Positions 1 to 64,000 of a stretch of DNA of 64,000 nucleotides are shown here, piece by piece. This stretch comes from an uncultured Bacilli bacterium (GTDB lineage: Bacteria; Bacillota_I; Bacilli_A; RF39; UBA660), in contig CALVYK010000002.1 of the NCBI GenBank assembly GCA_944372195.1, positions 4,422 to 68,421 on the forward strand. Direction: 5' to 3'. Numbering within the stretch: the first letter of the stretch is position 1; the number at the start of each line of letters is the position of its first letter. The position numbers were made by a program, and so were the translations under genes. Under the pieces are notes generated by a model. The model did no database searches, was not told where the DNA came from, and saw only the letters and a list, made by a program, of their open reading frames with translations.

Positions 1-1016
1 ATTTTAGCGGCTAAATCAGTTTTATTAATTACAATTAAATAATTTTTATCTTTAATATTATCTAATAATTCCATATCTTCATTAGTTAATTCTTCATTAT
101 TATTAAGTAATAATAAAACTAAATCAGAATTATTCATTAAATCAATACTTTTATTAACTCCAATACTTTCAACCACATCATTAGTTTCTCTTATTCCTGC
201 CGTATCAATTAAATTAACTATTATTCCATCAATATTTATTGTACCTTCAACACAATCTCTAGTAGTACCTGCAATGTCAGTTACAATTGCTTTATTATCT
301 TCTAATAAACAGTTTAATAAACTACTTTTACCAACATTTGGTCTACCTATTAAAGCAACATTTATTCCTTCTTTAACAATTTTACCATTTTCACTTTTAT
401 TAAGAATTGTTTTAATACTATTTTCAATATCAGATATTCTTTCACCTAACATTTTAGTAGTCATTTCTTCTATGTCTTCATATTCTGGATAATCGATATT
501 AACTTCAATATTAGCAAGTATTTCAATAATACTTTGTCTTAAATCTTTAATTAATTGTGATGTACTACCATCTACTTGATTGATAGCTAAATTACGTGAT
601 ATTTCAGTTTTAGAGTTAATTAAATCCATAATTCCTTCAGCTTCGATTAAATCAATTCTTCCATTTAAAAAGGCTCTTTTGGTAAATTCACCAGGTTCAG
701 CTAATCTACATCCATTAGTTAGTAATAATTCTAATACTTTATTAGTTGTTGCAATACCACCATGACAATTAATTTCAACTATATCTTCTTTAGTAAATGT
801 TTTAGGAGCTTTCATAACAGAAATTAAAACTTCATCAATTATTTTATCTTTTTCAACAATATAATCATAATTAATAGTATGAGAATCTACTTTATCCAGT
901 TTTTTAAACTTAGTTATTTTATTTACTATATTAATTGCTTCATTGCCACTTACTCGTATTATTGATATTGCACCAACACCTAAAGCTGTGGAAATGGCTG
1001 CTATTGTATCTTCCAT
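1..1016 (-). CDS. mnmE: tRNA modification GTPase MnmE (TrmE). The 5' part is present and the 3' end runs off the left edge of the window
   Basis: The reverse-strand translation from the ATG at 1014-1016 reads MEDTIAAISTALGVGAISIIRVSGNEAINIV, a typical MnmE N-terminus. The frame stays open to position 1. The plus-strand ORFs here in the track are antisense artefacts. Confidence 0.85.
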   Translation of the reverse strand, partial: MEDTIAAISTALGVGAISIIRVSGNEAINIVNKITKFKKLDKVDSHTINYDYIVEKDKIIDEVLISVMKAPKTFTKEDIVEINCHGGIATTNKVLELLLTNGCRLAEPGEFTKRAFLNGRIDLIEAEGIMDLINSKTEISRNLAINQVDGSTSQLIKDLRQSIIEILANIEVNIDYPEYEDIEEMTTKMLGERISDIENSIKTILNKSENGKIVKEGINVALIGRPNVGKSSLLNCLLEDNKAIVTDIAGTTRDCVEGTINIDGIIVNLIDTAGIRETNDVVESIGVNKSIDLMNNSDLVLLLLNNNEELTNEDMELLDNIKDKNYLIVINKTDLAAK

Positions 1017-1020
1017 ATTA

Positions 1021-1536
1021 TCACTTCTTTCTTAAACCTACATATTTATACCATTCTTTAGGACTTTTAAATACTTCTAAAGAACAATATTTATCAATAA
1101 GACATATTAACCAACTTTCATAATATAGTGGTGGAATAAAATTTAAAGGAAACATATGTCTTTTGATTATGTTTTCTACCTTTTTATCAATTAAATCTGG
1201 AAATAATTTTTTTGAATTTTCTAAAGCTTCTTTTGCATGAACAAAACCATGTTGTTTCCTTAATGGTTGCTTTTCTTTATTTAATTGCCAATCTTTATAA
1301 TAAAAATCGTGTAACAGTCCGCCAATGGCTGCAGCTTTATAATCAAGACCTAATTTTTTAGCCAAATGATATGATTTTAAAGAAACCATCAAACTATGTC
1401 CATAAACTGATCTATGTTCATGATGATTAAAATTTTTTCTTTTTATAAATTCTTCATTGGATATAATTGGATTTATTATACTTAAATATTCATCATCTAA
1501 TTCATTCAATATTTTAGTTGGTAATTGTTCAGACAT
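1021..1536 (-). CDS. HD-domain phosphohydrolase
   Basis: 171 aa with H..H and LLHDFYY (HD) motifs. Confidence 0.7.
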   Translation of the reverse strand: MSEQLPTKILNELDDEYLSIINPIISNEEFIKRKNFNHHEHRSVYGHSLMVSLKSYHLAKKLGLDYKAAAIGGLLHDFYYKDWQLNKEKQPLRKQHGFVHAKEALENSKKLFPDLIDKKVENIIKRHMFPLNFIPPLYYESWLICLIDKYCSLEVFKSPKEWYKYVGLRKK

Positions 1537-1602
1537 ATTTGAACCCCTTTCATCTAAAATATTATAAAATAAGTTTAAACAATAATCAAGAAAAAAAGAC
1601 CA

Positions 1603-2202
1603 TTAGTCTTTAATTTTTATAACAGTATATCTATTTGGAGATTCGCCATAACTAATAGATTGTAATCCTTCAAATTCTGCTACAATAGAATGAACTTTTC
1701 TTCTTTCATATGAATTCATTGGATCTAATTTAACTTCAACTTTAGTTTTTAAAACTTCTTTACAGATTTTTTTAACTTCATATTCTAAATTTTTTATTTT
1801 TTTAGCTTTATAATTACTTACATCAACTATAATTCTTAAATCAAATTGATTTAATTCTTTAAAAGATTGTCTTAAAATTAATTGAATTGCATTTAATGTT
1901 TTACCATCTTTACCTATTAAAATATTATTATTATCACTTACTAATAAAATATTAATATTATTTTCTTCAAATCTTATTTCTGAATTAATTTCTAAATTCA
2001 TATTTTTACTTAATTCATTAATAAATGATTTTATTGAAGATATAATTTCTTCTTTTGTTATTGCTTCTAATTGATATTTTTTACCTTTAAATAAACCACT
2101 TTCTAATTCTTTTGTTACCATGTAGGCATTTTCTAATTCATTTGAACATTGTTCTTTTAATAAATCAACATTTTTTCCTTCATATTTATGCAATGTGATC
2201 AT
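1603..2202 (-). CDS. jag: Jag/KhpB RNA-binding protein (KH + R3H domains)
   Basis: The C-terminal ERRKVHSIV motif is R3H-like. The gene sits downstream of yidC, as in the spoIIIJ-jag operon. Confidence 0.85.
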   Translation of the reverse strand: MITLHKYEGKNVDLLKEQCSNELENAYMVTKELESGLFKGKKYQLEAITKEEIISSIKSFINELSKNMNLEINSEIRFEENNINILLVSDNNNILIGKDGKTLNAIQLILRQSFKELNQFDLRIIVDVSNYKAKKIKNLEYEVKKICKEVLKTKVEVKLDPMNSYERRKVHSIVAEFEGLQSISYGESPNRYTVIKIKD

Positions 2203-3193
2203 TTTTCTTTCTCCTTTTAACTAATAAATTTTGAACTATTGTAAAACTACTATTAACAATCCAATATAAAGCTATACCAGTAGATATTGTAAATGAAGCT
2301 ATTGAAATCATTACTATACTTATATTCATCATCATCTTCATTTGATTAGCTTGTTCACCAGATGGATTCATTGATGAATTTAATTTAAATGAGAAATAAG
2401 TAGCCGCGATAACTAATGCACTAAAAATTAAATAATAAAATTGACCATTTGATAATGCATTAAGAGGTGTTAAACCTAAATTAATACCATAGAAGTTTTC
2501 TTCTAAAACAACTGGTAATCTATATAATGCTTCATAGAAAGCAAAGAATAATGGAATTTGAATTAAAGCAAATAGACATCCAGACATTGGATTAATATTA
2601 TAATCTTTATATATTTTCATCATTTCTTGGGCTTTTAACATTTGAGATTGTTGATCATTTCTATTTTTATATTTTAATTCTAACTTATCTAATTTTGATT
2701 TAGCAGCATTTAAATTTTCTGATTGCATTGCTGTTTTTTGTGTCAATGGGAATAAAACTAATCTAATTAATATTGTAACTAAGATAATAGACCAACCATA
2801 ATTTTTAGTAAATGTTCCTATTTGAATAATTAACCAAGCTAATGTTTTAACAAATAAAGTAGTCCATAACCCCTCATTTTGGGCAAAAACTTGAAATTCA
2901 GTACAATATGCAACATTTGATATATCAAATGTATTATTTAATTCTTCTATTTTTTTATCATATTCTTCTTGACTAATACTATTATTATTTAATTGTTCAT
3001 CTAATTTTGATTTGTTTTGTTCTTTTAATTTATTAAATTCTTCTTCAGTTGCTTCTGTTTTGCACAAAATATTTTCAACAACTCTTTGACCTGTTGATTC
3101 AATAACAACAGGTTGTTTTTCATATGTTTTATATTTTGTGCATCCTGTAAGTAATAAAATTGCTGTTAAAATTAATATAATTTTTTTATTCAT
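2186..3193 (-). CDS. yidC: Membrane protein insertase YidC/SpoIIIJ (lipoprotein)
   Basis: It has an LLLTGC lipobox and multi-pass 60-kDa-insertase-like sequence. The rnpA-yidC-jag synteny fits. Confidence 0.9.
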   Translation of the reverse strand: MNKKIILILTAILLLTGCTKYKTYEKQPVVIESTGQRVVENILCKTEATEEEFNKLKEQNKSKLDEQLNNNSISQEEYDKKIEELNNTFDISNVAYCTEFQVFAQNEGLWTTLFVKTLAWLIIQIGTFTKNYGWSIILVTILIRLVLFPLTQKTAMQSENLNAAKSKLDKLELKYKNRNDQQSQMLKAQEMMKIYKDYNINPMSGCLFALIQIPLFFAFYEALYRLPVVLEENFYGINLGLTPLNALSNGQFYYLIFSALVIAATYFSFKLNSSMNPSGEQANQMKMMMNISIVMISIASFTISTGIALYWIVNSSFTIVQNLLVKRRKKNDHIA

Positions 3194-3530
3194 CTTTTTC
3201 TCCTTTAATTAAATTATTTTTCAATAATACTTCTAATAAATTTAATTCCATTTCATTAAAAGATTTATTTAAAATATTACTACCTACTATTATAATACAA
3301 TTAAAGCCATTTTGGTAGTCTTTTTTAGCAACAATATTCCTTAATTGTCTTTTTACCTTATTTCTTGTAACTGCTTTTCCAACTTTTTTACCAACAGAAA
3401 AACCAAATCGATAATTATTTTCCTTATTTCTTTCTATATATAGAATATAATCCTTATATTTATATGGCTTATTATTTTTAATTATTCTTTGAAAATCTAA
3501 ATTTGATTTAACAATATGCTCTTTATTCAT
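3186..3530 (-). CDS. rnpA: RNase P protein component
   Basis: 114 aa and basic, containing FGFSVGKKVGKAVTRNKVKRQLR. It lies between rpmH and yidC. Confidence 0.9.
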   Translation of the reverse strand: MNKEHIVKSNLDFQRIIKNNKPYKYKDYILYIERNKENNYRFGFSVGKKVGKAVTRNKVKRQLRNIVAKKDYQNGFNCIIIVGSNILNKSFNEMELNLLEVLLKNNLIKGEKDE

Positions 3531-3577
3531 ATAATCACTCCTGCATTAAGAAAACACCACTGTTTATCAGTGGTGTA

Positions 3578-3700
3578 CTAATGAGCTAAAACTTTACGTC
3601 CTTTTTTACGACGACTACTTATTACCTTAGTTTTAACACGTGCTAAGAAACCCATTTTTTTACTTCTTTTTCTATTATTTGGTTGATAAGTTCTTTTCAT
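3578..3700 (-). CDS. rpmH: 50S ribosomal protein L34
   Basis: My hand translation is [40 protein letters not shown] (40 aa). This is below the ORF-track size cutoff. A GGAGG RBS lies upstream. Confidence 0.9.
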
Positions 3701-4156
3701 TTATAATCCACCTCCAAAATTTCGTTTTTTTGATTGCTTTATTAATTATATAGATAAAAGTTAATTTTGTCAAATATTTTATTTAATTTTTTTAAATATC
3801 TTTAATATTAAAACATAATTATTAATTTATAATTAATAATCAAAATTATATTTACTATTATAATACTTATTTTTTCAAAGATACGATCTATATTGAAAAA
3901 CTTATTTGTCATATTAGCTATTAAAATATTATTTATAAAAAGATAGTAAAAACTTAGTATATATTCATATTATATAATTTTTTTTATAATTTAAAAAAAT
4001 TTAATTCATAAAAAACATTTTACAAACAAATAATTAAATAATTACTTTTATATATTAATTAATATGAATACATAATTAATTTAATTAAAATTTTTATGTT
4101 AAAAATCATATTTTTTATATACTATACATTAACATTCAATTGATAAAATTTAATAG

Positions 4157-4306
4157 TTATCCACAATTTATTAAGTTATCCACATTTTTATTAACAATTG
4201 TGTAATATTTTATTAACAATTTCTTTGACATGTGGATACAGTTATCCACAAATATGTGTATAACTATTATTTCCCAATAATTTTAAGTATATTAGTGTGT
4301 GGAAAA
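4157..4306. promoter_or_regulatory. oriC part 1: DnaA-box cluster upstream of dnaA, preceded by a long A+T-only tract (about 3720-4150)
   Basis: Perfect TTATCCACA boxes at 4157-4165, 4176-4184 and 4242-4250. Reverse GTATCCACA at 4231-4239 and reverse TTTTCCACA at 4298-4306. Confidence 0.85.
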
Positions 4307-4384
4307 TATGTTTTTTTTTATTTTTTTATAGCGTTTTTCATTAAAATAGTGTAGAATATATGTGTATAAAGTGGGTGATAATGT

Positions 4385-5746
4385 ATGGATATCAACAATA
4401 TTTGGAATTCTTTTTTAGAAAAAATGGAACAAAATCTAACACCAGTATTATATGATATGTGGTTTTCTGAAACTAAATTGGTAGAACTAAATGAAGAGTA
4501 TGCTAAAATATTGGTTCCAATGCCAGTGCATAAAAAACATTTAAAAGAAAATTATATTGATTTAATTGAAAAAACTTTTACTGATGTTACTGGTTCTATT
4601 TTTAAATTTGAGTTTGTAACAGAGGATGAATTAAATAGTAAAAATGTCATCGATGTTGATGAAATTGGAGTTCCGGAATCTGCTATTTTCCAGTCTAATC
4701 TAGATCCAAAGTATACTTTTGAATCTTTTGTTTCAGGAAGTAGTAATAAATTTGCAAAAGCATCTGCATTAGCAGTAGCTGAACAACCTGGTAGTATGTA
4801 TAATCCTTTATTTATATATGGGAAAAGTGGGTTAGGAAAAACACATTTAATGCACGCAATAGGTAATTATATAAAGGAAAATAGTAGAAAAAAGGTTTTG
4901 TATGTTACAGCAGACACTTTTGTTAATGATTTTTTAAAAATATATAGAAAAGATAATGATAGCAATTTTGATAATATTGATAATTTTAAAGAAAAATATC
5001 GTAATGTTGATGTACTTATGATAGATGATATTCAATATTTAGAAATAGCCCATAAAACACAACAAGAATTCTTCAATACTTTTAATGATTTATACACAAA
5101 TAATAAACAAATTATTATTGCTTCTGATAGATCTCCAGATGATTTAAAAAAATTAGAAGAAAGATTAAGAACACGATTTGTATGGGGATTAATAGTAAAT
5201 ATTCTTCCACCAGATTATCAATTAAGAATTGATATAATTGATCGTAAAATTGATAGTAATAATTTAAATACATTTTTTCCACAGGATGTTAAAGAATATA
5301 TTGCTAATAATTGTACTACAGATATTAGAAAACTTGAAGGAGCAATAACAAGGACCATTGCGTATGCTACTATTATGAATGGTTCTGATATAACATTGGA
5401 ACTTGCTATGGATGCTTTAAAAGATTATTTTGGTGGAAGCGTTATATCTAAAAATAAAATTGAGCAGGTACAACAAATAATCGCTAATAATTATAATATT
5501 GGCATTGAAGATATAAGAGGAAAAAGAAAATCAAATGACATAACAATTCCAAGACAAATTGCTATGTATATTTGTAGAATTTATTTAAAAGAATCATTAC
5601 CTAAAATAGGTGCTGAATTTGGTGGAAAAGATCATACAACAGTTATGCATGCTGTTAATAAAATTAAAAAAGAAGTCGAAACTAACGATGAACTAAATAT
5701 TGAAATAAATAAAGTTATTTCCCAACTACCGTGGATAACTAAATAA
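4385..5746 (+). CDS. dnaA: Chromosomal replication initiator DnaA
   Basis: Walker A GKSGLGKTHL, and a C-terminal DNA-binding helix DHTTVMHA. Confidence 0.97.
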   Translation: MDINNIWNSFLEKMEQNLTPVLYDMWFSETKLVELNEEYAKILVPMPVHKKHLKENYIDLIEKTFTDVTGSIFKFEFVTEDELNSKNVIDVDEIGVPESAIFQSNLDPKYTFESFVSGSSNKFAKASALAVAEQPGSMYNPLFIYGKSGLGKTHLMHAIGNYIKENSRKKVLYVTADTFVNDFLKIYRKDNDSNFDNIDNFKEKYRNVDVLMIDDIQYLEIAHKTQQEFFNTFNDLYTNNKQIIIASDRSPDDLKKLEERLRTRFVWGLIVNILPPDYQLRIDIIDRKIDSNNLNTFFPQDVKEYIANNCTTDIRKLEGAITRTIAYATIMNGSDITLELAMDALKDYFGGSVISKNKIEQVQQIIANNYNIGIEDIRGKRKSNDITIPRQIAMYICRIYLKESLPKIGAEFGGKDHTTVMHAVNKIKKEVETNDELNIEINKVISQLPWITK

Positions 5747-5820
5747 TTTCTACATAGTTATCCACCTTATAAAATAAGTTATTTTATAAAGGTTTTATAA
5801 AGTTATCCACATTATCCACA
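5730..5820. promoter_or_regulatory. oriC part 2: DnaA-box cluster between dnaA and dnaN
   Basis: Reverse TTATCCACG at 5730-5738 and TTATCCACC at 5758-5766. Two abutting perfect TTATCCACA boxes lie at 5803-5811 and 5812-5820. Confidence 0.8.
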
Positions 5821-5873
5821 TCTATAATAATAATATATATATATAATATAAATAAAAAAAGGAGCTGAAAATT

Positions 5874-6995
5874 ATGAACTTTAAAATAAAAAAAGAACAC
5901 TTAATAAAACATTTAAATTATGTTATAAAAGGTATATCAAACAAAAATATTAGACCAATTCTTAATTGTATTAAATTTGAATTAACAAACGAAGGATTAT
6001 ATTTATCAAGTACTGATAATGAAATAGCAATAAAAACATTTATTACTAAAAATGAAATAGAAGAAGATTATAGCTGTGGAAAATTTGTAGTATTTGGAAA
6101 ATATATATATGAAATTATTAGAAAACTTCCAAATGAAATAATAAGTATTGAAGAAGTAATGGATTCTAAAATATTTATTTCCACAGCAAACAGTTCTTTT
6201 TCATTAAATTGTAATAATGTTAATGAATTTCCTGATTTAGAATTAGAGGATAGTAAAAATCCTATTATATTAAGTAATAAAGTCTTAAAAAATATTTTTA
6301 ATCAAACAACTTTTGCTGCATCAACTCAAGAATCTCGTCCAGCAATTACAGGTATGAACTTTAAAATATCTAAAAATATCTTAGAATGTACTGCTACAGA
6401 TTCATATAGATTAGCTAAAAAAACAATTAATTTAGAAAATACTGTGGATGAAGATGTTAACATTATAATTCCAACTAAAAATTTAATTGAATTATCAAGA
6501 ATGTTTAGTGATGATGAAGAAAATGTAGAAATCCACATATTTAATAATAAAATAATATTTAAATTTGGAACAATCATTATGTTATCAAGATTAATAAATG
6601 GTACTTATCCTGATGTTTCAAGATTAATTCCAAATGATTTCTTATTAAAAATAACTGTGGATATGCATGATTTTTATGCTTTATTAGATCGTGTTTCACT
6701 ATTTTCCACAGAAGAAGAAAAAAATACTGTTAAATTAGAATGTACAGATAATACTGTGGTAGTAACATCTAATATTCCAGAAATAGGTAATGTTGTGGAA
6801 AAGATTGAGGTTGAAAAAAATAATGATGAAAATATTAAAATTGCTTTTTCATCCAAATATATGATGGATGCAATCAAGGTATTAGATTGTGATAAAATTG
6901 AATTAGCTTTCAACGGTGAAATAAAACCAATCATTATAAAAAATCCAGAAGATGAAAATTTAATTCAACTAATTGTACCTATAAAAACTTATTAA
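5874..6995 (+). CDS. dnaN: DNA polymerase III beta sliding clamp
   Basis: 373 aa, and the dnaA-dnaN synteny fits. Confidence 0.95.
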   Translation: MNFKIKKEHLIKHLNYVIKGISNKNIRPILNCIKFELTNEGLYLSSTDNEIAIKTFITKNEIEEDYSCGKFVVFGKYIYEIIRKLPNEIISIEEVMDSKIFISTANSSFSLNCNNVNEFPDLELEDSKNPIILSNKVLKNIFNQTTFAASTQESRPAITGMNFKISKNILECTATDSYRLAKKTINLENTVDEDVNIIIPTKNLIELSRMFSDDEENVEIHIFNNKIIFKFGTIIMLSRLINGTYPDVSRLIPNDFLLKITVDMHDFYALLDRVSLFSTEEEKNTVKLECTDNTVVVTSNIPEIGNVVEKIEVEKNNDENIKIAFSSKYMMDAIKVLDCDKIELAFNGEIKPIIIKNPEDENLIQLIVPIKTY

Positions 6996-7106
6996 AATAC
7001 AATAAATTTGTATTTTTTTTATATTTTCGACACAATTTGACATAATTCGACATACCAGTTGTGATATAAGAGATTAGCCAATTAATTTGGCTAGAGGGGG
7101 TGTTTT

Positions 7107-7571
7107 ATGATTGATGAGTATTTTATTAATGAAGATACGTTATTATTAATGCCAAAAGATAAGAAAACAACTAAAATATATGATATTAATGGTGAATATA
7201 CAATAAAAAAAAATATCTTTAATGTTGTGGATGAAAGTTGTCAATATTATGGCAGTAATTATAATGGCAGGTATGTAAGTGCTAAAAAGACATTAGATAT
7301 GGATTACAAATTACCTATTATAATTGATGAAGTAAAAGAAGTAGTTTTATTTCCCACTTGTTCACCTAAATTAAATAATTGTATTTGGATATGTGTTAAT
7401 AATGTGGAAAATTATAGCAAAAACAAGAAAAATTCAGTTATTAAATTCACTAATGGCGAAACACACGAAGTTAATATTACTATCAATGTTTTAGAAAATC
7501 AGATTCTAAGAGCAACAATGTTATTAATGAAGTTAAAAAAAAGAAAATCTAATCCAAAAAAAATAGGCTAA
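7107..7571 (+). CDS. comK: ComK-family competence transcription factor homologue
   Basis: VVDESCQYYGSNYNGR...KLPIIID...VVLFPTCSP...CIWI...FTNGETHEV...LENQILRA aligns motif for motif with B. subtilis ComK (IVDRSCRFFGSSYAGR...KPPIMVD...IFLFPTLSS...CGWI...FSNGKTMEL...FENQVYRTA). Confidence 0.75.
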   Translation: MIDEYFINEDTLLLMPKDKKTTKIYDINGEYTIKKNIFNVVDESCQYYGSNYNGRYVSAKKTLDMDYKLPIIIDEVKEVVLFPTCSPKLNNCIWICVNNVENYSKNKKNSVIKFTNGETHEVNITINVLENQILRATMLLMKLKKRKSNPKKIG

Positions 7572-7583
7572 ATGCCTATTTTT
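7561..7583 (+). terminator. Candidate intrinsic terminator after the comK-like gene
   Basis: 8-bp stem AAATAGGC / GCCTATTT with a 5-nt loop, followed by a short T run. It overlaps the stop codon. Confidence 0.4.
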
Positions 7584-7690
7584 ATGCTTTTTTAACGCTA
7601 TTTTATGATATAATATATATATGAGTATGGGTGTACATAAATACATAAAATACGAAAATTTGGACATTTATTAAAAAAAGAGGTGACTTT

Positions 7691-10725
<3,035 letters not shown>

Positions 10726-10737
10726 GAGGTGAAATAA

Positions 10738-13176
10738 ATGGATAAATATGAACAAAGAAATATTGTTGATGAAGTAAAGCAATCATTCATTGATTATTCT
10801 ATGAGCGTTATAGTATCACGTGCTTTACCTGATTTAAAAGATGGATTAAAACCAGTTCACAGACGTATTTTATATACAATGTTTGAAGACAATTTAACGC
10901 CAGATAAACCTTTCAGGAAAAGTGCTACTACAGTCGGAGCAGTTTTAGGTAGATACCACCCACATGGTGATACTTCTGTTTATGATGCTATGGTTCGTAT
11001 GGCCCAAGACTTTAGTTATCGTTATGTTTTAGTAGAAGGACATGGTAACTTTGGATCAATAGATGGTGATGGTGCTGCGGCTTATCGTTATACAGAAGCA
11101 AGATTATCTAAATTATCTTTAGAATTATTAAGAGATATCAATAAAAATACAATTGATTTTGTGCCTAACTTTGATAATACAACTAAAGAACCTGTTGTAT
11201 TACCAAGTAGATTTCCTAATATTTTAGTAAGTGGAACAATGGGAATTGCTGTAGGTATGGCAACCAATATCCCACCACATAATTTAGGAGAAGTAATTGA
11301 TGGTTGTGTTGCTTATATTGATAATAATGATATAACAATACCAGAATTAATGGAATATATTAAAGGTCCTGATTTTCCAACTGCTGCTACAATCTTGGGA
11401 AATAGTGGTATTAAAAAGGCTTATGAGACAGGTAAAGGTACAATTACCATTCGAAGTAAAGTAGAAATAGTTGAAAATAATAATAAAACACAAATTATTG
11501 TTACTGAACTACCTTATCAAGTAAATAAAAAAGCATTACAAGAAAGAATTGCTGAATTAGTAAGAGATAAAATAATTGATGGTATTAGTGATCTACATGA
11601 TGAAACTAACTTAAAAAATGGTATTAAATTAGTTATCACTCTTAAAAAAGAAGCGAATGCTAATGTTGTACTTAATAATTTATATAAACATACTCAATTA
11701 CAAACAAATTTTGGTATTATTTTCTTAATGTTAGATGAAGGCCAACCAAAAATATTAAATTTAAAAGAAATTATTTCAAAATATGTTGATTATCAAAAAA
11801 TAATTATTATTAGAAGAACAAAATTTGAATTAGATAAAGCAGAAAAAAGAGTTCATATCTTAGAAGGATATAAAATTGCTCTTGATAACATTGATGAAGT
11901 TATTAAAATCATTAAAAATGCTGAAAGTGATGTCGTTGCTAAACAACAATTAATGAATAGATTTAATTTAACTGATATTCAGTCTGATGCTATTTTAGAA
12001 ATGAAGTTAAGAAGATTAACTGGATTAGAAAGAAGTAAAATAGAGGAAGAATTGAAAGAATTATTAGCATTAATTGATGAATTAAAATCTATTTTAGCAA
12101 GTGATGAAAAGATTTTAAATATAATTAAAGAAGAATTAATTGCTATTAAAGAAAAATATAGTGATGAAAGAAGAACTCATATCGACATGACAGCTGTTGA
12201 ATATATTGAAGATGAATCATTAATTCCAGTTGAAGATATAGTCGTAACTTTAACAAATAAAGGATATATTAAACGTATTACTACGGAAACATATCGTACA
12301 CAAAATAGAGGTGGTGTAGGAGTTAAAGGTATGACGACAAATGAAGATGATTTTGTTGAAAATATTATATCAATGACTACTCATGATTATTTGTTATTCT
12401 TTACAAATAACGGTAAAGTATATCGTATTAAAGGTTATGAAGTACCTCTTTATTCTCGTCAATCTAAAGGGTTACCTATTATTAATTTATTATCATTGGA
12501 TAAAGATGAAGTTGTTAAAGTTATGCTTAAAGTAAGTACTAATGATGACAATAATTATCTTGTATTTTGTACACAAAAAGGTTTAATTAAAAGGACAAAC
12601 ATTAGTGAATTTGAAAATATAAGAGCAAATGGTAAGATAGCCATCACTTTAAAAGAAGATGATGAATTGATAGCAGTTAAGAAAACAACTGGTGAAAATG
12701 AAATTATTATAGCTGCATCAAATGGTCGTATGATTAGATTTGATGAAAAAGAAATTAGAGTTATGGGTAGAACTGCATCTGGTGTTCGAGGAATAGATAT
12801 TGGCGATGGTGTAGCTGTAGGTTGTGAAATAGCTGAACCAAACCAAGAAATATTAGTTGTTACTGAAAATGGATACGGTAAAAGAACTGGTGTTGAAGAA
12901 TATCGTATGACACATCGTGGTAGTAAAGGAGTAAAAGGATTAAATGTAACTGAAAAAAATGGTAACATAGTTTCATTTAAAACTGTTCATGGTGATGAAG
13001 ATTTAATGATTATAACTAATAACGGAATAATTATTCGATTACCTATTGAGCAAGTATCTACTACTGGTAGAGTTGCACAAGGTGTTAGATTGATCAATCT
13101 TAAAGATGGTCAAAAAGTTTCAACAGTAGCTATGATTAAGAAAGAAGAATCAAATAATATATCAGAAGAAAAATAA
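10738..13176 (+). CDS. gyrA: DNA gyrase subunit A
   Basis: [17 protein letters not shown], the QRDR-like segment [17 protein letters not shown], and the catalytic AAYRYTE. Confidence 0.98.
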
Positions 13177-13190
13177 TTCTTCTTTTTTTA
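13164..13190 (+). terminator. gyrA intrinsic terminator
   Basis: 7-bp stem AGAAGAA / TTCTTCT with a 6-nt loop, then a T6 run. It overlaps the gyrA stop codon. Confidence 0.55.
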
Positions 13191-13348
13191 TTTAATAATT
13201 TAAAAATAATAAGATTTTCTAGTTTAATTTTAATAATTGTAACATTGACACATATATTTAAAATTAAATTTTTTTGCGTATTAAAGACATAACTTTCTTC
13301 TAATTTTAAAAATTGGAAATAAATTACTTAAGTTATTAAACAATTCAA

Positions 13349-13803
13349 TGTTTCACGTGAAACTATAAATAATAAAGCAATTTAATGTTTTACGTGGAAC
13401 CATAAATAATAAAACAACTCAATGTTTCACGTGGAACTATAAGCAATAAAACAATTAAATGTTTCACGTGAAACTATAACAATAAAATAATTCAATGTTC
13501 CACGTGAAACTATAACAATAAAACAACTCAATGTTTCACGTGGAACTATAAGCAATAAAACAATTAAATGTTTCACGTGAAACTATAAACAATAAAACAA
13601 CTCAATGTTTCACGTGAAACTATAACAATAAAATGACCTAATGTTTCACGTGAAACTATAACAATAAAATAATTCAATGTTCCACGTGAAACTATAACAA
13701 TAAAACAACTCAATGTTTCACGTGGAACTATAAGCAATAAAACAATTAAATGTTTCACGTGAAACTATAAATAATAAAATAATTCAATGTTCCACGTGGA
13801 ACT
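13349..13803. repeat. Tandem array of 13 parS-like (ParB/Spo0J-binding) sites with a 36-37 bp unit
   Basis: Each unit carries TGTT(T/C)(C/T)ACGTG(A/G)AAC(T/C). The known parS consensus is TGTTNCACGTGAAACA. Site starts: 13349, 13386, 13423, 13460, 13496, 13532, 13569, 13606, 13642, 13678, 13714, 13751, 13788. Confidence 0.8.
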
Positions 13804-13990
13804 ATGAAATATATAGATAATAAATAAAATATTTAAAATTGTACATAAAAATTATTATAATTTTTAAAATGTAATATATTTATTGTTTAATTTTAAAAAT
13901 CAATTAATAATAATTGTTATTTGAATACTTAAAGTAAAATTAATGACTGAAATCATTGATTTTATAATAATATTATTGTATATTATATAT

Positions 13991-14061
13991 GCACAACATT
14001 TATGTTTGAATCTGGTCAGAGTCGGAAGACAGCAGCCATAAGATCCTCTAAATGTGTGTGC
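13991..14061 (+). ncRNA. ffs: Small (4.5S-like) SRP RNA
   Basis: CTGGTCAGAGTCGGAAGACAGCAGCC matches the conserved SRP domain IV motif (E. coli CAGGTCAGGTCCGGAAGGAAGCAGCC). It is closed by a GCACAACATTTA / TAAATGTGTGTGC helix and followed by T7. It lies next to tadA-dnaX, as scr does in B. subtilis. Confidence 0.8.
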
Positions 14062-14072
14062 TTTTTTTGTAG

Positions 14073-14513
14073 GTGATTACTGTGGAAAAAAAATATATGT
14101 TAGAAGCATTAAAGGAAGCAAATAAAGCTTATAAATTAGGTGAAGTGCCCATAGGGGCTGTTATTGTCAAAGATAATAAGATAATCTCTCGCGCATATAA
14201 TAAAAAAGAATCTAGTAATTTAGCAACTTCTCATGCTGAAATATTAGCAATTAATAAAGCATGTAAAAAATTAAAAAATTGGAGATTAGTAGATTGTACA
14301 TTATATGTTACAGTTGAACCATGCTTAATGTGTTGCGGTGCTATAATTCAATCTCGAATAAAAAAAGTTGTATATGGAACACATAATGAATATTATGGTG
14401 CAGTAGAAAGTATAGCCAAAACATTAAAAAAATATAATGTTGAGGTGAGATCAAATATATTACAAAACGAATGTTCGTATATTTTAAAAGAATTCTTTAA
14501 AAAAAGAAGATAA
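14073..14513 (+). CDS. tadA: tRNA-specific adenosine deaminase TadA
   Basis: HAEILAINKAC and VEPCLMCCGAI zinc-binding deaminase motifs. The true start may be the ATG a few codons downstream (MLEALKE). Confidence 0.92.
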   Translation: MITVEKKYMLEALKEANKAYKLGEVPIGAVIVKDNKIISRAYNKKESSNLATSHAEILAINKACKKLKNWRLVDCTLYVTVEPCLMCCGAIIQSRIKKVVYGTHNEYYGAVESIAKTLKKYNVEVRSNILQNECSYILKEFFKKRR

Positions 14514-14566
14514 GTATTTAATATTATTAATAAAAATGATATAATTATGAAGTCGAGGTGAGTAAA

Positions 14567-16255
14567 ATGTATCAAGCTTTATATAGAAAATATCGACCTA
14601 AAACATTTGATGATGTATCCGGGCAAGAAGTTGTTATTAGGACTCTTAAAAATGCAGTTATAAATGATAAAATTAGTCATGCTTATCTTTTTGCTGGTCC
14701 TCGTGGCTGTGGAAAAACGTCAATCGCTAAAATATTTGCAAAATTAGTAAATTGTAAAAATAGTATTGAAGGAAAACCATGTAATAAATGTGTTTGTTGT
14801 ACACAAAATAATGATCAAAATATGGATATCATTGAAATGGATGCTGCCTCTAATAATGGTGTTGATGAAATAAGAGAAATTAACAACAAAGTTAATTTAG
14901 TGCCTTCACTTGGAAAATATAAAATATATATTATCGATGAAGTTCATATGTTAACAATTGGAGCTTTTAATGCTTTGTTAAAAACATTAGAAGAACCACC
15001 ATCTCATGTTATATTTATCTTAGCTACGACAGATCCACATAAAGTTCCAATAACAATTTTATCAAGATGTCAAAGATTTGATTTAAAAAAAATTCCTACG
15101 GAAAAAATTTATGAGCGTTTAAAATACATTTGTGATAATGAAAATATAAAAATAGAAGATGATGCTATTTGGGAAATTGCTAGATTAGGTGATGGTGGAT
15201 TAAGAGATGCTATTGGTATATTAGATCAAGTTGTATCATATGCAATTGACACTGTAACATTAAATGATGTTCATGAAGTAAATGGAACCATTTCTCAACA
15301 AAATGTATTTGATTTAATGAAAAATGTAGTTGATAACAATTTAACTGATGTTATTAATGAAATAACTGAATATAGTAATAAAGGGAAAAGCATTATAAAA
15401 ATTACAGAAGAAATAATTTTGTTTTTTAGAAATGCTATTTTAGCTAGTGCAACAAATTTAGAAGATAAAAATATTTACCAAGAAATAAATAATTATATTA
15501 ATACCGATGAAATGTTAAATTATATCAGTATTTTGAACGATTCACTATTAGATATGAAAAAGTTTTCTAATCCTAAAATGATTTTAGATCTTGCTTTTAT
15601 AAAAATAATGAACAAATTAAATCAAAAAAGAGAAAATGAATATGAAGAAAAACAAAAAGTTATTACTCAAAAAACAATAAAATCAGAAAAAATTACCCAG
15701 GAAATAAAATTTGAAGATAAATCAAAAAATACTGCAAATAATGAAAATATTTCCAGGGAAATAAATAAAAAAAATATGGACAACAATTTGTTAGAAAAAC
15801 TTAATAAATTTGTCGAAATAAGAGTAAATAATACACTTTCAAAATTTTCAAAAAAAGAAACAATGGAGTTAAAAAATGAATTAAATAGAGTAATGGATTA
15901 CGTGATGGATGAAAAATATAGTATCTATGCGACAATGATATTAGATGGGCAGTTAAAAGCAGTCAGTGATGAATATGCAATATTTACTTATAAAACTGAA
16001 CATTTATCAAATCTATTTAATGAAAATATAATTAATATTGAAAATTTAATTAAAGAAGTTTTTAATAAACCATACAAAGTTGTTGCTGTAGATATTGATA
16101 AATGGAATGTTATAAAAGATAATTTTAACAGCAAAAAACAAAAATTTGAATATCAAAATGAAATATATTCGATAGAAGATATTTTAAGTCAATTAAATCA
16201 AGAACCAGAGGATGATATGAAGTCATTGTTTGGAGATATAGTAGAGTATAATTAA
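14567..16255 (+). CDS. dnaX: DNA polymerase III subunits gamma/tau
   Basis: YRKYRPKTFDDVSGQ and GPRGCGKTS motifs. I chose the ATG at 14567, after the GAGGTGA RBS. Confidence 0.95.
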   Translation: MYQALYRKYRPKTFDDVSGQEVVIRTLKNAVINDKISHAYLFAGPRGCGKTSIAKIFAKLVNCKNSIEGKPCNKCVCCTQNNDQNMDIIEMDAASNNGVDEIREINNKVNLVPSLGKYKIYIIDEVHMLTIGAFNALLKTLEEPPSHVIFILATTDPHKVPITILSRCQRFDLKKIPTEKIYERLKYICDNENIKIEDDAIWEIARLGDGGLRDAIGILDQVVSYAIDTVTLNDVHEVNGTISQQNVFDLMKNVVDNNLTDVINEITEYSNKGKSIIKITEEIILFFRNAILASATNLEDKNIYQEINNYINTDEMLNYISILNDSLLDMKKFSNPKMILDLAFIKIMNKLNQKRENEYEEKQKVITQKTIKSEKITQEIKFEDKSKNTANNENISREINKKNMDNNLLEKLNKFVEIRVNNTLSKFSKKETMELKNELNRVMDYVMDEKYSIYATMILDGQLKAVSDEYAIFTYKTEHLSNLFNENIINIENLIKEVFNKPYKVVAVDIDKWNVIKDNFNSKKQKFEYQNEIYSIEDILSQLNQEPEDDMKSLFGDIVEYN

Positions 16256-16267
16256 GGAGGAAAATTT

Positions 16268-16564
16268 ATGAATATACAAGCTATGATAAAACAAGCTCAA
16301 AAATTACAAAAGGATATGATGAATGTTAAAAAGGAAATTGATGAAACAGAATTTGTTTGTACTAAATCTTTTTTAACAATTAAAGCAATGGGAAATAAAA
16401 AAATTAAATCTATTAAAATAGATATGGATAGTATTTCAAAAGATGAAATGGAAATGGTTGAAGACTTAATTTTAGTTACTGTTAACGAATTAATGGATAA
16501 AATTGATAAAGAAACTGAAAAGAAAATGGGTAAATACACTCAAGGAATGCCGGGGTTATTCTAA
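16268..16564 (+). CDS. ybaB: Nucleoid-associated protein YbaB/EbfC
   Basis: 98 aa, and the dnaX-ybaB-recR synteny fits. Confidence 0.9.
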   Translation: MNIQAMIKQAQKLQKDMMNVKKEIDETEFVCTKSFLTIKAMGNKKIKSIKIDMDSISKDEMEMVEDLILVTVNELMDKIDKETEKKMGKYTQGMPGLF

Positions 16565-17175
16565 TGCTATATCCTGAGACAATTAATAATTTAATTGAGT
16601 GTTATAAAAAATTTCCGGGTGTAGGCGAAAAATCTGCTGAACGAATGGCTTTATACACATTAGAACTAGATCAAGAAGTAATTGATCTTTTTGCGCAAGC
16701 TTTAAAAGATTCTAAAAAAAATATTAAAAGATGTAAAAAATGCAATAATTTGTCTGAAACAGATATTTGTCCAATATGTGGTAGTGACACAAGAGATAAA
16801 AAAGTTATCTGTGTCGTTGAAGAACCTAAAAATGTTTTTCAATTTGAAAAAATAGGATCATACAATGGTTTATATCATGTATTAGATGGATTAATTTCAC
16901 CATTAGAAGATATTAACCCAGAAGATATTAATTTAGATAGTTTATTAGATCGAATTAAAAATGATAATGTAGAAGAAGTTATTATTGCAGTTAAACCTAG
17001 TGTTGAAGGTGAAACAACTGCATTATATATTTCAAAAATATTAGAAGATAAAAATGTTACAATATCTAAAATAGCCCATGGTGTTCCAATGGGAGCGGAT
17101 ATGGATTATGTTGATTCTTTAACTTTGGAATTAGCGTTACAAGAAAGAAAAAATATAACTAGTCATACTGAATAA
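16564..17175 (+). CDS. recR: Recombination protein RecR
   Basis: C4 zinc finger CKKCNN..CPIC plus a Toprim domain. Confidence 0.95.
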   Translation: MLYPETINNLIECYKKFPGVGEKSAERMALYTLELDQEVIDLFAQALKDSKKNIKRCKKCNNLSETDICPICGSDTRDKKVICVVEEPKNVFQFEKIGSYNGLYHVLDGLISPLEDINPEDINLDSLLDRIKNDNVEEVIIAVKPSVEGETTALYISKILEDKNVTISKIAHGVPMGADMDYVDSLTLELALQERKNITSHTE

Positions 17176-17194
17176 TATTAATTCATAATTTTTA

Positions 17195-17395
17195 TTGGTG
17201 AAGAATATGTTTAAAAAATTATTTAATTTAATCAAAAGAATTGTTATTAGTGCTTTTGTGTTATATGGATATAATTTATTAGTTACACCAATAAATTTAA
17301 TTATACCAATTAATATAGTAACAGTATCGTTATTAACAATTTTTGGCCTACCGGCTTTATTTTCATTAATTATCATATTAATTGTAGTTTTTTAG
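17195..17395 (+). CDS. Small membrane protein, BofA-like (pro-sigma-K processing inhibitor family)
   Basis: 66 aa with two TM segments and an LLTIFGLPALF motif. It lies after recR, where bofA lies in B. subtilis. Confidence 0.45.
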   Translation: MVKNMFKKLFNLIKRIVISAFVLYGYNLLVTPINLIIPINIVTVSLLTIFGLPALFSLIIILIVVF

Positions 17396-17407
17396 GAAGG
17401 TGTAAGT

Positions 17408-18355
17408 ATGTTAGAACAATATCAAAATAATCAACCAATTGCTTATCAAATAATTAAAAATACTTTAAATAAAAAACATTTCGCGCATGCTTATTTAATC
17501 GAAACAAATGGCTATGATAAAGGTTTTGATTTTGCTTTAACATTTGCTAAATTATTATTGTGTCCTTACGATGGATGTATTAATTGTATGCAATGTAAGA
17601 TGATTGATGATAATAATTTTCCAGAGCTAAAAATAATTAATCCTGATGGTAACAATATAAAAAAAGAACAACTAACCGAATTACAAGAAGAATTTAATAA
17701 AAAATCAATTGTAGGAAATAAAAAAGTTTATATTATAAATAAAGCTGAAAAGCTAAATATTAATTCAGCTAACACAATATTAAAATTTTTGGAAGAACCC
17801 CAAGAAGGAATAATTGCCATTTTAATAACTAATAATATTTATCAATTGTTGGATACTATAATCTCAAGGTGTCAAATAATTTCTTTAAATGGACAAGTTG
17901 ATTTAAAAAATAAAATTACATTTAATAAAATAGGCCAATTATTAACTGATAATAACGAAGATTATAATAATTTTATCAATGATGAAAATAACAAAGAAAA
18001 ATTAGAGGCTTTATTAAAATTTGTTAAATATTATGAAAATAATCATAAAAAACTATTATTGTATATGAACGATTATTGGTTTAATTATTTCAATGATAAA
18101 CAAGAAATGAGTAAATACATATTGATAATGATCTATTTTTATAAAGATGTTTTAAATTATAAAATAAATTGTGATATTGAAATATTTAATGATTATTTGA
18201 ATTTAATAGAAGATATAGCTAATAAAAATACTGTGTACAACTTAGTTAATAAGATAACTATTATTAATGAACATAGAACATATTTGGAATATAATGCCAA
18301 TTTAAATTTATTAATGGATAAAATTATAATTGAATTAGAAAGTGGTGTAAGATGA
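17408..18355 (+). CDS. holB: DNA polymerase III delta' subunit
   Basis: N-terminal HAYL motif and a clamp-loader fold. Synteny fits. Confidence 0.85.
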   Translation: MLEQYQNNQPIAYQIIKNTLNKKHFAHAYLIETNGYDKGFDFALTFAKLLLCPYDGCINCMQCKMIDDNNFPELKIINPDGNNIKKEQLTELQEEFNKKSIVGNKKVYIINKAEKLNINSANTILKFLEEPQEGIIAILITNNIYQLLDTIISRCQIISLNGQVDLKNKITFNKIGQLLTDNNEDYNNFINDENNKEKLEALLKFVKYYENNHKKLLLYMNDYWFNYFNDKQEMSKYILIMIYFYKDVLNYKINCDIEIFNDYLNLIEDIANKNTVYNLVNKITIINEHRTYLEYNANLNLLMDKIIIELESGVR

Positions 18356-19134
18356 AAGTAGTAGGAGTAGCATTTGATAATAATAAACAAATATATTATT
18401 TTAATCCTAAAACATTTGATTTAAGAAGAAATGTTACTGTAATAGTAGAAACAGAAAGAGGATTACAATTTGGTAAAGTTATTTTACCGCCTTTTGAAAT
18501 AGAAGAATTTAAACTTAAATCTGTTTTAAAAGATGTAGTAAGAATATCTACTAAAAAAGATTTTTTAGAATATAAAAAAAACGTGAGAGATGCTGAAAAT
18601 GCTCTAATTAAATGTAAAAAATTAATTGAAAAATTAGAACTTAATATGCAAGTTATGGATGCTAGTTTTACTTTTGATAGATCACAGTTATTATTTAGGT
18701 TTTTATCAGATAATAGAGTTGATTTTAGACAATTAGCAAAAGAATTAGCCTCTATTTACAAAACAAGAATTGAATTAAGACAAATAGGTGTTAGAGATAA
18801 AGCTAAAGAAATAGGTGGTTGTGGATTATGTGGTAGACAACTTTGTTGTGCAAGATTTAATTCGGATATGTCTTCAGTGTCTATTAATATGGCTAAAAAT
18901 CAAAACATATCTTTAAATCCCAATAAAATTAATGGCGTTTGTGGTAGACTTTTATGTTGTTTAAAATATGAAGATGAAACTTATAAAGAATATAGAAAAG
19001 AATTACCTAAAGTTGGTAATATTGTTGATACTGATAAAGGAAGAGGTAAAGTCGTTAGTGTCGATATTCTAAATAAAAAATATAGCGTAGATATTAAAGA
19101 TGTGGGGATTGTTGAGATAGATGGAACTAACTAA
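18352..19134 (+). CDS. ricT: PSP1-domain protein YaaT/RicT (stage 0 sporulation)
   Basis: Cys-rich CGLCGRQLCC...CGRLLCCLKYE motifs typical of YaaT. Confidence 0.85.
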   Translation: MKVVGVAFDNNKQIYYFNPKTFDLRRNVTVIVETERGLQFGKVILPPFEIEEFKLKSVLKDVVRISTKKDFLEYKKNVRDAENALIKCKKLIEKLELNMQVMDASFTFDRSQLLFRFLSDNRVDFRQLAKELASIYKTRIELRQIGVRDKAKEIGGCGLCGRQLCCARFNSDMSSVSINMAKNQNISLNPNKINGVCGRLLCCLKYEDETYKEYRKELPKVGNIVDTDKGRGKVVSVDILNKKYSVDIKDVGIVEIDGTN

Positions 19135-19846
19135 TTATTTATTAGGATATAAAGATAAATATATTGTCCAAAATACACAAATGTTTAATTTTTCTTTAGA
19201 TTCTGTCTTATTACCTAATTTTGTAACTTTAAATAAAAATATTAAAAATATATTAGATATTGGCTGTGGTAATGCACCAATACCTTTAATTTTATCCACT
19301 AAAACAAATGCTTTAATTACAGGTGTAGAAATCCAAAAAGATGTTTATGATTTAGCAGTTAAATCAGTTAAAATAAATAATTTAGAAAATCAAATAAATA
19401 TTATAAATGCTGATATAAATGAATTATATAATAAATTTGAAACTGAATCTTTTGATGTAATAACTTGTAATCCACCATTTTTTAAAGTAAGTGAACAATC
19501 TAATTTAAATAAATCTGATTATAAAACTATTGCTCGTCATGAAGTTAAATTAAATTTAGATGATATATTTAAAATATCAAAAAAATTACTTAAAAATAAT
19601 GGTTATGTTGCTATTGTTCATCGTCCAGAAAGATTATTAGATATATTAGAAAGTATGAAAAAATATAATATTGAACCTAAAAAAATTCAATTTATTTATC
19701 CTAAAACAAATATGGAAGCCAATATATTATTAGTTGAAGGAAAGAAAAATGGTAATAAAGGATTAAAAATATTACCGCCTATTTATACCCATTTAGAAAA
19801 TGGTGAATATACAGAACAAATAAAAAAATATTTTGAAGGTGATTAA
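19121..19846 (+). CDS. SAM-dependent tRNA (adenine-N6) methyltransferase, YabB/TrmN6-like
   Basis: DIGCGNA SAM motif and an NPPF catalytic motif. Confidence 0.75.
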   Translation: MELTNYLLGYKDKYIVQNTQMFNFSLDSVLLPNFVTLNKNIKNILDIGCGNAPIPLILSTKTNALITGVEIQKDVYDLAVKSVKINNLENQINIINADINELYNKFETESFDVITCNPPFFKVSEQSNLNKSDYKTIARHEVKLNLDDIFKISKKLLKNNGYVAIVHRPERLLDILESMKKYNIEPKKIQFIYPKTNMEANILLVEGKKNGNKGLKILPPIYTHLENGEYTEQIKKYFEGD

Positions 19847-20681
19847 AATGTCGCAAAAAAGTTATGATAATAAACCAACTTTATATTTAATAGCAACACC
19901 AATAGGTAATATGGAAGATATTACTTATCGCGCTATTAATGTATTAAAGAGTGTTTCAGTTATATTTTCAGAAGATACAAGAGTAACTAATCAATTATTA
20001 AGTTATTATAATATAAAAAATAAATTGATATCTTCTCATCAATATAATGAAAAAGATAATATAGATAAATTATTAAAGTATTTAAATGATGGACAAGATG
20101 TCGGATTAGTTACGGATAGAGGGACTCCTATTATAAGTGATCCGGGTTATTATTTGGCTAAAGCAGCAATTAATAATAATTATAATGTTGTATCAATACC
20201 AGGAGCTACCGCTTTCGTATCTGCCTTAATTATATCAAATATTGATGCACAACCTTTTACTTTTTTTGGCTTTTTAAATAGTAAATCTAGTAAAAGAAGA
20301 AAAGAACTAGAAGAATTAAAAAATCATAGGTATACTTTAATATTTTATGAGTCACCTCATCGTTTAATAGATACTTTAAATGATATGTTAAAAATATTGG
20401 GAAATAGAAATATCTCAATTTCCCGGGAAATAACAAAGAAATTTGAAGAAATATATAGAGGTACCATAAGTGACGTAATTAACGAATTAGACGTGCTAAA
20501 AGGCGAATTTGTCATAGTTGTAGAAGGTAATAAAAATGTAAATGATTTTAATAATCTGTCAATCTTAGATCACGTTAATTTATATATTGAAAATGGATTA
20601 GATCCAAAAGAAGCAATAAAAAAAGTTGCACATGAACGCAAACTAAATAAAAATGAAGTGTATAGAGAATATCATAAGTAG
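19833..20681 (+). CDS. rsmI: 16S rRNA (cytidine1402-2'-O)-methyltransferase RsmI
   Basis: LYLIATPIGN and a tetrapyrrole-methylase fold. Synteny fits. Confidence 0.9.
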   Translation: MKVIKMSQKSYDNKPTLYLIATPIGNMEDITYRAINVLKSVSVIFSEDTRVTNQLLSYYNIKNKLISSHQYNEKDNIDKLLKYLNDGQDVGLVTDRGTPIISDPGYYLAKAAINNNYNVVSIPGATAFVSALIISNIDAQPFTFFGFLNSKSSKRRKELEELKNHRYTLIFYESPHRLIDTLNDMLKILGNRNISISREITKKFEEIYRGTISDVINELDVLKGEFVIVVEGNKNVNDFNNLSILDHVNLYIENGLDPKEAIKKVAHERKLNKNEVYREYHK

Positions 20682-20691
20682 GTGATTATAA

Positions 20692-21249
20692 ATGAAGTTA
20701 ATAGTAGGTTTGGGAAATAAAGGAAATGAATATAATAATACTCGTCATAATGTTGGATTTATGGTTGTTGATAATTATATTAATAAAAATAATTTAACTT
20801 ATAAATCTAAATTAGATGGATTATATGCAGAAACAGTAATTAATGGTGAAAAAGTAATATTTTTAAAACCCCAAAATTATATTAATTTATCAGGTGATGT
20901 AATAAGTAAATATATTAAATATTTTAAAATAGATGTTAAAGATATATTAGTTATTCATGATGATATGGATTTAGAAATAGGTACTTTTAAAATAAGATAT
21001 AAAGGTGGATCTGCTGGTCATAATGGCTTAAAAAATATTGAAGCAAATTTAAAAACTAATGAATATAAAAGAATAAAAATAGGTATATCTAAAAATAATA
21101 TAGATAAAGTAGATTATGTTTTAGGTAAATTTAGTCCTTTGGAACTAAGTAAATTAAATAAAGTTATCGATATTACTTATAACATAATTGAAGATTATGT
21201 CTCTTTATCATTTGAAAATTTAATGAATAAATACAATGGATACAAATAA
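20692..21249 (+). CDS. pth: Peptidyl-tRNA hydrolase
   Basis: MKLIVGLGNKGNEYNNTRHNVGF. Confidence 0.95.
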   Translation: MKLIVGLGNKGNEYNNTRHNVGFMVVDNYINKNNLTYKSKLDGLYAETVINGEKVIFLKPQNYINLSGDVISKYIKYFKIDVKDILVIHDDMDLEIGTFKIRYKGGSAGHNGLKNIEANLKTNEYKRIKIGISKNNIDKVDYVLGKFSPLELSKLNKVIDITYNIIEDYVSLSFENLMNKYNGYK

Positions 21250-21270
21250 GTATCCTTTTTGGAGGTTATT

Positions 21271-24200
21271 ATGATATTTAATAAACTATTTAATGATTAT
21301 AGTAATAACGATATTGGTGGATTAACTGATGAATTAAAATGTATATATATTGCTAATAACTTTAAAGAAAATACCTTAGTTGTATGCAATAGTCTATATG
21401 AAGCCAATAAATTTTATCAAACTTTAAAAAACTATGTAGATAATGTCTACTTTTTTCCGATGGATGATTTTATGACTAGTCAAGTACTAGCTATATCTCC
21501 TGATTTTAAAATGACTAGATTAGAAACATTAAATAATATTGATGATAAATGTATCGTTGTAACTAATTTAATGGGCTATTTAAGATTTTTACCTCCAAAA
21601 GATATATTTAAAAAAAGTTTTATCAAATTAAAAGTAAATGATGATATTAAAGATTTAGATCGTAAATTATATGATATTGGTTATGAAAAAGATACTATAA
21701 TTAATAAATCTGGTGATATGGCTGTAAGAGGTTATGTAATTGATGTATTTCCCATTAACTATGATAACCCAATAAGAATAGAATTTTGGGGTGATACCAT
21801 TGAATCAATTAGAAAATTTGATATCAATACCCAATTAACTATTGAAACAATTGATGAAGTTGATATAATACCTAATACTGAAGAATTATCTAGTGATTAT
21901 GTAGATATCTATAGTTATTTAAATGGTAAAGTTTATTATAATGAATTTGAAGATATTAAAACAGGTTATGAGCAATTGATGAATGAAGTATTAGAGTATG
22001 ATACTAGTAAAAAATATTTCTTTGATTTTAAAGAATATGATTCTATTAAACTATCAAATAATTATGGTGAATTTAATTATAATTCATTTAAAATAGAAGA
22101 TAGATTTAATAATATTAAAGATATTCTAAAATATAAAAATAAAACTATTGTTATATGTGTCTCAAATCGATATCAAGCTAATAAAATAATCGATGAAATA
22201 GATTGTGTATTTACTAATGTTAATCAAATATTTGAAAAAAAAATAAATGTTGTAATATTTAATATCAATGAAGGATTTATTTTTAATGATTATGTTTTTA
22301 TATCTGAAAATGAAATATTTAACAAGAAAAATTCTATTCCATATAAGACTAATTTTAAATATGGCACTAAAATAAAAGATATATCAAAACTAGAAATAGG
22401 AGATTACGTAGTTCATAATGTTCATGGTATAGGTAGATATTTAGGTCTTAAAACTATGAATAAAAATGGCTTAATTAAAGATTATTTACAAATAGAATAT
22501 AAAGATGGCGATAAATTATATATTCCTGTTGAAAAGATAGATTTAATTAGTAAATATGCGTCTAAAGATGGTTATATACCTAAAATAAACAAATTAGGTT
22601 CATCTGAATGGTCTAAAGTTAAAATGAGGGCTCGCGCTAAAGCCCATGATATTGCTCAAGAATTACTTAAAACATTCGCTTTAAGAGAAGTAAATAAAGG
22701 CTTTAAATTTAAAGAAGATGATGAGACTCAAATATTATTTGAAAAACAATTTCCATACCAAGAAACACCTGATCAATTAAAAGTATTAGATGAGATTAAA
22801 AAAGATATGGAAAGCAGTCATCCAATGGATCGATTGTTGTGTGGTGATGTTGGATATGGTAAAACAGAAATAGCTTTTAGAGCTGCTTTTAAAGCAATAT
22901 TATCTGGTAAACAAGTAGCTTTATTATGTCCTACTACAATACTTTCAAATCAGCACTTTCTTAATGCTTTAGATAGATTTAAAGAGTTTCCTGTTAATAT
23001 AAGATTGATTAATCGTTTTACTACACCTAAAGTATATAAAGATACATTGTTAAAACTCCAAGAAGGTTCTATAGATTTTGTAATTGGTACACATAGATTA
23101 TTAAATGATGAAATTAAATATAAAGACTTAGGATTATTGATAATAGATGAAGAACAACGCTTTGGCGTAACACATAAAGAGAAAATAAAAAAATTAAAAA
23201 CTAATATTGATGTTTTAACTTTATCTGCTACTCCAATACCTCGTACCTTACAAATGTCTTTATCTGGTATTAAGGGGTTATCAACTATTGAAACTCCGCC
23301 CTCTAATAGATATCCTGTTCAAACTTATGTCTTAAATTACAATACTAAAATAATTAAAGACGCTATTTATAAAGAATTATCTAGATCAGGTCAATGTTTT
23401 ATTTTATATAATCATGTTGATAGTATTGCTTCTAAGGCAAAAGAAATTCAAGATTTAGTAAAAGATGCTAAAGTAGTATATGCTCATGGCAGAATGAATA
23501 AAACTGATATCGAAGATATAATGCTTAAATTTATAAATAAAGAATATGATGTTTTAGTTTGTACAACTATTATCGAAACAGGAATAGATATACCTAATGT
23601 TAATACATTAATTATATTAGAAGCTGACAGATTAGGTTTATCTCAATTATATCAATTAAGAGGAAGAGTAGGTCGTACTAACAAAATAGCTTATTGTTAT
23701 TTAATGTATAGTAAAATATTATCCGAAATAGCAACTAAAAGATTAAATGCTATTAAAGAATTTACTGAATTAGGTAGTGGATTATCAATTGCTCGAAGAG
23801 ATTTGTCACTAAGAGGAGCAGGTGATTTCTTAGGAGATGAACAATCAGGATTTATTGATTCAATAGGTATAGAATTATTTACAGAGTTACTAAAACAAGA
23901 AATAGATAAATTAAAAGGAGTATATGTTAAAGAAGAAGAAGATACACAACCATTAATTGAAGTAGATACTTATATATCTGATTCTTATGTTAAAGAAATG
24001 GATTTAAAAATAGAAATACATAAAAAAATAAATGAAATAGATTCTTATGATAAATTGGTATCAGTTCAAAAAGAATTAGAAGACAGATTTGGTAAATTAG
24101 ATGATAAATTAATTATTTATATGTATCAAGAATGGTTTGAATCATTAGCTTCTAAATTAAATATCATAAGTATTAAACAAAATTCTAAAGAAATAGAATT

Positions 24201-24387
24201 AACTATTGATTCAAATATTGATGGTGAGAAATTATTCTTAGAAACATTTAAAATAAGTAATAATTTTAGATTTGGAACTCGCGGTAAAAATTTAATTATT
24301 ACTTTAAAATTACAAGGATTAGAAAAACATTTTATTTATTACTTAATTGATTTATTATTCGTAATTGAAAAAGCAAAAAAAGTATAA
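21271..24387 (+). CDS. mfd: Transcription-repair coupling factor Mfd
   Basis: CarD-like domain GDYVVHNVHGIGRY, plus DEAD/helicase motifs GDVGYGKTE and DEEQRFG. I chose the ATG at 21271, after the GGAGG RBS. Confidence 0.95.
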   Translation: MIFNKLFNDYSNNDIGGLTDELKCIYIANNFKENTLVVCNSLYEANKFYQTLKNYVDNVYFFPMDDFMTSQVLAISPDFKMTRLETLNNIDDKCIVVTNLMGYLRFLPPKDIFKKSFIKLKVNDDIKDLDRKLYDIGYEKDTIINKSGDMAVRGYVIDVFPINYDNPIRIEFWGDTIESIRKFDINTQLTIETIDEVDIIPNTEELSSDYVDIYSYLNGKVYYNEFEDIKTGYEQLMNEVLEYDTSKKYFFDFKEYDSIKLSNNYGEFNYNSFKIEDRFNNIKDILKYKNKTIVICVSNRYQANKIIDEIDCVFTNVNQIFEKKINVVIFNINEGFIFNDYVFISENEIFNKKNSIPYKTNFKYGTKIKDISKLEIGDYVVHNVHGIGRYLGLKTMNKNGLIKDYLQIEYKDGDKLYIPVEKIDLISKYASKDGYIPKINKLGSSEWSKVKMRARAKAHDIAQELLKTFALREVNKGFKFKEDDETQILFEKQFPYQETPDQLKVLDEIKKDMESSHPMDRLLCGDVGYGKTEIAFRAAFKAILSGKQVALLCPTTILSNQHFLNALDRFKEFPVNIRLINRFTTPKVYKDTLLKLQEGSIDFVIGTHRLLNDEIKYKDLGLLIIDEEQRFGVTHKEKIKKLKTNIDVLTLSATPIPRTLQMSLSGIKGLSTIETPPSNRYPVQTYVLNYNTKIIKDAIYKELSRSGQCFILYNHVDSIASKAKEIQDLVKDAKVVYAHGRMNKTDIEDIMLKFINKEYDVLVCTTIIETGIDIPNVNTLIILEADRLGLSQLYQLRGRVGRTNKIAYCYLMYSKILSEIATKRLNAIKEFTELGSGLSIARRDLSLRGAGDFLGDEQSGFIDSIGIELFTELLKQEIDKLKGVYVKEEEDTQPLIEVDTYISDSYVKEMDLKIEIHKKINEIDSYDKLVSVQKELEDRFGKLDDKLIIYMYQEWFESLASKLNIISIKQNSKEIELTIDSNIDGEKLFLETFKISNNFRFGTRGKNLIITLKLQGLEKHFIYYLIDLLFVIEKAKKV

Positions 24388-24404
24388 AACTTTAAAAAAT
24401 TTTC

Positions 24405-24414
24405 CGCGCGCGCG
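24405..24414. repeat. (CG)5 alternating tract
   Basis: CGCGCGCGCG embedded in otherwise pure A+T intergenic DNA, 12 bp upstream of the predicted -35 of the DGR target gene. Confidence 0.9.
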
Positions 24415-24425
24415 TAATTTAGGTC

Positions 24426-24454
24426 TTGCAATTAATAAAAAAATAATGTATAAT
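24426..24454 (+). promoter_or_regulatory. Predicted sigma-A-type promoter of the DGR target gene
   Basis: TTGCAA (24426-24431), a 17-nt spacer, then TATAAT (24449-24454) with TG immediately upstream. Confidence 0.5.
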
Positions 24455-24497
24455 TACATTAAGGTAGTAAAACTATCATAGTGGAAGGGAGAAATTT

Positions 24498-25961
24498 ATG
24501 AAAAATAAAAAGTTAGGTTTTACTTTAATTGAACTATTAGCAGTTATTATTATATTAGCTATAGTAGCACTTATAGCTACACCAATAATATTAAATGTAA
24601 TAGATGATGAAGAATGTGATGGAGAAGAAGTAGTACAAGGAGAAAGTTTAATTACAACATTATTAGAACAATATAAAGAAGGAAATCAAAAAGGATTAGT
24701 AAAAGATAGTACTAATGAAAATTTATATTATTATACTGGAACAAATGAAGAAGTAAGTAATAACTTTTTATGGTACGGAGGCCATCAATGGAGGGTATTG
24801 GAGTTTGATAAAGAAAAGAAAACATTAACATTGATAACCCAACAACCATTAACAGCAATTCAACCAGCAAGTACTGTATGGACAACTAAAGAAGAATATA
24901 ATTCAAGTTATATAAATGCATGGTTAAATGAATATTTTTGGAATAGTTTAGATAGTAGTATTCAAAATAATATATTAAAGAGTACATTTAATGTAGGAAT
25001 ATATACAGATGTAGATGAAATTACAACAACTCAAAGAGTAGGATTATTAGATGAAGACCAATATAAAAGAGCAGGTGATGGAACAACTGGGAAAGATTCC
25101 TATTTAGATATAAAAGATTATTTTTGGTTAGGTAATAGATATAGTTCGTCTTACGTTTGCCGCGTCCACAGCCTTGGCGCCCTCAGCTACAGTATTCCTT
25201 CGAATGCGTACGGCGTTCGTGCAGTTATAAAAATTTCTGATATAACCATCACCGAAGGTAATGATGGTACTCTTGCGAGCAATTATCAAGTAGCAAATAA
25301 AGCAACGAATACTAGTAATGTACAAGTAGGAGAATATATAAATGTACCATATAGTGGAAGTGATAGTGCTTGCGGAAGTGATAATATGTGCACATTTAGA
25401 GTAGTAAGTAAAGATGAAGATAGTATAAAAGCAGTACTAAATGGATTACTTCCAACAACAAGTAAATATGGAAGTTCAACGACAATAAGTACGGGTCATA
25501 CAATATATCGCCCACTGAATACATTTGTCGAAGGAATAAGTGATATGTATCGATATACAGGAAATAAAACATTCTATATAGGAGATTATCCATATGTATC
25601 AGGAACAGGTCAAGATTATAAAGTAGTACAAGATGAAACATTAGAAGCAAGTATTGGATTACCAACAATAGGAGAGATGTTCAGTGGAAATGATATTGAT
25701 ATGGTATATCCTGTTGATGCTGCAAAAACATTTGTAGATGTAAACACAATAGAAAATCCAACTGCATCAAGTTGGTATTGGACAATGAATAGATATAGTT
25801 CGTCTTTCGTTCGCGGCGTCCACAACGATGGCACCCTCATCTACATTAGTCCTTCGCTTGCGTTCGGCGTTCGTGCAGTTATATATCTGAAGTCAGGGAC
25901 TTCAGCCATAACCTTCACTGGAGGTGAAGGTACTCCAAATTCACCGTATGTATTATCATAG
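24498..25961 (+). CDS. DGR target protein: type IV pilin-like N-terminus followed by two tandem variable ligand-binding (C-type-lectin-like) modules
   Basis: The N-terminus KKLG/FTLIELLAVIIILAIVALIA is a prepilin cleavage/methylation signal. Two paralogous modules end in ...NRYSSS(Y/F)V(C/R)(R/G)VH..G.L.Y..PS.A(Y/F)GVRAVI, and both segments match the TR. Confidence 0.85.
   Translation: MKNKKLGFTLIELLAVIIILAIVALIATPIILNVIDDEECDGEEVVQGESLITTLLEQYKEGNQKGLVKDSTNENLYYYTGTNEEVSNNFLWYGGHQWRVLEFDKEKKTLTLITQQPLTAIQPASTVWTTKEEYNSSYINAWLNEYFWNSLDSSIQNNILKSTFNVGIYTDVDEITTTQRVGLLDEDQYKRAGDGTTGKDSYLDIKDYFWLGNRYSSSYVCRVHSLGALSYSIPSNAYGVRAVIKISDITITEGNDGTLASNYQVANKATNTSNVQVGEYINVPYSGSDSACGSDNMCTFRVVSKDEDSIKAVLNGLLPTTSKYGSSTTISTGHTIYRPLNTFVEGISDMYRYTGNKTFYIGDYPYVSGTGQDYKVVQDETLEASIGLPTIGEMFSGNDIDMVYPVDAAKTFVDVNTIENPTASSWYWTMNRYSSSFVRGVHNDGTLIYISPSLAFGVRAVIYLKSGTSAITFTGGEGTPNSPYVLS
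25139..25226 (+). other. DGR variable region 1 (VR1)
   Basis: 88-nt match to the TR. By hand count there are 22 mismatches, 15 of them at TR adenines. Confidence 0.85.
25793..25880 (+). other. DGR variable region 2 (VR2)
   Basis: 88-nt match to the TR. By hand count there are 21 mismatches, 16 of them at TR adenines. Confidence 0.85.
25887..25905 (+). promoter_or_regulatory. GC-containing hairpin just 3' of VR2 (candidate DGR target-recognition hairpin/cruciform)
   Basis: CTGAAGTC-AGG-GACTTCAG, an 8-bp perfect stem that starts 7 nt after the end of VR2. Confidence 0.5.
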
Positions 25962-26041
25962 AAATTTAATTATCATAGAAAAAAAAGAAACTCTTATAAA
26001 TAAAGGGTTTCTTTTTGACTTTTCTCTGATAACAATTATAA
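25951..26041. repeat. RIT left inverted repeat (IR-L)
   Basis: It is the reverse complement of 29189-29279. It contains two ATTATCATAGAA sub-repeats (25952, 25969) and a terminator-like hairpin AAGAAAC...GTTTCTT. It overlaps the last 11 nt of the target CDS, including the stop codon. Confidence 0.9.
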
Positions 26042-27010
26042 ATTTAATAGTTGGTTTAGTAAATTTTGATCTTCATTCCAATCTGGTAATTTATCATTAA
26101 ATTTTGGATTAACTTTTTCAATAGCTTCAAATTTTGATTTTTCAATCACTTTGGCATATTCCATTGTCGTAATAATAGAAGAATGACCAAGAAGCTCTTG
26201 TATATATACTATATTGACACCTTTATCTAATAAATGCACTGCTCTTGTATGTCTAAATGTATGTGGAGATATTTTTTTATTTAAATTATTAGTACTTTTT
26301 ATAACATCTCTTATAAAATCATTATTCATTCGTTTTCCATTTTTATTAAATAAATAACCATTTTCAATTTTATTTTCTTTAATATATTTAATTAATAAAG
26401 TTTTAGTTTGTTCCATTATAGATACAACTCTTTGTTTGTTACATTTTCCTGTCAAAATAATATACTTGTTTTCTAAATGAATATCATCTATTTTTAAATT
26501 AATAATTTCACTAGCTCTTGCAGCTGTGTCATAAAGAATTGTGAGTAATGTTAAATTTCTTCTACCTTTATTAGTAGACGTATCAATATTATCAAAAAGA
26601 TTTTTTAATTCATCTTCTCTTAGATAAAGAATTACTTTCTTTACTTCTCTTTTTGCTTTAATTGATAATATCTTTCTTATATTATCAATATTATCTATTT
26701 CATCTACTGCACAATATTGGTAAAAAGATTTTATACTTGCCAATCTTTGATTTCTAGTTCTAATACTGTTTTTTTTATTATTTTCTAAATAACTTAAAAA
26801 TTCCAAAATTATTTCTCTAGTTACATTTTCAAATGTGATATTTTTTATTTCGAATCCTTTAACATTGACTAAATATTCTATTAATATTTGAAAAGTTTTT
26901 TTATAGGAACGAATAGTGTGTAATGACATATTTCTTTCTATAATTAAATAATCTTTTAAAAATTTTGATAAATAATATGGAAAGTTTTTATTCATTTGTT
27001 TCACCAACAT
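26036..27010 (-). CDS. Tyrosine recombinase, RitC-like
   Basis: 324 aa with the phage-integrase catalytic signature ...HTFRHTRAVHLL...LLGHSSIITTMEY. Confidence 0.8.
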   Translation of the reverse strand: MLVKQMNKNFPYYLSKFLKDYLIIERNMSLHTIRSYKKTFQILIEYLVNVKGFEIKNITFENVTREIILEFLSYLENNKKNSIRTRNQRLASIKSFYQYCAVDEIDNIDNIRKILSIKAKREVKKVILYLREDELKNLFDNIDTSTNKGRRNLTLLTILYDTAARASEIINLKIDDIHLENKYIILTGKCNKQRVVSIMEQTKTLLIKYIKENKIENGYLFNKNGKRMNNDFIRDVIKSTNNLNKKISPHTFRHTRAVHLLDKGVNIVYIQELLGHSSIITTMEYAKVIEKSKFEAIEKVNPKFNDKLPDWNEDQNLLNQLLNL

Positions 27011-27947
27011 CTGGAATTAAATATCCTAGTTCCTTTTCAGATATATTATTAACTGTTTTTAGAATATCTTTGTTAATATGAAAATAATAAGAAACAGAAT
27101 CTATACTTTTATGACCTAATTGAACCTCTAGTATAGGCATAATTATATTAATATCTTTATCCAATTTTATATACTTATCAATATTATGAACGACAAAAGT
27201 GTGCCTCAAATCGTGTAATCTTGGCCCTTTATCAGTTATTTTTATATTTGATAAAATTAATACTTTTCTAAAATACTTTATAATACTATTTTTAGATGTT
27301 TTAAAAATATTTTCATTTGATTTATTATTACGAAAAAATTTAATGACGAAATAATTTATTTCTTTGTTTAAACCATCTGAAATAGCAACATATCTTTCTT
27401 CATTATTTTTTGAATTTCTAATTTTGAAGATAGATAAATTGAAATAATAATCTTTAATTTTAAGATTTAAAACTTCACCTATACGCATACCTGTCTGGTA
27501 AAGGATTTTAATTACTAAAGGATAAGCTATTTGTTTATAATAGTCGTAATGATAACTATTCAAAGGAATTTTTAAATTTAAATAAATTAATTTTATTTCT
27601 TTATATGAAAATATATAAGGTAAAAAATTGTTATGATTTTGTGGATATACTTTATTAGGTATTTGATAACAATCTATATTTTTTTGATATTTTAAATATT
27701 TACAAAATTCTCTAAATACGATCATATTTCTAGATATAGCATTTGAAGATAAATTAAGATTTAATCGTGCATAATTTTCGGTAACATCTTTTGTTATTTC
27801 GTTAACATTATTTTTTATTAAATATTGTTTAATTGCTTTAATAATTGTTTGTTCTGTTTTATATTTATAACCTAAAAATTGTTTAAATTGAATAAATTCA
27901 TCAAATATGATATTATAATCATACATTATTGTTCTACCTCCAAACAA
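26988..27947 (-). CDS. Tyrosine recombinase, RitB-like
   Basis: 319 aa with RLHDLRHTFVVH...LGHKSIDSVSYY. Confidence 0.8.
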   Translation of the reverse strand: MFGGRTIMYDYNIIFDEFIQFKQFLGYKYKTEQTIIKAIKQYLIKNNVNEITKDVTENYARLNLNLSSNAISRNMIVFREFCKYLKYQKNIDCYQIPNKVYPQNHNNFLPYIFSYKEIKLIYLNLKIPLNSYHYDYYKQIAYPLVIKILYQTGMRIGEVLNLKIKDYYFNLSIFKIRNSKNNEERYVAISDGLNKEINYFVIKFFRNNKSNENIFKTSKNSIIKYFRKVLILSNIKITDKGPRLHDLRHTFVVHNIDKYIKLDKDINIIMPILEVQLGHKSIDSVSYYFHINKDILKTVNNISEKELGYLIPDVGETNE

Positions 27948-29143
27948 ACTTTTTTTAAATTTTTTATATCAATTTTTAAATAAGTAGAAACTGTTGTATT
28001 TATGTTTGAGTGACCTAAGGTAGACGATATAATGGGTATGGGAATATTATTATCTAACATATTTGTAGCCAATGAATGTCTTAGATTATGTATTCCTTTT
28101 TTTGTATTTTTAACTTCAAAATCACATTTATCAAAATATTTATTAAAATCAGTAAAATAATTTAATTTTTCAAATGGATATTTCATCTTAACAAATAAAT
28201 ATTCATTTTTACATTTAGGTCTAGCTTTTCTTATATAATTAATAATTGCCCATCCAACTTCTTTTGACAAAGGTAATGTATTTAGATTATTTGTTTTGGG
28301 CTGAATAACATTTATTTTATAATTTTTCCAATCAATGTCTTTTAATTTGATATTTAAAATGTCACTTATTCTAAGTCCAAGTCTAGCAGCAATTAAAATA
28401 ATGGTATAACTTCTAATGTCTATATTTTTTTCTTTAGGGATACTTTCGAGTAATTTTTGAACTTCATCAACTTTTAAATATGTAGGTAATTTTCTTTTGT
28501 TTTTCCCATGTATTACAGGAATATAAACTGATAAATCTTCTAATAATATGTTTTCTATAAATAAATATTTTAGAAAATCTCTTAAAACATAAAAATTTTT
28601 TCTTTTAGATGTATTACCTTTTTCTACAATTTTATTTATAAATTTTGTTATATCTAATCTAGACAAATTTTCTATTTTATTAATACCATTTTGATAAAAA
28701 TAAGACAATAGATTAATTAGATAACTTTTTTTAATAAATAAACTACTATCAGAATTTTGTTTTATATTTTTTGCATAATCTAAATAATTATCTAAAATAA
28801 TGTTCCAATTATTAGGATAATTAGAATATAAAGCATTAGGTAAACTTCTCTTCAAAATAAAATTTTTATATGCATTAAAATCATCAAGAATCCTTTTGGA
28901 TCTCATTAATTGTTGATATCTCGATTTTGATTTGTTTGTATATTTATTTACATCAAAATTATAATAATCAAACAAAAAATTACAATAGTCTTGTTCATTA
29001 TAAATAAAATAATTCTCATTTTTCCAAATTATAAACTTCTTCCATATCTTTAGATAACCATCCATAGTTTTTATAGAATATCCAATTTCAAGTGCCTCCT
29101 TTCTAATGTTTTTAATATATGTTTTAAAATCTTGTGTATTCAT
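27926..29143 (-). CDS. Tyrosine recombinase, RitA-like (largest, first in the operon)
   Basis: 405 aa with GLRISD...HNLRHSLATNML...LGHSNINTTVSTY. An AAGGAG RBS lies upstream. Confidence 0.8.
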   Translation of the reverse strand: MNTQDFKTYIKNIRKEALEIGYSIKTMDGYLKIWKKFIIWKNENYFIYNEQDYCNFLFDYYNFDVNKYTNKSKSRYQQLMRSKRILDDFNAYKNFILKRSLPNALYSNYPNNWNIILDNYLDYAKNIKQNSDSSLFIKKSYLINLLSYFYQNGINKIENLSRLDITKFINKIVEKGNTSKRKNFYVLRDFLKYLFIENILLEDLSVYIPVIHGKNKRKLPTYLKVDEVQKLLESIPKEKNIDIRSYTIILIAARLGLRISDILNIKLKDIDWKNYKINVIQPKTNNLNTLPLSKEVGWAIINYIRKARPKCKNEYLFVKMKYPFEKLNYFTDFNKYFDKCDFEVKNTKKGIHNLRHSLATNMLDNNIPIPIISSTLGHSNINTTVSTYLKIDIKNLKKVCLEVEQ

Positions 29144-29188
29144 ATATACACGCTCCTTTTCTAGCTGACTCTATGCCAGCAGAAAATA

Positions 29189-29279
29189 TTATAATTGTTA
29201 TCAGAGAAAAGTCAAAAAGAAACCCTTTATTTATAAGAGTTTCTTTTTTTTCTATGATAATTAAAGTTCTATGATAATA
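29189..29279. repeat. RIT right inverted repeat (IR-R)
   Basis: It is the reverse complement of IR-L. TTCTATGATAAT sub-repeats lie at 29250 and 29267, with a third copy just outside at 29293. Confidence 0.9.
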
Positions 29280-29365
29280 TATATTATCAGAGTTCTATGA
29301 TAATATGTATTACAATAAGCAAATTTAGTAGGAATAATAGTAATGTATAAACGAAGAAAAGACAC

Positions 29366-29390
29366 ACCTTGCCGATGAAAATGGCAAGGT
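29366..29390 (+). other. GC-rich hairpin 24 nt upstream of the TR
   Basis: ACCTTGCC-GATGAAAAT-GGCAAGGT, an 8-bp stem. It may be part of the DGR RNA. Confidence 0.4.
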
Positions 29391-29413
29391 TAGGCAAATA
29401 TGGGTGTAAGGCT

Positions 29414-29501
29414 ATATAGTTCGTCTAACGTTCGCAACGTCAACAACAATGGCAACCTCAACAACAATAGTCCGTCGAACAGTAACGGCGTGCGTGCAGA
29501 T
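29414..29501 (+). other. DGR template repeat (TR)
   Basis: Adenine-rich. In the target frame it reads YSSSNVRNVNNNGNLNNNSPSNSNGVRA, with 11 AAC/AAT codons. It is not inside any ORF and is co-oriented with the VRs and the RT. Confidence 0.85.
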
Positions 29502-29679
29502 TCCTTTTAAACTGAGATTTATATGACTAAGGTTATGTAAAGAGAAGCACTGGGAAACAAGCCTTATTCCCTAGGTATAAATCCTAAAAATATTGGTGAT
29601 AGTACAACTAGAATAAAAGTGGTTTAGTAGAGTAAAATCGAAAAATCGCTTTTTCTTTTGTATTTTTTTGAATAAACAC

Positions 29680-29711
29680 TTGACAACGTGTGTGTGTGTG
29701 TGTGTGATAAT
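29680..29711 (+). promoter_or_regulatory. Predicted promoter of the MutS-like/avd/RT operon, with a (GT)9.5 microsatellite as its spacer
   Basis: TTGACA (29680-29685), a 20-nt spacer made almost entirely of GT repeats, then TGT-GATAAT (an extended -10, hexamer 29706-11). An AGGTGA RBS and the ATG at 29729 follow. Confidence 0.5.
29688..29706. repeat. (GT)9.5 dinucleotide microsatellite
   Basis: GTGTGTGTGTGTGTGTGTG read directly from the sequence. Confidence 0.95.
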
Positions 29712-29728
29712 ATTATCTAGGTGATGAT

Positions 29729-30139
29729 ATGAGATTAGTTGATTTAAGAAATGAATTAAAAGAAGATTATAAAGCTGCAGTTATATTTATGAGATATGGT
29801 AATTTTTATCGGGTATTTGATGATGATTGTTATATTATAGGTGGTTTATTAGGTTATAGAATATATGATAATAGAGTAGGATTTCCTATAACAGAATATA
29901 AAAAAGTAAAAAAAGTATTAGATAGAAATAATATTAGTTATATATTTTATAATATATGTGAAAGTATAAAAGAATTAAATAGTTATGATTTAGTATTGAA
30001 TTATTATAAAAATTATTTTTATAAAAAGGATTTGATGAATCTATTAATAGAACATGATGTTATAAATGAATTAGAAAAAATATTAATATTAATTGATAAA
30101 GATAGGTTAAATAACTTGAGGGAAAAGTATGAAAGATAA
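29729..30139 (+). CDS. DGR accessory protein with a MutS domain-I-like (mismatch-binding domain) N-terminus
   Basis: AVIFMRYGNFYRVFDDDCYIIGGLLGYRI...VGFPITEYKKVKKVLDRNNISY parallels MutS domain I (GDFYELFfeDA...L.itLT....aGvP.h....y...L...G..V). It overlaps avd by 11 nt. Confidence 0.55.
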   Translation: MRLVDLRNELKEDYKAAVIFMRYGNFYRVFDDDCYIIGGLLGYRIYDNRVGFPITEYKKVKKVLDRNNISYIFYNICESIKELNSYDLVLNYYKNYFYKKDLMNLLIEHDVINELEKILILIDKDRLNNLREKYER

Positions 30140-30470
30140 ATTTTATATAATAATTGAAGTTAAAAAAACTATTAATTATATAAATAAAATAATAGTTAAT
30201 TATCCTAAGGTAGAATATGTATTAAAAAATAATATTGAGTTAAGTAGTTATAAGTTATTAGAATATTGTTATAAAGCTAATATTTTAAAAGAAAATAGGT
30301 TAAATTATCAAAAGAAAATAATAATAATTATAAGGATGATTGATTATTATTTTTATTTAAGTTATTTAAATAAATTAATTAATAAAAACAAATATGAAAG
30401 TATTAGTAATTATTTATTAAATATAACTAAATATGTTTATGGGTGGATTAGAAGTGAAAAGGGTAAATAA
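30129..30470 (+). CDS. avd: DGR accessory variability determinant (Avd), four-helix-bundle family
   Basis: 113 aa, predicted helical. The C-terminus ITKYVYGWIRSEKGK resembles the bAvd C-terminus (ILGSWIARVNRK). It lies immediately upstream of the RT and overlaps it. Confidence 0.7.
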   Translation: MKDKFYIIIEVKKTINYINKIIVNYPKVEYVLKNNIELSSYKLLEYCYKANILKENRLNYQKKIIIIIRMIDYYFYLSYLNKLINKNKYESISNYLLNITKYVYGWIRSEKGK

Positions 30471-31428
30471 TTTATATAATCAATTATTTGATATTAATTT
30501 TATTTTAAATACTTATAATATTATTAAAAAGAATACAAAGAATAAAAATAAATTAGAAAAGTTTGAGGAAAATTTATCAATTAATTTAATTGATATTAAA
30601 GATAAAATAGGTAAGAATATCGATAAATATAATTTATTTATGATTTATGAACCTAAAGAAAGATTAATATTAAGTTTAAATTTGAAGGATAAAATTATTA
30701 ATCATATGGTTGGCTATATTTTATTTGATGTATTAGAAAAGAGTTTAATTGATAGTAATGTAGCTGTTAGAGTTAATAAAGGTACTAGTTATGGTATTAA
30801 GTTAGTTAAAAAATATATTAAGAATCTAAATTATAATTATTATTGTTTAAAGATTGATATTAAAAAGTATTTTTATAGTATTAATCATAATATTTTAAAA
30901 GATTTATTAAATAAAAAAATAAAGGATAAATTATTTTTAGATATTGTTTATAAAATAATTGATAGTACTGATAGTGATTATATATTTGAATATGCGAAAA
31001 AACATAACATTATTTTAAAAAAAGGATATGGATTAAGTATTGGTAATTTAACTAGTCAAATATTAGGTATATTTTATTTAAATAATTTAGATCATTATAT
31101 TAAAGAAGAATTAAAAATAAATTATTATATTAGATATATGGATGATATGGTATTATTTCATAAGGATAAAGAATATTTAAATTACTGTTTAGATAAAATT
31201 ACAATTTATTTAAAAGAATATGATTTAGAATTAAATAATAAAACAATTATAACTAAAAATAGTTTATGTTTTTTAGGTTATAGATTTTACAATAAAAAGA
31301 TTAAAATATTAAGTAAAAATAAAAGAAGAATATATAAAAAATTAAGAATATTAAAATATAAAGATTATAACAAATATATTAAATCATTAAGTAGTTATTA
31401 TGGTTATTTTAAAGTACAGAAGTATTAA
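30433..31428 (+). CDS. DGR reverse transcriptase
   Basis: RT motifs KIDIKKYFYSINH, GLSIGNLTSQ (the DGR-typical I/LGxxxSQ), YIRYMDDMVLF and FLGYRF. There is no maturase or endonuclease domain. The true start may be the GTG at about 30454. Confidence 0.9.
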   Translation: MFMGGLEVKRVNNLYNQLFDINFILNTYNIIKKNTKNKNKLEKFEENLSINLIDIKDKIGKNIDKYNLFMIYEPKERLILSLNLKDKIINHMVGYILFDVLEKSLIDSNVAVRVNKGTSYGIKLVKKYIKNLNYNYYCLKIDIKKYFYSINHNILKDLLNKKIKDKLFLDIVYKIIDSTDSDYIFEYAKKHNIILKKGYGLSIGNLTSQILGIFYLNNLDHYIKEELKINYYIRYMDDMVLFHKDKEYLNYCLDKITIYLKEYDLELNNKTIITKNSLCFLGYRFYNKKIKILSKNKRRIYKKLRILKYKDYNKYIKSLSSYYGYFKVQKY

Positions 31429-31901
31429 GAATTTTTAGATAATTCTATTTCCATTTGTTCTTTTATTTTATCTATATCTGTAAAAAACAAATTAATTCCT
31501 TTATCTTTCAATTTCATTAATTTTTTAAATTCTTTTAGTATTATTTTACTTAAGGTTTCAGGAACTTTAGCTGGTATATTATCTATAGTATGGATATGGT
31601 CAATATATTTTTCTAAAGTAGGAAAAGCATTTTGTAATAATATAGCGGTTTTTCTATCAAATATTTTTTCTATTAAAATAGTATTACAAAATCCATATCT
31701 TTTAATTTTATTATTTACTATTTTTTCATATTTTTCTACTTTACTGCTTAATGGAATAAACCATAATATATCTTTATCTTTGATGGTAAAATAAGTTGGT
31801 CTTTTTTTCCCTTTTTCATGATTAGCCATCAAGTTATCATCATTTACTGTGTCAAAAAATTCATCTTTTATGTGATATAAATATCCAGTTTTTATTTCCA
31901 T
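31425..31901 (-). CDS. Type III toxin-antitoxin toxin, ToxN/AbiQ-like endoribonuclease
   Basis: The 158-aa protein starts MEIKTGYLYHIKDEFFD...KKRPTYF...ILWFIPLSSKVEKY, which resembles the ToxN/AbiQ N-terminal core (FY.I...Y......RP....YF.APLSSPK.KH). Upstream lie a terminator and tandem structured repeats. I chose the ATG at 31899-31901 because of its GAGGAG RBS. Confidence 0.6.
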   Translation of the reverse strand: MEIKTGYLYHIKDEFFDTVNDDNLMANHEKGKKRPTYFTIKDKDILWFIPLSSKVEKYEKIVNNKIKRYGFCNTILIEKIFDRKTAILLQNAFPTLEKYIDHIHTIDNIPAKVPETLSKIILKEFKKLMKLKDKGINLFFTDIDKIKEQMEIELSKNS

Positions 31902-31944
31902 ATTTATCTCCTCTCTAATTAAGTATTTAAAATTATAGCACATA

Positions 31945-31980
31945 TAAAAAGAAAACTCTATCTATTAAGATAAAGTTTTC
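31945..31980 (-). terminator. Intrinsic terminator between the antitoxin repeats and the toxin gene
   Basis: The minus-strand RNA is GAAAACUUUAUCU-UAAU-AGAUAGAGUUUUC followed by UUUUUAU. This is the same position as the terminator in toxIN loci. Confidence 0.7.
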
Positions 31981-31987
31981 AAACATT

Positions 31988-32090
31988 TTCAACTAGGATA
32001 ATTTATTAATTCGCAAGCCACCTAGAAGCGAGAAACATTGTCGACCGGGATTATTTATTACTCGCAAACCACCCGGAAGCGAGAAACATT
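31988..32090 (-). ncRNA. Candidate type III antitoxin RNA: two full tandem repeats of 51-52 nt plus partial flanking copies
   Basis: The two repeats are about 80 percent identical and each begins AAUGUUUCUCGCUUC. The internal helix CCGGG/CCCGG in one copy is replaced by CUAGG/CCUAG in the other, which is a compensatory change. It nests with a CUCGC/GCGAG helix, so a pseudoknot is possible. Confidence 0.6.
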
Positions 32091-32106
32091 TTCTAAATGC
32101 AATATT

Positions 32107-32135
32107 AATATACATTATTTTAAAATATTTGTCAA
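32107..32135 (-). promoter_or_regulatory. Predicted promoter of the antitoxin-toxin transcript
   Basis: On the minus strand: TTGACA (32130-32135), a 17-nt spacer, then TATATT (32107-32112). Confidence 0.5.
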
Positions 32136-32208
32136 TATTGCACTTATATTATATGTAAAATTTAGTATATAATTTAATATATTGTTTAAACTAACTTTGA
32201 GGTGAACA

Positions 32209-32721
32209 ATGAAAACAGGAGTTATAAGAAGAATCGATGAGTTAGGAAGAATAGTTATACCTAAAGAAATAAGAAGAAGTTTAAGAATTAAAGAAGGAGA
32301 AAGTTTAGAAATATTAGTTGATAATGAAAATATTATTTTAAAAAAATATTCTTTAATTAAAAATTTAAATGATTTTGCTCAAAATATAACTGATTCGATT
32401 AAATCCTTTATTAAAAATAGTGTCTTAATATGTGATACTGATAGTATAATTGCCGTATCTGGTGATTTAAAAAAACAATTATTAAATAAAAAAATAGGTA
32501 GTGATTTAGAAGTTAAATTAAATAGAAGAGAAGAAATGCTAGAAAAACATAAAAAATTAATAAAAATAAGTGATGAAATGGAATGTTGCTATGCTGTTAG
32601 TCCTATTATCGTTAATAGTGATGTTATTGGTTTAGTAATGATCATAGGTGATGAAGTTGATGAAACTGATTTAAAGTTAACCCAAATAGTAGCTAGATTT
32701 TTAACTAATCATTTAGAATAA
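32209..32721 (+). CDS. spoVT: Stage V sporulation protein T (AbrB-type N-domain + GAF-like C-domain)
   Basis: MKTGVIRRIDELGRIVIPKEIRRSLRIKEGESLEI at the N-terminus, and 170 aa long. spoVT follows mfd in B. subtilis. Confidence 0.88.
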   Translation: MKTGVIRRIDELGRIVIPKEIRRSLRIKEGESLEILVDNENIILKKYSLIKNLNDFAQNITDSIKSFIKNSVLICDTDSIIAVSGDLKKQLLNKKIGSDLEVKLNRREEMLEKHKKLIKISDEMECCYAVSPIIVNSDVIGLVMIIGDEVDETDLKLTQIVARFLTNHLE

Positions 32722-32819
32722 ATGTAAAAATTGCGTAAAATGTCGTTATTTGAATATTAAAAATGTTGTTATATAACAAATATCTATGATATATTATTAA
32801 CATAGAAGGGAATATTACT

Positions 32820-32987
32820 ATGGAACAAAAATTAATAGATATTACGCCGTTGGCTTTATTATTTCTGCCAGTTATAATAGCTGTAATAAGCGTAATAATA
32901 GACTTTAATGTAGTAGATTTTGTTTATGTAGTATTAGTAGGTATTTTATTTTTAAGATATTTTATAGTAACAAGAAAACAAAATTAA
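32820..32987 (+). CDS. Small hydrophobic protein (55 aa)
   Basis: My hand translation is MEQKLIDITPLALLFLPVIIAVISVIIDFNVVDFVYVVLVGILFLRYFIVTRKQN. An AGAAGGGA RBS lies upstream. It is below the ORF-track cutoff. Confidence 0.35.
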   Translation: MEQKLIDITPLALLFLPVIIAVISVIIDFNVVDFVYVVLVGILFLRYFIVTRKQN

Positions 32988-33014
32988 TTTTTGTTTTTTT
33001 TAGGAGGTAAAGTA

Positions 33015-33737
33015 ATGGTTGATACACATTGTCATATAACAAGTGAATATTATGATAATATTTTAGAAGTTATAAATAAAATGAAGGATAATATAATTAT
33101 AGTAAGTGGTACTAATAAAGAAGACATTAAAGAAGTAATAGATTTATGTAATTACAAAAATGTTTATGGAACAATTGGAATATATCCAACTGAAGAATTA
33201 GATTTAAAATTAATTGAAGATAATATTAATAATAAAAAAATAGTAGGAATAGGTGAAATCGGATTAGATTACCATTTAGAACATAATAAAGAGGAACAAA
33301 AAGAAAAATTTATTAAACAATTAGATTTAGCTCGTAAATACAATAAAACAGTTGTAGTTCATACTAGAGATGCTATACAGGATACTTATGATATATTAAA
33401 AAATTATAAGGAATTAAAAAAAGTTATTCATTGTTATAGTGGTAGTTTAGAAATGGCTAAAGAATTTATTAAAATTAATTGTAGATTAGGCATTGGTGGG
33501 GTATTAACTTTTAAAAATAGTAAGTTAAAAGATGTTATAAAAGAAATAGATTTAAAATATTTATTATTAGAAACAGATAGTCCCTTTTTAACACCAGAAC
33601 CATTACGAGGCACTAAAAATGAGCCTTATAATGTAATTTATGTAGCTAAAAAAATAGCAGAAATTAAAAATATTTCTTTAGAAGAGGTATTAGAAATAAC
33701 AACTAAAAATGCTAAAGAGCAATTTGACTTAGAGTAA
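33015..33737 (+). CDS. tatD: TatD-family metal-dependent hydrolase (YabD)
   Basis: MVDTHCH start after the AGGAGG RBS, plus GEIGLDYH and ETDSPFL motifs. Confidence 0.9.
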   Translation: MVDTHCHITSEYYDNILEVINKMKDNIIIVSGTNKEDIKEVIDLCNYKNVYGTIGIYPTEELDLKLIEDNINNKKIVGIGEIGLDYHLEHNKEEQKEKFIKQLDLARKYNKTVVVHTRDAIQDTYDILKNYKELKKVIHCYSGSLEMAKEFIKINCRLGIGGVLTFKNSKLKDVIKEIDLKYLLLETDSPFLTPEPLRGTKNEPYNVIYVAKKIAEIKNISLEEVLEITTKNAKEQFDLE

Positions 33738-33784
33738 AATTTATGATATATTTAAAATATGGTAGACAAAATTGAGGTGAAACA

Positions 33785-34489
33785 ATGAATTTTTATTTAC
33801 TAAGTTTATTTGGTAAATGGGTGAGTTTGGGATTACTTTCAATTGTATCTTTATTTGGTTTTGAAATAAGCGAAACTAAAAAAGAAATGAATAATGATAA
33901 TATTAATAAAAATATCAATGTCGTTTCTAAAGTTATTGAATATGAAACAATTAAAACTTATGATAGTTCAATTCCTAGCAATATAACTAATGTTGTAGTT
34001 GAAGGAAAAAATGGATTAGTGTTTATTGGTGAAAATAATGAAGAAATAGTTTTAGAAGAAGTAGTTAATGAAGAAGTTGTAGTAGGTACTGGGAAATATG
34101 GAAAATATAAAGGTGTTATGACTGGATATGGCCCAGATTGCAGTACTTGTTCTGGTATTGGAAATGTTTCTTGCAAAACTGAAGATAAGAAAAAATTTAA
34201 TTTAATTAATGATGGCGTTTATTATAATGATGATGAATTTGGCGAAGTAAGGGTACTCGCTGCTGCGTTATCAGAATTTCCTTGTGGAACTATTATCGAG
34301 GTTGAAAATTCTAATTTAGGTGATTTTATGGGTATTGTAATGGATACCGGTTATACTATGCGTGAACAATTAAAAGATGGTATATATCATTTTGATGTTG
34401 CTTATCAAACAGAAAAAGATGAAAATATTAGATTTGCTACTAATATGAGTGGTAATGTTGAATTTAACGTTCAAAGATGGGGATGGTAA
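33785..34489 (+). CDS. G5/3D-domain cell-wall protein, YabE-like
   Basis: It has a signal/TM segment, a G5-like segment and a C-terminal 3D (RlpA-like) region. It lies after tatD, as yabE does in B. subtilis. Confidence 0.55.
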   Translation: MNFYLLSLFGKWVSLGLLSIVSLFGFEISETKKEMNNDNINKNINVVSKVIEYETIKTYDSSIPSNITNVVVEGKNGLVFIGENNEEIVLEEVVNEEVVVGTGKYGKYKGVMTGYGPDCSTCSGIGNVSCKTEDKKKFNLINDGVYYNDDEFGEVRVLAAALSEFPCGTIIEVENSNLGDFMGIVMDTGYTMREQLKDGIYHFDVAYQTEKDENIRFATNMSGNVEFNVQRWGW

Positions 34490-34550
34490 ACCATCTTTTT
34501 ATTTTGTAAAAAAAATGGTATAATCTAAGTTGAGTTGAAAGGAGTAAAAC

Positions 34551-35375
34551 ATGGAATATTCACCTAAAAAAATAAAAGAAATAATGGAATCAAATAATTT
34601 TAATTTCAAAAAAAAATTTGGTCAAAATTTTATAATTGATGAAAATATTATTGATTCTATCATAAATAAAGCAAATATTGATAAAAATACATTAGTAATA
34701 GAAATAGGCCCAGGAGCAGGATCATTAACCCATAAATTGGCTAAAAATGCTAAAAATGTACTATGTTATGAGATAGATACAACTTTAAAAGATATATTAG
34801 ATAATAATTTAAAAGAATTTGATAATGTTGATATTATATATAACGATTTTTTAAAACAAAATATAAAAGAAGATATAAAAAAATATAATTATGATAAATT
34901 ATATGTTGTCGCTAATTTACCATACTATATAACTACACCTATTTTAATAAAAATAATTGAAGATAGTATTGCTGTGGATAAAATAGTTGTAATGGTACAA
35001 AAGGAAGTTGGGGATAGATTTAAAGCTAAACCTAATAGTAAAGATTATAGTTCTTTATCAGTTTATTTAAATTATTATTTTGATGTAAAAAAAATTTTAG
35101 ATGTTAGTAGAAATGTGTTTATGCCTAAACCCAATGTTGATAGTATTGTAGTAGAATTTAGTAAAAAAGAAAGAGTTAATTTGAAAAATGAACAATTATT
35201 TTTTAAATTAGTAAGAGATTCATTTAAACAAAAAAGAAAAAATTTAAGAAATAATTTAAAAGAATATGATTTAGAAAAAATAAATAATATTTTAAATAAA
35301 TACAATTTTGATTTAACTGTACGAGCTGAACAATTGGATATTAATATATTCATTGATATTGCTAATAATTTATAA
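34551..35375 (+). CDS. rsmA: 16S rRNA (adenine1518/1519-N6)-dimethyltransferase RsmA/KsgA
   Basis: KKKFGQNFIIDENI, EIGPGAGSLT and NLPYYITTPI motifs. Confidence 0.95.
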   Translation: MEYSPKKIKEIMESNNFNFKKKFGQNFIIDENIIDSIINKANIDKNTLVIEIGPGAGSLTHKLAKNAKNVLCYEIDTTLKDILDNNLKEFDNVDIIYNDFLKQNIKEDIKKYNYDKLYVVANLPYYITTPILIKIIEDSIAVDKIVVMVQKEVGDRFKAKPNSKDYSSLSVYLNYYFDVKKILDVSRNVFMPKPNVDSIVVEFSKKERVNLKNEQLFFKLVRDSFKQKRKNLRNNLKEYDLEKINNILNKYNFDLTVRAEQLDINIFIDIANNL

Positions 35376-35461
35376 AGATTGCAAAAAAAAGCAATTTTTT
35401 TTAAAATTTTGCAGGAAATCACCACACTTTTGGCTAATAAAACTAATAGGAGGTGATTTAA

Positions 35462-36277
35462 ATAAAAAAATTTTATACAGCAAGACATGAACCTGTTTTT
35501 ATGTATGCTGCAGTTAAAAAAGAATTTTTAATAGCTATTTTAGAGCCAATTTTAGATAAAAAAATTGAAGATTTACAAATATTAAATTCGAATTTAATTC
35601 AAGATTATTATAAGTTACGTGGTCAAAGATTAGATTTACTAGTAAAAACAATAGATGAAATAATCAATGTTGAATTAAATACTAATTATAGTGAAGAAAT
35701 AAAAATAAGAAATTTACATTACATATTTAAGCTAGCAAGTGAAAACACGGAAAGAGGGAATAAATACAAAGTAGGTCATTCGATAATTCAAGTAAATTTA
35801 AATTTTTATAATAGTAAATATGAAAAAAGTATCTATACATTATATGATAAAATAAATAAAATAGAGTTAACCGATTATATCAAAATATATAATGTAGGTA
35901 TAGACAAATACATAAAAAACTATTATAATAATGATAAGAAGTTTACCAAAGGTGAAGAAGCATTAATCATGTTAGATTTAGGTAAACAATGATTAGAAGA
36001 ATTATCAGAAAAGAGTGATATAGTGAATAATTTTAAAGAAGAAGTAATCAAAGCTAACAATGATCAATTTGTAGTGGATTGGATAAGTCGTGAAGAAGAG
36101 CAAAAACAATATGAAGAAGTAATGCATGAAAAATGGCTTAATCAAGGATTATCTGAAGGAATCGAACAAAATAAAATAGAAAATGCTAAAAAAATGTTAG
36201 AATTAAATATGGATTTAGAAACAATAAGTAAAGTAACTAATTTAGCTAAAGAACAAATTGAAAGTTTAAGAAATTAA
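35462..36277 (+). pseudogene. PD-(D/E)XK nuclease family (Rpn/transposase_31-like) gene interrupted by one in-frame TGA and lacking a canonical start
   Basis: ORFs 35501-35992 and 36023-36277 are in the same frame, separated only by the TGA at 35990. The RLDLLVKT..IINVELN core and the C-terminal helical tail are typical of the family. The frame stays open upstream to 35462, with no ATG/GTG/TTG near the AGGAGG RBS. Confidence 0.5.
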
Positions 36278-36313
36278 ACTTTTTTTTATTAATATACTTA
36301 ATTAGGTGATTAA

Positions 36314-37588
36314 ATGCTTAAAATAATTGATAGTATTTTATGGGCAATAGCAACCGTTCTAATGGTATATTCTGGTATTTATTTTACATATAAATTAAAA
36401 TTTGTACAATTTAATTTTAAAGAAATGTTTAAAAATATAATAAAAAAAGAAGATAATGCAATATCGCCATTTGAATCTTTAATGATGGTATTAGGTGGTA
36501 GAATTGGTGTTGGAAGTATCGCTGGTATTGCATTAGCTATCTATTTAGGGGGAACTGGTTCAATATTTTGGATGTGGATAATTGGAATTATATCTGCCGC
36601 TAATAGTTTTGCAGAAACAACTTTAGGTGTTAAATATCAAGAAAAAGATAATAATTTATATAAAGGTGGCCCAAGTTATTATATAAAAAATGGTTTAAAT
36701 AATAAAAAATTAGGTAAATTTTATGCTCTAATTATTGTTATTAGTCAAGTATTTGGATTTTTAAGTATTCAAGCTAATACGATAACTAATTCTATAAATT
36801 TTAATCCTGTTATTAGTGGTTTAGTAATTACTTTAATTGCTTTTATAATTATAAACAAAAGTACTAAACAATTATTTAATATTTCCTCTAAATTAGTGCC
36901 TATTATGACTTTAATATATATATTAGCTTCTATATTTATAATAATAAATAATATTGACCAAATACCAAATTTGTTTAAAAGTATAATATTTGAGGCTTTT
37001 AATTTTAAGTCATTAGGTTTTGGAGTATTGTCATCTTTTATAGTAGGTATTCAAAGAGGAATATTTTCTAATGAAGCAGGATTAGGAACAGGAGCTATAG
37101 CTGCTTCAACTGTTAAAACAAAATTTCCCGCTAATCAAGGTTATGTTCAAATATTAGGTATTTATATAACTACTTTTTTAGTTTGTACAGCAACAGCTTT
37201 AGTAATTTTAACTAGCGATATAAATTTCCTAGGAAATAATTTAAATGGTATTGAGATAACTCAAAATGCATTTATATATCATTTGGGAAATATAGGAAAT
37301 ATAATAGTTATTTTATCAATAATTCTATTTGCTTTTTCAACTATTTTAGCTGGATTTTATGATGCGGAATCTAATTTAAAGTATTTAACAAATAAAACAA
37401 ATTATTTAAAAATAGTTATATGTATTATTTTATTTATAAGTTCTATTGTTCCGGCTAAAACAATTTGGGAAATAGTAAATATATTAACAGCATTACTTGC
37501 TATTATTAATGTATACGCAATAATTAAATTAAAGAAAGACGTTATATTTGAATTGAGAAGATATAAAGAATGTGGTAAAATGAAGTAG
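36314..37588 (+). CDS. Alanine/glycine:cation symporter (AGCS family)
   Basis: GGPSYYI and GIFSNEAGLGTGAIA motifs in a multi-pass membrane protein. Confidence 0.88.
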   Translation: MLKIIDSILWAIATVLMVYSGIYFTYKLKFVQFNFKEMFKNIIKKEDNAISPFESLMMVLGGRIGVGSIAGIALAIYLGGTGSIFWMWIIGIISAANSFAETTLGVKYQEKDNNLYKGGPSYYIKNGLNNKKLGKFYALIIVISQVFGFLSIQANTITNSINFNPVISGLVITLIAFIIINKSTKQLFNISSKLVPIMTLIYILASIFIIINNIDQIPNLFKSIIFEAFNFKSLGFGVLSSFIVGIQRGIFSNEAGLGTGAIAASTVKTKFPANQGYVQILGIYITTFLVCTATALVILTSDINFLGNNLNGIEITQNAFIYHLGNIGNIIVILSIILFAFSTILAGFYDAESNLKYLTNKTNYLKIVICIILFISSIVPAKTIWEIVNILTALLAIINVYAIIKLKKDVIFELRRYKECGKMK

Positions 37589-37597
37589 GTGTTAGTT

Positions 37598-38254
37598 ATG
37601 ATTAATAAGAATTGGGATATAGTTTTAAAAGATGAATTCAAAAAAGATTATTTTAAAAAACTAGGTATTTTTGTAAAAAATGAGTATAAAAGCAAAATAT
37701 GTTATCCACAGTATAAAGATATTTTTAATGCCTTAAGATATACTGATTATAATGAAGTAAAAGTAGTTATATTAGGTCAAGATCCATATCACGGAGAAAA
37801 TGAAGCTCATGGATTATCTTTTTCAGTTAAAGATGATGTTAAAAGACCACCATCATTAAATAATATTTTTAAAGAGTTAGAAAGTGATTTAGGTATAAAA
37901 AAAAATAATAATGATTTAACTAATTGGGCTAAACAAGGTGTATTATTATTAAATAGTATTATGAGTGTTGTAAAAGATACTCCATTATCTCACAAAGAAA
38001 AAGGTTGGGAAATATTTACAGACAACATTATAAAATTACTAAATGAAAGAGAACAACCAATCGTGTTTATATTATGGGGCGGATATGCAAGAAGTAAGAA
38101 AAAACTTATAACTAATAAAAATCATTATATTGTTGAATCTGTTCATCCATCACCACTTTCGGCATATAACGGATTTTTTGGAAGTAAACCATTTTCTAAA
38201 ACAAATAATTTTTTAATAAGTAAAAATATTACACCAATTGATTGGAGTAAGTAG
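37598..38254 (+). CDS. ung: Uracil-DNA glycosylase
   Basis: VVILGQDPYHG and HPSPLS motifs. Confidence 0.95.
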   Translation: MINKNWDIVLKDEFKKDYFKKLGIFVKNEYKSKICYPQYKDIFNALRYTDYNEVKVVILGQDPYHGENEAHGLSFSVKDDVKRPPSLNNIFKELESDLGIKKNNNDLTNWAKQGVLLLNSIMSVVKDTPLSHKEKGWEIFTDNIIKLLNEREQPIVFILWGGYARSKKKLITNKNHYIVESVHPSPLSAYNGFFGSKPFSKTNNFLISKNITPIDWSK

Positions 38255-38300
38255 TCTAAAAAATTCTTTTACAAATATATTTTTGTAGGAGGATTTTTTT

Positions 38301-38819
38301 ATGTTAGTAATTATTATTGCAATAAGTCTTAGTATGGATGCTTTTTCTCTAGCTTTAGCGTATGGTACTTTAAATTTAAATAAAAAAGACATATATAAAT
38401 TGTCTTTAGTAGTAGGTATTTATCATTTTATTATGCCGTTATTAGGCCTGTTTTTAGGTAATATTATATTAAAATATGTAAGTAATCCAGATATAATAGT
38501 TTTTTTAATTTTATTTATTATTGGTATTGAGATGGTTTATGAAACCTTTAAAGATGAAGATATTAAAAATATTGTTAATATTAAACAAATATTGTTATTT
38601 GGCTTTGCCGTAAGTATTGATAGCTTTTCAGTAGGTATAGGATTAAATGTAATTAGTAATAATTACTTATATTGTTCAACTATATTTTCAATTTTTAGTT
38701 TATCTTTTACCTATTTTGGTTTGGTGTTAGGGAAAAAAATAAATAATATAATTGGTAAAACATCAACTATAATGGGAGGCTTAATATTAATTATAATTGC
38801 ATTTTTATATTTGTTTTAA
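38301..38819 (+). CDS. MntP/YtaF-family (DUF204) membrane protein, putative manganese efflux pump
   Basis: The SMDAFSLALAYG and SIDSFSVGIG motifs form an internal duplication. Confidence 0.75.
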   Translation: MLVIIIAISLSMDAFSLALAYGTLNLNKKDIYKLSLVVGIYHFIMPLLGLFLGNIILKYVSNPDIIVFLILFIIGIEMVYETFKDEDIKNIVNIKQILLFGFAVSIDSFSVGIGLNVISNNYLYCSTIFSIFSLSFTYFGLVLGKKINNIIGKTSTIMGGLILIIIAFLYLF

Positions 38820-39478
38820 ATAGTTTTTTGATGCTTTTCAAAATTGTCCTTTAATCTATTTAGCGCTCTTTTTAGAATAAATTGTACACGTTGGGGGGAA
38901 ACATTCAATATTTCGCTTATTTCTTTTTGTGTATGCCTTTTATTTTCAAATCCAAAATAAAGTTTTATAATTAATTGTTCATTTTCTTTTAGTTCTTCAA
39001 CTAATTGTCTAATTATAATATGTTCTTCTTTTAGATCATAATTATATTCGATATCAACATTGTCATCTTTTAATAAGTTATCAATGTTTATAAAATCATT
39101 TATAGAAATACTTATTATGTTAGTTTTTATTTTTTTTAAATAGGCGATTATTTTCATTCTTGCACAATAAACTGCAAAAGTAGAAAAATTAACATTTCTA
39201 GATAAATCATATTTATCAAAGCATTCAGTAATACCAAGTAATCCAATAGCAGTTAATTCTTCCATATCGTAATATGGATTATTAAAATTTTTTCGTATTA
39301 AATCTATTATTAATTTTATATTATGATTTAAAATTGTTTTTTTAGCTTCTAAATTTCCTTCTTGATATTGTTTGTATAAAATAACTATTTGATCTTGTCC
39401 TAAAGGTTCTGGTAAATTATTTAGTTCTTTCATGTTTTTTTTCCTTTTAGCTAAAATATTATAACATGTTTTTGACAT
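38816..39478 (-). CDS. Sigma-70 family RNA polymerase sigma factor (group 3, sporulation-type-like)
   Basis: Region 2 (NIKLIIDLIRKNF...GLLGITECFDKYD...FSTFAVY) and a region 4 HTH (TQKEISEILNVSPQRVQFILKRAL). Confidence 0.75.
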   Translation of the reverse strand: MSKTCYNILAKRKKNMKELNNLPEPLGQDQIVILYKQYQEGNLEAKKTILNHNIKLIIDLIRKNFNNPYYDMEELTAIGLLGITECFDKYDLSRNVNFSTFAVYCARMKIIAYLKKIKTNIISISINDFINIDNLLKDDNVDIEYNYDLKEEHIIIRQLVEELKENEQLIIKLYFGFENKRHTQKEISEILNVSPQRVQFILKRALNRLKDNFEKHQKTI

Positions 39479-39493
39479 ATGTAATACAAAAAA

Positions 39494-39530
39494 CCTTGAT
39501 TTTATTATAAAAACTATATATAATTAAATT
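39494..39530 (+). repeat. Upstream copy of the fba promoter (direct repeat of 40652-40688, 35/37 identical)
   Basis: CCTTGATTTTATTATAAAAACTATATATAATTAAATT contains TTGATT, a 17-nt spacer and TATAAT. Confidence 0.85.
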
Positions 39531-40569
39531 TAGAGAGGGCTTAGCAGCAGTTTTCAAAGATGAAAGATGGGGGTTCATCGATAAAACAGGAAAAGAAGTA
39601 TTACCATTTATTTATGAATATGCTGATTCATTTGATTCTGGGGTAGCCTGTGTTAAAACAACAGAAGGAATTGGATATATAGATAAGTCAGGGAAAGAGG
39701 TAATTCCATGCATTTATGATGGTACTGATTCAAATGCTCTTGATTATTCGGGACAATTTAGTGAAGGTTTAGTATCTGTAAGAAAAGGTGATGAATGGAT
39801 ATTCATTGACAGAAAAGGTAATGAGATAACATCAGATATTTATGAAAAATATTTTGATGATCACGAATCGTTTAAAAATGGTGTTATTGTATTAGAAAAA
39901 ACAGAAACTGGAGAACGAGTTTTATTAAATGAGTTAGGTCAAGAAATATTAAAAACTGATGGTTATGATGATATTTATTATCGATTTGCAGATAATTATA
40001 ATGACAACAAAGATTATCCTTTATTTATTAATTATAAAAAAGATGATCAAGGACATAAAAAATGGGGTTATATAAATAAATTTGGAGAAACAGTAATTCC
40101 ATTTATTTATGATCATATAGGAAAATTTAGCGAAGGTTTAGCGCCTGTATTTAATGATGGAAGAAAATTTTATATAGATATTTCTGGTAGAGAAGTATTA
40201 TCTTGTGGTTATGATTATATTGGAAACTTTAGTGAAGGCTTAGCAGCAGTAAAAAAAGATGAAAAATGGGGATTTATTGATAAAACGGGGAAAGAAATAT
40301 GTCCACCAACTTATAAAGAGGCATTTAATTTTAGTGAAGGAAAAGCTGTTGTTCAAACATTAGATGGGGAATATATTGTAATAGACACTAATATGAATAA
40401 ATTATTTAGTATTACTAATTCAGATAAGGAAGAAAAATTTATTAGAGGCATTACTGAATTAAGTCCTTTTCCTGTTGCTTATAATATTTCAACTGGTGAA
40501 GTTTTGCAAGTATCCCAAATTGAAAAAAGAGAAGATATTCATGATTTTGAACAAGGAAAGTCCAAATAA
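39511..40569 (+). pseudogene. WG-repeat (KWG/WG_beta_rep-like) protein reading frame with no start codon; probably a 5'-truncated gene
   Basis: 352 sense codons ending at the TAA at 40567. The repeated motif is F(S/R)EGLAAV.KD.KWGFIDKTGKE. The first in-frame ATG/GTG/TTG is the ATG about 45 codons before the stop, which explains why the ORF is missing from the track. Confidence 0.6.
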
Positions 40570-40572
40570 CAT

Positions 40573-40609
40573 AAAGAAATCTTTAAATCTAATAAAAGAT
40601 TTCTTTTTT
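40573..40609 (+). terminator. Intrinsic terminator after the WG-repeat frame
   Basis: 11-bp stem AAAGAAATCTT / AAGATTTCTTT followed by a T run. Confidence 0.6.
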
Positions 40610-40651
40610 ATTATAAAATTTTACAAATTATTACAAAAGGAATTTCAATAT

Positions 40652-40688
40652 CCTTGATTTTATTATAAAAAATATATATAATTAAGTT
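40652..40688 (+). promoter_or_regulatory. fba promoter (second copy of the 37-bp repeat)
   Basis: TTGATT (40654-40659), a 17-nt spacer, then TATAAT (40677-40682). A GGTGAT RBS and the ATG at 40698 follow. Confidence 0.6.
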
Positions 40689-40697
40689 GGTGATAGA

Positions 40698-41549
40698 ATG
40701 TTAGAAAATATGAAAGATATGCTTAACAAAGCTGATAGTGGTAAATATGCGGTACCACATTTTAATATAAATAATTTAGAATGGACAAGATTTATTTTAG
40801 AAGAATGTCAAGAATTAAGAACACCATTAATATTAGGTGTTAGTGAAGGTGCTATTAAATACATGGGAGGATATAAAACGGTATCTAATTTAGTTAGATC
40901 TTTATTTAGTGATTTAAATATAACTATTCCTGTTGCATTACATTTAGATCATGGAAGTAGTTATGAAAGTTGTGTAAAAGCAATTGATAATGGTTTTACT
41001 TCAGTTATGATTGATGCTTCAAAATATCCTTTAGAAGAAAATATAAATATCACAAAGCAAGTAGTTATGTATGCTAAAGATAAAAATGTAACAGTTGAAG
41101 CAGAAGTAGGTGCTGTTGGAGGAGAAGAAGATGGTGTAGCAGATGAACTAGCTTACGCTAAAGTAGAAGATGCAGTAAAATTGGTTAATGAAACTAATAT
41201 TGATTTTCTAGCACCTGCTTTAGGAAGTGTTCATGGATTATATAAAGGTGAACCAAAACTAGATTTTGAAAGAATGGCAAAAATTCACGATTTAACTAAA
41301 TTACCATTAGTATTACATGGTGGTTCAGGAATACCAGATGAATTAATAAAAAAAGCAATTAGTTGTGGTATTGCAAAGATAAACATCAATACTGAATTGC
41401 AAATTGCATGGTCAAAAGCAGTAAGAAGTTTCTTAAATCAAAATGAAAAGGTATATGACCCACGTAAAATAATTAAAGGTGGCGAAGTTGCTATGAAAGA
41501 AATGATTAAAGAAAAAGTAATGTTATTTGGAAGTAATGGCAAAGCCTAA
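40698..41549 (+). CDS. fba: Class II fructose-1,6-bisphosphate aldolase
   Basis: YAVPHFNINNLEW, LHLDHG and LVLHGGSG motifs. Confidence 0.95.
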   Translation: MLENMKDMLNKADSGKYAVPHFNINNLEWTRFILEECQELRTPLILGVSEGAIKYMGGYKTVSNLVRSLFSDLNITIPVALHLDHGSSYESCVKAIDNGFTSVMIDASKYPLEENINITKQVVMYAKDKNVTVEAEVGAVGGEEDGVADELAYAKVEDAVKLVNETNIDFLAPALGSVHGLYKGEPKLDFERMAKIHDLTKLPLVLHGGSGIPDELIKKAISCGIAKININTELQIAWSKAVRSFLNQNEKVYDPRKIIKGGEVAMKEMIKEKVMLFGSNGKA

Positions 41550-41580
41550 TTAATTACATACAAATATAGTGGAGGAAGTT

Positions 41581-42834
41581 ATGAAAAAAATTAAAATAAA
41601 TGGAGGCAAAGAATTAAAAGGGTCAATCAAAATAAGTGGGGCTAAAAATAGTGCAGTTGCATTAGTTCCTGCTTCACTTTTATCGGATGGCGTTGTAACA
41701 ATTGATAATGTACCAAATATATCTGATATTGATGCATTAAATGAAATATTAGAATACTTAGGAGCCAAAGTTAAAAGAGAAGATAATAAGATGATTATTG
41801 ATCAAAAGTATTTAGAAAATAAAGAAATTCCCGAAGAAAAGGCAAAAAAATTAAGAGCATCATATTATTTTATGTCGGCCTTATTAGGGAAGTATAAACA
41901 TGTCGAAATGTATTTTCCAGGGGGATGTTCAATCGGCGCTAGACCGATTGACCAAACGTTAAAAGGATATCGTGCACTGGGAGCTGAAGTAATCGAAGAA
42001 GGTAATAAATTTATAATTAATGCCAAAGAATTAGTTGGGAGTGTAGTTAGTTTAGATATGCCTAGCGTAGGAGCTACTATTAATACTATTTTGGCAGCAG
42101 TAAAGGCAAAGGGGACGACAACAATTTTAAATGCTGCTAAAGAACCAGAAATAGTGAATGTTGCCACATTTTTAAACAATATGGGCGCTAGAATAAGTGG
42201 TGCTGGAACTAGTGAAATAACTATAAAAGGTGTTTCTAAATTAGGAGATGGTTTTGCAGAAGTAATTCCTGATCGAATTGAAGCAGGAACTTATGTTATA
42301 GCAGGAGCTTTAGTTGGTAATAAATTAAAAATTGAAAATATAATACCAGATCATATTGAATCTTTAACATCAAAATTAAAAGAAATGAATGTTCCAATAG
42401 AAATATATGATGATTATTTAATTATTTCTAGAAGTTCTAATTTAAAACCAGTTACTATCAAAACATTAGGATATCCTGGATTTCCAACAGATTTACAGCA
42501 ACCAATGACTACTTTATTAATTGGATGTAATGGAAAATCAACATTAGAAGAAACAATATATGAAAATAGATTTCAAAATGTTCCATTTTTAAATGAAATG
42601 GGAGCAGATATAATTATTGATAAAAGAAAGATATATATAAATGGACCTAAAAATTTGATTGGCAAAGAAGTAATTGCTACAGATTTAAGGGCAGGTGCTT
42701 GTTTGGTTTTAGCTGGTCTTAAAGCAAGTGAAACAACTATCATTAAAGATGTTGAACACATTTTAAGAGGCTATGAAAACATTATAGAAAAATTAAAAAA
42801 TGTTGGAGCTGATATTGTTTTAGTTGATGAATAA
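41581..42834 (+). CDS. murA: UDP-N-acetylglucosamine 1-carboxyvinyltransferase
   Basis: ISGAKNSAVALVPA and GGCSIGARPID (the catalytic Cys loop). Confidence 0.95.
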   Translation: MKKIKINGGKELKGSIKISGAKNSAVALVPASLLSDGVVTIDNVPNISDIDALNEILEYLGAKVKREDNKMIIDQKYLENKEIPEEKAKKLRASYYFMSALLGKYKHVEMYFPGGCSIGARPIDQTLKGYRALGAEVIEEGNKFIINAKELVGSVVSLDMPSVGATINTILAAVKAKGTTTILNAAKEPEIVNVATFLNNMGARISGAGTSEITIKGVSKLGDGFAEVIPDRIEAGTYVIAGALVGNKLKIENIIPDHIESLTSKLKEMNVPIEIYDDYLIISRSSNLKPVTIKTLGYPGFPTDLQQPMTTLLIGCNGKSTLEETIYENRFQNVPFLNEMGADIIIDKRKIYINGPKNLIGKEVIATDLRAGACLVLAGLKASETTIIKDVEHILRGYENIIEKLKNVGADIVLVDE

Positions 42835-42893
42835 TTTGGTTAATAAATAATATAATTAAGTAGAGTAATCTACTTTTTTAATGGAGGAAAACT

Positions 42894-43589
42894 ATGAAAA
42901 AAATATTAACTATAATTATTGTTTTATTGTCAGTATTTTTAATTTATTTAGGTTTTAAAGATAAAGATGTATACTATTTTTCAATGGGTGATAGTCTAGC
43001 TAATGGAATAAATTCTTATAATGCTAAGGATTATGGTTATGCTGATTATGTTAAAGATAGTTTAGAAGTTAAAAAATATGTTAGTTTTACTAATAATAAT
43101 AAAAGAAGTATTGATTTTGTAAAAGATATTGAAGATAATATAAAAATAGATGATAAAAATATTCAAAATATATTAATTAAAGCTGATATAATTACTTTAT
43201 CGGTTGGAATGAATGATTTATTTAGTAATGTAACTTTTAATAATGATTTTAGTGTTAATGATTTATATACAAAATTTGAAGAAGTAACAGTTGATTTAGA
43301 AAATTTATTTAAATTATTACGTACTTATTCTAAAGAAGATATAATATATATTGGTATATATAATTGTTTGAAAGAAAATAGTTTAGATGAGTTTTTCATA
43401 TATGCAAATGAACAATTAAAAAAATTATGTGATAACTATAAAATAACTTATCTAGATATATATAATGATTTCAATAATACATCTTATTTTGATAATCCTA
43501 ATAGTTATTTTCCTAATAAAGATGGATATAAATTGATTTCAAATAAAATAATTGACACAATTATTGAAAAAAATAACAAAAATGCTTGA
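42894..43589 (+). CDS. SGNH/GDSL-family hydrolase with an N-terminal membrane anchor
   Basis: GDSLANG block I motif and GMNDL block III motif. Confidence 0.75.
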   Translation: MKKILTIIIVLLSVFLIYLGFKDKDVYYFSMGDSLANGINSYNAKDYGYADYVKDSLEVKKYVSFTNNNKRSIDFVKDIEDNIKIDDKNIQNILIKADIITLSVGMNDLFSNVTFNNDFSVNDLYTKFEEVTVDLENLFKLLRTYSKEDIIYIGIYNCLKENSLDEFFIYANEQLKKLCDNYKITYLDIYNDFNNTSYFDNPNSYFPNKDGYKLISNKIIDTIIEKNNKNA

Positions 43590-43669
43590 TTTTTTTCAAA
43601 TTTATTTGCTATAATATATACGCGTTAAATTTCTATGACTTTTTTAGTCATGGCGGAAGGAGATAGATT

Positions 43670-43885
43670 ATGAAAAAAGGTATTCATCCAGAATATATGG
43701 AAACTAAAGTTACTTGTGCTTGTGGTAATACTTTTACAGTAAGATCTAATAAAAAAGAATTACATTTAGAAGTTTGTGACAAATGTCATCCATTCTTTAC
43801 AGGTAAACAAGGAACTGTTACAAAAACAGGTAGAGTTGAAAAATTCAATCGTAAATATGGACTTAACCAAGATAAAGCTGCTTAA
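43670..43885 (+). CDS. rpmE: 50S ribosomal protein L31 (zinc-binding type A)
   Basis: MKKGIHPEY...CACG...[12 protein letters not shown]. Confidence 0.95.
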
Positions 43886-43992
43886 TTGCAGTTTTTTTGT
43901 TTAAAGTGCAATTCTAAAGTGCAATTTTTGCACTTTGAAATTTGATTTTTAAAATGATTTATAGTATAATGAATATAGTCTGGAGAGTGAAT

Positions 43993-45057
43993 ATGGAAAA
44001 AAATTGGAATTTAGGTCTTTCAGAATATATTAAACAAGGAGAACCTAGTAAAGTTGAAAAAACTATAACATGGGAAACAGCAATTGGATTACAAGATGTC
44101 GATGGATTAAAAACTTCAAATTATTTGATTGAAAGTGCTAGAGAACACATCGAGGGTAAAATTGATATAAATGAAGTAAAATATCGAATAAATCAATATT
44201 ATAAAGTTAAAAATAATAAAAATGAAGAAAATTACGAGGAAGCAGATAAAGTATCTGTAAGAATAGCAGAAATTTTAAGTGAAAAATCTTTTAATTTTAA
44301 TTATATTGAATTATTAAATATTCATAAAAGACTGTTTAATGGTATTTATAATCATGCTGGAAAATTTAGGGATTATAATATAACAAAAGAAGAATGGGTT
44401 TTAAATGGAGATACTGTAACTTATGCATCATATGATTCTATAAAATCAGTTTTAGAGTTCGACTTTGAGCAAGAAAAAAATTTCTTATATAAAAATTTGT
44501 CTCTTGAAGAATCAATAAAACATTTATGTCACTTTACATCAAATATATGGCAAATTCATCCGTTTGGTGAAGGAAATACAAGAACAACAGCTGTTTTTAT
44601 AATAAAATATTTAAGAACTTTTGGCTTTAATATTAACAATGAAGTTTTTGCTAATAATTCATTTTATTTTAGAAATGCGTTGGTTAGAGCTAATTACAAA
44701 AATTTTGAAAAAAATATTTTTGAAGATATTTCTTTTTTAGAAAAATTCTTTTACAATCTTTTAGCAAGTACAAATTATGAATTAAAAAATCGATTTATCC
44801 ATATTGACTATAACAAAAATAACAATTTAAAAGAATTGGAATATAATGATTGTACTTTAGAGGAATTAGCTATTATAAAAATAATTAAAAATAATCCTAC
44901 AATTAAACAAGAAGAAATTGCTGATAATATTAATAAATCATTAAGAACAATTAAAACACGAATGATTGATATGCAAAATAAAGGATTAATAGTACGAAAA
45001 AATGGTAAAAGAAATGGAGAATGGATAGTGTTAAATAGAGAGGAAGATTCAAAATGA
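43993..45057 (+). CDS. Fic/DOC-family protein with a C-terminal winged-helix domain
   Basis: HPFGEGNTRTTA matches the Fic motif HxFx(D/E)GNGRxxR, with T in place of the second G. The C-terminus has an HTH-like segment. Confidence 0.85.
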   Translation: MEKNWNLGLSEYIKQGEPSKVEKTITWETAIGLQDVDGLKTSNYLIESAREHIEGKIDINEVKYRINQYYKVKNNKNEENYEEADKVSVRIAEILSEKSFNFNYIELLNIHKRLFNGIYNHAGKFRDYNITKEEWVLNGDTVTYASYDSIKSVLEFDFEQEKNFLYKNLSLEESIKHLCHFTSNIWQIHPFGEGNTRTTAVFIIKYLRTFGFNINNEVFANNSFYFRNALVRANYKNFEKNIFEDISFLEKFFYNLLASTNYELKNRFIHIDYNKNNNLKELEYNDCTLEELAIIKIIKNNPTIKQEEIADNINKSLRTIKTRMIDMQNKGLIVRKNGKRNGEWIVLNREEDSK

Positions 45058-45482
45058 AAATAGGAATAGCAAGTGACCATCGAGGTGTTATTTTAAAAGA
45101 AAAAATTAAAAATTATTTAAATGATAGATATCAAATAATAGATTATGGAACCAATTCAATAGAAAGTGTAGATTATCCACAATATGCTTATAAAATTGGA
45201 GAAAGTATAAGAGATAATAAAATTGATTTTGGTATATTAATTTGTGGAACCGGAATAGGTATGAGTATAGCTTGTAATAAAGTAAAAAAAGTTAGATGCG
45301 CTAAAGTAACAACTAAAGAAGAAGCTTTTTTAGCTAGATCTCACAATAATGCGAATGTCATAGCATTAAGTGAAAATACAAATAATTATAAAGAAATAAT
45401 TGATACTTTTTTAACTACTGATTTTTCAAACGAAGAAAAACATAGAAGAAGAGTAGAAATGATTGATAACTATGACAATTAA
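45054..45482 (+). CDS. rpiB: Ribose-5-phosphate isomerase B
   Basis: MKIGIASDHRG and ILICGTGIGMSIACNK. Confidence 0.93.
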   Translation: MKIGIASDHRGVILKEKIKNYLNDRYQIIDYGTNSIESVDYPQYAYKIGESIRDNKIDFGILICGTGIGMSIACNKVKKVRCAKVTTKEEAFLARSHNNANVIALSENTNNYKEIIDTFLTTDFSNEEKHRRRVEMIDNYDN

Positions 45483-45663
45483 GACAATTTTATATTTAAT
45501 TATTTTGCCATTTTCTATCCTTGCTTTAGATAGTATTAATATAAATAATGTTTTTAAAAAAAACAGATACTATCAAGCAAGAATATTATATATGTTTTTA
45601 GCAATGGCTTTGTCGTATTTAGTCGTTAACTTTTTTTACGATTTCTTTATTTCGGTAGTATAA
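45463..45663 (+). CDS. Small integral membrane protein (DUF1146/YwzB-like)
   Basis: 66 aa with two TM segments. Confidence 0.4.
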   Translation: MITMTIKTILYLIILPFSILALDSININNVFKKNRYYQARILYMFLAMALSYLVVNFFYDFFISVV

Positions 45664-45704
45664 TTTAAATTAGATAGCAGTATTTTAATAATGGAGATGA
45701 TATT

Positions 45705-46610
45705 ATGAAAAAAATACTGCTTTTAACATGCATAATTATTTTTATTCCTTATATCATTGTTAATTTATTTATAAAAGATGATGAGATAAAATTTAAATAT
45801 ACATCTAACATGATGGTAAGAGTAAAACAAGACGATAAAATAATAAATGTTCCATTTGAAGATTATATTGTCGGTGTTTTAGCTGGTGAGATGCCAGTAT
45901 CATTTGAACTTGAAGCTTTAAAAGCACAAGCAGTTGCCGCTAGAAGTTATGTTATGAAAAAAATGGAAGCTAATATTGATAAAGAATATGATGTCGTAGA
46001 TACTGTTATGAACCAGGTTTATTTAGATGATGAACATTTACAAGAAGTATGGAAAGATAATTATACTACTAATATAAATAAAATAAAACAAGCAGTTTTA
46101 GAAACATTTAACGAATATTTAGAATATGATGGTAAAGTAGTTGATGCAATGTTTTTCTCAACCAGTGTTGGCGCTACTGAAAATAGTGAAGAAGTATTTA
46201 CTAATAAAGTACCTTATCTAAGAAGTGTATCTTCAACTTGGGATTCTATTTCACCTGTTTATGAAGTAGATTATACATTTAGTTTAGAATATTTTTATAA
46301 TAAATTAAATTTAAAGTATAATGAAACGTTAGATATTGAATTACTAGAGACTACTAGTACAGGAAGAGTAAAAAAATTAAAAATAAATGGTACAACTTTA
46401 GAAGGTAATACTGTCGTAACTAATTTAAAATTAAAATCAAATCATTTTACAATTAAATTAGAAAATAATAAAATTTATATCACAACTAAAGGATATGGTC
46501 ATGGAGTTGGAATGAGTCAATATGGAGCACAGGCAATGGCTTTAAAAGGATATACATACGATGAAATATTAAAATATTATTATCAAGGAGTTGAAATTAA
46601 AAAAATTTAA
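45705..46610 (+). CDS. spoIID: Stage II sporulation protein D (lytic transglycosylase, SpoIID/LytB domain)
   Basis: EALKAQAVAARSY and GHGVGMSQYGA. Confidence 0.9.
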   Translation: MKKILLLTCIIIFIPYIIVNLFIKDDEIKFKYTSNMMVRVKQDDKIINVPFEDYIVGVLAGEMPVSFELEALKAQAVAARSYVMKKMEANIDKEYDVVDTVMNQVYLDDEHLQEVWKDNYTTNINKIKQAVLETFNEYLEYDGKVVDAMFFSTSVGATENSEEVFTNKVPYLRSVSSTWDSISPVYEVDYTFSLEYFYNKLNLKYNETLDIELLETTSTGRVKKLKINGTTLEGNTVVTNLKLKSNHFTIKLENNKIYITTKGYGHGVGMSQYGAQAMALKGYTYDEILKYYYQGVEIKKI

Positions 46611-46658
46611 TGTATAAAATTTTCATATTTGAGCAAACTTATTTTAGAGGTGAAAAAT

Positions 46659-47282
46659 ATGAAAAGAAGATTAAAAAAACCAGTTATCTATGCTTTATAT
46701 GCATTATCTTTTGTAACTATTATTGGAACAATTTATATGTTAGAGATGATTTCTAGTCCTTCTAAATTAGATGATAATTCAACCTATGTAGATGATGTAA
46801 TAATCGAAGATGAGGTACCTGTTATTAATACTAGAGATATAATATCAAGACCTTATTTAATTGATGATGTTATTATTGCTAGACATTTTTATGATTATCA
46901 GGGAAGCGAAGAAGAACAAAAAAATTCATTAATCTATTATGATAATACATATATTCCAAATAGTGGTGTTGATTATCAAAGTAAAGAGACATTTGATGTT
47001 GTATCTATTTTAGATGGTAAAGTAACTAAAGTAGAAGAAAATAATTTATTAGGAAAAATAATTGAGATTACACACGATAACAATTTGATTAGTGTTTATC
47101 AAAGCTTAAGCGAAACATTAGTTCAAGAAGGTGATAATGTTTTGCAAGGCCAAATAATTGGTAAAAGTGGAGAATCAAATATTTCAACAGATTTAGGCAA
47201 CCATCTTCATTTTGAGTTAATTCATAATAGTAAAAATGTTAATCCAGAAGAATATTATGATAAACAATTAGGAGAGTTGTAA
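46659..47282 (+). CDS. M23/LytM-domain membrane protein, SpoIIQ-like
   Basis: An N-terminal TM segment and a C-terminal LytM domain with HLHFELIHN. It lies upstream of spoIIID. Confidence 0.65.
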   Translation: MKRRLKKPVIYALYALSFVTIIGTIYMLEMISSPSKLDDNSTYVDDVIIEDEVPVINTRDIISRPYLIDDVIIARHFYDYQGSEEEQKNSLIYYDNTYIPNSGVDYQSKETFDVVSILDGKVTKVEENNLLGKIIEITHDNNLISVYQSLSETLVQEGDNVLQGQIIGKSGESNISTDLGNHLHFELIHNSKNVNPEEYYDKQLGEL

Positions 47283-47333
47283 TAACTCTTTTTTAGGTAT
47301 ATTTATTAAATTTATAGATATATTTAAATAGAG

Positions 47334-47588
47334 GTGTTTATGTTGAATAAAAACATTGCAAAAAGAGTTTTAGAAGAAGCTAATTATATGATTAAAACTG
47401 GTAGTACTGTAAGAGAAATGGCACTTATTTTTAATGTTAGTAAAAGTACAGTTCATAAGGACTTACATGAACGATTATTAGATGTTGATGATAAGCTTTA
47501 TTTAGAAGTTGATAAAATATTAAAATATCATACAGATGTTAGACATATAAGAGGTGGACAATCAACTAAAAGGAAGTATTTAATGTAA
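47334..47588 (+). CDS. spoIIID: Stage III sporulation protein D (HTH transcription regulator)
   Basis: TVREMALIFNVSKSTVHKDLHERL, and about 84 aa long. Confidence 0.9.
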   Translation: MFMLNKNIAKRVLEEANYMIKTGSTVREMALIFNVSKSTVHKDLHERLLDVDDKLYLEVDKILKYHTDVRHIRGGQSTKRKYLM

Positions 47589-47637
47589 AAAAATGGTAAA
47601 AACATGATATAATAAATGGAGAAATGAGAGTGATAAA

Positions 47638-48630
47638 ATGTTTGCAAAAGATATTGGAATAGATTTGGGAACAGCTAATGTATTAATATACGTTAAAGGC
47701 CAAGGAATAGTATTAAACGAACCATCTGTTGTCGCTATGGATGCAGATACTAAAAAACCACTTGCCGTTGGTAGTGAAGCAAGGGAAATGTTAGGAAGAA
47801 CTCCTGGATCTGTAATAGCGATTAGACCGATGAAAGATGGTGTTATAGCTGATTTTGAAATAACCGAAATCATGTTAAATTATTTTATTAGAAAAATAAA
47901 TGGTAAAAGTTTTTTATCACGCCCTAGAATATTGATATGTTGTCCTTCAAATATTACTCAAGTAGAAAAAAACGCAATTAAAGAAGCTGCCGAAAGAACT
48001 GGAGCTAAAAAAGTATTCATCGAAGAAGAACCAAAAGTTGCAGCAATTGGGGCTGGGATGGATATATCTAAACCAAGTGGTAATATGGTAATTGATATTG
48101 GCGGAGGAACTACTGATATAGCTGTTTTATCATTAGGTGGTATTGTGACTAGTTCCTCAATTAAAATAGCTGGTAATGTATTTGATAGTGATATTATGAA
48201 ATATATTAAAGATAAATATAAATTATTAATTGGAGATAGAACAGCAGAAGAAATAAAAATGAGTATAGGAACAGTTTATAGTGGTAATAAAAATGATAAA
48301 ATGGAAGTAAGAGGAAGAGATTTAGTAACAGGTTTACCTCATACGATTACAATGTGTTCTGATGAAGTAGAAGAAGCATTAAGAGAAAGTATTTATATAA
48401 TAATTCATACAGCAAAAAGTGTATTGGAGCAAACACCACCGGAATTAGCAGCTGATATTATTGATAAAGGTATTGTTATAACAGGTGGGGGAGCATTGAT
48501 TGATGGCTTTGATCAATTATTAGCTCATGAATTAAAAGTTCCGGTATTTGTGGCTGAAAGTCCATTAACTTGTGTTGTTGAAGGAACTGGGGTATTATTA
48601 GATAATATTAACTTAATTAATAATAAATAA
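47638..48630 (+). CDS. mreB: Rod shape-determining protein MreB/Mbl
   Basis: DIGIDLGTANVLIYV and DIGGGTTDIAVLS actin-fold motifs. mbl follows spoIIID in B. subtilis. Confidence 0.95.
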   Translation: MFAKDIGIDLGTANVLIYVKGQGIVLNEPSVVAMDADTKKPLAVGSEAREMLGRTPGSVIAIRPMKDGVIADFEITEIMLNYFIRKINGKSFLSRPRILICCPSNITQVEKNAIKEAAERTGAKKVFIEEEPKVAAIGAGMDISKPSGNMVIDIGGGTTDIAVLSLGGIVTSSSIKIAGNVFDSDIMKYIKDKYKLLIGDRTAEEIKMSIGTVYSGNKNDKMEVRGRDLVTGLPHTITMCSDEVEEALRESIYIIIHTAKSVLEQTPPELAADIIDKGIVITGGGALIDGFDQLLAHELKVPVFVAESPLTCVVEGTGVLLDNINLINNK

Positions 48631-48634
48631 AAAG

Positions 48635-48871
48635 TCATGATTTTGTTCGTGACTTTTTTTCATCTGTTAAACCAACAATATAATCAATACTGACATTATA
48701 AAATTTGGCTAATGTAATAAGATGTTCAGTTGGAATAGTAAAACTTCCTAATTCGTATTTTGAATAATATTGTTGTGATATATTTAATACATTTGCAATA
48801 TCTTTTTGTAGATAATCATTATCAATTCTTAAATCTTTCAATCTTTTAAAATACATAAAAACTACCTCCAT
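48635..48871 (-). CDS. XRE-family HTH transcriptional regulator
   Basis: LQKDIANVLNISQQYYSKYELG is a Cro/C1-type HTH. Confidence 0.8.
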   Translation of the reverse strand: MEVVFMYFKRLKDLRIDNDYLQKDIANVLNISQQYYSKYELGSFTIPTEHLITLAKFYNVSIDYIVGLTDEKKSRTKS

Positions 48872-49006
48872 CTTTATAATTAAAATAACACAAAATTAAC
48901 TATAATTTTTATTTCACACAATAACTTATGTAGGCAATGTGCTTACGAAAATAATTTAATTAATTTTGATTATTTGTGTTATAATTATTTTATAGGGAAG
49001 TGAGTT

Positions 49007-49438
49007 ATGAAAAGAGAATTTTGTGCATCTGTGTTTGTTGTAAATCCAATAGACTCTAAAATTTTATTATGCCATCATAAAAAATTTAATCGGTGGGTTC
49101 AACCTGGCGGGCATATTGAAAATAATGAAACACCTGAGGAAACAGCTTTAAGAGAAACTTACGAAGAAACTGGTGTAAGAGTAAAATTAATTGGCGAGAG
49201 ATTTCCTCGAGAAGATGATTTTATAAGACCACTAGGTATTCAACGTAATAGAGGAAAAGATGGGTCATTACATGTAGATATTACTTACGTAGGAATTCCT
49301 TTAAGTCAAGATGATGTAATGGAAGATGATGAAATAGATCGCTGTGGGTGGTTCTCATTTGAAGAATTAAGTGATATTGAAGTATTTCCCGACATTAAAA
49401 TTAGTTTTAACTATATATTAAATAATATACTTAAGTAA
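49007..49438 (+). CDS. NUDIX hydrolase
   Basis: Nudix box GGHIENNETPEETALRETYEETGV. Confidence 0.9.
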   Translation: MKREFCASVFVVNPIDSKILLCHHKKFNRWVQPGGHIENNETPEETALRETYEETGVRVKLIGERFPREDDFIRPLGIQRNRGKDGSLHVDITYVGIPLSQDDVMEDDEIDRCGWFSFEELSDIEVFPDIKISFNYILNNILK

Positions 49439-49444
49439 AGGAGT

Positions 49445-50461
49445 TTGTGGGGGATGGTAAATACTATTTATGATGCATGTTATGATATTTTAGCATTAAC
49501 TGTCAATACTATTGAAAATATTTATGGCGAAGATATAAATAAAACTACTGAAGAATTACTACTTTTTTTGACGACTGACAAAAGTAGATATGATGAATTA
49601 TTTGGTGAAATAAAATATATAAACTTTAAAGAAAACAATTCATATTATAAAAAAATCATGATGCTTATTATAGTTAGTACATTTTATAAGGTAAATTTGT
49701 ATTACAATGAAAAAGGTATGGACCTTGACTATGAGGAACAAATTCTATTAGAAGAAAAAAATTATAAACAAATAATTGATAATTTTTATAATTTTTCAAT
49801 CAATCCGTATATATTTCAAGCAATTGCTTGTTTTTGCGAATTTTTAAATAGAAATTATATTTTAAAAAGTAATTGTATGGAAGAAATTGTTGCTCAAGAC
49901 AAATTAAATGTTGTTATGGACATTAATCCATTTGAAATATTAAATTTTATAAATTGCATTAACCCAGATACGCTTTTAGAAACTGAAAAAATGATTCAAG
50001 ATTTTATAGATTTGTATGATTGCTCACAAAATTATGATTCTGAAGATGAATATGAAATTATCGATATATTTAAAGAAAAAATTGATGAACATTTCAATGG
50101 TGACCAGGAAAAAATAGTAATATTTTATAAATATATTTTTTCTAATGTTTATGAAAGTATAATTACAAAATGTAAAAATAATAGACCTCTTAAAAATAGA
50201 TATAAATATTTAATTAGAGAATTTTTAAAAAATGATATAAGTTTTAATAAAATTTATGAGAAGTTTTTAAATGATTATCATTTTGCTGACGACTTAATTA
50301 ATTTCTTTTTAGGTGCCAACGATGATTTACTAGAAAATGATTTAATTGAAAGAAGAAGTTTTTTTAAAACAATTGGTAATGTTGATCTATTAAAAAAATT
50401 AAATCCATTTTATGAAGAAGAAGAAATAATTTTTGAAAAAAGAAAAAGGTTTCTTAATTGA
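49445..50461 (+). CDS. Hypothetical protein
   Basis: A long ORF on the leading strand. I recognise no motifs in it. Confidence 0.4.
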   Translation: MWGMVNTIYDACYDILALTVNTIENIYGEDINKTTEELLLFLTTDKSRYDELFGEIKYINFKENNSYYKKIMMLIIVSTFYKVNLYYNEKGMDLDYEEQILLEEKNYKQIIDNFYNFSINPYIFQAIACFCEFLNRNYILKSNCMEEIVAQDKLNVVMDINPFEILNFINCINPDTLLETEKMIQDFIDLYDCSQNYDSEDEYEIIDIFKEKIDEHFNGDQEKIVIFYKYIFSNVYESIITKCKNNRPLKNRYKYLIREFLKNDISFNKIYEKFLNDYHFADDLINFFLGANDDLLENDLIERRSFFKTIGNVDLLKKLNPFYEEEEIIFEKRKRFLN

Positions 50462-50467
50462 TACCTT

Positions 50468-51028
50468 TTAATTTTTAAATTTATTTAAATAATAATCTCT
50501 TAATTCCTTAAATCTATTATAATGAACAATTTCTCTTTGTCTTAAAAATGATAATGGGCCTAAAACATCTGGATCATTAGTTTGATTCATTAATTTTTCA
50601 TAAGTTACTCTTGCACGTTGTTCAGCAGCCATGTCACTTTCTAAATCTGCCCAATAGTCTCCTGTTGCTTCAATATATGCACTAGTAAAAGGGACACCAC
50701 TAGTATCTACTGGGAAATTGGCATTTTTATGTTGTGTATAATAACCTATTAATCCATATTCTTTTAATTCGTTTAATGTGGCTCCTTTCATTAATTGTTG
50801 AATCATAGTAGCTATCATTTCAAAATGAGCTAACTCTTCTGTTCCTATATCTGTTAATAGTGCATATCCTTTTTCATCCGGCATTGTGTATCTTTGGTTT
50901 AAATATCTTAAAGCTGCTCCTAATTCAGAGTCAGGTCCACCGTATTGAGCCATCATCGTTTTAGCTAAACTTAAATCTTTTTTGTTAATATTTATAGGAT
51001 ATTCTAATTTTTTTTCATATTTCCACAT
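50468..51028 (-). CDS. cotJC: Spore coat protein CotJC (manganese-catalase family)
   Basis: MWKYEKKLEYPI...GGPDSELGAALRYLNQRY...EELAHFEM. Confidence 0.9.
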   Translation of the reverse strand: MWKYEKKLEYPININKKDLSLAKTMMAQYGGPDSELGAALRYLNQRYTMPDEKGYALLTDIGTEELAHFEMIATMIQQLMKGATLNELKEYGLIGYYTQHKNANFPVDTSGVPFTSAYIEATGDYWADLESDMAAEQRARVTYEKLMNQTNDPDVLGPLSFLRQREIVHYNRFKELRDYYLNKFKN

Positions 51029-51037
51029 ATAAACCTC

Positions 51038-51466
51038 CTAATTTTCCCATGGCCATGGTCTATTGTCCCACATCCATGGCATATTATTTAATGAATCACT
51101 ATTTAACAAAATTGGACCATATTCATTTTGATATGTATATAGTAATTGATTATGCTCATTACGATATTTATTGAATAATTCAATAGCATTTTTATCATCT
51201 GGATAAACATCTAAATATAGATTTAAATCGATTAGAGCAAATTCTAAACTATCAATATCAGTTAACATTTTTGCTTGGTCATTCATAGGCTTTATTGTGT
51301 ATGGTTTTTCATTTTTATATGGATCATAAATATTTTTAAATAGATTTCCTCTTATTAAACCTTCGTAAGGATTAAATAAATTATCGTTTTGATAATTATT
51401 ATTTTGGTAATTTCTTAAATTATTTCCATCAAAGTAAAAATTTGGTGGATAGTTATAATTATACAT
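51038..51466 (-). CDS. cotJB: Spore coat protein CotJB-like
   Basis: The motif LEFALIDLNLYLDVYPDDKNAIELFNKY. It lies directly upstream of cotJC. I chose the ATG after the GGGAGGAAAAAC RBS. Confidence 0.8.
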   Translation of the reverse strand: MYNYNYPPNFYFDGNNLRNYQNNNYQNDNLFNPYEGLIRGNLFKNIYDPYKNEKPYTIKPMNDQAKMLTDIDSLEFALIDLNLYLDVYPDDKNAIELFNKYRNEHNQLLYTYQNEYGPILLNSDSLNNMPWMWDNRPWPWEN

Positions 51467-51612
51467 AGTTTTTCCTCCCAATTTATACTATGTATATATA
51501 GGCATTTAGTTTGGGTAAAATAACTATATTTAAACAAAATATATAAAAAGGTGTTGCAAAAATAAAAAAAATTTGTTAATATTATATGTATCAACTTTTT
51601 TTGTTGATTAAT

Positions 51613-51689
51613 GGCGCAATTGGTGAAGGGGTTAACACGGCGGATTGTGGTTCCGTTATGCAAGGGTTCGAATCCCTTATTGCGCCCCA
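51613..51689 (+). tRNA. tRNA-His (anticodon GTG) with encoded CCA and the His-specific G(-1)
   Basis: My hand-folded cloverleaf has acceptor GCGCAAT/ATTGCGC and anticodon stem GCGGA/TCCGT with loop TTGTGGT. The T arm is AAGGG-TTCGAAT-CCCTT. An extra 5' G is opposite the discriminator C73. Confidence 0.85.
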
Positions 51690-51701
51690 TTTTGTATTGC
51701 A

Positions 51702-51728
51702 AATTCATAAGAAATTATGAATTTTTTT
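51702..51728 (+). terminator. Intrinsic terminator after tRNA-His
   Basis: AATTCATAA-GAAA-TTATGAATT followed by T5. Confidence 0.6.
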
Positions 51729-51799
51729 GTTTTATTTGGTGTAACTAATAAATTTTCATTAACATATAATATAGAAGATATAATGGAGGTTTTTATTAT

Positions 51800-52696
51800 A
51801 TGTGTTGTGATAAAGCAAATGGAGATAAAATGATGTGTTGTGCACCACTTAAACGTTTATATCTAGTCCCAGGGCCAATGGGAGCAACCGGACCAACTGG
51901 TCCAACAGGCCCAACTGGAGCTACAGGTATAGCTGGTCCAACTGGACCAACAGGACCAATTGGTGCGACAGGTCCAACCGGAAGTGTTGAATCTAATCCT
52001 TATAATTTATATGTTCAATCTACAGCAGCTCCTGGTGGGGATGGAAGTCAAATTTCACCATTTCAAACAATTGAACAGGCATTAGCTGTAGCACAACCAA
52101 ATGGTGTTATAAATGTTTTAAGAGGTAATTATCCTATTACAAATCAAATTAATTTAAATATACCTGGATTAACAATAAAAGGAAGAGCAGGTGCAGAAAT
52201 TTTACTTCAGGCTCCAGTAGTACCATTTTTAATTAGTAGTGACAATACAACGATTGATGGATTAACTATGACTAGTGATCAACCATATCCAGTTGAGTTT
52301 ATTCAAATTGGTAGTAATGGAGATCAAATATTAAATTGCCAGATCTATGGACCACCTCAATCTGGTGATTCTTCAACGTGGGTAGTAAATAGAGGATTTG
52401 TAACGCAAGTAAATACTACAAATTTATTGGTACGCAATAATATTTTTCATACATTACGCCAACCTGCATATTTAAATCCTAATTCTACAGGTACTATTAT
52501 GGATAATGTTGTATACAATACTCGAGGATATGTTGTTGATCGAGCAATATTCATATTTTCTGGAAATTCTTGGGGAATTCCTGAAAATGCAGTAGATATT
52601 GCATTACTTGCAGGAACTATATCGGGTGCACCTTATGATCCACTTCAAGCATTACAATCTAGTAATAGTGATGCCACTATTAGTGATCAGCGATAA
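51800..52696 (+). CDS. Collagen-like (GPT/GxT triplet) spore-surface protein, BclA-like, with a beta-helix-like C-terminal domain
   Basis: About 13 uninterrupted Gly-X-Thr triplets ([34 protein letters not shown]) follow a Cys-rich N-terminus [14 protein letters not shown]. It lies next to the cotJ genes. Confidence 0.7.
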
Positions 52697-52808
52697 AATG
52701 ACAATTAACTTTGTCATTTTTTATAATAAATTGCAAAAGTAATAGTACTAGAAAACACTTGCATTTTATTATATAAAATTATATTATAAAAATGTTAAGG
52801 AGAATTAT

Positions 52809-53489
52809 ATGGAATATAAAGAATTTGCTAAATATTATGACAAATTTTATAGTAAAAAAAATTATAAAAAAGAAGTTTTATTTTTAAAAAATTTTATTAA
52901 TGAAAATGATAAAATAATCGATATTGGGTGTGGAACCGGAATTCATGCTTCTTTATTAAGTGATTATGACATAGATGGTTTAGATTTGAACGATGAGATG
53001 TTGGAAATAGCTAAAACAAGAATTAAAGGAAATTTATATCATCAAAATATATTACATATCAATATAAGTAAAAAATATAATGTAATAATTTCTATGTTTG
53101 CTGTTATTAATCATTTAAAGGACATCAAAGAACTAGAAATATGTTTATTAAATTTAAAAAATATTTTGTTGCCTGGAGGAAGAATAATATTGGATTTGCA
53201 TAATCCCCAGTCATCAGGTGAAAAAATTGATTGTTATGACAATATGAAAAGAACGATGATTTGGAATTATAATAAAGACTTAAAAATAGAAAAAAGTAAA
53301 ATTATTTTTGAAATTAATAATAAAATATACAACGATGAACACACCTTTAGAATATTTAGTATTAAAGAAGTAGAAAATGTATGTAATAAATTAGGATTAA
53401 AAGTTGTTAATATTTATGAAAATTATGATGTTTTAAAAAAGGGTAATGATAATTCTAAGAATTTACAATTTTTAATAAAATATGCTTAA
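52809..53489 (+). CDS. Class I SAM-dependent methyltransferase
   Basis: IIDIGCGTGIH motif I. Confidence 0.8.
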   Translation: MEYKEFAKYYDKFYSKKNYKKEVLFLKNFINENDKIIDIGCGTGIHASLLSDYDIDGLDLNDEMLEIAKTRIKGNLYHQNILHINISKKYNVIISMFAVINHLKDIKELEICLLNLKNILLPGGRIILDLHNPQSSGEKIDCYDNMKRTMIWNYNKDLKIEKSKIIFEINNKIYNDEHTFRIFSIKEVENVCNKLGLKVVNIYENYDVLKKGNDNSKNLQFLIKYA

Positions 53490-53559
53490 TTTGACTGATT
53501 CGTAAAAATATGATACAATCGAAATGTTTTCCCAAATTTTTATGAAGAGGTGAAAAAAT

Positions 53560-54120
53560 TTGAAAACAAAGCTGTGCGTTTTTCTTGGTTTGTTTGTAGC
53601 AAGTAATTTTATGAATGTAACTGTAGAAAAGCCAACTATAATAGAGCCTAAACAAAATTTATTAGCAGAATCTTATATTCAAGTTGAAGAAGAAGTAGAA
53701 GAAATTGTTTATGATGGATTAACAGAGAAACAATTGATAGATAAAATTAATAGATTCCTAAATTCCGATTTAGCAAATAAAGGGGAATTATATGTTACAT
53801 ATTCTTTAGAAAAAGGAGTTGACCCTTATTTAGCTGTTGCCATTTCAATGCACGAAACTGGTTGTAAATGGAATTGTAGTACTTTAGTTAAAAAATGTAA
53901 CAATGTTGGTGGTCAAGTTGGTGGCCCATCATGTAATGGTGGAGCATATATGAAATATGACACTTTAGATGAAGGAATTAAAGGATTTATTGATAATATC
54001 GCTAAAAATTATGTAGAAAGAGGATTAACAACTGCTGAAGAAATGAATTCTAAATATGCTGCTGATAAAAGTTGGGCTAGTAAAGTTAATAAATATATTG
54101 ACGAAATAAAAGAATCCTAG
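53560..54120 (+). CDS. Secreted glucosaminidase/muramidase-domain protein
   Basis: A signal peptide and an AISMHETG..CNNVGG segment typical of mannosyl-glycoprotein endo-beta-N-acetylglucosaminidase-like domains. Confidence 0.55.
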   Translation: MKTKLCVFLGLFVASNFMNVTVEKPTIIEPKQNLLAESYIQVEEEVEEIVYDGLTEKQLIDKINRFLNSDLANKGELYVTYSLEKGVDPYLAVAISMHETGCKWNCSTLVKKCNNVGGQVGGPSCNGGAYMKYDTLDEGIKGFIDNIAKNYVERGLTTAEEMNSKYAADKSWASKVNKYIDEIKES

Positions 54121-54171
54121 ATATCTAGGATTTTTATTTAGAATAATGTATAATATAAAAGAGGTGAGCAA

Positions 54172-54894
54172 ATGACTATAATAATAACTGGTGGAACAAA
54201 AGGTATAGGAAAAGCAATTGCTTTAATTTTGGCTAAAAATCATTATAATTTAGTTCTAACTTATGCAAACGATAATAAAAATGCTTTACAATTTAAAGAA
54301 GAAATAGAAAAATACACAAATGTTTTAATTTTAAAAAGTGATGTGTCAAAAGAAGAAGAGGTAATAAAATTGCTAGATACAACAATTTCTAAATTTGGTT
54401 CTATTGAAGTTTTAATTAACAATGCTGGAATATCTATTGATACCATTTTAGAAGATAAAACTGTGGATAATTTTAGAAGAATATTAGATGTGAATTTAAT
54501 TGGTCCTTTTTTAACTAGTAAATATATTGGCGGATTTATGTTTAAAAATAAAAATGGAAAAATAATTAATATTTCTTCGACTAATGGTGTTGATACTTAT
54601 TATAAAGAAAGTTTAGATTATGATGCTTCTAAAGCTGGGTTAAATTCTTTAACTCATAATTTTGCTAACATGTATGCACCATATGTAATAGTTAATGCAA
54701 TAGCATGTGGTTGGGTTAATACTGATATGAATAAAGATATGGATGTTGAATTTAAAAATAAGCAATTAAATAAAATATTATTAAATAGATTTGCTGAACC
54801 TGTTGAAATAGCTAATGTAGTAAATTATTTAATAAATGATACTTATATTAATAACACAATAATAAGAGTTGATGGTGGTGTTAAAAATGATTAA
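54172..54894 (+). CDS. SDR-family oxidoreductase (FabG-like)
   Basis: TGGTKGIG, NNAG and YDASK motifs. Confidence 0.85.
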   Translation: MTIIITGGTKGIGKAIALILAKNHYNLVLTYANDNKNALQFKEEIEKYTNVLILKSDVSKEEEVIKLLDTTISKFGSIEVLINNAGISIDTILEDKTVDNFRRILDVNLIGPFLTSKYIGGFMFKNKNGKIINISSTNGVDTYYKESLDYDASKAGLNSLTHNFANMYAPYVIVNAIACGWVNTDMNKDMDVEFKNKQLNKILLNRFAEPVEIANVVNYLINDTYINNTIIRVDGGVKND

Positions 54895-56095
54895 CGAATT
54901 GGAAAAAGAATGCTTAGAACAATTTAAATTAGTTGACAATATTTGTTTTTATAATAGCGAAAAAGTTTTAAAAGCTTTTCAAGAAAATAGCGTATCAGAA
55001 ACACATTTTAATTCAACCACTGGATATGGTTATAATGATAGTGGTAGAGATGCAATTGAAAGAGTTTATGCTTCTATATTTAAAGCCGAAGATGCTATTG
55101 TCAGAAATCAATTTATATCAGGGAGTCATGCGTTAACCGTTACTTTATTTGCGCTTCTTAGACCTAATGATGTTTTACTTAGTATTACTGGTAAACCATA
55201 TGATACACTGGATGAAGTAATAGGTATTGTAGATAATCCCAGTTCTTTAAAATCATTTCATGTTAAATATGAACAAATTGATTTAATTAATAATGATTTT
55301 GATTATAAAAAAATAGAAGAAACTTTAAAAACAAAAAAAATAAAAGTGATTGAGATTCAAAGGTCAAAAGGTTATTCTACAAGAAAAAGTATTACAATAG
55401 ATAAGTTAGAAAAAGTTATAAAATTTATTAAAAATATTGACTCAAAATTAATAATTATGATAGATAATTGTTATTGTGAATTTGTGTCAACTAAAGAGCC
55501 AATAGAAGTAGGAGCAGATATTGTAGTAGGATCATTAATTAAAAATTTAGGTGGAGGAATTGCCCCTAATGGTGCTTATGTAGTTGGTAGAAAAGATTTA
55601 ATTAAATTAGTTGGTGAACGTTTAACTTTGCCAGGAGAAGGTAAAGAAGTAGGACCTAGTTTAGGAGTTAATAAATATATATTACAAGGGCTTTATTTTG
55701 CACCAAGTGTTGTTGCCAGTAGTTTAAAAACTGTTATTTTAGCTAGCAAAGTTTTTGAAAGTTTAGGTTATGAAGTTGAACCAAAATATAATGAAGAAAG
55801 AGCAGACATTGTTCAAAACATTATTTTTCATGATAAAAATAAATTGATTAAATTTTGCCAAGCTATTCAAGCGGCATCACCAATTGATTCATACGTTGAA
55901 CCAATACCATGGGATATGCCTGGTTATCAAGATAAAGTTATTATGGCTGCAGGAACATTTACGCAAGGATCTTCAATTGAATTATCATGTGATGGACCAA
56001 TAAGAGAACCATATATAGCATATTTACAAGGGTCTTTAATGTATCCATATGGTAAGTTAGCCATTATGAAAGCATTAGAATATATAAAAAAATAG
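54869..56095 (+). CDS. Methionine gamma-lyase family / aluminium-resistance protein (YnbB-like), PLP-dependent
   Basis: HFNSTTGYGYNDSGRD near the N-terminus. The true start may be a few codons downstream. Confidence 0.75.
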   Translation: MMVVLKMINELEKECLEQFKLVDNICFYNSEKVLKAFQENSVSETHFNSTTGYGYNDSGRDAIERVYASIFKAEDAIVRNQFISGSHALTVTLFALLRPNDVLLSITGKPYDTLDEVIGIVDNPSSLKSFHVKYEQIDLINNDFDYKKIEETLKTKKIKVIEIQRSKGYSTRKSITIDKLEKVIKFIKNIDSKLIIMIDNCYCEFVSTKEPIEVGADIVVGSLIKNLGGGIAPNGAYVVGRKDLIKLVGERLTLPGEGKEVGPSLGVNKYILQGLYFAPSVVASSLKTVILASKVFESLGYEVEPKYNEERADIVQNIIFHDKNKLIKFCQAIQAASPIDSYVEPIPWDMPGYQDKVIMAAGTFTQGSSIELSCDGPIREPYIAYLQGSLMYPYGKLAIMKALEYIKK

Positions 56096-56112
56096 ACATT
56101 AGTCTATTTTTT
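56086..56112. terminator. Bidirectional terminator shared by the convergent ynbB-like and clpB genes
   Basis: AAAAATAGAC-ATTA-GTCTATTTTT overlaps both stop codons. Confidence 0.55.
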
Positions 56113-58207
56113 GTATGTATAAATCTTTATCAACATCGATTGTAATCGTAGAATTAAATTTAACATCATTGTTGATAATTTCATTAGCAATTAAATTTTC
56201 TACAGTTTTAGTAACAAAACGTTTAATTGGTCGAGCTCCATATCTAGAATCATAAGAGTTTTCCACAATATATTTTTTAGCTTTATCAGTTAAAACTATT
56301 TTTAATTGTTTGTCACTTAATCTTTTTTCGATATCTTTAATTATTTTATCTAATATTTGATAAATTACATTCTTATCTAGTGATTTAAATATTATTATTT
56401 CATCAATACGGTTAATAAATTCTGGTTTAAATGTTTGTCTTAATTCATTCATAACTAATTCATTAGCATTTTCTACATTATCTAGTATATATTCACTACC
56501 TAAATTAGATGTCATAATAATAATTGTATTTTTAAAATCAACTGTTCTACCTTGTGAATCAGTGATTCGGCCATCATCTAATATTTGTAATAAAATATTA
56601 AACACATCTTTATGAGCTTTTTCAATTTCATCAAATAGAACAATACTATATGGATTTCTTCTAACGGCTTCAGTTAATTGTCCACCATCATCATATCCAA
56701 CATATCCTGGAGGAGATCCAATTAATCTAGCAACAGAATGACTTTCCATATATTCACTCATATCAATTCTGATCATGTGTCTTTCATCATCAAATAATTC
56801 ATAAGCTAAAGTTCTAGCAACTTCTGTTTTACCAACCCCGGTAGGACCTAAGAAGATAAATGAACCAATTGGTTTATTAGGATCTTTAATACCAGCTCTA
56901 GCTCTTATAATAGCGTCACTAACCAACTTAATAGCTTCATCCTGACCTTTTACTCTCTTTTTCATATTTTCATTTAATTTAAGTAATTTATCTTTTTCGC
57001 TATCAACTAATTTGTTAATAGGAATATTAGTCCATTTAGATATTATCTTAGCAATATCATTATCATCGACTGTATCACTTAAAATATCTGATTTATTTTT
57101 ACTATTTAATTCAGCTAATTCTTTTTCTAGTTGTGGTAAAACACCATGTCTTAATTTGGCAGCCGTTTCTAAATCGTATTCATTTTCTGCTTTTTCTAAT
57201 TTGTGTTTACAATTATCAATTTCTTCCTTTTTCTTGTTGATTAAGTTATTGATTTCTTTTTCTTCTTCCCAACTTTTTCTTAATTTAGATTCTTTTTCTT
57301 TTAAAGATTCAATTTCTTTATCAATTTCTTCTTTACGATGTTTTGATAAATCATCTTTTTCTTTTTTTAATGCTTCTTTTTCAATTTGAAGTTGCATTAT
57401 ATGTCTCGTTAAAGTATCTAATTCAGTTGGTACTGATTCCATCTGTACTTTAATAGTAGCACAAGCTTCATCAATTAAATCAATTGCCTTATCAGGTAAG
57501 AATCTATCGGTTATATATCTATCTGATAATGTGGCGGCTGTAATTAAAGCTTTATCTTTAATATTAACGCCATGGTATACTTCTAATTTTGGTTTTAAAC
57601 CTCTTAAAATGGTAATAGTGTCTAATACAGTAGGTGGCGCTACTAAGATTTTTTGGAAACGTCTTTCTAAGGCACCATCTTTTTCAATATATTTACGATA
57701 TTCATTTAAAGTTGTAGCACCAATACAATGAATTTCACCACGAGCCAACATTGGTTTTAACATATTACCAGCATCCATTGCGCCTTCCATTGCACCTGCT
57801 CCAACTATCATATGAATTTCATCAATAAACATAATGATATCACCATTAGAGTCTTTTACTTCTTTTAATACCGCTTTTAATCTTTCTTCAAATTCACCAC
57901 GATATTTAGCGCCTGCTATTAAAGCACCCATATCTAGTTCCCAAATTGTTTTATTTTTTAAACTATTAGGAACATCACCTTTAACAATACGAGTCGCTAA
58001 TCCTTCGACAATAGCAGTTTTACCAACACCAGGTTCACCTATTAAAACAGGATTATTTTTAGTCTTTCTAGATAAAATCCTAGTTATACTTCTTATTTCA
58101 TCATCACGACCAATGACAGGATCAATTTTATTATCTTTCACTGCTTGGGTGATATCTCGTCCATATTTTTCTAAAACATTTTCAAGATTTTCTTGGTATG
58201 GATTCAT
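56099..58207 (-). CDS. clpB: ATP-dependent chaperone ClpB, a short form lacking the N-terminal Clp_N domain
   Basis: Two AAA+ modules (GEPGVGKTA and GPTGVGKTE) and a long coiled-coil middle domain. At 702 aa it starts just before NBD1. Confidence 0.9.
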
Positions 58208-58344
58208 ATTTTATCCCTCCTTTTGATGTTGATTATTTTAATCAACGATATAAGTATATCATTTATTTTAGCACTTGTCAATAGCGAGTGCTAAATTTGT
58301 TAAAAATAATTTTTTGTGATATAATTATCAAACGAGGTATTTTT

Positions 58345-59103
58345 ATGAACTTAACTGAAATGTTTTTGCTATTTATAATATATTCATTGTTAGGATGGAT
58401 AGTAGAAGTAATTAATAATCTGATTATTAGTAGGAAATTTGTCAATAGAGGATTTTTGATTGGTCCATATTGTCCTATTTATGGTGTTGGTGGATTAATA
58501 GCGACTATCCTTTTAACAAAATATAAAGAAAGTATAATTGTTTTATTTGTTATGTCGATGTTTCTATTTGCATTATTAGAATATTTTACTAGTTATTTGA
58601 TGGAAAAAATATTTAAAGCAAGATGGTGGGACTATACTGATTATAGATTTAATATTAATGGTCGAGTTTGTTTGGAAACACTTGTTCCATTTGGATTATT
58701 AGGTTGTTTTGCTATCTATGTAATAAATCCAATAATATTTTCGATGTTTGCTATTACCAGTGTAACAGTTTTGAGAATTATAGCCTTAATCTTATTTATT
58801 GTATTTATTATTGATTTTATAATCTCATTAAAAATTATTAATAGTTTCAAAAATACTGCAGTTAAATTTTTAAAAAAGGATAATACTGAGGAAATAACTA
58901 AAAAAGTTAAAGAAATATTATTATCTAAATCTGTTTGGACTAAACGTTTGATTGAATCGTTCCCAAAAGTTAAAGCAGTTATCACTAATAATATTGATTT
59001 AATTAAAATGAAGTTCGAGTTGAAACAAACTAAAAAAGAATTAAAGCAAACTAAAAAAGAACTTCACAAAGAAATAAAAGCTAATAAAAAATTGAGGAGG
59101 TAA
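58345..59103 (+). CDS. Multi-pass membrane protein (DUF1113 / putative ABC-transporter type IV family)
   Basis: YSLLGWIVEV...GPYCPIYGVGG. The C-terminal tail has a duplicated ELKQTKKEL. Confidence 0.6.
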   Translation: MNLTEMFLLFIIYSLLGWIVEVINNLIISRKFVNRGFLIGPYCPIYGVGGLIATILLTKYKESIIVLFVMSMFLFALLEYFTSYLMEKIFKARWWDYTDYRFNINGRVCLETLVPFGLLGCFAIYVINPIIFSMFAITSVTVLRIIALILFIVFIIDFIISLKIINSFKNTAVKFLKKDNTEEITKKVKEILLSKSVWTKRLIESFPKVKAVITNNIDLIKMKFELKQTKKELKQTKKELHKEIKANKKLRR

Positions 59104-59105
59104 TT

Positions 59106-59432
59106 ATGAAATTTTATAAAGGCTTAGGTATTTTAGAATCTTTAACTGAAAAAGGTGATTTAGTAAAAGAAAATAGCGTAGATGCGAGCGTAGAAAAGCA
59201 TGTGCCATTTTGTGAAATTAAAGGCGATAAGGTATATGTTACAATTGGTGAGATTGTTCATCCTATGGAAGAAGATCATTACATAGAATGGATTGCTATG
59301 GTTAAAGGTAATAAAATTGTTAAATATTTATTAAAACCAAATGATGAGCCAAAAGCTATATTTGATTATGAAAAAGATAGTACAATTTATGCTTATTGTA
59401 ACAAACACGGATTATGGAAAAAAGAAATATAA
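59106..59432 (+). CDS. Superoxide reductase (neelaredoxin / class II desulfoferrodoxin)
   Basis: EKHVP, HPMEEDHYIEWI and YCNKHGLW iron-ligand motifs. Confidence 0.85.
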   Translation: MKFYKGLGILESLTEKGDLVKENSVDASVEKHVPFCEIKGDKVYVTIGEIVHPMEEDHYIEWIAMVKGNKIVKYLLKPNDEPKAIFDYEKDSTIYAYCNKHGLWKKEI

Positions 59433-59461
59433 TATTAAATAAAAAAGATAATTGTTTAGCA

Positions 59462-60385
59462 TCAATTATCTTTTTTTAATACTTTTATTAGTGGTTGATT
59501 ATCTAATTTAGTTTTAATTTTACTAACTCTTGCATTGTTTACTTTTTCGCATCTCTCTTTTAATTTTTTTAATATTTCTAAAAATTCCAATCTTTTTAAT
59601 TTTAATAATAATTTTTCTTGAGATAAAGCTTGATTTTGTTTGTTAATAATTGATTGGCCATTGTAAATAATTAATGGTGTATCAATGTTTAAATCATTAA
59701 ATTCTTCAACATTTAAATTTAATTTATCAGTAATTAAATGACTTTTTTCATTAGATGAAATATTTTTAGATTTTAATGTTATTGCATCACTTTCAATTTT
59801 AGAATTAATTAAATTAATACCATCTCCTGACTCTAAAGTTACATTTGTTTTTTCTTTTTTTCTTCCTATGTTAGAGTCTATAATGTCTAATTTATTATCA
59901 GCATAAAAATTTAAATGACATTTAGAATAGACTAATTCGTTTTTAATGTTCATATTTTGAATTGTTAAATTTTTCGCACTAATTGACGTGTTATCTAAAA
60001 AAGTTTTGATGTAAGAATTATCTATTGTACATTTGCTATTAATATGACCATAAAGTCCATATTCAAAATTACAATTTCTAATAATAACTTCACAATCATT
60101 ATACCCAAATATAGAAACTCTTTTGTCAAAATCTATATTTTCAATTATATAACATATTGGTTTATCTAGATTTAATTTTCTAGCTAATTCTTTATAGTTA
60201 TATTGATAAGCATTTCCAAAACATGGAATGGTATAGTGGTATTTATCTTCTTTACATTTCTTTTTTTCTACATAGCAAATAATTTTATCTTCTTCTTCAA
60301 CAACTTTTCCTAAATTATTAGTCATTATTTTCATGACATCTTTTTTTAAAATATTTAATCCAAATTTTTTAATTACATTAAACAT
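59462..60385 (-). CDS. Hypothetical protein
   Basis: A 307-aa ORF with no recognised motif. Confidence 0.4.
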   Translation of the reverse strand: MFNVIKKFGLNILKKDVMKIMTNNLGKVVEEEDKIICYVEKKKCKEDKYHYTIPCFGNAYQYNYKELARKLNLDKPICYIIENIDFDKRVSIFGYNDCEVIIRNCNFEYGLYGHINSKCTIDNSYIKTFLDNTSISAKNLTIQNMNIKNELVYSKCHLNFYADNKLDIIDSNIGRKKEKTNVTLESGDGINLINSKIESDAITLKSKNISSNEKSHLITDKLNLNVEEFNDLNIDTPLIIYNGQSIINKQNQALSQEKLLLKLKRLEFLEILKKLKERCEKVNNARVSKIKTKLDNQPLIKVLKKDN

Positions 60386-60497
60386 AAAACTCCTCCATAA
60401 ATTGGTTAATACTATATCATAAATAAGAAAAAATTACAATATTAGTAATTTGGACTACTTTTATATTTAATTTCATACTATTTTATAGGTGAATTGT

Positions 60498-61565
60498 ATG
60501 AAAAAGTTGTTAATTTTATTATTATTAATACCAATAAATATTAAAGCTTATTCTAGTAGTGCTACTAGTACAGTTTTAATGGATATGGATAGTTTAAATG
60601 TTATTTATTCTAACAATATGCATGCCGTAAGAAGTGTTGCTTCAATATCTAAAATAATGACAGCTATAGTTGCCATTGAAAATAAAGATATAAATGATGT
60701 TGTAACAATCGGTGATGAAATAACTAAAGCTTATGGATCGGGTATATATATTAAACAGGGAGAAGAAATAACTTTAGAATCATTATTATATGGTTTAATG
60801 TTAAGAAGTGGTAATGACGCTGCTTTAGCTATAGCTAATTACGTCGGTGGAGATGTTGATAGTTTTGTAGAATTAATGAATAAAAAAGCTGTGGAAATCG
60901 GAATGAAAAATAGTAAATTTAACAATCCTCATGGTTTAGATGAGAATGGTGGTAACTTATCCACAGCATACGATATGGCATTACTAACTAGTTATGCTAT
61001 GAAAAATGAGACATATAGAAAAATAGTAAGTACAAAAAAGTATACTTTAAGAACTAATATGAATTATTATTCATGGATAAATAAAAATAAATTGTTACAT
61101 AGTCATGATTATATAACTGGGGGGAAAACTGGCTTTACTGATATTGCTAAAAGAACATTAGTTACAACTGCTTCTAAAGATAATGTTAATTTAGTAGTTG
61201 TTACTTTAAATGATGGTAATGACTTTGTAGATCATATTAATTTATTTGAAGAAGCATTTGATAATTATACTAATTATAATATCTTAAAAGAAGGTGAAAT
61301 CGAAATTATTGATGAAAAATATTATTTAGATACTTTATATATTAAAAATAATTTTAATTATACACTGAATAATAATGATAAAAATAACGTTTTATTAAAC
61401 TTCAAATTAGAAAAAAAGCAAAATTATTCTGATAATGATAAAGTAGGAGTAGTTGAAGTTTTGGTAAATAATAAAAAAGTTCATGAGGAGGATATATTTG
61501 TTACTAAAAAAGAAGAAAAGTCATTCTTTCAAAAAATAAAGGAGTGGTTTAGTAATTTATGGTAA
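60498..61565 (+). CDS. dacB: D-alanyl-D-alanine carboxypeptidase (S11; DacB/PBP5*-like, sporulation)
   Basis: SxxK (ASISKIM), SGN (RSGND) and KTG motifs. It is followed by spmA-spmB, as in B. subtilis. Confidence 0.88.
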   Translation: MKKLLILLLLIPINIKAYSSSATSTVLMDMDSLNVIYSNNMHAVRSVASISKIMTAIVAIENKDINDVVTIGDEITKAYGSGIYIKQGEEITLESLLYGLMLRSGNDAALAIANYVGGDVDSFVELMNKKAVEIGMKNSKFNNPHGLDENGGNLSTAYDMALLTSYAMKNETYRKIVSTKKYTLRTNMNYYSWINKNKLLHSHDYITGGKTGFTDIAKRTLVTTASKDNVNLVVVTLNDGNDFVDHINLFEEAFDNYTNYNILKEGEIEIIDEKYYLDTLYIKNNFNYTLNNNDKNNVLLNFKLEKKQNYSDNDKVGVVEVLVNNKKVHEEDIFVTKKEEKSFFQKIKEWFSNLW

Positions 61566-62137
61566 ATAAAATATGGGGGTATTTCATTATAATAGGTGTT
61601 TTATATTGTTTGTTAAATAATAATGTTGAAGTAATAAATGATGCTATATTAAATAGTACTAAAACATCTTTTGATATGATTATAAAAATATTTCCAGTTA
61701 TGGCGTTATGGTTAGGTATAGCTAAAATAGCTGAAGTATCAGGTTTATTAAAAAAATTATCAAATAAATTATCAGTTATTTTAAAATATATTTTCCCAGA
61801 AATACCAAAAAATCACGAATCATTAAGTTATATAAGTTCAAACATAATTGCTAATATGTTCGGATTAGGTAATGCTGCTACTCCTTTTGGTTTAAAGGCA
61901 ATGCAATCATTACAACAGTTAAATGAAAAAAAAGATACTGCAACTAGATCGATGATAACTTTTTTAGTATTAAATACTAGTGGAGTAACTATAATTCCCA
62001 CCACGATTATTTCGTTAAGAATGATGTATGGAAGTATTAATCCAACAGGTATTGTATTACCTTGTATTATAATAACTTTTTTAAGTACTTTATCAGGTTT
62101 AATAATCGATAGAATATTTGCGAGGTTTTATGTCTAA
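61559..62137 (+). CDS. spmA: Spore maturation protein A
   Basis: Nucleoside-recognition-domain membrane protein. The dacB-spmA-spmB synteny fits. Confidence 0.85.
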   Translation: MVNKIWGYFIIIGVLYCLLNNNVEVINDAILNSTKTSFDMIIKIFPVMALWLGIAKIAEVSGLLKKLSNKLSVILKYIFPEIPKNHESLSYISSNIIANMFGLGNAATPFGLKAMQSLQQLNEKKDTATRSMITFLVLNTSGVTIIPTTIISLRMMYGSINPTGIVLPCIIITFLSTLSGLIIDRIFARFYV

Positions 62138-62618
62138 TTATGTAATGCCATTAATAGTTTTATTTGTAATAATTTATGGTATTATTAAAAAAGTTGCAAT
62201 ATATGATACTTTTATTGAAGGCGCCAAAGAAAGCTTTGATTTAGTTTTTAAATTATTTCCTTGCCTACTAGCAATGATTTTATCAGTTAATATATTTATA
62301 AACAGTAATATAATTGAATTATTTAAATTTATATCATTTATACCTAATCAAATATTACCGATGATAATAATGCGTCCTATATCGGGAACTTCTTCTTTAG
62401 CTATTTTGACTAAAATTTATGAATTATTTGGACCTGATAGTATGTTAGGGACGTTAGCCTCTTATATTCAAGGTACAACGGATACAACGTTTTATATTTT
62501 AACTTTATATTTTGGTAGTGTTGGAATTAGAAAGATAAAATATGCTTTATGGGTTGGTTTGTTAGCTGATTTAATAAGTATAACGATAAGTATTTTATTT
62601 ATTAACTTTATTTCTTGA
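62118..62618 (+). CDS. spmB: Spore maturation protein B
   Basis: Membrane protein directly after spmA. Confidence 0.85.
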   Translation: MRGFMSNYVMPLIVLFVIIYGIIKKVAIYDTFIEGAKESFDLVFKLFPCLLAMILSVNIFINSNIIELFKFISFIPNQILPMIIMRPISGTSSLAILTKIYELFGPDSMLGTLASYIQGTTDTTFYILTLYFGSVGIRKIKYALWVGLLADLISITISILFINFIS

Positions 62619-62659
62619 TTTTATAACTTTTATAGGATATAATTTATTTGGTGATTTTG

Positions 62660-63370
62660 ATGGAAAGATTGCAAAAAGTTATATCTAATAGTGGATATTG
62701 TTCAAGAAGAAAAGCTGAAGAATTAATTATAAATGGTAAGGTAAAAGTAAATGGCAAATTAGTTTATGAATTAGGGACCAAAGTAAATGATAATGATGAG
62801 ATAATGGTTGATAATAAATTAATTACAAAAGAAAATAAAGAGTATATTTTGTTATATAAACCAAGAGGTGTTGTAACAACCACTAATGATGATAAAAACA
62901 GGAAAACAGTTTTAGATCTAATAGAAACTACTAAAAGAATTTATCCAATAGGTAGATTAGATTATGATACAACAGGAATATTATTATTAACTAATGATGG
63001 TGAATTAACTAATTTGTTAATTCATCCTAAAAATAATATAGATAAAGTTTATGTGGCTAAAATAAAAGGTGTTTTAACAGGCTTAGAAATTAAACAATTA
63101 GAGAGTGGTGTTTTAATAGATGATATTAAAACGGCTCCTTGTAAAGTAAAAGTACGAAAGAAAGATAAAGAACATTCTTTTGTTCAAATAACCATTCATG
63201 AAGGAAAAAATCATCAAGTAAAAAAAATGTTTCAAGCAGTTAATCATGAAGTTGTTAAATTAAAAAGAGAGAGAATTGCTTTTTTAGATTTAAAAGGATT
63301 AAAACCAGGCGAATATCGTTATTTAACATTGAAGGAAGTCAAAAAATTATATGCATTAAAAAACGCTTAA
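62660..63370 (+). CDS. rluB: 23S rRNA pseudouridine synthase RluB (S4 domain + RsuA family)
   Basis: MERLQKVISNSGYCSRRKAEELI and GRLDYDTTGILLLTNDG. Confidence 0.9.
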   Translation: MERLQKVISNSGYCSRRKAEELIINGKVKVNGKLVYELGTKVNDNDEIMVDNKLITKENKEYILLYKPRGVVTTTNDDKNRKTVLDLIETTKRIYPIGRLDYDTTGILLLTNDGELTNLLIHPKNNIDKVYVAKIKGVLTGLEIKQLESGVLIDDIKTAPCKVKVRKKDKEHSFVQITIHEGKNHQVKKMFQAVNHEVVKLKRERIAFLDLKGLKPGEYRYLTLKEVKKLYALKNA

Positions 63371-63373
63371 ATT

Positions 63374-63565
63374 TTAAGCGTTTTCAACATTTATAGCACT
63401 TGTAGGACAACCATCAGCGGCCATTTCTACATCTTCTTTAAATTCTTCTTTAACTTCACCAACTACGTGAGCAATACCGTCATCTCCAATTTTAAAAATA
63501 TCGCTACATGTTGCTTCGCATTGCCCACAACCAATGCAGTTTTCTTCATTTATAGTTACTTTCAT
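63374..63565 (-). CDS. Small 4Fe-4S ferredoxin
   Basis: CIGCGQCEATC...DGCP, and 63 aa long. Confidence 0.85.
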   Translation of the reverse strand: MKVTINEENCIGCGQCEATCSDIFKIGDDGIAHVVGEVKEEFKEDVEMAADGCPTSAINVENA

Positions 63566-63672
63566 TATATCCCTCCTTTACAATTATAAAAAAATAATTA
63601 AAAAAATTCAAGTATCTATTTAAATATTTTTTTAAATGTGTTATGATATTATTAGAAAGGTACGGTGAAGAT

Positions 63673-64000
63673 ATGCCAAGTAGAATGGAAAAATACTACG
63701 AAATGAAAAGTAGAACTGTTAAAAACAAAGAATTATACCGTACTATATATGATGAAGCTGAATACTCAAACGTTGAAGGAATTTCAGTGATTGAAAAAAA
63801 TGAAAAAATAGATATTGAAAAAATAAAAGAATTAATAAATGGAACTAATAATGTAAATAAGCCAAAAGAATACAAAAAAACAGAAATTAAACCTTTAGTA
63901 GAAGAAATAGAAGAACAGAAAAATTATGATATTAGAGATGTTTTGAATAAAGCAAAGAGTGAAAGAACTGATAAAGATAGCAGATATTCAAATATAAAAT
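63673..64000 (+). CDS. Hypothetical protein; the 5' part is present and it runs off the right edge of the window
   Basis: It starts at the ATG at 63673 (MPSRMEKYYEMKSRTVKNKELY...) and the frame stays open to the end of the window. Confidence 0.4.
   Translation, partial: MPSRMEKYYEMKSRTVKNKELYRTIYDEAEYSNVEGISVIEKNEKIDIEKIKELINGTNNVNKPKEYKKTEIKPLVEEIEEQKNYDIRDVLNKAKSERTDKDSRYSNIK

What the first reader, a model, noticed from the sequence alone, without database searches (positions are those of the whole stretch)
24405..31428. Complete diversity-generating retroelement (TR, two VRs, MutS-like ORF, Avd, RT)
An 88-nt template repeat (29414-29501) matches two segments of the upstream ORF: VR1 at 25139-25226 and VR2 at 25793-25880. 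By my hand alignment VR1 differs from the TR at 22 positions, 15 of them TR adenines. VR2 differs at 21 positions, 16 of them TR adenines. In the target frame the TR carries 11 AAC/AAT codons, and these are the codons that differ (AAC -> TAC/TTC, CGC/GGC, CAC, AGC, GCC/ACC, ATC). Downstream lie an Avd-like 113-aa ORF and an RT with YMDD and the DGR-typical IGNLTSQ motif. All parts are co-oriented. These GC-rich patches are conspicuous against the very AT-rich background.
Basis: partly seen in the sequence, partly recalled or inferred. Interest (0 to 1): 0.85.

Follow-up and report, generated by a model that had tools for sequence, protein, structure and literature searches.

The report
Pilin-targeting DGR split by mobile element
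This is a genuine diversity-generating retroelement that rewrites two binding loops of a pilus-like surface protein in an uncultured gut bacterium, but this copy is split by a three-recombinase mobile element and shows no sign of recent use.

Summary
TR 29414-29501 matches VR1 25139-25226 (22 mismatches, 15 at TR adenines) and VR2 25793-25880 (21 mismatches, 16 at adenines). The TR has 11 AAY codons. The RT's closest solved relative is the Bordetella phage DGR RT. Avd-like and MutS-domain-I (MSL) genes precede it, which is the known "Architecture D".

The target is a type-IV-prepilin-like protein with two VR-bearing modules; module 1 is a DUF6273 domain.

It sits in the last codons of the target gene. 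Empty sites exist in sister metagenome contigs.

This lineage's DGR looks quiescent. Five non-A TR/VR mismatches are shared by both VRs. The VRs are identical in six assemblies, with or without the RIT. Sister lineages have purely A-site mismatches and VRs that differ between samples.

Also new:
- a structured TR RNA unit with its own terminator;
- a conserved, length-polymorphic (GT)n tract forming the spacer of the msl-avd-RT promoter.

Verdict: a real DGR and a new member of a known kind, with unusual regulatory and mobile-element features worth follow-up.

The parts
24426..24454 (+). Promoter-like site upstream of the target gene (TTGCAA-17-TATAAT)
   Evidence: Consensus scan, 10 of 12 matches. 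Function is inferred only.
24498..25961 (+). DGR target gene, 487 aa. It has a prepilin-type N-terminal methylation motif (residues 3-27) followed by two VR-bearing modules; module 1 is DUF6273 (residues about 122-242).
   Evidence: Pfam N_methyl E 2.6e-7 and DUF6273; NCBIfam IV_pilin_GFxxxE. The family profile hits type IV pilins in the PDB (8pfb, E 1.4e-7). Module 1 model (pLDDT 74) matches phage DUF6273 proteins. The protein lacks about 85 aa of pilin head that most of 120 homologs have.
25139..25224 (+). VR1
Evidence: Over 86 nt, 21 mismatches to the TR, 14 at TR adenines. It lies at the C-terminal end of DUF6273 module 1.
25793..25878 (+). VR2
   Evidence: Over 86 nt, 20 mismatches, 15 at TR adenines. 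Over 88 nt, 21 and 16.
25887..25905 (+). Hairpin 8 nt after VR2: CTGAAGTC-AGG-GACTTCAG, 8-bp stem and 3-nt loop
   Evidence: DNA fold -11.2 kcal/mol, z = -3.8, 0 of 200 shuffles fold as well. No comparable hairpin follows VR1 (z = -1.4).
25951..29306 (-). Inserted recombinase-in-trio (RIT) element. Genes: ritC 26036-27010, ritB 26988-27947, ritA 27926-29143. Inverted repeats: 25947-26041 and 29189-29283. Each arm holds an inward-facing terminator-like hairpin (25982-26016 on +, 29248-29214 on -).
   Evidence: Three overlapping Phage_integrase ORFs. 95-nt inverted repeats, 98% complementary. Terminator-like hairpins. Empty site CCGTATGTATTA|CAATAA in L086, L087 and L003; TATGTA(TTA) flanks the insertion directly on both sides. 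The same element lies at target-gene 3' ends in L114, L115, L116 and L122, in both orientations.
29365..29391 (+). Conserved hairpin upstream of the TR (CACCTTGCC-N9-GGCAAGGTG)
   Evidence: Stem invariant in 9 loci. DNA fold z = -2.8.
29402..29413 (+). 5' strand of the long-range helix that closes the TR loop; it pairs with 29560-29571
   Evidence: 11 pairs, 100% paired in 9 sequences, 2 pairs with compensatory changes (AU to GC/CG).
29414..29499 (+). Template repeat (TR): 28 adenines, 11 AAY codons
   Evidence: A substitution could give 2.2e15 amino-acid variants per VR and cannot create a stop codon.
29500..29669 (+). Conserved region 3' of the TR (spacer-like part of the TR RNA). It includes the 3' strand of the closing helix (29560-29571) and an intrinsic-terminator-like stem (29615-29625 with 29643-29653) followed by a T-run.
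   Evidence: Highly conserved across relatives whose TRs differ. In the three tested helices together 99.6% of cells are paired, against 47-63% in slid controls; the terminator stem alone is 100% paired and has 2 compensatory pairs. No Rfam family matches.
29680..29711 (+). Promoter-like element of the msl-avd-RT operon: TTGACA, then AC(GT)9, then GATAAT. The (GT)9 tract is 29688-29705.
   Evidence: Conserved in all relatives. (GT)n is 9 in most loci, 8 in L098 and L099, 10 in L090 and L007, 14 in L095, and 4 in the TR-less L011. The promoter role is inferred.
29729..30139 (+). msl: MutS-domain-I-like accessory gene, 136 aa, pI 7.65
   Evidence: Pfam MutS_I E 8e-5, 23.3 bits, above the 20.6 cutoff. 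Conserved next to avd and RT in relatives. It fits the MSL class of Wu et al. (PMC5758913).
30129..30470 (+). avd-like accessory gene, 113 aa, pI 9.63
   Evidence: Pfam bAvd E 6e-7 and NCBIfam DivGenRetAVD E 9e-10, both below their curated cutoffs. Its position overlaps the RT start; pI.
30433..31428 (+). DGR reverse transcriptase, 331 aa
   Evidence: Best PDB hit is bRT (8ub7), E 1.7e-25, against 2.7e-9 for the next RT (a group II intron-type RT). The alignment keeps KxRLI, IGxLTSQ and YMDD. Pfam RVT_1.

Best explanation
What it is. Window 24426-31428 holds a chromosomal diversity-generating retroelement of the Avd+MSL type. It lies between mfd and spoVT in an uncultured, very AT-rich gut Bacilli/'Tenericutes' lineage.

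Inferred mechanism, by analogy with the Bordetella phage DGR:
1. A structured RNA of about 300 nt is made. It consists of an upstream hairpin, a TR loop closed by a long-range helix, a conserved 3' region and a terminator.
2. The msl-avd-RT operon is expressed from its own promoter, whose spacer is a (GT)9 tract.
3. The RT-Avd complex copies the TR into cDNA and misincorporates opposite adenines.
4. The cDNA replaces VR1 or VR2. The replacement is anchored at the shared GC-rich 3' boundary ...GGCGT(T/G)CGTGCAG. This randomises 11 AAY-templated codons in each VR.
5. Each VR sits in a module of a protein with a type IV prepilin N-terminus (module 1 is DUF6273, C-lectin-like). The protein is probably a pilus- or membrane-anchored adhesin.

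State of this copy:
- A 3.36-kb recombinase-in-trio element has inserted into the last codons of the target gene. This changes the C-terminus from ..PYVLQ* to ..PYVLS*.
- The insertion places terminator-bearing inverted repeats between the target promoter and the TR.
- Independently of that insertion, this lineage's TR carries non-adenine differences from both VRs.
- The VRs are frozen across samples. The element therefore appears not to have homed recently, although all its genes are intact.
For: Shown directly:
- A-biased TR/VR mismatches and codon design.
- The RT is closest to bRT, with the DGR motifs.
- Avd-like and MutS_I-like genes, matching the published MSL/Architecture D class.
- The same cassette sits at the same mfd-spoVT site in 7 related GTDB MAGs.
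- Relatives have near-pure A mismatches. L093, L103, L104 and L107 have 11-16 mismatches and 0 at non-A positions.
- Among 120 homologs, entropy peaks exactly at the 11 AAY-templated codons of both VRs.
- Sister strains L103 and L107 differ at 13 VR1 positions, all TR adenines, with 2 differences in 600 nt of flank.
- DUF6273 domain and prepilin motif. The literature reports DUF6273 as a C-lectin-like DGR target domain with the VR at its C-terminus (PMC10743442 and PMC11792537).
- RIT anatomy, empty site and flanking duplication.
- Terminator-like hairpins in the inverted repeats.
- TR RNA structure with compensatory pairs.

Evidence for quiescence:
- Five non-A mismatches are shared by both VRs.
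- Outgroups indicate that the TR is the derived copy.
- VRs are identical in the window, L001, L003, L004, L086 and L087.
Against: - No experiment or read-level data: consensus assemblies cannot show minority VR variants.
- The compared strains are very close (0.1-1% divergence), so a low homing rate is not excluded.
- The Avd hits are below curated cutoffs.
- The C-lectin fold was not recovered from solved structures: Foldseek against the PDB gave no hit with E < 1. The VR loop itself is modelled at low confidence.
- The hairpin expected after a VR is present only after VR2.
- The TR promoter is not identified, so the claim that the RIT blocks TR transcription is inference.
- The promoter role of TTGACA-(GT)9-GATAAT is inferred. 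Its 20-nt spacing is outside the range of the consensus scan.
Confidence: 0.85

Rival explanations
1. The DGR in this strain is fully active at a normal rate. The VRs look identical between samples only because one VR combination is strongly selected or because the samples share a recent clone.
For: All four genes are intact and the RT motifs are preserved. The TR keeps 28 adenines and 11 AAY codons. VR1 and VR2 differ from each other at A sites, so homing has occurred in the past. The compared strains are only 0.1-1% diverged.
Against: Five non-A mismatches are shared by both VRs; any homing event since the TR changed would have erased them. Sister lineages at similar divergence show 13 A-site differences between samples and 0 non-A mismatches. 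In this strain the RIT, with its terminator-like hairpins, separates the TR from the only recognisable upstream promoter.
Confidence: 0.12
2. The cassette is an irreversibly dead relic. The TR has drifted or been swapped by recombination so that it can no longer home. The intact ORFs only reflect recent inactivation.
For: The TR and VRs disagree inside the GC-rich 3' boundary element (G against T at 29492) and at 29474, 29480, 29482 and 29483. The window TR matches, at non-A positions, the VRs of a different lineage (L116), which suggests module exchange. Decay does occur in this family: L011 has lost its TR, and L115 (RIT-bearing) has a non-cognate TR with 35 non-A mismatches.
Against: 80 of the 86 TR positions are compatible with VR1 or VR2 when only A changes are allowed. 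DGR homing in model systems tolerates some 5' heterology (my own knowledge, not tested here). msl, avd and RT have no frameshifts or stops. L092, a 94% identical lineage, carries the same TR with the matching T at the boundary position.
Confidence: 0.2
3. Not a retroelement product. VR1 and VR2 are paralogous domain repeats, the 'TR' is a pseudogene fragment of the same domain, and the RT is unrelated (group II intron, retron or defence RT).
For: NCBIfam's best named hits for the RT are group II intron and retron models, all far below their cutoffs; no DGR-RT model was among the hits. VR1 and VR2 do lie in repeated modules of one protein.
Against: Mismatches are 8- to 13-fold enriched at TR adenines. 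The TR is non-coding and has A only at codon positions 1 and 2 of the VR frame. The RT hits bRT at E 1.7e-25, against 2.7e-9 for the next RT (a group II intron-type RT), and has IGxxxSQ. The cassette, with Avd and MSL, is conserved in dozens of related loci.
Confidence: 0.02

Closest known systems
Bordetella phage BPP-1 DGR (bRT-Avd, TR, Mtd VR, IMH and hairpin)
   Same: The RT is the closest solved relative. A small basic Avd-like protein sits directly upstream of the RT and overlaps it. TR-to-VR differences are adenine-specific. The TR is built from AAY codons. TR and VR share a GC-rich 3' boundary. A GC-rich hairpin lies just downstream of VR2. The TR is embedded in a structured RNA with a conserved 3' region.
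   Different: It is chromosomal, not phage-borne. Gene order is target-TR-msl-avd-RT, with the TR upstream of avd. It has an extra MutS-domain-I gene. There are two VRs in one gene. The target is a prepilin-like protein with a DUF6273 module, not Mtd. The TR RNA appears to have its own terminator and to be separate from the RT operon.
MSL-containing DGRs ('Architecture D' of Wu et al. 2018, NAR; PMC5758913), including the Legionella DGR
   Same: A small near-neutral MutS-like protein (136 aa, pI 7.65) occurs together with avd, with no HRDC gene. This fits the published description: 112-283 aa, pI 7.2 +/- 1.7, always with avd.
   Different: The host clade is uncultured gut Bacilli/'Tenericutes' MAGs. 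The target type and the (GT)n promoter tract are not described there. I did not place this RT on their tree.
DUF6273 (C-lectin-like) DGR targets of gut phages (tentaclins, PMC10743442; Faecalibacterium prophages, PMC11792537)
   Same: The VR maps to the C-terminal end of a DUF6273 domain. The model matches phage DUF6273 proteins at E 2e-5 and TM 0.4-0.47.
   Different: Here the domain is duplicated and fused to a type IV prepilin leader and alpha1-N helix in a cellular gene. It is not part of a phage tail or decoration protein.
Modular type IV pilins of Gram-positive bacteria, and Bacteroides type V pilus tip adhesins diversified by DGRs (bioRxiv 10.1101/2024.11.15.621889)
   Same: The concept is the same: an adhesive module carried on a pilin-type anchor, and in Bacteroides a module diversified by a DGR.
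   Different: The pilus class differs: a type IV-like leader here, type V in Bacteroides. This window's protein lacks the pilin globular head that its homologs have. No pilus machinery was seen in the window. The resemblance to modular pilins rests on my own knowledge and was not tested.
Recombinase-in-trio (RIT) elements (Ricker et al. 2013; PMC10214605, PMC8138268)
   Same: Three adjacent, overlapping, co-oriented tyrosine recombinase genes of about 405, 319 and 324 aa, flanked by terminal inverted repeats, total about 3.4 kb.
   Different: The inverted repeats are 95 nt, against the 34 bp quoted for the archetype. Here the natural occupied and empty sites, a 6-9-nt flanking duplication, both orientations and a preferred target (the last codons ..PY[VT]L of surface-protein genes) are visible. 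The literature lists these properties as not tested.

Membership tests
Diversity-generating retroelement | Reverse transcriptase of the DGR clade (motif 4 [ILV]GxxxSQ, YxDD, closest to bRT) | tested here: met
   phmmer against the PDB: 8ub7 bRT E 1.7e-25; the next RT, a group II intron-type RT, 2.7e-9. The alignment shows IGNLTSQ against IGSLTSQ and YMDD against YMDD. No RT phylogeny was built.
Diversity-generating retroelement | TR/VR pair whose differences are concentrated at TR adenines | tested here: met
   15 of 22 and 16 of 21 mismatches at A; Fisher p 1.3e-4 and 3.7e-6. However, 7 and 5 non-A mismatches remain, more than in relatives, which have 0-2.
Diversity-generating retroelement | TR adenines at codon positions 1 and 2 (AAY codons), with no stop codons reachable | tested here: met
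   11 AAY codons. Adenines at positions 1, 2 and 3 number 14, 13 and 1. No stop is possible.
Diversity-generating retroelement | Accessory gene avd adjacent to the RT | tested here: inconclusive
   bAvd E 6e-7 (30.4 bits, cutoff 40). DivGenRetAVD E 9e-10 (38.8 bits, cutoff 80). Size 113 aa, pI 9.63, and the position fits. No PDB sequence hit.
Diversity-generating retroelement | VR in a ligand-binding C-type-lectin-like (or Ig) fold near the domain's C-terminus | tested here: inconclusive
   DUF6273 match spans profile positions 22-166 of 172 and includes VR1. Foldseek hits phage DUF6273 proteins. No PDB hit with E < 1. The C-lectin similarity of DUF6273 comes from the literature. Module 2 has no Pfam hit.
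Diversity-generating retroelement | 3' boundary element (IMH-like) and hairpin downstream of the VR | tested here: inconclusive
   TR and VRs share a GC-rich end, GGCGT(G/T)CGTGCAG, and then diverge. A strong hairpin follows VR2 only (z = -3.8; VR1 z = -1.4). There is one TR/VR mismatch inside the boundary element.
Diversity-generating retroelement | Ongoing diversification: A-site VR heterogeneity between or within populations | tested here: not met
   VRs are identical in the window, L001, L003, L004, L086 and L087. The test is met in sister lineages (L103 against L107: 13 of 13 differences at TR-A) and family-wide. Read-level data were not available.
MSL-type DGR (Architecture D, Wu et al. 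2018) | Small MutS-like ORF in the cassette together with avd, no HRDC | tested here: met
   MutS_I 23.3 bits, above the 20.6 cutoff. 136 aa, pI 7.65. Conserved in relatives. L020's homolog has MutS_I E 8.7e-11. Definition.
Recombinase-in-trio (RIT) element | Three adjacent co-oriented tyrosine recombinase genes (about 400, 310 and 325 aa) flanked by terminal inverted repeats | tested here: met
   ORFs of 405, 319 and 324 aa that overlap, all Phage_integrase. 95-nt inverted repeats, 98% complementary.
Recombinase-in-trio (RIT) element | Assignment of the three proteins to the RitA, RitB and RitC subfamilies (two CB domains in RitA, extra C-terminal helix in RitC) | not tested
   Only size, order and a weak second SAM-like hit in the 405-aa protein. 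No phylogeny or structure was made.
Recombinase-in-trio (RIT) element | Mobility: presence/absence polymorphism with precise junctions | tested here: met
   Empty site in L086, L087 and L003 against the occupied window. TATGTA(TTA) lies on both sides. The same element is found in other loci and in both orientations.
Type IV pilin / pseudopilin | Class III signal peptide with the G-F-T-L-I-E methylation motif and a hydrophobic alpha1-N helix | tested here: met
   N_methyl 30.3 bits (cutoff 21.2). TIGR02532 26.6 bits (cutoff 16.3). The family profile hits PilE1 8pfb at E 1.4e-7.
Type IV pilin / pseudopilin | Pilin alpha1-C helix and globular head; assembly by a T4P/Com machinery | tested here: not met
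   The window protein lacks the roughly 85-aa segment (..DARISAG..NNYC..) present in most homologs and in the targets of L005-L011. No other prepilin motif occurs in the 64-kb window. The machinery was not searched genome-wide.
Simple-sequence-repeat phase-variable promoter | Repeat tract within the -35/-10 spacer, with length polymorphism among otherwise near-identical strains | tested here: met
   TTGACA-AC(GT)n-GATAAT. Within one Avd-identical lineage n is 8, 9 and 14; within the window's own lineage it is 9 and 10.
Simple-sequence-repeat phase-variable promoter | Repeat number changes transcription | not testable with these tools
   Needs reporter fusions or RNA data.

The most novel reading that the evidence does not exclude
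Hypermutation in this DGR family may be gated by two heritable, reversible DNA switches.

1. A conserved (GT)n microsatellite forms the spacer of the msl-avd-RT promoter. At n = 9 the spacing is 20 nt, which would be low or off. At n = 8 it is 18 nt, which would be on.

2. A RIT element recognises the last codons of the target gene (..PY[VT]L). It inserts, inverts or excises between the VR and the TR. Its terminator-bearing inverted repeats then uncouple the TR RNA from the target promoter, and the insertion site promotes exchange of target and TR-RT modules between strains.

If so, a mobile element and a contingency repeat would together decide when a cell is allowed to diversify its adhesin.
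Probability: 0.15. Interest if true: 0.75.

Novelty: new member of a known kind. Interest (0 to 1): 0.5.

Why it matters
DGRs are the only known natural system of targeted protein hypermutation in bacteria, and how cells restrain them is poorly understood. This locus belongs to a large, vertically inherited DGR family in uncultured gut Bacilli, with more than 868 target homologs. The family diversifies a prepilin-anchored adhesin carrying two VR modules, which extends the idea of DGR-tuned pilus adhesins beyond Bacteroides type V pili.

The family offers natural contrasts that make regulation testable:
- active sister alleles against a frozen allele;
- RIT-occupied against empty sites;
- (GT)8, 9, 10 and 14 promoter variants.

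It also gives what appears to be direct sequence evidence for RIT insertion-site choice, flanking duplication and inversion. The literature searched here lists these properties as untested.

Tried and rejected
- Full-length AlphaFold model of the target: pLDDT 46, unusable. Only the module-1 model (pLDDT 74) was used.
- Foldseek against the PDB: no hit with E < 1, so no direct C-lectin assignment.
- PDB sequence search with Avd: no hits.
- PDB sequence search with the target alone: only the pilin leader matched.
- Rfam scan of 24000-33000: only spurious miRNA-model hits on the RIT hairpins, and no family for the TR RNA or the antitoxin repeats.
- Metagenome pattern scan for the (GT)n promoter: only 2 loci, both with n = 9. 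Length variation had to come from exact-protein look-ups.
- Idea that the RIT is strictly DGR-specific: rejected. A 75%-identical RIT lineage sits next to htpG, uvrC, frr, two-component genes and another RIT. The more distant P0279-type RIT (62% identical) also lies next to no DGR genes. Several P0210-type insertions are nevertheless again at ..PY[VT]L gene ends.
- Idea that the RIT insertion caused the VR stasis: rejected. RIT-free L086 and L087 carry the same TR and VR2.
- Idea that the extra 26-nt segment at 29284-29306 is a DGR feature: rejected. It is a normal third terminal repeat of the RIT.
- Considered and rejected: group II intron, retron or defence-RT identity, and a simple domain duplication.

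Full report
**1. The observation**

The repeat finder recovers one three-copy family: 25134-25229, 25788-25883 and 29409-29504.
- TR 29414-29501 against VR1 25139-25226: 22 mismatches, 15 at TR adenines. Of 29 adenines, 15 differ; of 59 other bases, 7 differ. Fisher p = 1.3e-4.
- TR against VR2 25793-25880: 21 mismatches, 16 at adenines. Fisher p = 3.7e-6.

A pattern made of the shared bases occurs three times in the window and never in 100 shuffles.

In the target frame the TR reads YSSSNVRNVNNNGNLNNNSPSNSNGVRA, with 11 AAC/AAT codons. Its adenines fall 14, 13 and 1 on codon positions 1, 2 and 3. No stop codon can arise from A substitution, and about 2e15 peptides are reachable per VR. GC is 0.47-0.53 in these patches against 0.246 for the window.

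Relatives show that homology ends at ...GTGCAG (TR 29499). After that point every TR continues ATTCC and every VR continues TTATA. The unit is therefore 86 nt, with 21 mismatches (14 at A) for VR1 and 20 (15 at A) for VR2.

**2. The genes**

- The RT (30433-31428) hits the Bordetella phage DGR RT (8ub7) at E 1.7e-25. The next RT, a group II intron-type RT, scores 2.7e-9. The alignment keeps KxRLI, IGxLTSQ and YMDD. NCBIfam gave only far-sub-threshold group II and retron hits.
- The 113-aa ORF matches bAvd and DivGenRetAVD below their curated cutoffs. Its pI is 9.63.
- The 136-aa ORF matches MutS domain I above Pfam's cutoff. Its pI is 7.65. This is the MSL accessory class, Architecture D, of Wu et al. 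2018: 16 of 372 DGRs, always with avd.
- The target (24498-25961, 487 aa) starts with a prepilin cleavage/methylation motif, KLGFTLIELL. A profile of its family hits solved type IV pilins (8pfb, E 1.4e-7).
- The module holding VR1 is a DUF6273 domain, with the VR at its C-terminal end. A domain model (pLDDT 74, pTM 0.75) matches phage DUF6273 proteins (E 2e-5, TM 0.4-0.47). It matches nothing in the PDB.
- Published work describes DUF6273 as a C-lectin-like DGR target domain of gut phages, with the VR at its C-terminus.

**3.

Between VR2 and the TR lie three overlapping minus-strand tyrosine recombinase genes of 405, 319 and 324 aa. They are bracketed by 95-nt inverted repeats that are 98% complementary (25947-26041 and 29189-29283). 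This is the anatomy of a recombinase-in-trio (RIT) element.

Metagenome contigs from the same species give the empty site...CCGTATGTATTA|CAATAAGC... in L086 and L087, and a diverged version in L003. In these contigs the target stop lies about 95 nt before the TR.

In the window the element (about 25951-29306) is flanked on both sides by TATGTA(TTA). It replaces the last codon, so ..PYVLQ* becomes ..PYVLS*. Each inverted-repeat arm contains an inward-facing terminator-like hairpin.

Contigs carrying the identical RitC have five informative flanks, and all five are 3' ends of DGR target genes. Three are of the window type (window, L114, L116) and two are of a target family only 29% identical (L115, L122). 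Both orientations occur.

A 75%-identical RIT lineage sits in many unrelated contexts, so the family is not DGR-restricted. Even so, several of those insertions are again at ..PY[VT]L gene ends, with the element supplying 'S-stop'. A distant DGR (L020, RT 45% identical) has a divergent RIT inserted right after a TR-like AAC-rich stretch.

**4. Family context**

A GTDB scan with the RT gave 80 loci. The seven closest (RT 73-79% identical) are uncultured gut Bacilli or 'Tenericutes' MAGs. They have the same order, target(2 VRs)-TR-msl-avd-RT. In those that extend far enough the cassette lies between mfd and spoVT. None carries a RIT.

Their targets also begin with a prepilin motif, but they include a pilin head of about 85-190 aa that the window protein lacks.

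L008 shares 97% (Mfd) and 94% (SpoVT) identity with the window, yet only 29% in the target and 77% in the RT. The cassette therefore behaves as an allelic island.

The window-type target has more than 868 homologs. Over the best 120, column entropy peaks precisely at the 11 AAY-templated codons of both VRs.

**5. Is this copy active?**

Relatives look canonical. L093, L103, L104 and L107 have 11-16 TR/VR mismatches, all at adenines. L103 and L107 share the same TR and differ at 2 of 600 flank positions, yet differ at 13 VR1 positions, all TR adenines.

The window lineage differs in three ways.

(a) Five non-A mismatches (TR 29474, 29480, 29482, 29483, 29492) are shared by VR1 and VR2.
- Outgroup TRs and VRs (…ACG/GCG AAY GGC…TTCGTGCAG) indicate that the TR is the changed copy, at least at 29482-29483 and 29492.
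- At non-A positions the window TR matches the VRs of another lineage, L116. This suggests exchange of TR-RT modules.

(b) VR1 and VR2 are identical in the window, L001, L003 and L004, and VR2 is identical in L086 and L087. These contigs are 0.1-1% diverged elsewhere, and the set includes RIT-free alleles that carry the same TR.

(c) In this strain the RIT places terminator-like hairpins between the target promoter (24426-24454) and the TR. No conserved promoter lies directly upstream of the TR.

I conclude that the DGR has not homed since the TR changed. That state predates the RIT insertion. Whether the element can still work is open, because all its ORFs are intact.

**6. RNA and promoter anatomy**

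These features are shown by comparison; their function is inferred.

Across nine loci the TR varies, but its flanks are conserved and fold consistently:
- an invariant hairpin at 29365-29391;
- an 11-bp long-range helix (29402-29413 with 29560-29571) that closes the TR into a loop, with two compensatory pairs;
- a terminator-like stem (29615-29625 with 29643-29653) followed by a T-run, also with two compensatory pairs.

In this structure 99.6% of cells are paired, against 47-63% in slid controls. There are few independent lineages and the structure was derived from these same sequences, so the support is moderate. Rfam has no match.

Downstream, TTGACA-AC(GT)9-GATAAT (29680-29711) precedes msl. 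The tract is conserved in every relative, and TGTGt-GATAAT reads as an extended -10 element.

Tract lengths are as follows:
- n = 9 in most loci, giving a 20-nt spacer;
- n = 8 in L098 and L099;
- n = 10 in L090 (the window's own lineage) and in L007;
- n = 14 in L095;
- 7 plus GA in L010;
- n = 4 in L011, which has lost its TR.

I found no paper in the held library linking DGRs with repeat-mediated promoter phase variation. That is absence of evidence only.

**7. Mechanism proposed**

The TR RNA is made, probably by read-through from the target promoter in RIT-free alleles. RT-Avd copies it with adenine-specific errors. The cDNA replaces VR1 or VR2 from the shared GC-rich 3' boundary; VR2 also has an 8-bp hairpin 8 nt downstream. 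MSL, a lone mismatch-binding-type domain, may bind the cDNA:VR heteroduplex, but this is inferred and untested.

The product is a membrane- or pilus-anchored protein whose two VR-bearing modules (module 1 is DUF6273) change ligand specificity.

Steps shown here: the parts, their conservation, the A-specific record of past events, and active diversification in sister lineages. Steps inferred: transcription units, priming, the MSL role, pilus incorporation, and the effects of (GT)n and the RIT.

**8. Comparison and novelty**

This is a member of the known Avd+MSL DGR class with a known target domain (DUF6273). Pilin-type VR-bearing domains are only 'scarcely represented' in surveys.

The unusual aspects are:
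- a prepilin-anchored target with two VRs, in a large clade of uncultured gut Bacilli;
- a RIT nested between the VR and the TR, with natural empty sites, occupied sites and both orientations;
- a frozen allele next to active sister alleles;
- a conserved, polymorphic (GT)n tract in the RT operon promoter.

I rate it a new member of a known kind, interest 0.5.

**9. Limits**

- No read-level data and no RT phylogeny.
- Avd scores are below curated cutoffs.
- The C-lectin fold rests on the literature about DUF6273, not on a structural hit here.
- Module 2 has no Pfam hit.
- Promoter and terminator calls are consensus matches.

Noticed in passing
window 31425-32135 (minus strand): A complete type III toxin-antitoxin locus lies next to the DGR. 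The CptIN-family toxin scores 157.7 bits against NCBIfam (cutoff 90). On the minus strand it is preceded by a strong promoter-like site (32135-32107), about 2.2 tandem 51-nt repeats (32109-32011; the likely RNA antitoxin) and a terminator-like hairpin (31980-31951). The toxin is also present in L008 but absent from L010, L011 and L093.
   Followed up: partly
window 25951-29306; loci L114-L132: RIT insertion-site biology. There are occupied and empty site pairs. A 6-nt TATGTR/YACATA sequence flanks both sides. Insertions recur after ..PY[VT]L codons of surface-protein genes, with the element supplying TCA-TAG ('S-stop'). A 20-nt palindromic site, TTATCA-N8-TGATAA, is found on either the ritA or the ritC side, which suggests in-situ inversion. 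One contig (L125) holds two RITs in tandem. The literature lists RIT target specificity and empty sites as untested.
   Followed up: partly
L020:690-4202: In a distant DGR (RT 45% identical; GTDB CALVZA010000024) a divergent RIT (RitA 36%, RitC 49% identical; 92-nt inverted repeats) is inserted directly after an AAC-rich TR-like stretch, between msl and the avd-like ORF and RT. This is a second, independent case of a RIT inside a DGR cassette.
   Followed up: partly
window 29688-29705: A (GT)9 microsatellite forms the spacer between TTGACA and GATAAT upstream of msl-avd-RT. It is conserved across species and is length-polymorphic (8, 9, 10, 14) among near-identical strains. It is a candidate contingency (phase-variable) promoter.
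   Followed up: partly
window 35479-35746: A cluster of 26 differences, including one indel, lies within about 270 nt between the window and contig L001. The two are otherwise identical over 21 kb. This is a local hypervariable or recombined patch that starts in an intergenic stretch and overlaps the start of the 163-aa ORF at 35501-35992.
   Followed up: no
L008 against window 21259-32721: The backbone genes flanking the cassette are 94-97% identical (Mfd, SpoVT). The DGR target is only 29% identical, Avd 42% and the RT 77%. The whole cassette is therefore exchanged as an allelic island between near-identical chromosomes. L115 carries a TR that is not cognate to its VR2.
   Followed up: partly
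window 1-13200: GC skew changes sign near 4 kb. It is followed by plus-strand ORFs of the sizes expected for dnaA, dnaN, recF, gyrB and gyrA. The window probably starts at the chromosomal replication origin, which confirms that the DGR is chromosomal and not on a phage or plasmid.
   Followed up: no
L096-L099 TR (for example L096:429-520): Within one Avd-identical lineage, TR alleles differ in their 3' third (AATACGAAT against GATGCGCTC), mostly at adenines. It looks as if the TR itself had been adenine-mutagenised or converted from a VR. This would remove variable codons from the template.
   Followed up: no

What the first reader, a model, noticed from the sequence alone, without database searches (positions are those of the whole stretch)
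29680..29711. (GT)9.5 microsatellite forms the -35/-10 spacer of the DGR accessory/RT operon promoter: a possible phase-variable mutagenesis switch
TTGACA (29680-29685) and an extended -10, TGTGATAAT, are separated by a 20-nt spacer that is almost entirely GT repeats. A 20-nt spacer is too long for efficient sigma-70-type initiation. Slipped-strand loss of one or two GT units would give 18 or 16 nt. Dinucleotide repeats in promoter spacers are a known phase-variation mechanism, for example the TA repeats at the Haemophilus hif promoters. Here the repeat would switch the RT, Avd and MutS-like ORF on and off, and so switch hypermutation of the pilin-like target. Such a tract is very unlikely by chance in DNA this AT-rich. 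The TR lies upstream of this promoter, so TR RNA must be made from a different promoter or by read-through. That could uncouple template supply from enzyme supply.
Basis: inference. Interest (0 to 1): 0.7.

Follow-up and report, generated by a model that had tools for sequence, protein, structure and literature searches.

The report
Slippery GT repeat in DGR promoter
A run of GT repeats fills the gap between the two halves of the likely promoter for a diversity-generating retroelement's enzyme genes; it is conserved in two groups of related gut bacteria, changes length between near-identical strains and has collapsed where the retroelement is broken, so it probably tunes how much of the mutagenesis machinery is made.

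Summary
TTGACA (29680-29685), AC(GT)9 (20 nt) and TGTGATAAT (29703-29711) lie 17 nt upstream of the ATG of the msl-avd-RT operon. It is the only such tract in 64 kb.

Across 85 related loci, TTGACA-(GT)n-extended -10 is conserved in two DGR clades (MSL identity down to 35%). It always follows a terminator-like hairpin that closes the TR RNA unit.

The tract is hypermutable. Loci with 0 differences in 600 flanking nt carry 18, 20, 22 or 12-nt spacers. Three clade-2 loci less than 1% apart carry 15, 19 and 21.

Length is not free. The 20-nt spacer is found in 57 of 80 clade-1 loci, and 16/17 are never seen.

One lineage fixed at 20 nt in 10 samples has 6 VR haplotypes that differ almost only at TR adenines. 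So 20 nt is not a dead OFF state.

Tracts collapsed to 10 nt coincide with dead DGRs: an RT deletion in 7 samples and a lost TR in 1 locus.

My reading is a sigma-A promoter with a slippage-tunable spacer that acts as an expression dial, with 20 nt as the low default. The strict ON/OFF logic is not shown. No transcript data were available.

The parts
29680..29685 (+). -35 hexamer TTGACA of the proposed msl-avd-RT promoter
   Evidence: Read. Invariant at the 5' edge of the GT tract in all 85 related loci, in both clades.
29688..29706 (+). (GT)9.5 microsatellite; together with AC (29686-29687) it forms the 20-nt spacer
   Evidence: TRF; uniqueness; length polymorphism in relatives.
29703..29711 (+). 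extended -10, TGTGATAAT (TG-n-GATAAT); the TG comes from the 3' end of the repeat
   Evidence: GATAATATTAT is invariant in clade 1. Clade 2 has TGT-TATTAT at the same place.
29719..29724 (+). Shine-Dalgarno AGGTGA, 4 nt before the ATG. The predicted start of transcription (about 29718-29719) would leave a leader of only about 10 nt.
   Evidence: conserved as AGG(G)TGA in relatives. The transcription start is inferred, not measured.
29729..30139 (+). ORF136, the MutS-domain-I-like (MSL) DGR accessory gene and first gene after the tract
   Evidence: Pfam MutS_I E=8e-5, 23.3 bits against a cut-off of 20.6; 69 homologous clusters. The MSL class is described in PMC5758913.
30129..30470 (+). avd-like accessory gene, overlapping ORF136 by 11 nt
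   Evidence: Pfam bAvd E=6e-7, 30.4 bits, below the curated cut-off of 40; conserved position in all relatives.
30433..31428 (+). DGR reverse transcriptase
   Evidence: Pfam RVT_1 E=9e-18.
29615..29669 (+). conserved hairpin (arms 29615-29625 / 29643-29653) followed by a T-rich run (29650-29669): terminator-like end of the TR RNA unit, 10 nt upstream of TTGACA
   Evidence: RNAalifold: 16 pairs, 2 with compensatory GC->AU changes and several one-sided changes. Clade 2 has a canonical G+C-containing terminator at the same place. The hairpin is too weak for the terminator scan.
29409..29504 (+). template repeat (TR)
   Evidence: Direct-repeat family D1 with two VRs; 14-15 of 20-21 TR/VR differences are at TR adenines.
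29343..29408 (+). conserved 5' part of the TR RNA unit, including hairpin ACCTTGCC/GGCAAGGT (29356-29380)
   Evidence: Alignment A2: conservation starts at GTAYAAACGAAG and runs through to the T-run.
24498..25961 (+). DGR target gene (prepilin-like N-terminus) with two variable repeats, VR1 25134-25229 and VR2 25788-25883
   Evidence: Pfam N_methyl E=2.6e-7 and DUF6273; repeats.

Best explanation
The element is the sigma-A-type promoter of the msl-avd-RT operon of a diversity-generating retroelement. It has a consensus -35 (TTGACA) and an extended -10 (TGTGATAAT). Its whole spacer is a slippage-prone (GT)n tract. Gain or loss of GT units during replication changes the -35/-10 distance in 2-nt steps, and so heritably and reversibly changes how much MSL, Avd and RT are made. 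The template RNA comes from a separate unit just upstream, closed by a terminator-like hairpin. The common 20-nt allele is a deliberately sub-optimal 'low' setting: the extended -10 gives basal initiation and the -35 is mis-phased. The 18-nt allele is a higher setting. Tracts collapsed to 9-12 nt are near-off and stable. Shown here: the anatomy, conservation in two clades, hypermutability, a strong mode at 20 nt, DGR activity in a lineage fixed at 20 nt, and collapsed tracts in dead DGRs. Inferred: that this is the active promoter, where transcription starts, and how expression depends on repeat number.
For: (1) Anatomy. (2) Upstream of every MSL homologue examined, TTGACA-(GT)n-[G]ATAAT or TATTAT follows a hairpin plus T-run. 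This holds in 80 clade-1 loci and 5 clade-2 loci (MSL identity 35-52% to the window in clade 2), while the surrounding sequence diverges. The hairpin shows compensatory changes, and clade 2 has a canonical terminator there. (3) The tract stays pure: 4 interrupted tracts among 85 loci. No other (GT)>=6 tract exists in the 24.6% G+C window, so it is maintained by selection. (4) Hypermutability: 18/20/22 or 12/20 alleles occur between loci with 0 differences in 600 flanking nt; 15/19/21 occur among three clade-2 loci that differ at 2-6 of 600 nt. (5) Constraint: clade-1 spacers are 20 nt x57, 22 x6, 18 x5, 12 x4, 10 x8. (6) The P0015 lineage has 10 samples, all at 20 nt with an identical TR, and 6 VR haplotypes that differ almost only at TR adenines. 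The DGR is therefore active where the consensus is 20 nt. (7) All 7 samples of the P0037 lineage have a 10-nt spacer; in the three samples examined the RT lacks residues 99-210 and is frameshifted. L013 has a 10-nt spacer and has lost its TR. (8) The three other intergenic exact TTGACA sites with a good -10 in the window all have 17-nt spacers, so the polymerase geometry looks ordinary. (9) Published E. coli spacer libraries give high output at 15-19 bp, lower 'moderate' output above 19 bp and still lower output below 15 bp; TGTG(TG) at the 3' end of the spacer raises RNAP binding but damps output (PMC8695583).
Against: There are no transcript data, so the start of transcription and promoter activity are inferred. 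The predicted leader is only about 10 nt and begins at the Shine-Dalgarno sequence. The upstream hairpin in clade 1 is weak (two G-C pairs, invariant loop), so read-through from the TR unit could also express the operon. The very sharp mode at 20 nt, and its persistence across lineages with 20-25% MSL divergence, is not typical of classical contingency loci, where length varies widely. Only consensus assemblies were seen, so within-population switching is unproven. VR 'freshness' does not correlate clearly with tract length. In the window's own lineage both VRs differ from the TR at 5 shared non-adenine positions, so this particular copy may be dormant.
Confidence: 0.55

Rival explanations
1. 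This is the strict ON/OFF phase switch the first reader proposed. The 20-nt (and 22-nt) promoter is silent. Only rare 18- or 16-nt slippage variants express RT, diversify the target and then slip back. Consensus genomes therefore show the OFF allele nearest to ON.
For: The 20-nt spacer is outside the 15-19-bp high-activity range (PMC8695583). 18-nt alleles exist in 5 of 80 loci, and the optimal 16/17 nt is never a consensus (17 is also absent in clade 2). That pattern is expected if ON is costly and transient. A contraction-biased repeat would pile up at the shortest OFF length above the ON window.
Against: A lineage with 20 nt in 10 of 10 samples shows 6 VR haplotypes. Under this model that would need repeated 20->18->20 excursions followed by sweeps. 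The extended -10 should give some -35-independent initiation. The 22-nt allele is no more common than the 18-nt allele, although both 20 and 22 would be equally 'OFF'.
Confidence: 0.2
2. This is a fixed-geometry element. (GT)9 with a 20-nt spacing is itself the functional state. In this reading the promoter depends on DNA twist: high negative supercoiling, a B-to-Z transition of the alternating purine-pyrimidine tract, or an unknown twist-correcting activator in the manner of MerR, SoxR or Mu C. The length variants are just deleterious slippage noise.
For: There is a sharp mode at 20 nt across lineages with up to about 25% MSL divergence, despite demonstrable hypermutability. Long spacers are favoured by negative supercoiling, with an effect proportional to (n-17). 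Known twist activators work on 19-nt spacers (PMC9303308).
Against: (GT)n has no dyad symmetry, unlike MerR-type operators. No MerR-like gene was found among the 10 neighbouring ORFs scanned. Clade 2 shows 15, 19 and 21 nt among near-identical loci, with no fixed length. Variant alleles recur in several independent samples, so they are not quickly purged. By my own arithmetic (inference, not a tool result), a Z-form tract would lengthen the -35/-10 distance rather than shorten it.
Confidence: 0.12
3. This is not a promoter. The operon is transcribed by read-through from the TR unit (or the target gene), and the tract is a (GU)n leader element that acts on RNA (structure, translation, RT or Avd binding) or has no function.
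For: The clade-1 hairpin is weak and was not called by the terminator scan. Its invariant loop suggests an RNA-recognition role rather than plain termination. The predicted leader from the proposed promoter is unusually short.
Against: TTGACA and the -10 block are invariant exactly at the two edges of the tract in both clades, while neighbouring bases vary. Clade 2 has a canonical terminator about 60 nt upstream. No RNA family matches. Length changes from 9 to 22 nt would not preserve a defined RNA structure.
Confidence: 0.08

Closest known systems
Simple-sequence-repeat promoter-spacer phase variation. From my own knowledge, not checked in papers here: TA repeats between the overlapping hifA/hifB promoters of Haemophilus influenzae; poly-G/C in the porA, opc and fetA promoters of Neisseria meningitidis; poly-A in the Mycoplasma hyorhinis vlp promoters.
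   Same: A perfect short repeat occupies the -35/-10 spacer. Slippage changes the spacing in unit steps. Repeat number differs among closely related strains.
   Different: The unit is GT, and its 3' end also supplies the TG of an extended -10. The controlled genes are a mutagenesis machine (MSL, Avd, RT), not a surface antigen. The prevailing allele is a sub-optimal 20 nt rather than an optimal length, and length is strongly centred. Switching and its effect on expression are not demonstrated.
Diversity-generating retroelements with an MSL accessory gene (architecture D of Wu et al. 2018, PMC5758913; Bacteroides Bfr/Bth/Bun DGRs, bioRxiv 10.1101/2024.11.15.621889)
   Same: RT, an Avd-like protein and a small MutS-domain-I-like protein are present, with TR/VR pairs that differ at TR adenines. 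The target is a surface (pilus-type) protein.
   Different: The order is target - TR unit - terminator-like hairpin - promoter - msl - avd - RT, so the TR has its own transcription unit. The target has two VRs in one gene and a prepilin-type N-terminus. The host is an uncultured low-G+C Bacilli-class bacterium. No repeat-controlled promoter has been described for any DGR in the literature I could search.
Twist-dependent promoters with over-long spacers (MerR/PmerT, SoxR/soxS, Mu C/mom; PMC9303308)
   Same: Good -35 and -10 hexamers are separated by a 19-20-nt spacer that mis-phases them.
   Different: The spacer has no dyad operator, no cognate regulator gene lies nearby, and the spacer length is polymorphic.

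Membership tests
SSR promoter-spacer contingency locus | Perfect simple-sequence repeat lying between recognisable -35 and -10 elements upstream of a gene | tested here: met
   TTGACA-AC(GT)9-GATAAT lies 17 nt before the ORF136 ATG. The flanking hexamers are invariant in 85 loci. Promoter activity itself is not measured.
SSR promoter-spacer contingency locus | Repeat number polymorphic among closely related strains | tested here: met
   18/20/22 and 12/20 occur between loci with 0 of 600 flanking differences. 15/19/21 occur among loci with 2-6 of 600 differences.
SSR promoter-spacer contingency locus | High-frequency reversible switching within a clonal population | not testable with these tools
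   Only consensus assemblies were available; no reads or cultures.
SSR promoter-spacer contingency locus | Repeat number determines transcription level | not testable with these tools
   This needs reporter fusions, in vitro transcription or RNA-seq stratified by allele. Indirect evidence only: collapsed tracts go with dead DGRs.
Diversity-generating retroelement (MSL type) | Reverse transcriptase gene next to a TR that matches a VR in a target gene, with differences concentrated at TR adenines | tested here: met
   RVT_1 E=9e-18. TR 29409-29504 against VR1 and VR2: 14-15 of 20-21 differences are at A. In relatives, 9-17 of 9-17 differences are at A.
Diversity-generating retroelement (MSL type) | Avd accessory protein | tested here: inconclusive
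   bAvd hit at E=6e-7, but 30.4 bits is below the curated cut-off of 40. The 118-aa homologues carry an unmarked bAvd hit in precomputed annotations. Size and position fit.
Diversity-generating retroelement (MSL type) | Small MutS-domain-I-like (MSL) accessory protein | tested here: inconclusive
   Pfam MutS_I scores 23.3 bits against a cut-off of 20.6, over residues 9-45 only. Most homologues carry PF01624. The PDB profile search found nothing and the AF2 model is unusable (pLDDT 44).
MerR-type (twist-activated) promoter | 19-20-bp spacer between good -35 and -10 hexamers | tested here: met
   20 nt.
MerR-type (twist-activated) promoter | Dyad-symmetric operator within the spacer and a cognate MerR-family regulator | tested here: not met
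   (GT)n is not self-complementary. There was no MerR-family hit among the 10 neighbouring ORFs.
Recombinase-in-trio (RIT) element (side finding) | Three adjacent tyrosine recombinase genes flanked by terminal inverted repeats, present or absent as a unit | tested here: met
   Three Phage_integrase ORFs of 324, 319 and 405 aa; 95-nt arms, 98% complementary; empty site in L001, L003 and L004. Definition taken from PMC10214605.

The most novel reading that the evidence does not exclude
One hypermutation system may gate another. In this reading the contingency microsatellite sets, lineage by lineage, whether and how strongly a DGR diversifies a pilus-like surface protein. The first gene it controls is a MutS-domain-I-like protein. 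If that protein damps mismatch repair to protect cDNA/VR heteroduplexes, expression of the operon would also raise slippage at its own GT tract. That would make a self-limiting feedback returning cells to the low (20-nt) state. Alternatively the (GT)9 20-nt spacer is a torsion-sensing switch that couples DGR activity to DNA supercoiling.
Probability: 0.12. Interest if true: 0.85.

Novelty: new variant of a known kind. Interest (0 to 1): 0.62.

Why it matters
How DGRs are switched on is largely unknown. Many are silent in culture, while a few are constitutive (bioRxiv 10.1101/2024.11.15.621889). A conserved, naturally polymorphic microsatellite in the RT-operon promoter offers a concrete, heritable and reversible control point. 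It can be tested with public reads, by counting GT units and linking them to VR diversity, and with simple reporter constructs. It would also add a GT-dinucleotide, extended -10-supplying spacer repeat to the known kinds of bacterial contingency promoters. It would show second-order selection acting on a targeted-mutagenesis device.

Tried and rejected
- A loose scan for sigma-70-like hexamer pairs by spacer length in the window gave a flat distribution equal to shuffles. It is uninformative in 24.6% G+C DNA. Only exact TTGACA in intergenic DNA gave a usable baseline.
- An Rfam search of 24000-33000 at E<=1 gave only chance miRNA-like hits on the RIT inverted repeats. No known RNA family covers the TR unit or the tract.
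- Scanning the 15-mer TTGACAACGTGTGTG through genome and viral collections returned mostly chance hits. Only the DGR loci have the full TTGACAAC(GT)n..ATAAT context. L205 is an unrelated ordinary 17-nt promoter-like site.
- For ORF136, the PDB profile search found nothing and the AlphaFold2 model had pLDDT 44. No fold comparison was attempted, so the MutS-I assignment rests on Pfam alone.
- I looked for a link between tract length and the number of non-adenine TR/VR mismatches (VR 'freshness'). No clear pattern emerged.
- Considered and dropped by inspection only: Fur-box, cre, Spo0A-box and sporulation-sigma readings of TTGACAAC and GATAATATTATC (poor matches, and the 12-bp palindrome is perfect only in the window and L008 lineages); a pUG-fold RNA (the tract is too short).
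- A Z-DNA rescue of the spacing was dropped because a Z-form tract would make the spacer longer, not shorter (my own arithmetic, inference).

Full report
**1. Observation**

The sequence is as described. TTGACA lies at 29680-29685, followed by AC. (GT)9.5 lies at 29688-29706 (TRF: 9.5 copies, 100% matches). TGTGATAAT lies at 29703-29711, which reads as TG-n-GATAAT. The spacer is 20 nt. AGGTGA (29719-29724) and the ATG of ORF136 (29729) follow.

The tract is the only (GT)>=6 run in the window; 0.09 are expected and 0 of 100 shuffles reach the observed count. The window is 24.6% G+C. Hexamer matches alone mean little in such DNA, so the promoter call has to rest on comparative evidence.

**2. 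Context**

Pfam and repeat searches give this layout:
- mfd, 21259-24387.
- A DGR target gene, 24498-25961, with a prepilin-type N-terminus and two variable repeats (VR1 25134-25229, VR2 25788-25883).
- An inserted element made of three tyrosine-recombinase genes (26036-29143, minus strand) between 95-nt inverted repeats.
- The template repeat (TR), 29409-29504.
- The GT tract.
- ORF136, 29729-30139 (MutS_I-like, the 'MSL' accessory class of PMC5758913).
- An avd-like gene, 30129-30470.
- The RT, 30433-31428.
- spoVT, 32209-32721.

In the window, 14-15 of the 20-21 TR/VR differences are at TR adenines. Five non-adenine differences are shared by both VRs, so this particular copy may not have homed recently.

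**3. Relatives**

ORF136 has 69 homologous clusters. I collected 80 loci of this clade (MSL 60-100% identical) from independent metagenome assemblies and GTDB MAGs labelled uncultured Bacilli or Tenericutes. I also collected 5 loci of a second clade whose MSL proteins are 35-52% identical to the window's.

In every locus the same arrangement precedes the MSL gene:
- a hairpin plus T-run;
- 10-60 nt;
- TTGACA;
- one or two bases;
- (GT)n;
- GATAATATTAT in clade 1, or TATTAT in clade 2;
- the Shine-Dalgarno sequence and the start codon.

Alignment A2 shows about 330 nt of strong non-coding conservation, from GTAYAAACGAAG through the TR to the T-run. This is a TR RNA unit with its own 5' hairpin. 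Its 3' hairpin (29615-29653) has compensatory GC->AU changes at two pairs and one-sided changes at others. Clade 2 has a textbook terminator at the same position.

The TTGACA/-10 pair sits exactly where a new promoter is needed. The three other intergenic exact TTGACA sites with a good -10 in the window all have 17-nt spacers, so the polymerase geometry looks ordinary.

**4. The tract is mutable**

| MSL lineage (identical protein) | Spacer lengths seen |
|---|---|
| P0001 (the window's lineage) | 20 x6, 22 x1 |
| P0011 | 18 x2, 20 x5, 22 x3 |
| P0047 | 18 x2, 20 x6 |
| P0005 | 12 x4, 20 x3 |

Many of these allele differences occur between loci with 0 differences in the 600 nt downstream. In clade 2, three loci that differ at 2-6 of 600 positions have 15, 19 and 21 nt. 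Variant alleles recur in several independent samples, so they are not assembly noise.

**5. The tract is also constrained**

Clade-1 spacers are 20 nt in 57 loci, 22 in 6, 18 in 5, 12 in 4 and 10 in 8. Lineages P0049, P0015 and P0039 are 10 of 10 at 20 nt. This holds even though P0015 loci differ by up to 47 of 600 nt.

The optimal 16/17 nt never appears as a consensus. Only four tracts carry an interruption. A (GT)9 tract would not persist by chance in this genome, so both its purity and its usual length are under selection.

**6. Is 20 nt OFF?**

In lineage P0015 all ten samples have the 20-nt spacer and an identical TR. Their VRs fall into six haplotypes, with 9-17 differences from the TR. 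All of these are at TR adenines except one position in one sample. The DGR is therefore active on the time scale over which the consensus stays at 20 nt.

The tract also always supplies the TG of an extended -10. Published E. coli spacer libraries with consensus hexamers give high output at 15-19 bp, a lower 'moderate' level above 19 bp and less still below 15 bp. In those libraries TGTG(TG) at the 3' end of the spacer raises RNAP binding but damps output (PMC8695583).

I therefore read 20 nt as a low setting rather than a dead one. A strict ON/OFF switch, with rare 18-nt ON cells doing all the diversification, is not excluded. The absence of 16/17-nt consensus alleles fits it. It remains the main rival.

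**7. Collapsed tracts and dead DGRs**

All seven samples of lineage P0037 have a 10-nt spacer, (GT)4. In the three samples I examined (L240, L242, L246) the RT lacks residues 99-210 and is frameshifted. L013 also has a 10-nt spacer, and the TR has been lost from an otherwise conserved unit.

Either loss of function relaxed selection on the tract, or collapse of the tract silenced the operon first. Both orders tie the long tract to DGR function. The 12-nt (P0005) and 9-nt (L016, L239) alleles could not be classified.

**8. Other readings**

A twist-dependent fixed element (supercoiling, Z-DNA or a MerR-like activator) is suggested by the sharp 20-nt mode and by the known behaviour of long spacers (PMC9303308). 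Against it:
- the spacer has no dyad;
- no MerR-like regulator gene is nearby;
- clade 2 shows no fixed length.

A purely RNA-level role on a read-through transcript is suggested by the weak clade-1 hairpin and by the very short predicted leader. However, it does not explain why TTGACA and the -10 block are invariant exactly at the tract's edges.

**9. Comparison and novelty**

Mechanistically this resembles the classical repeat-in-spacer contingency promoters (hif TA repeats, Neisseria poly-G/C, Mycoplasma poly-A; these are from my own knowledge). Two of the four defining features were met here. Switching within a clone and dependence of expression on repeat number could not be tested.

The element is an MSL-type DGR (PMC5758913). 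A full-text search for DGR together with phase variation and promoter returned 17 papers; none of the 15 listed describes repeat-controlled DGR expression, judging by title and abstract. I rate it a new variant of a known kind.

**10. Limits**

All evidence is from consensus assemblies and sequence comparison. I had no reads, no transcripts and no expression data. The MutS-I assignment of ORF136 rests on a short Pfam match: the PDB search was empty and the structure model was unusable.

Noticed in passing
window 25947-29303 (inverted-repeat arms 25947-26041 and 29189-29283; recombinase ORFs 26036-27010, 26988-27947, 27926-29143, minus strand): A recombinase-in-trio (RIT)-like mobile element: three tyrosine recombinases (324, 319, 405 aa) between 95-nt, 98%-complementary inverted repeats. 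It is inserted at TATGTATTA in the last codons of the DGR target gene, changing the C-terminus from ...SPYVLQ* to ...SPYVLS* and separating the target from its TR by 3.3 kb. It is present in L002 and absent (empty site) in L001, L003 and L004. A 26-nt duplication lies at the right junction (29265-29314).
   Followed up: partly
window 24498-25961: The DGR target has two VRs in one gene (VR1 mid-protein, VR2 C-terminal). Both match the single TR, suggesting a duplicated variable domain. Relatives have target proteins of 564-587 aa, against 487 aa here.
   Followed up: no
window 29474-29492 (TR) against both VRs: Five non-adenine differences are shared by VR1 and VR2 (G->T, C->T, G->C, T->G, G->T). 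The TR of this lineage seems to have changed (GAATACGAAC-like to GAACAGTAAC) without the VRs being rewritten. This hints that the window's DGR copy is dormant.
   Followed up: partly
L221, L223, L224 compared with L222 (P0047 lineage TRs): The TRs of otherwise identical loci differ at adenine positions (GAATACGAATGG against GGATGCGCTCGG), as if the TR itself had been adenine-mutagenised or converted from a VR.
   Followed up: no
window 29706-29717: GATAATATTATC is a perfect 12-bp palindrome overlapping the -10. It is perfect only in the window and L008 lineages; elsewhere it reads GATAATATTATT. It could be an operator or chance in AT-rich DNA.
   Followed up: no
window 13338-13805: A tandem array of 12.8 copies of a 37-nt unit containing the palindrome TTTCACGTGAAA. 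It has higher-order periods of 146 and 182 nt and no spacers between units (iteron-like rather than CRISPR-like).
   Followed up: no
window 5803-5821 and 4147-4194: Tandem perfect DnaA-box sequences (TTATCCACA x2.1) and a further repeat ending in TTATCCAC. With mfd and spoVT nearby, the window may lie close to the chromosomal origin (interpretation from general knowledge).
   Followed up: no
window 31981-32090 and 32107-32135 (minus strand): A 51-nt unit repeated 2.1 times lies in the gap between ORF172 (31425-31943, minus strand, no Pfam hit) and spoVT. It is downstream of a consensus TTGACA-17-TATATT promoter-like site on the minus strand.
   Followed up: no
window 51885-51978: A 9-nt-period repeat (CAACTGGTC-like, 10 copies, with a 27-nt higher order). 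It would encode Gly-X-Y collagen-like repeats on the opposite strand, and might be a BclA-like spore-surface protein in this spoVT-carrying organism (not translated).
   Followed up: no
L047 1101-1391: One P0015-lineage sample has its avd gene split into 42-aa and 54-aa ORFs while keeping the 20-nt spacer. This could be a sequencing error or a recent inactivation.
   Followed up: no
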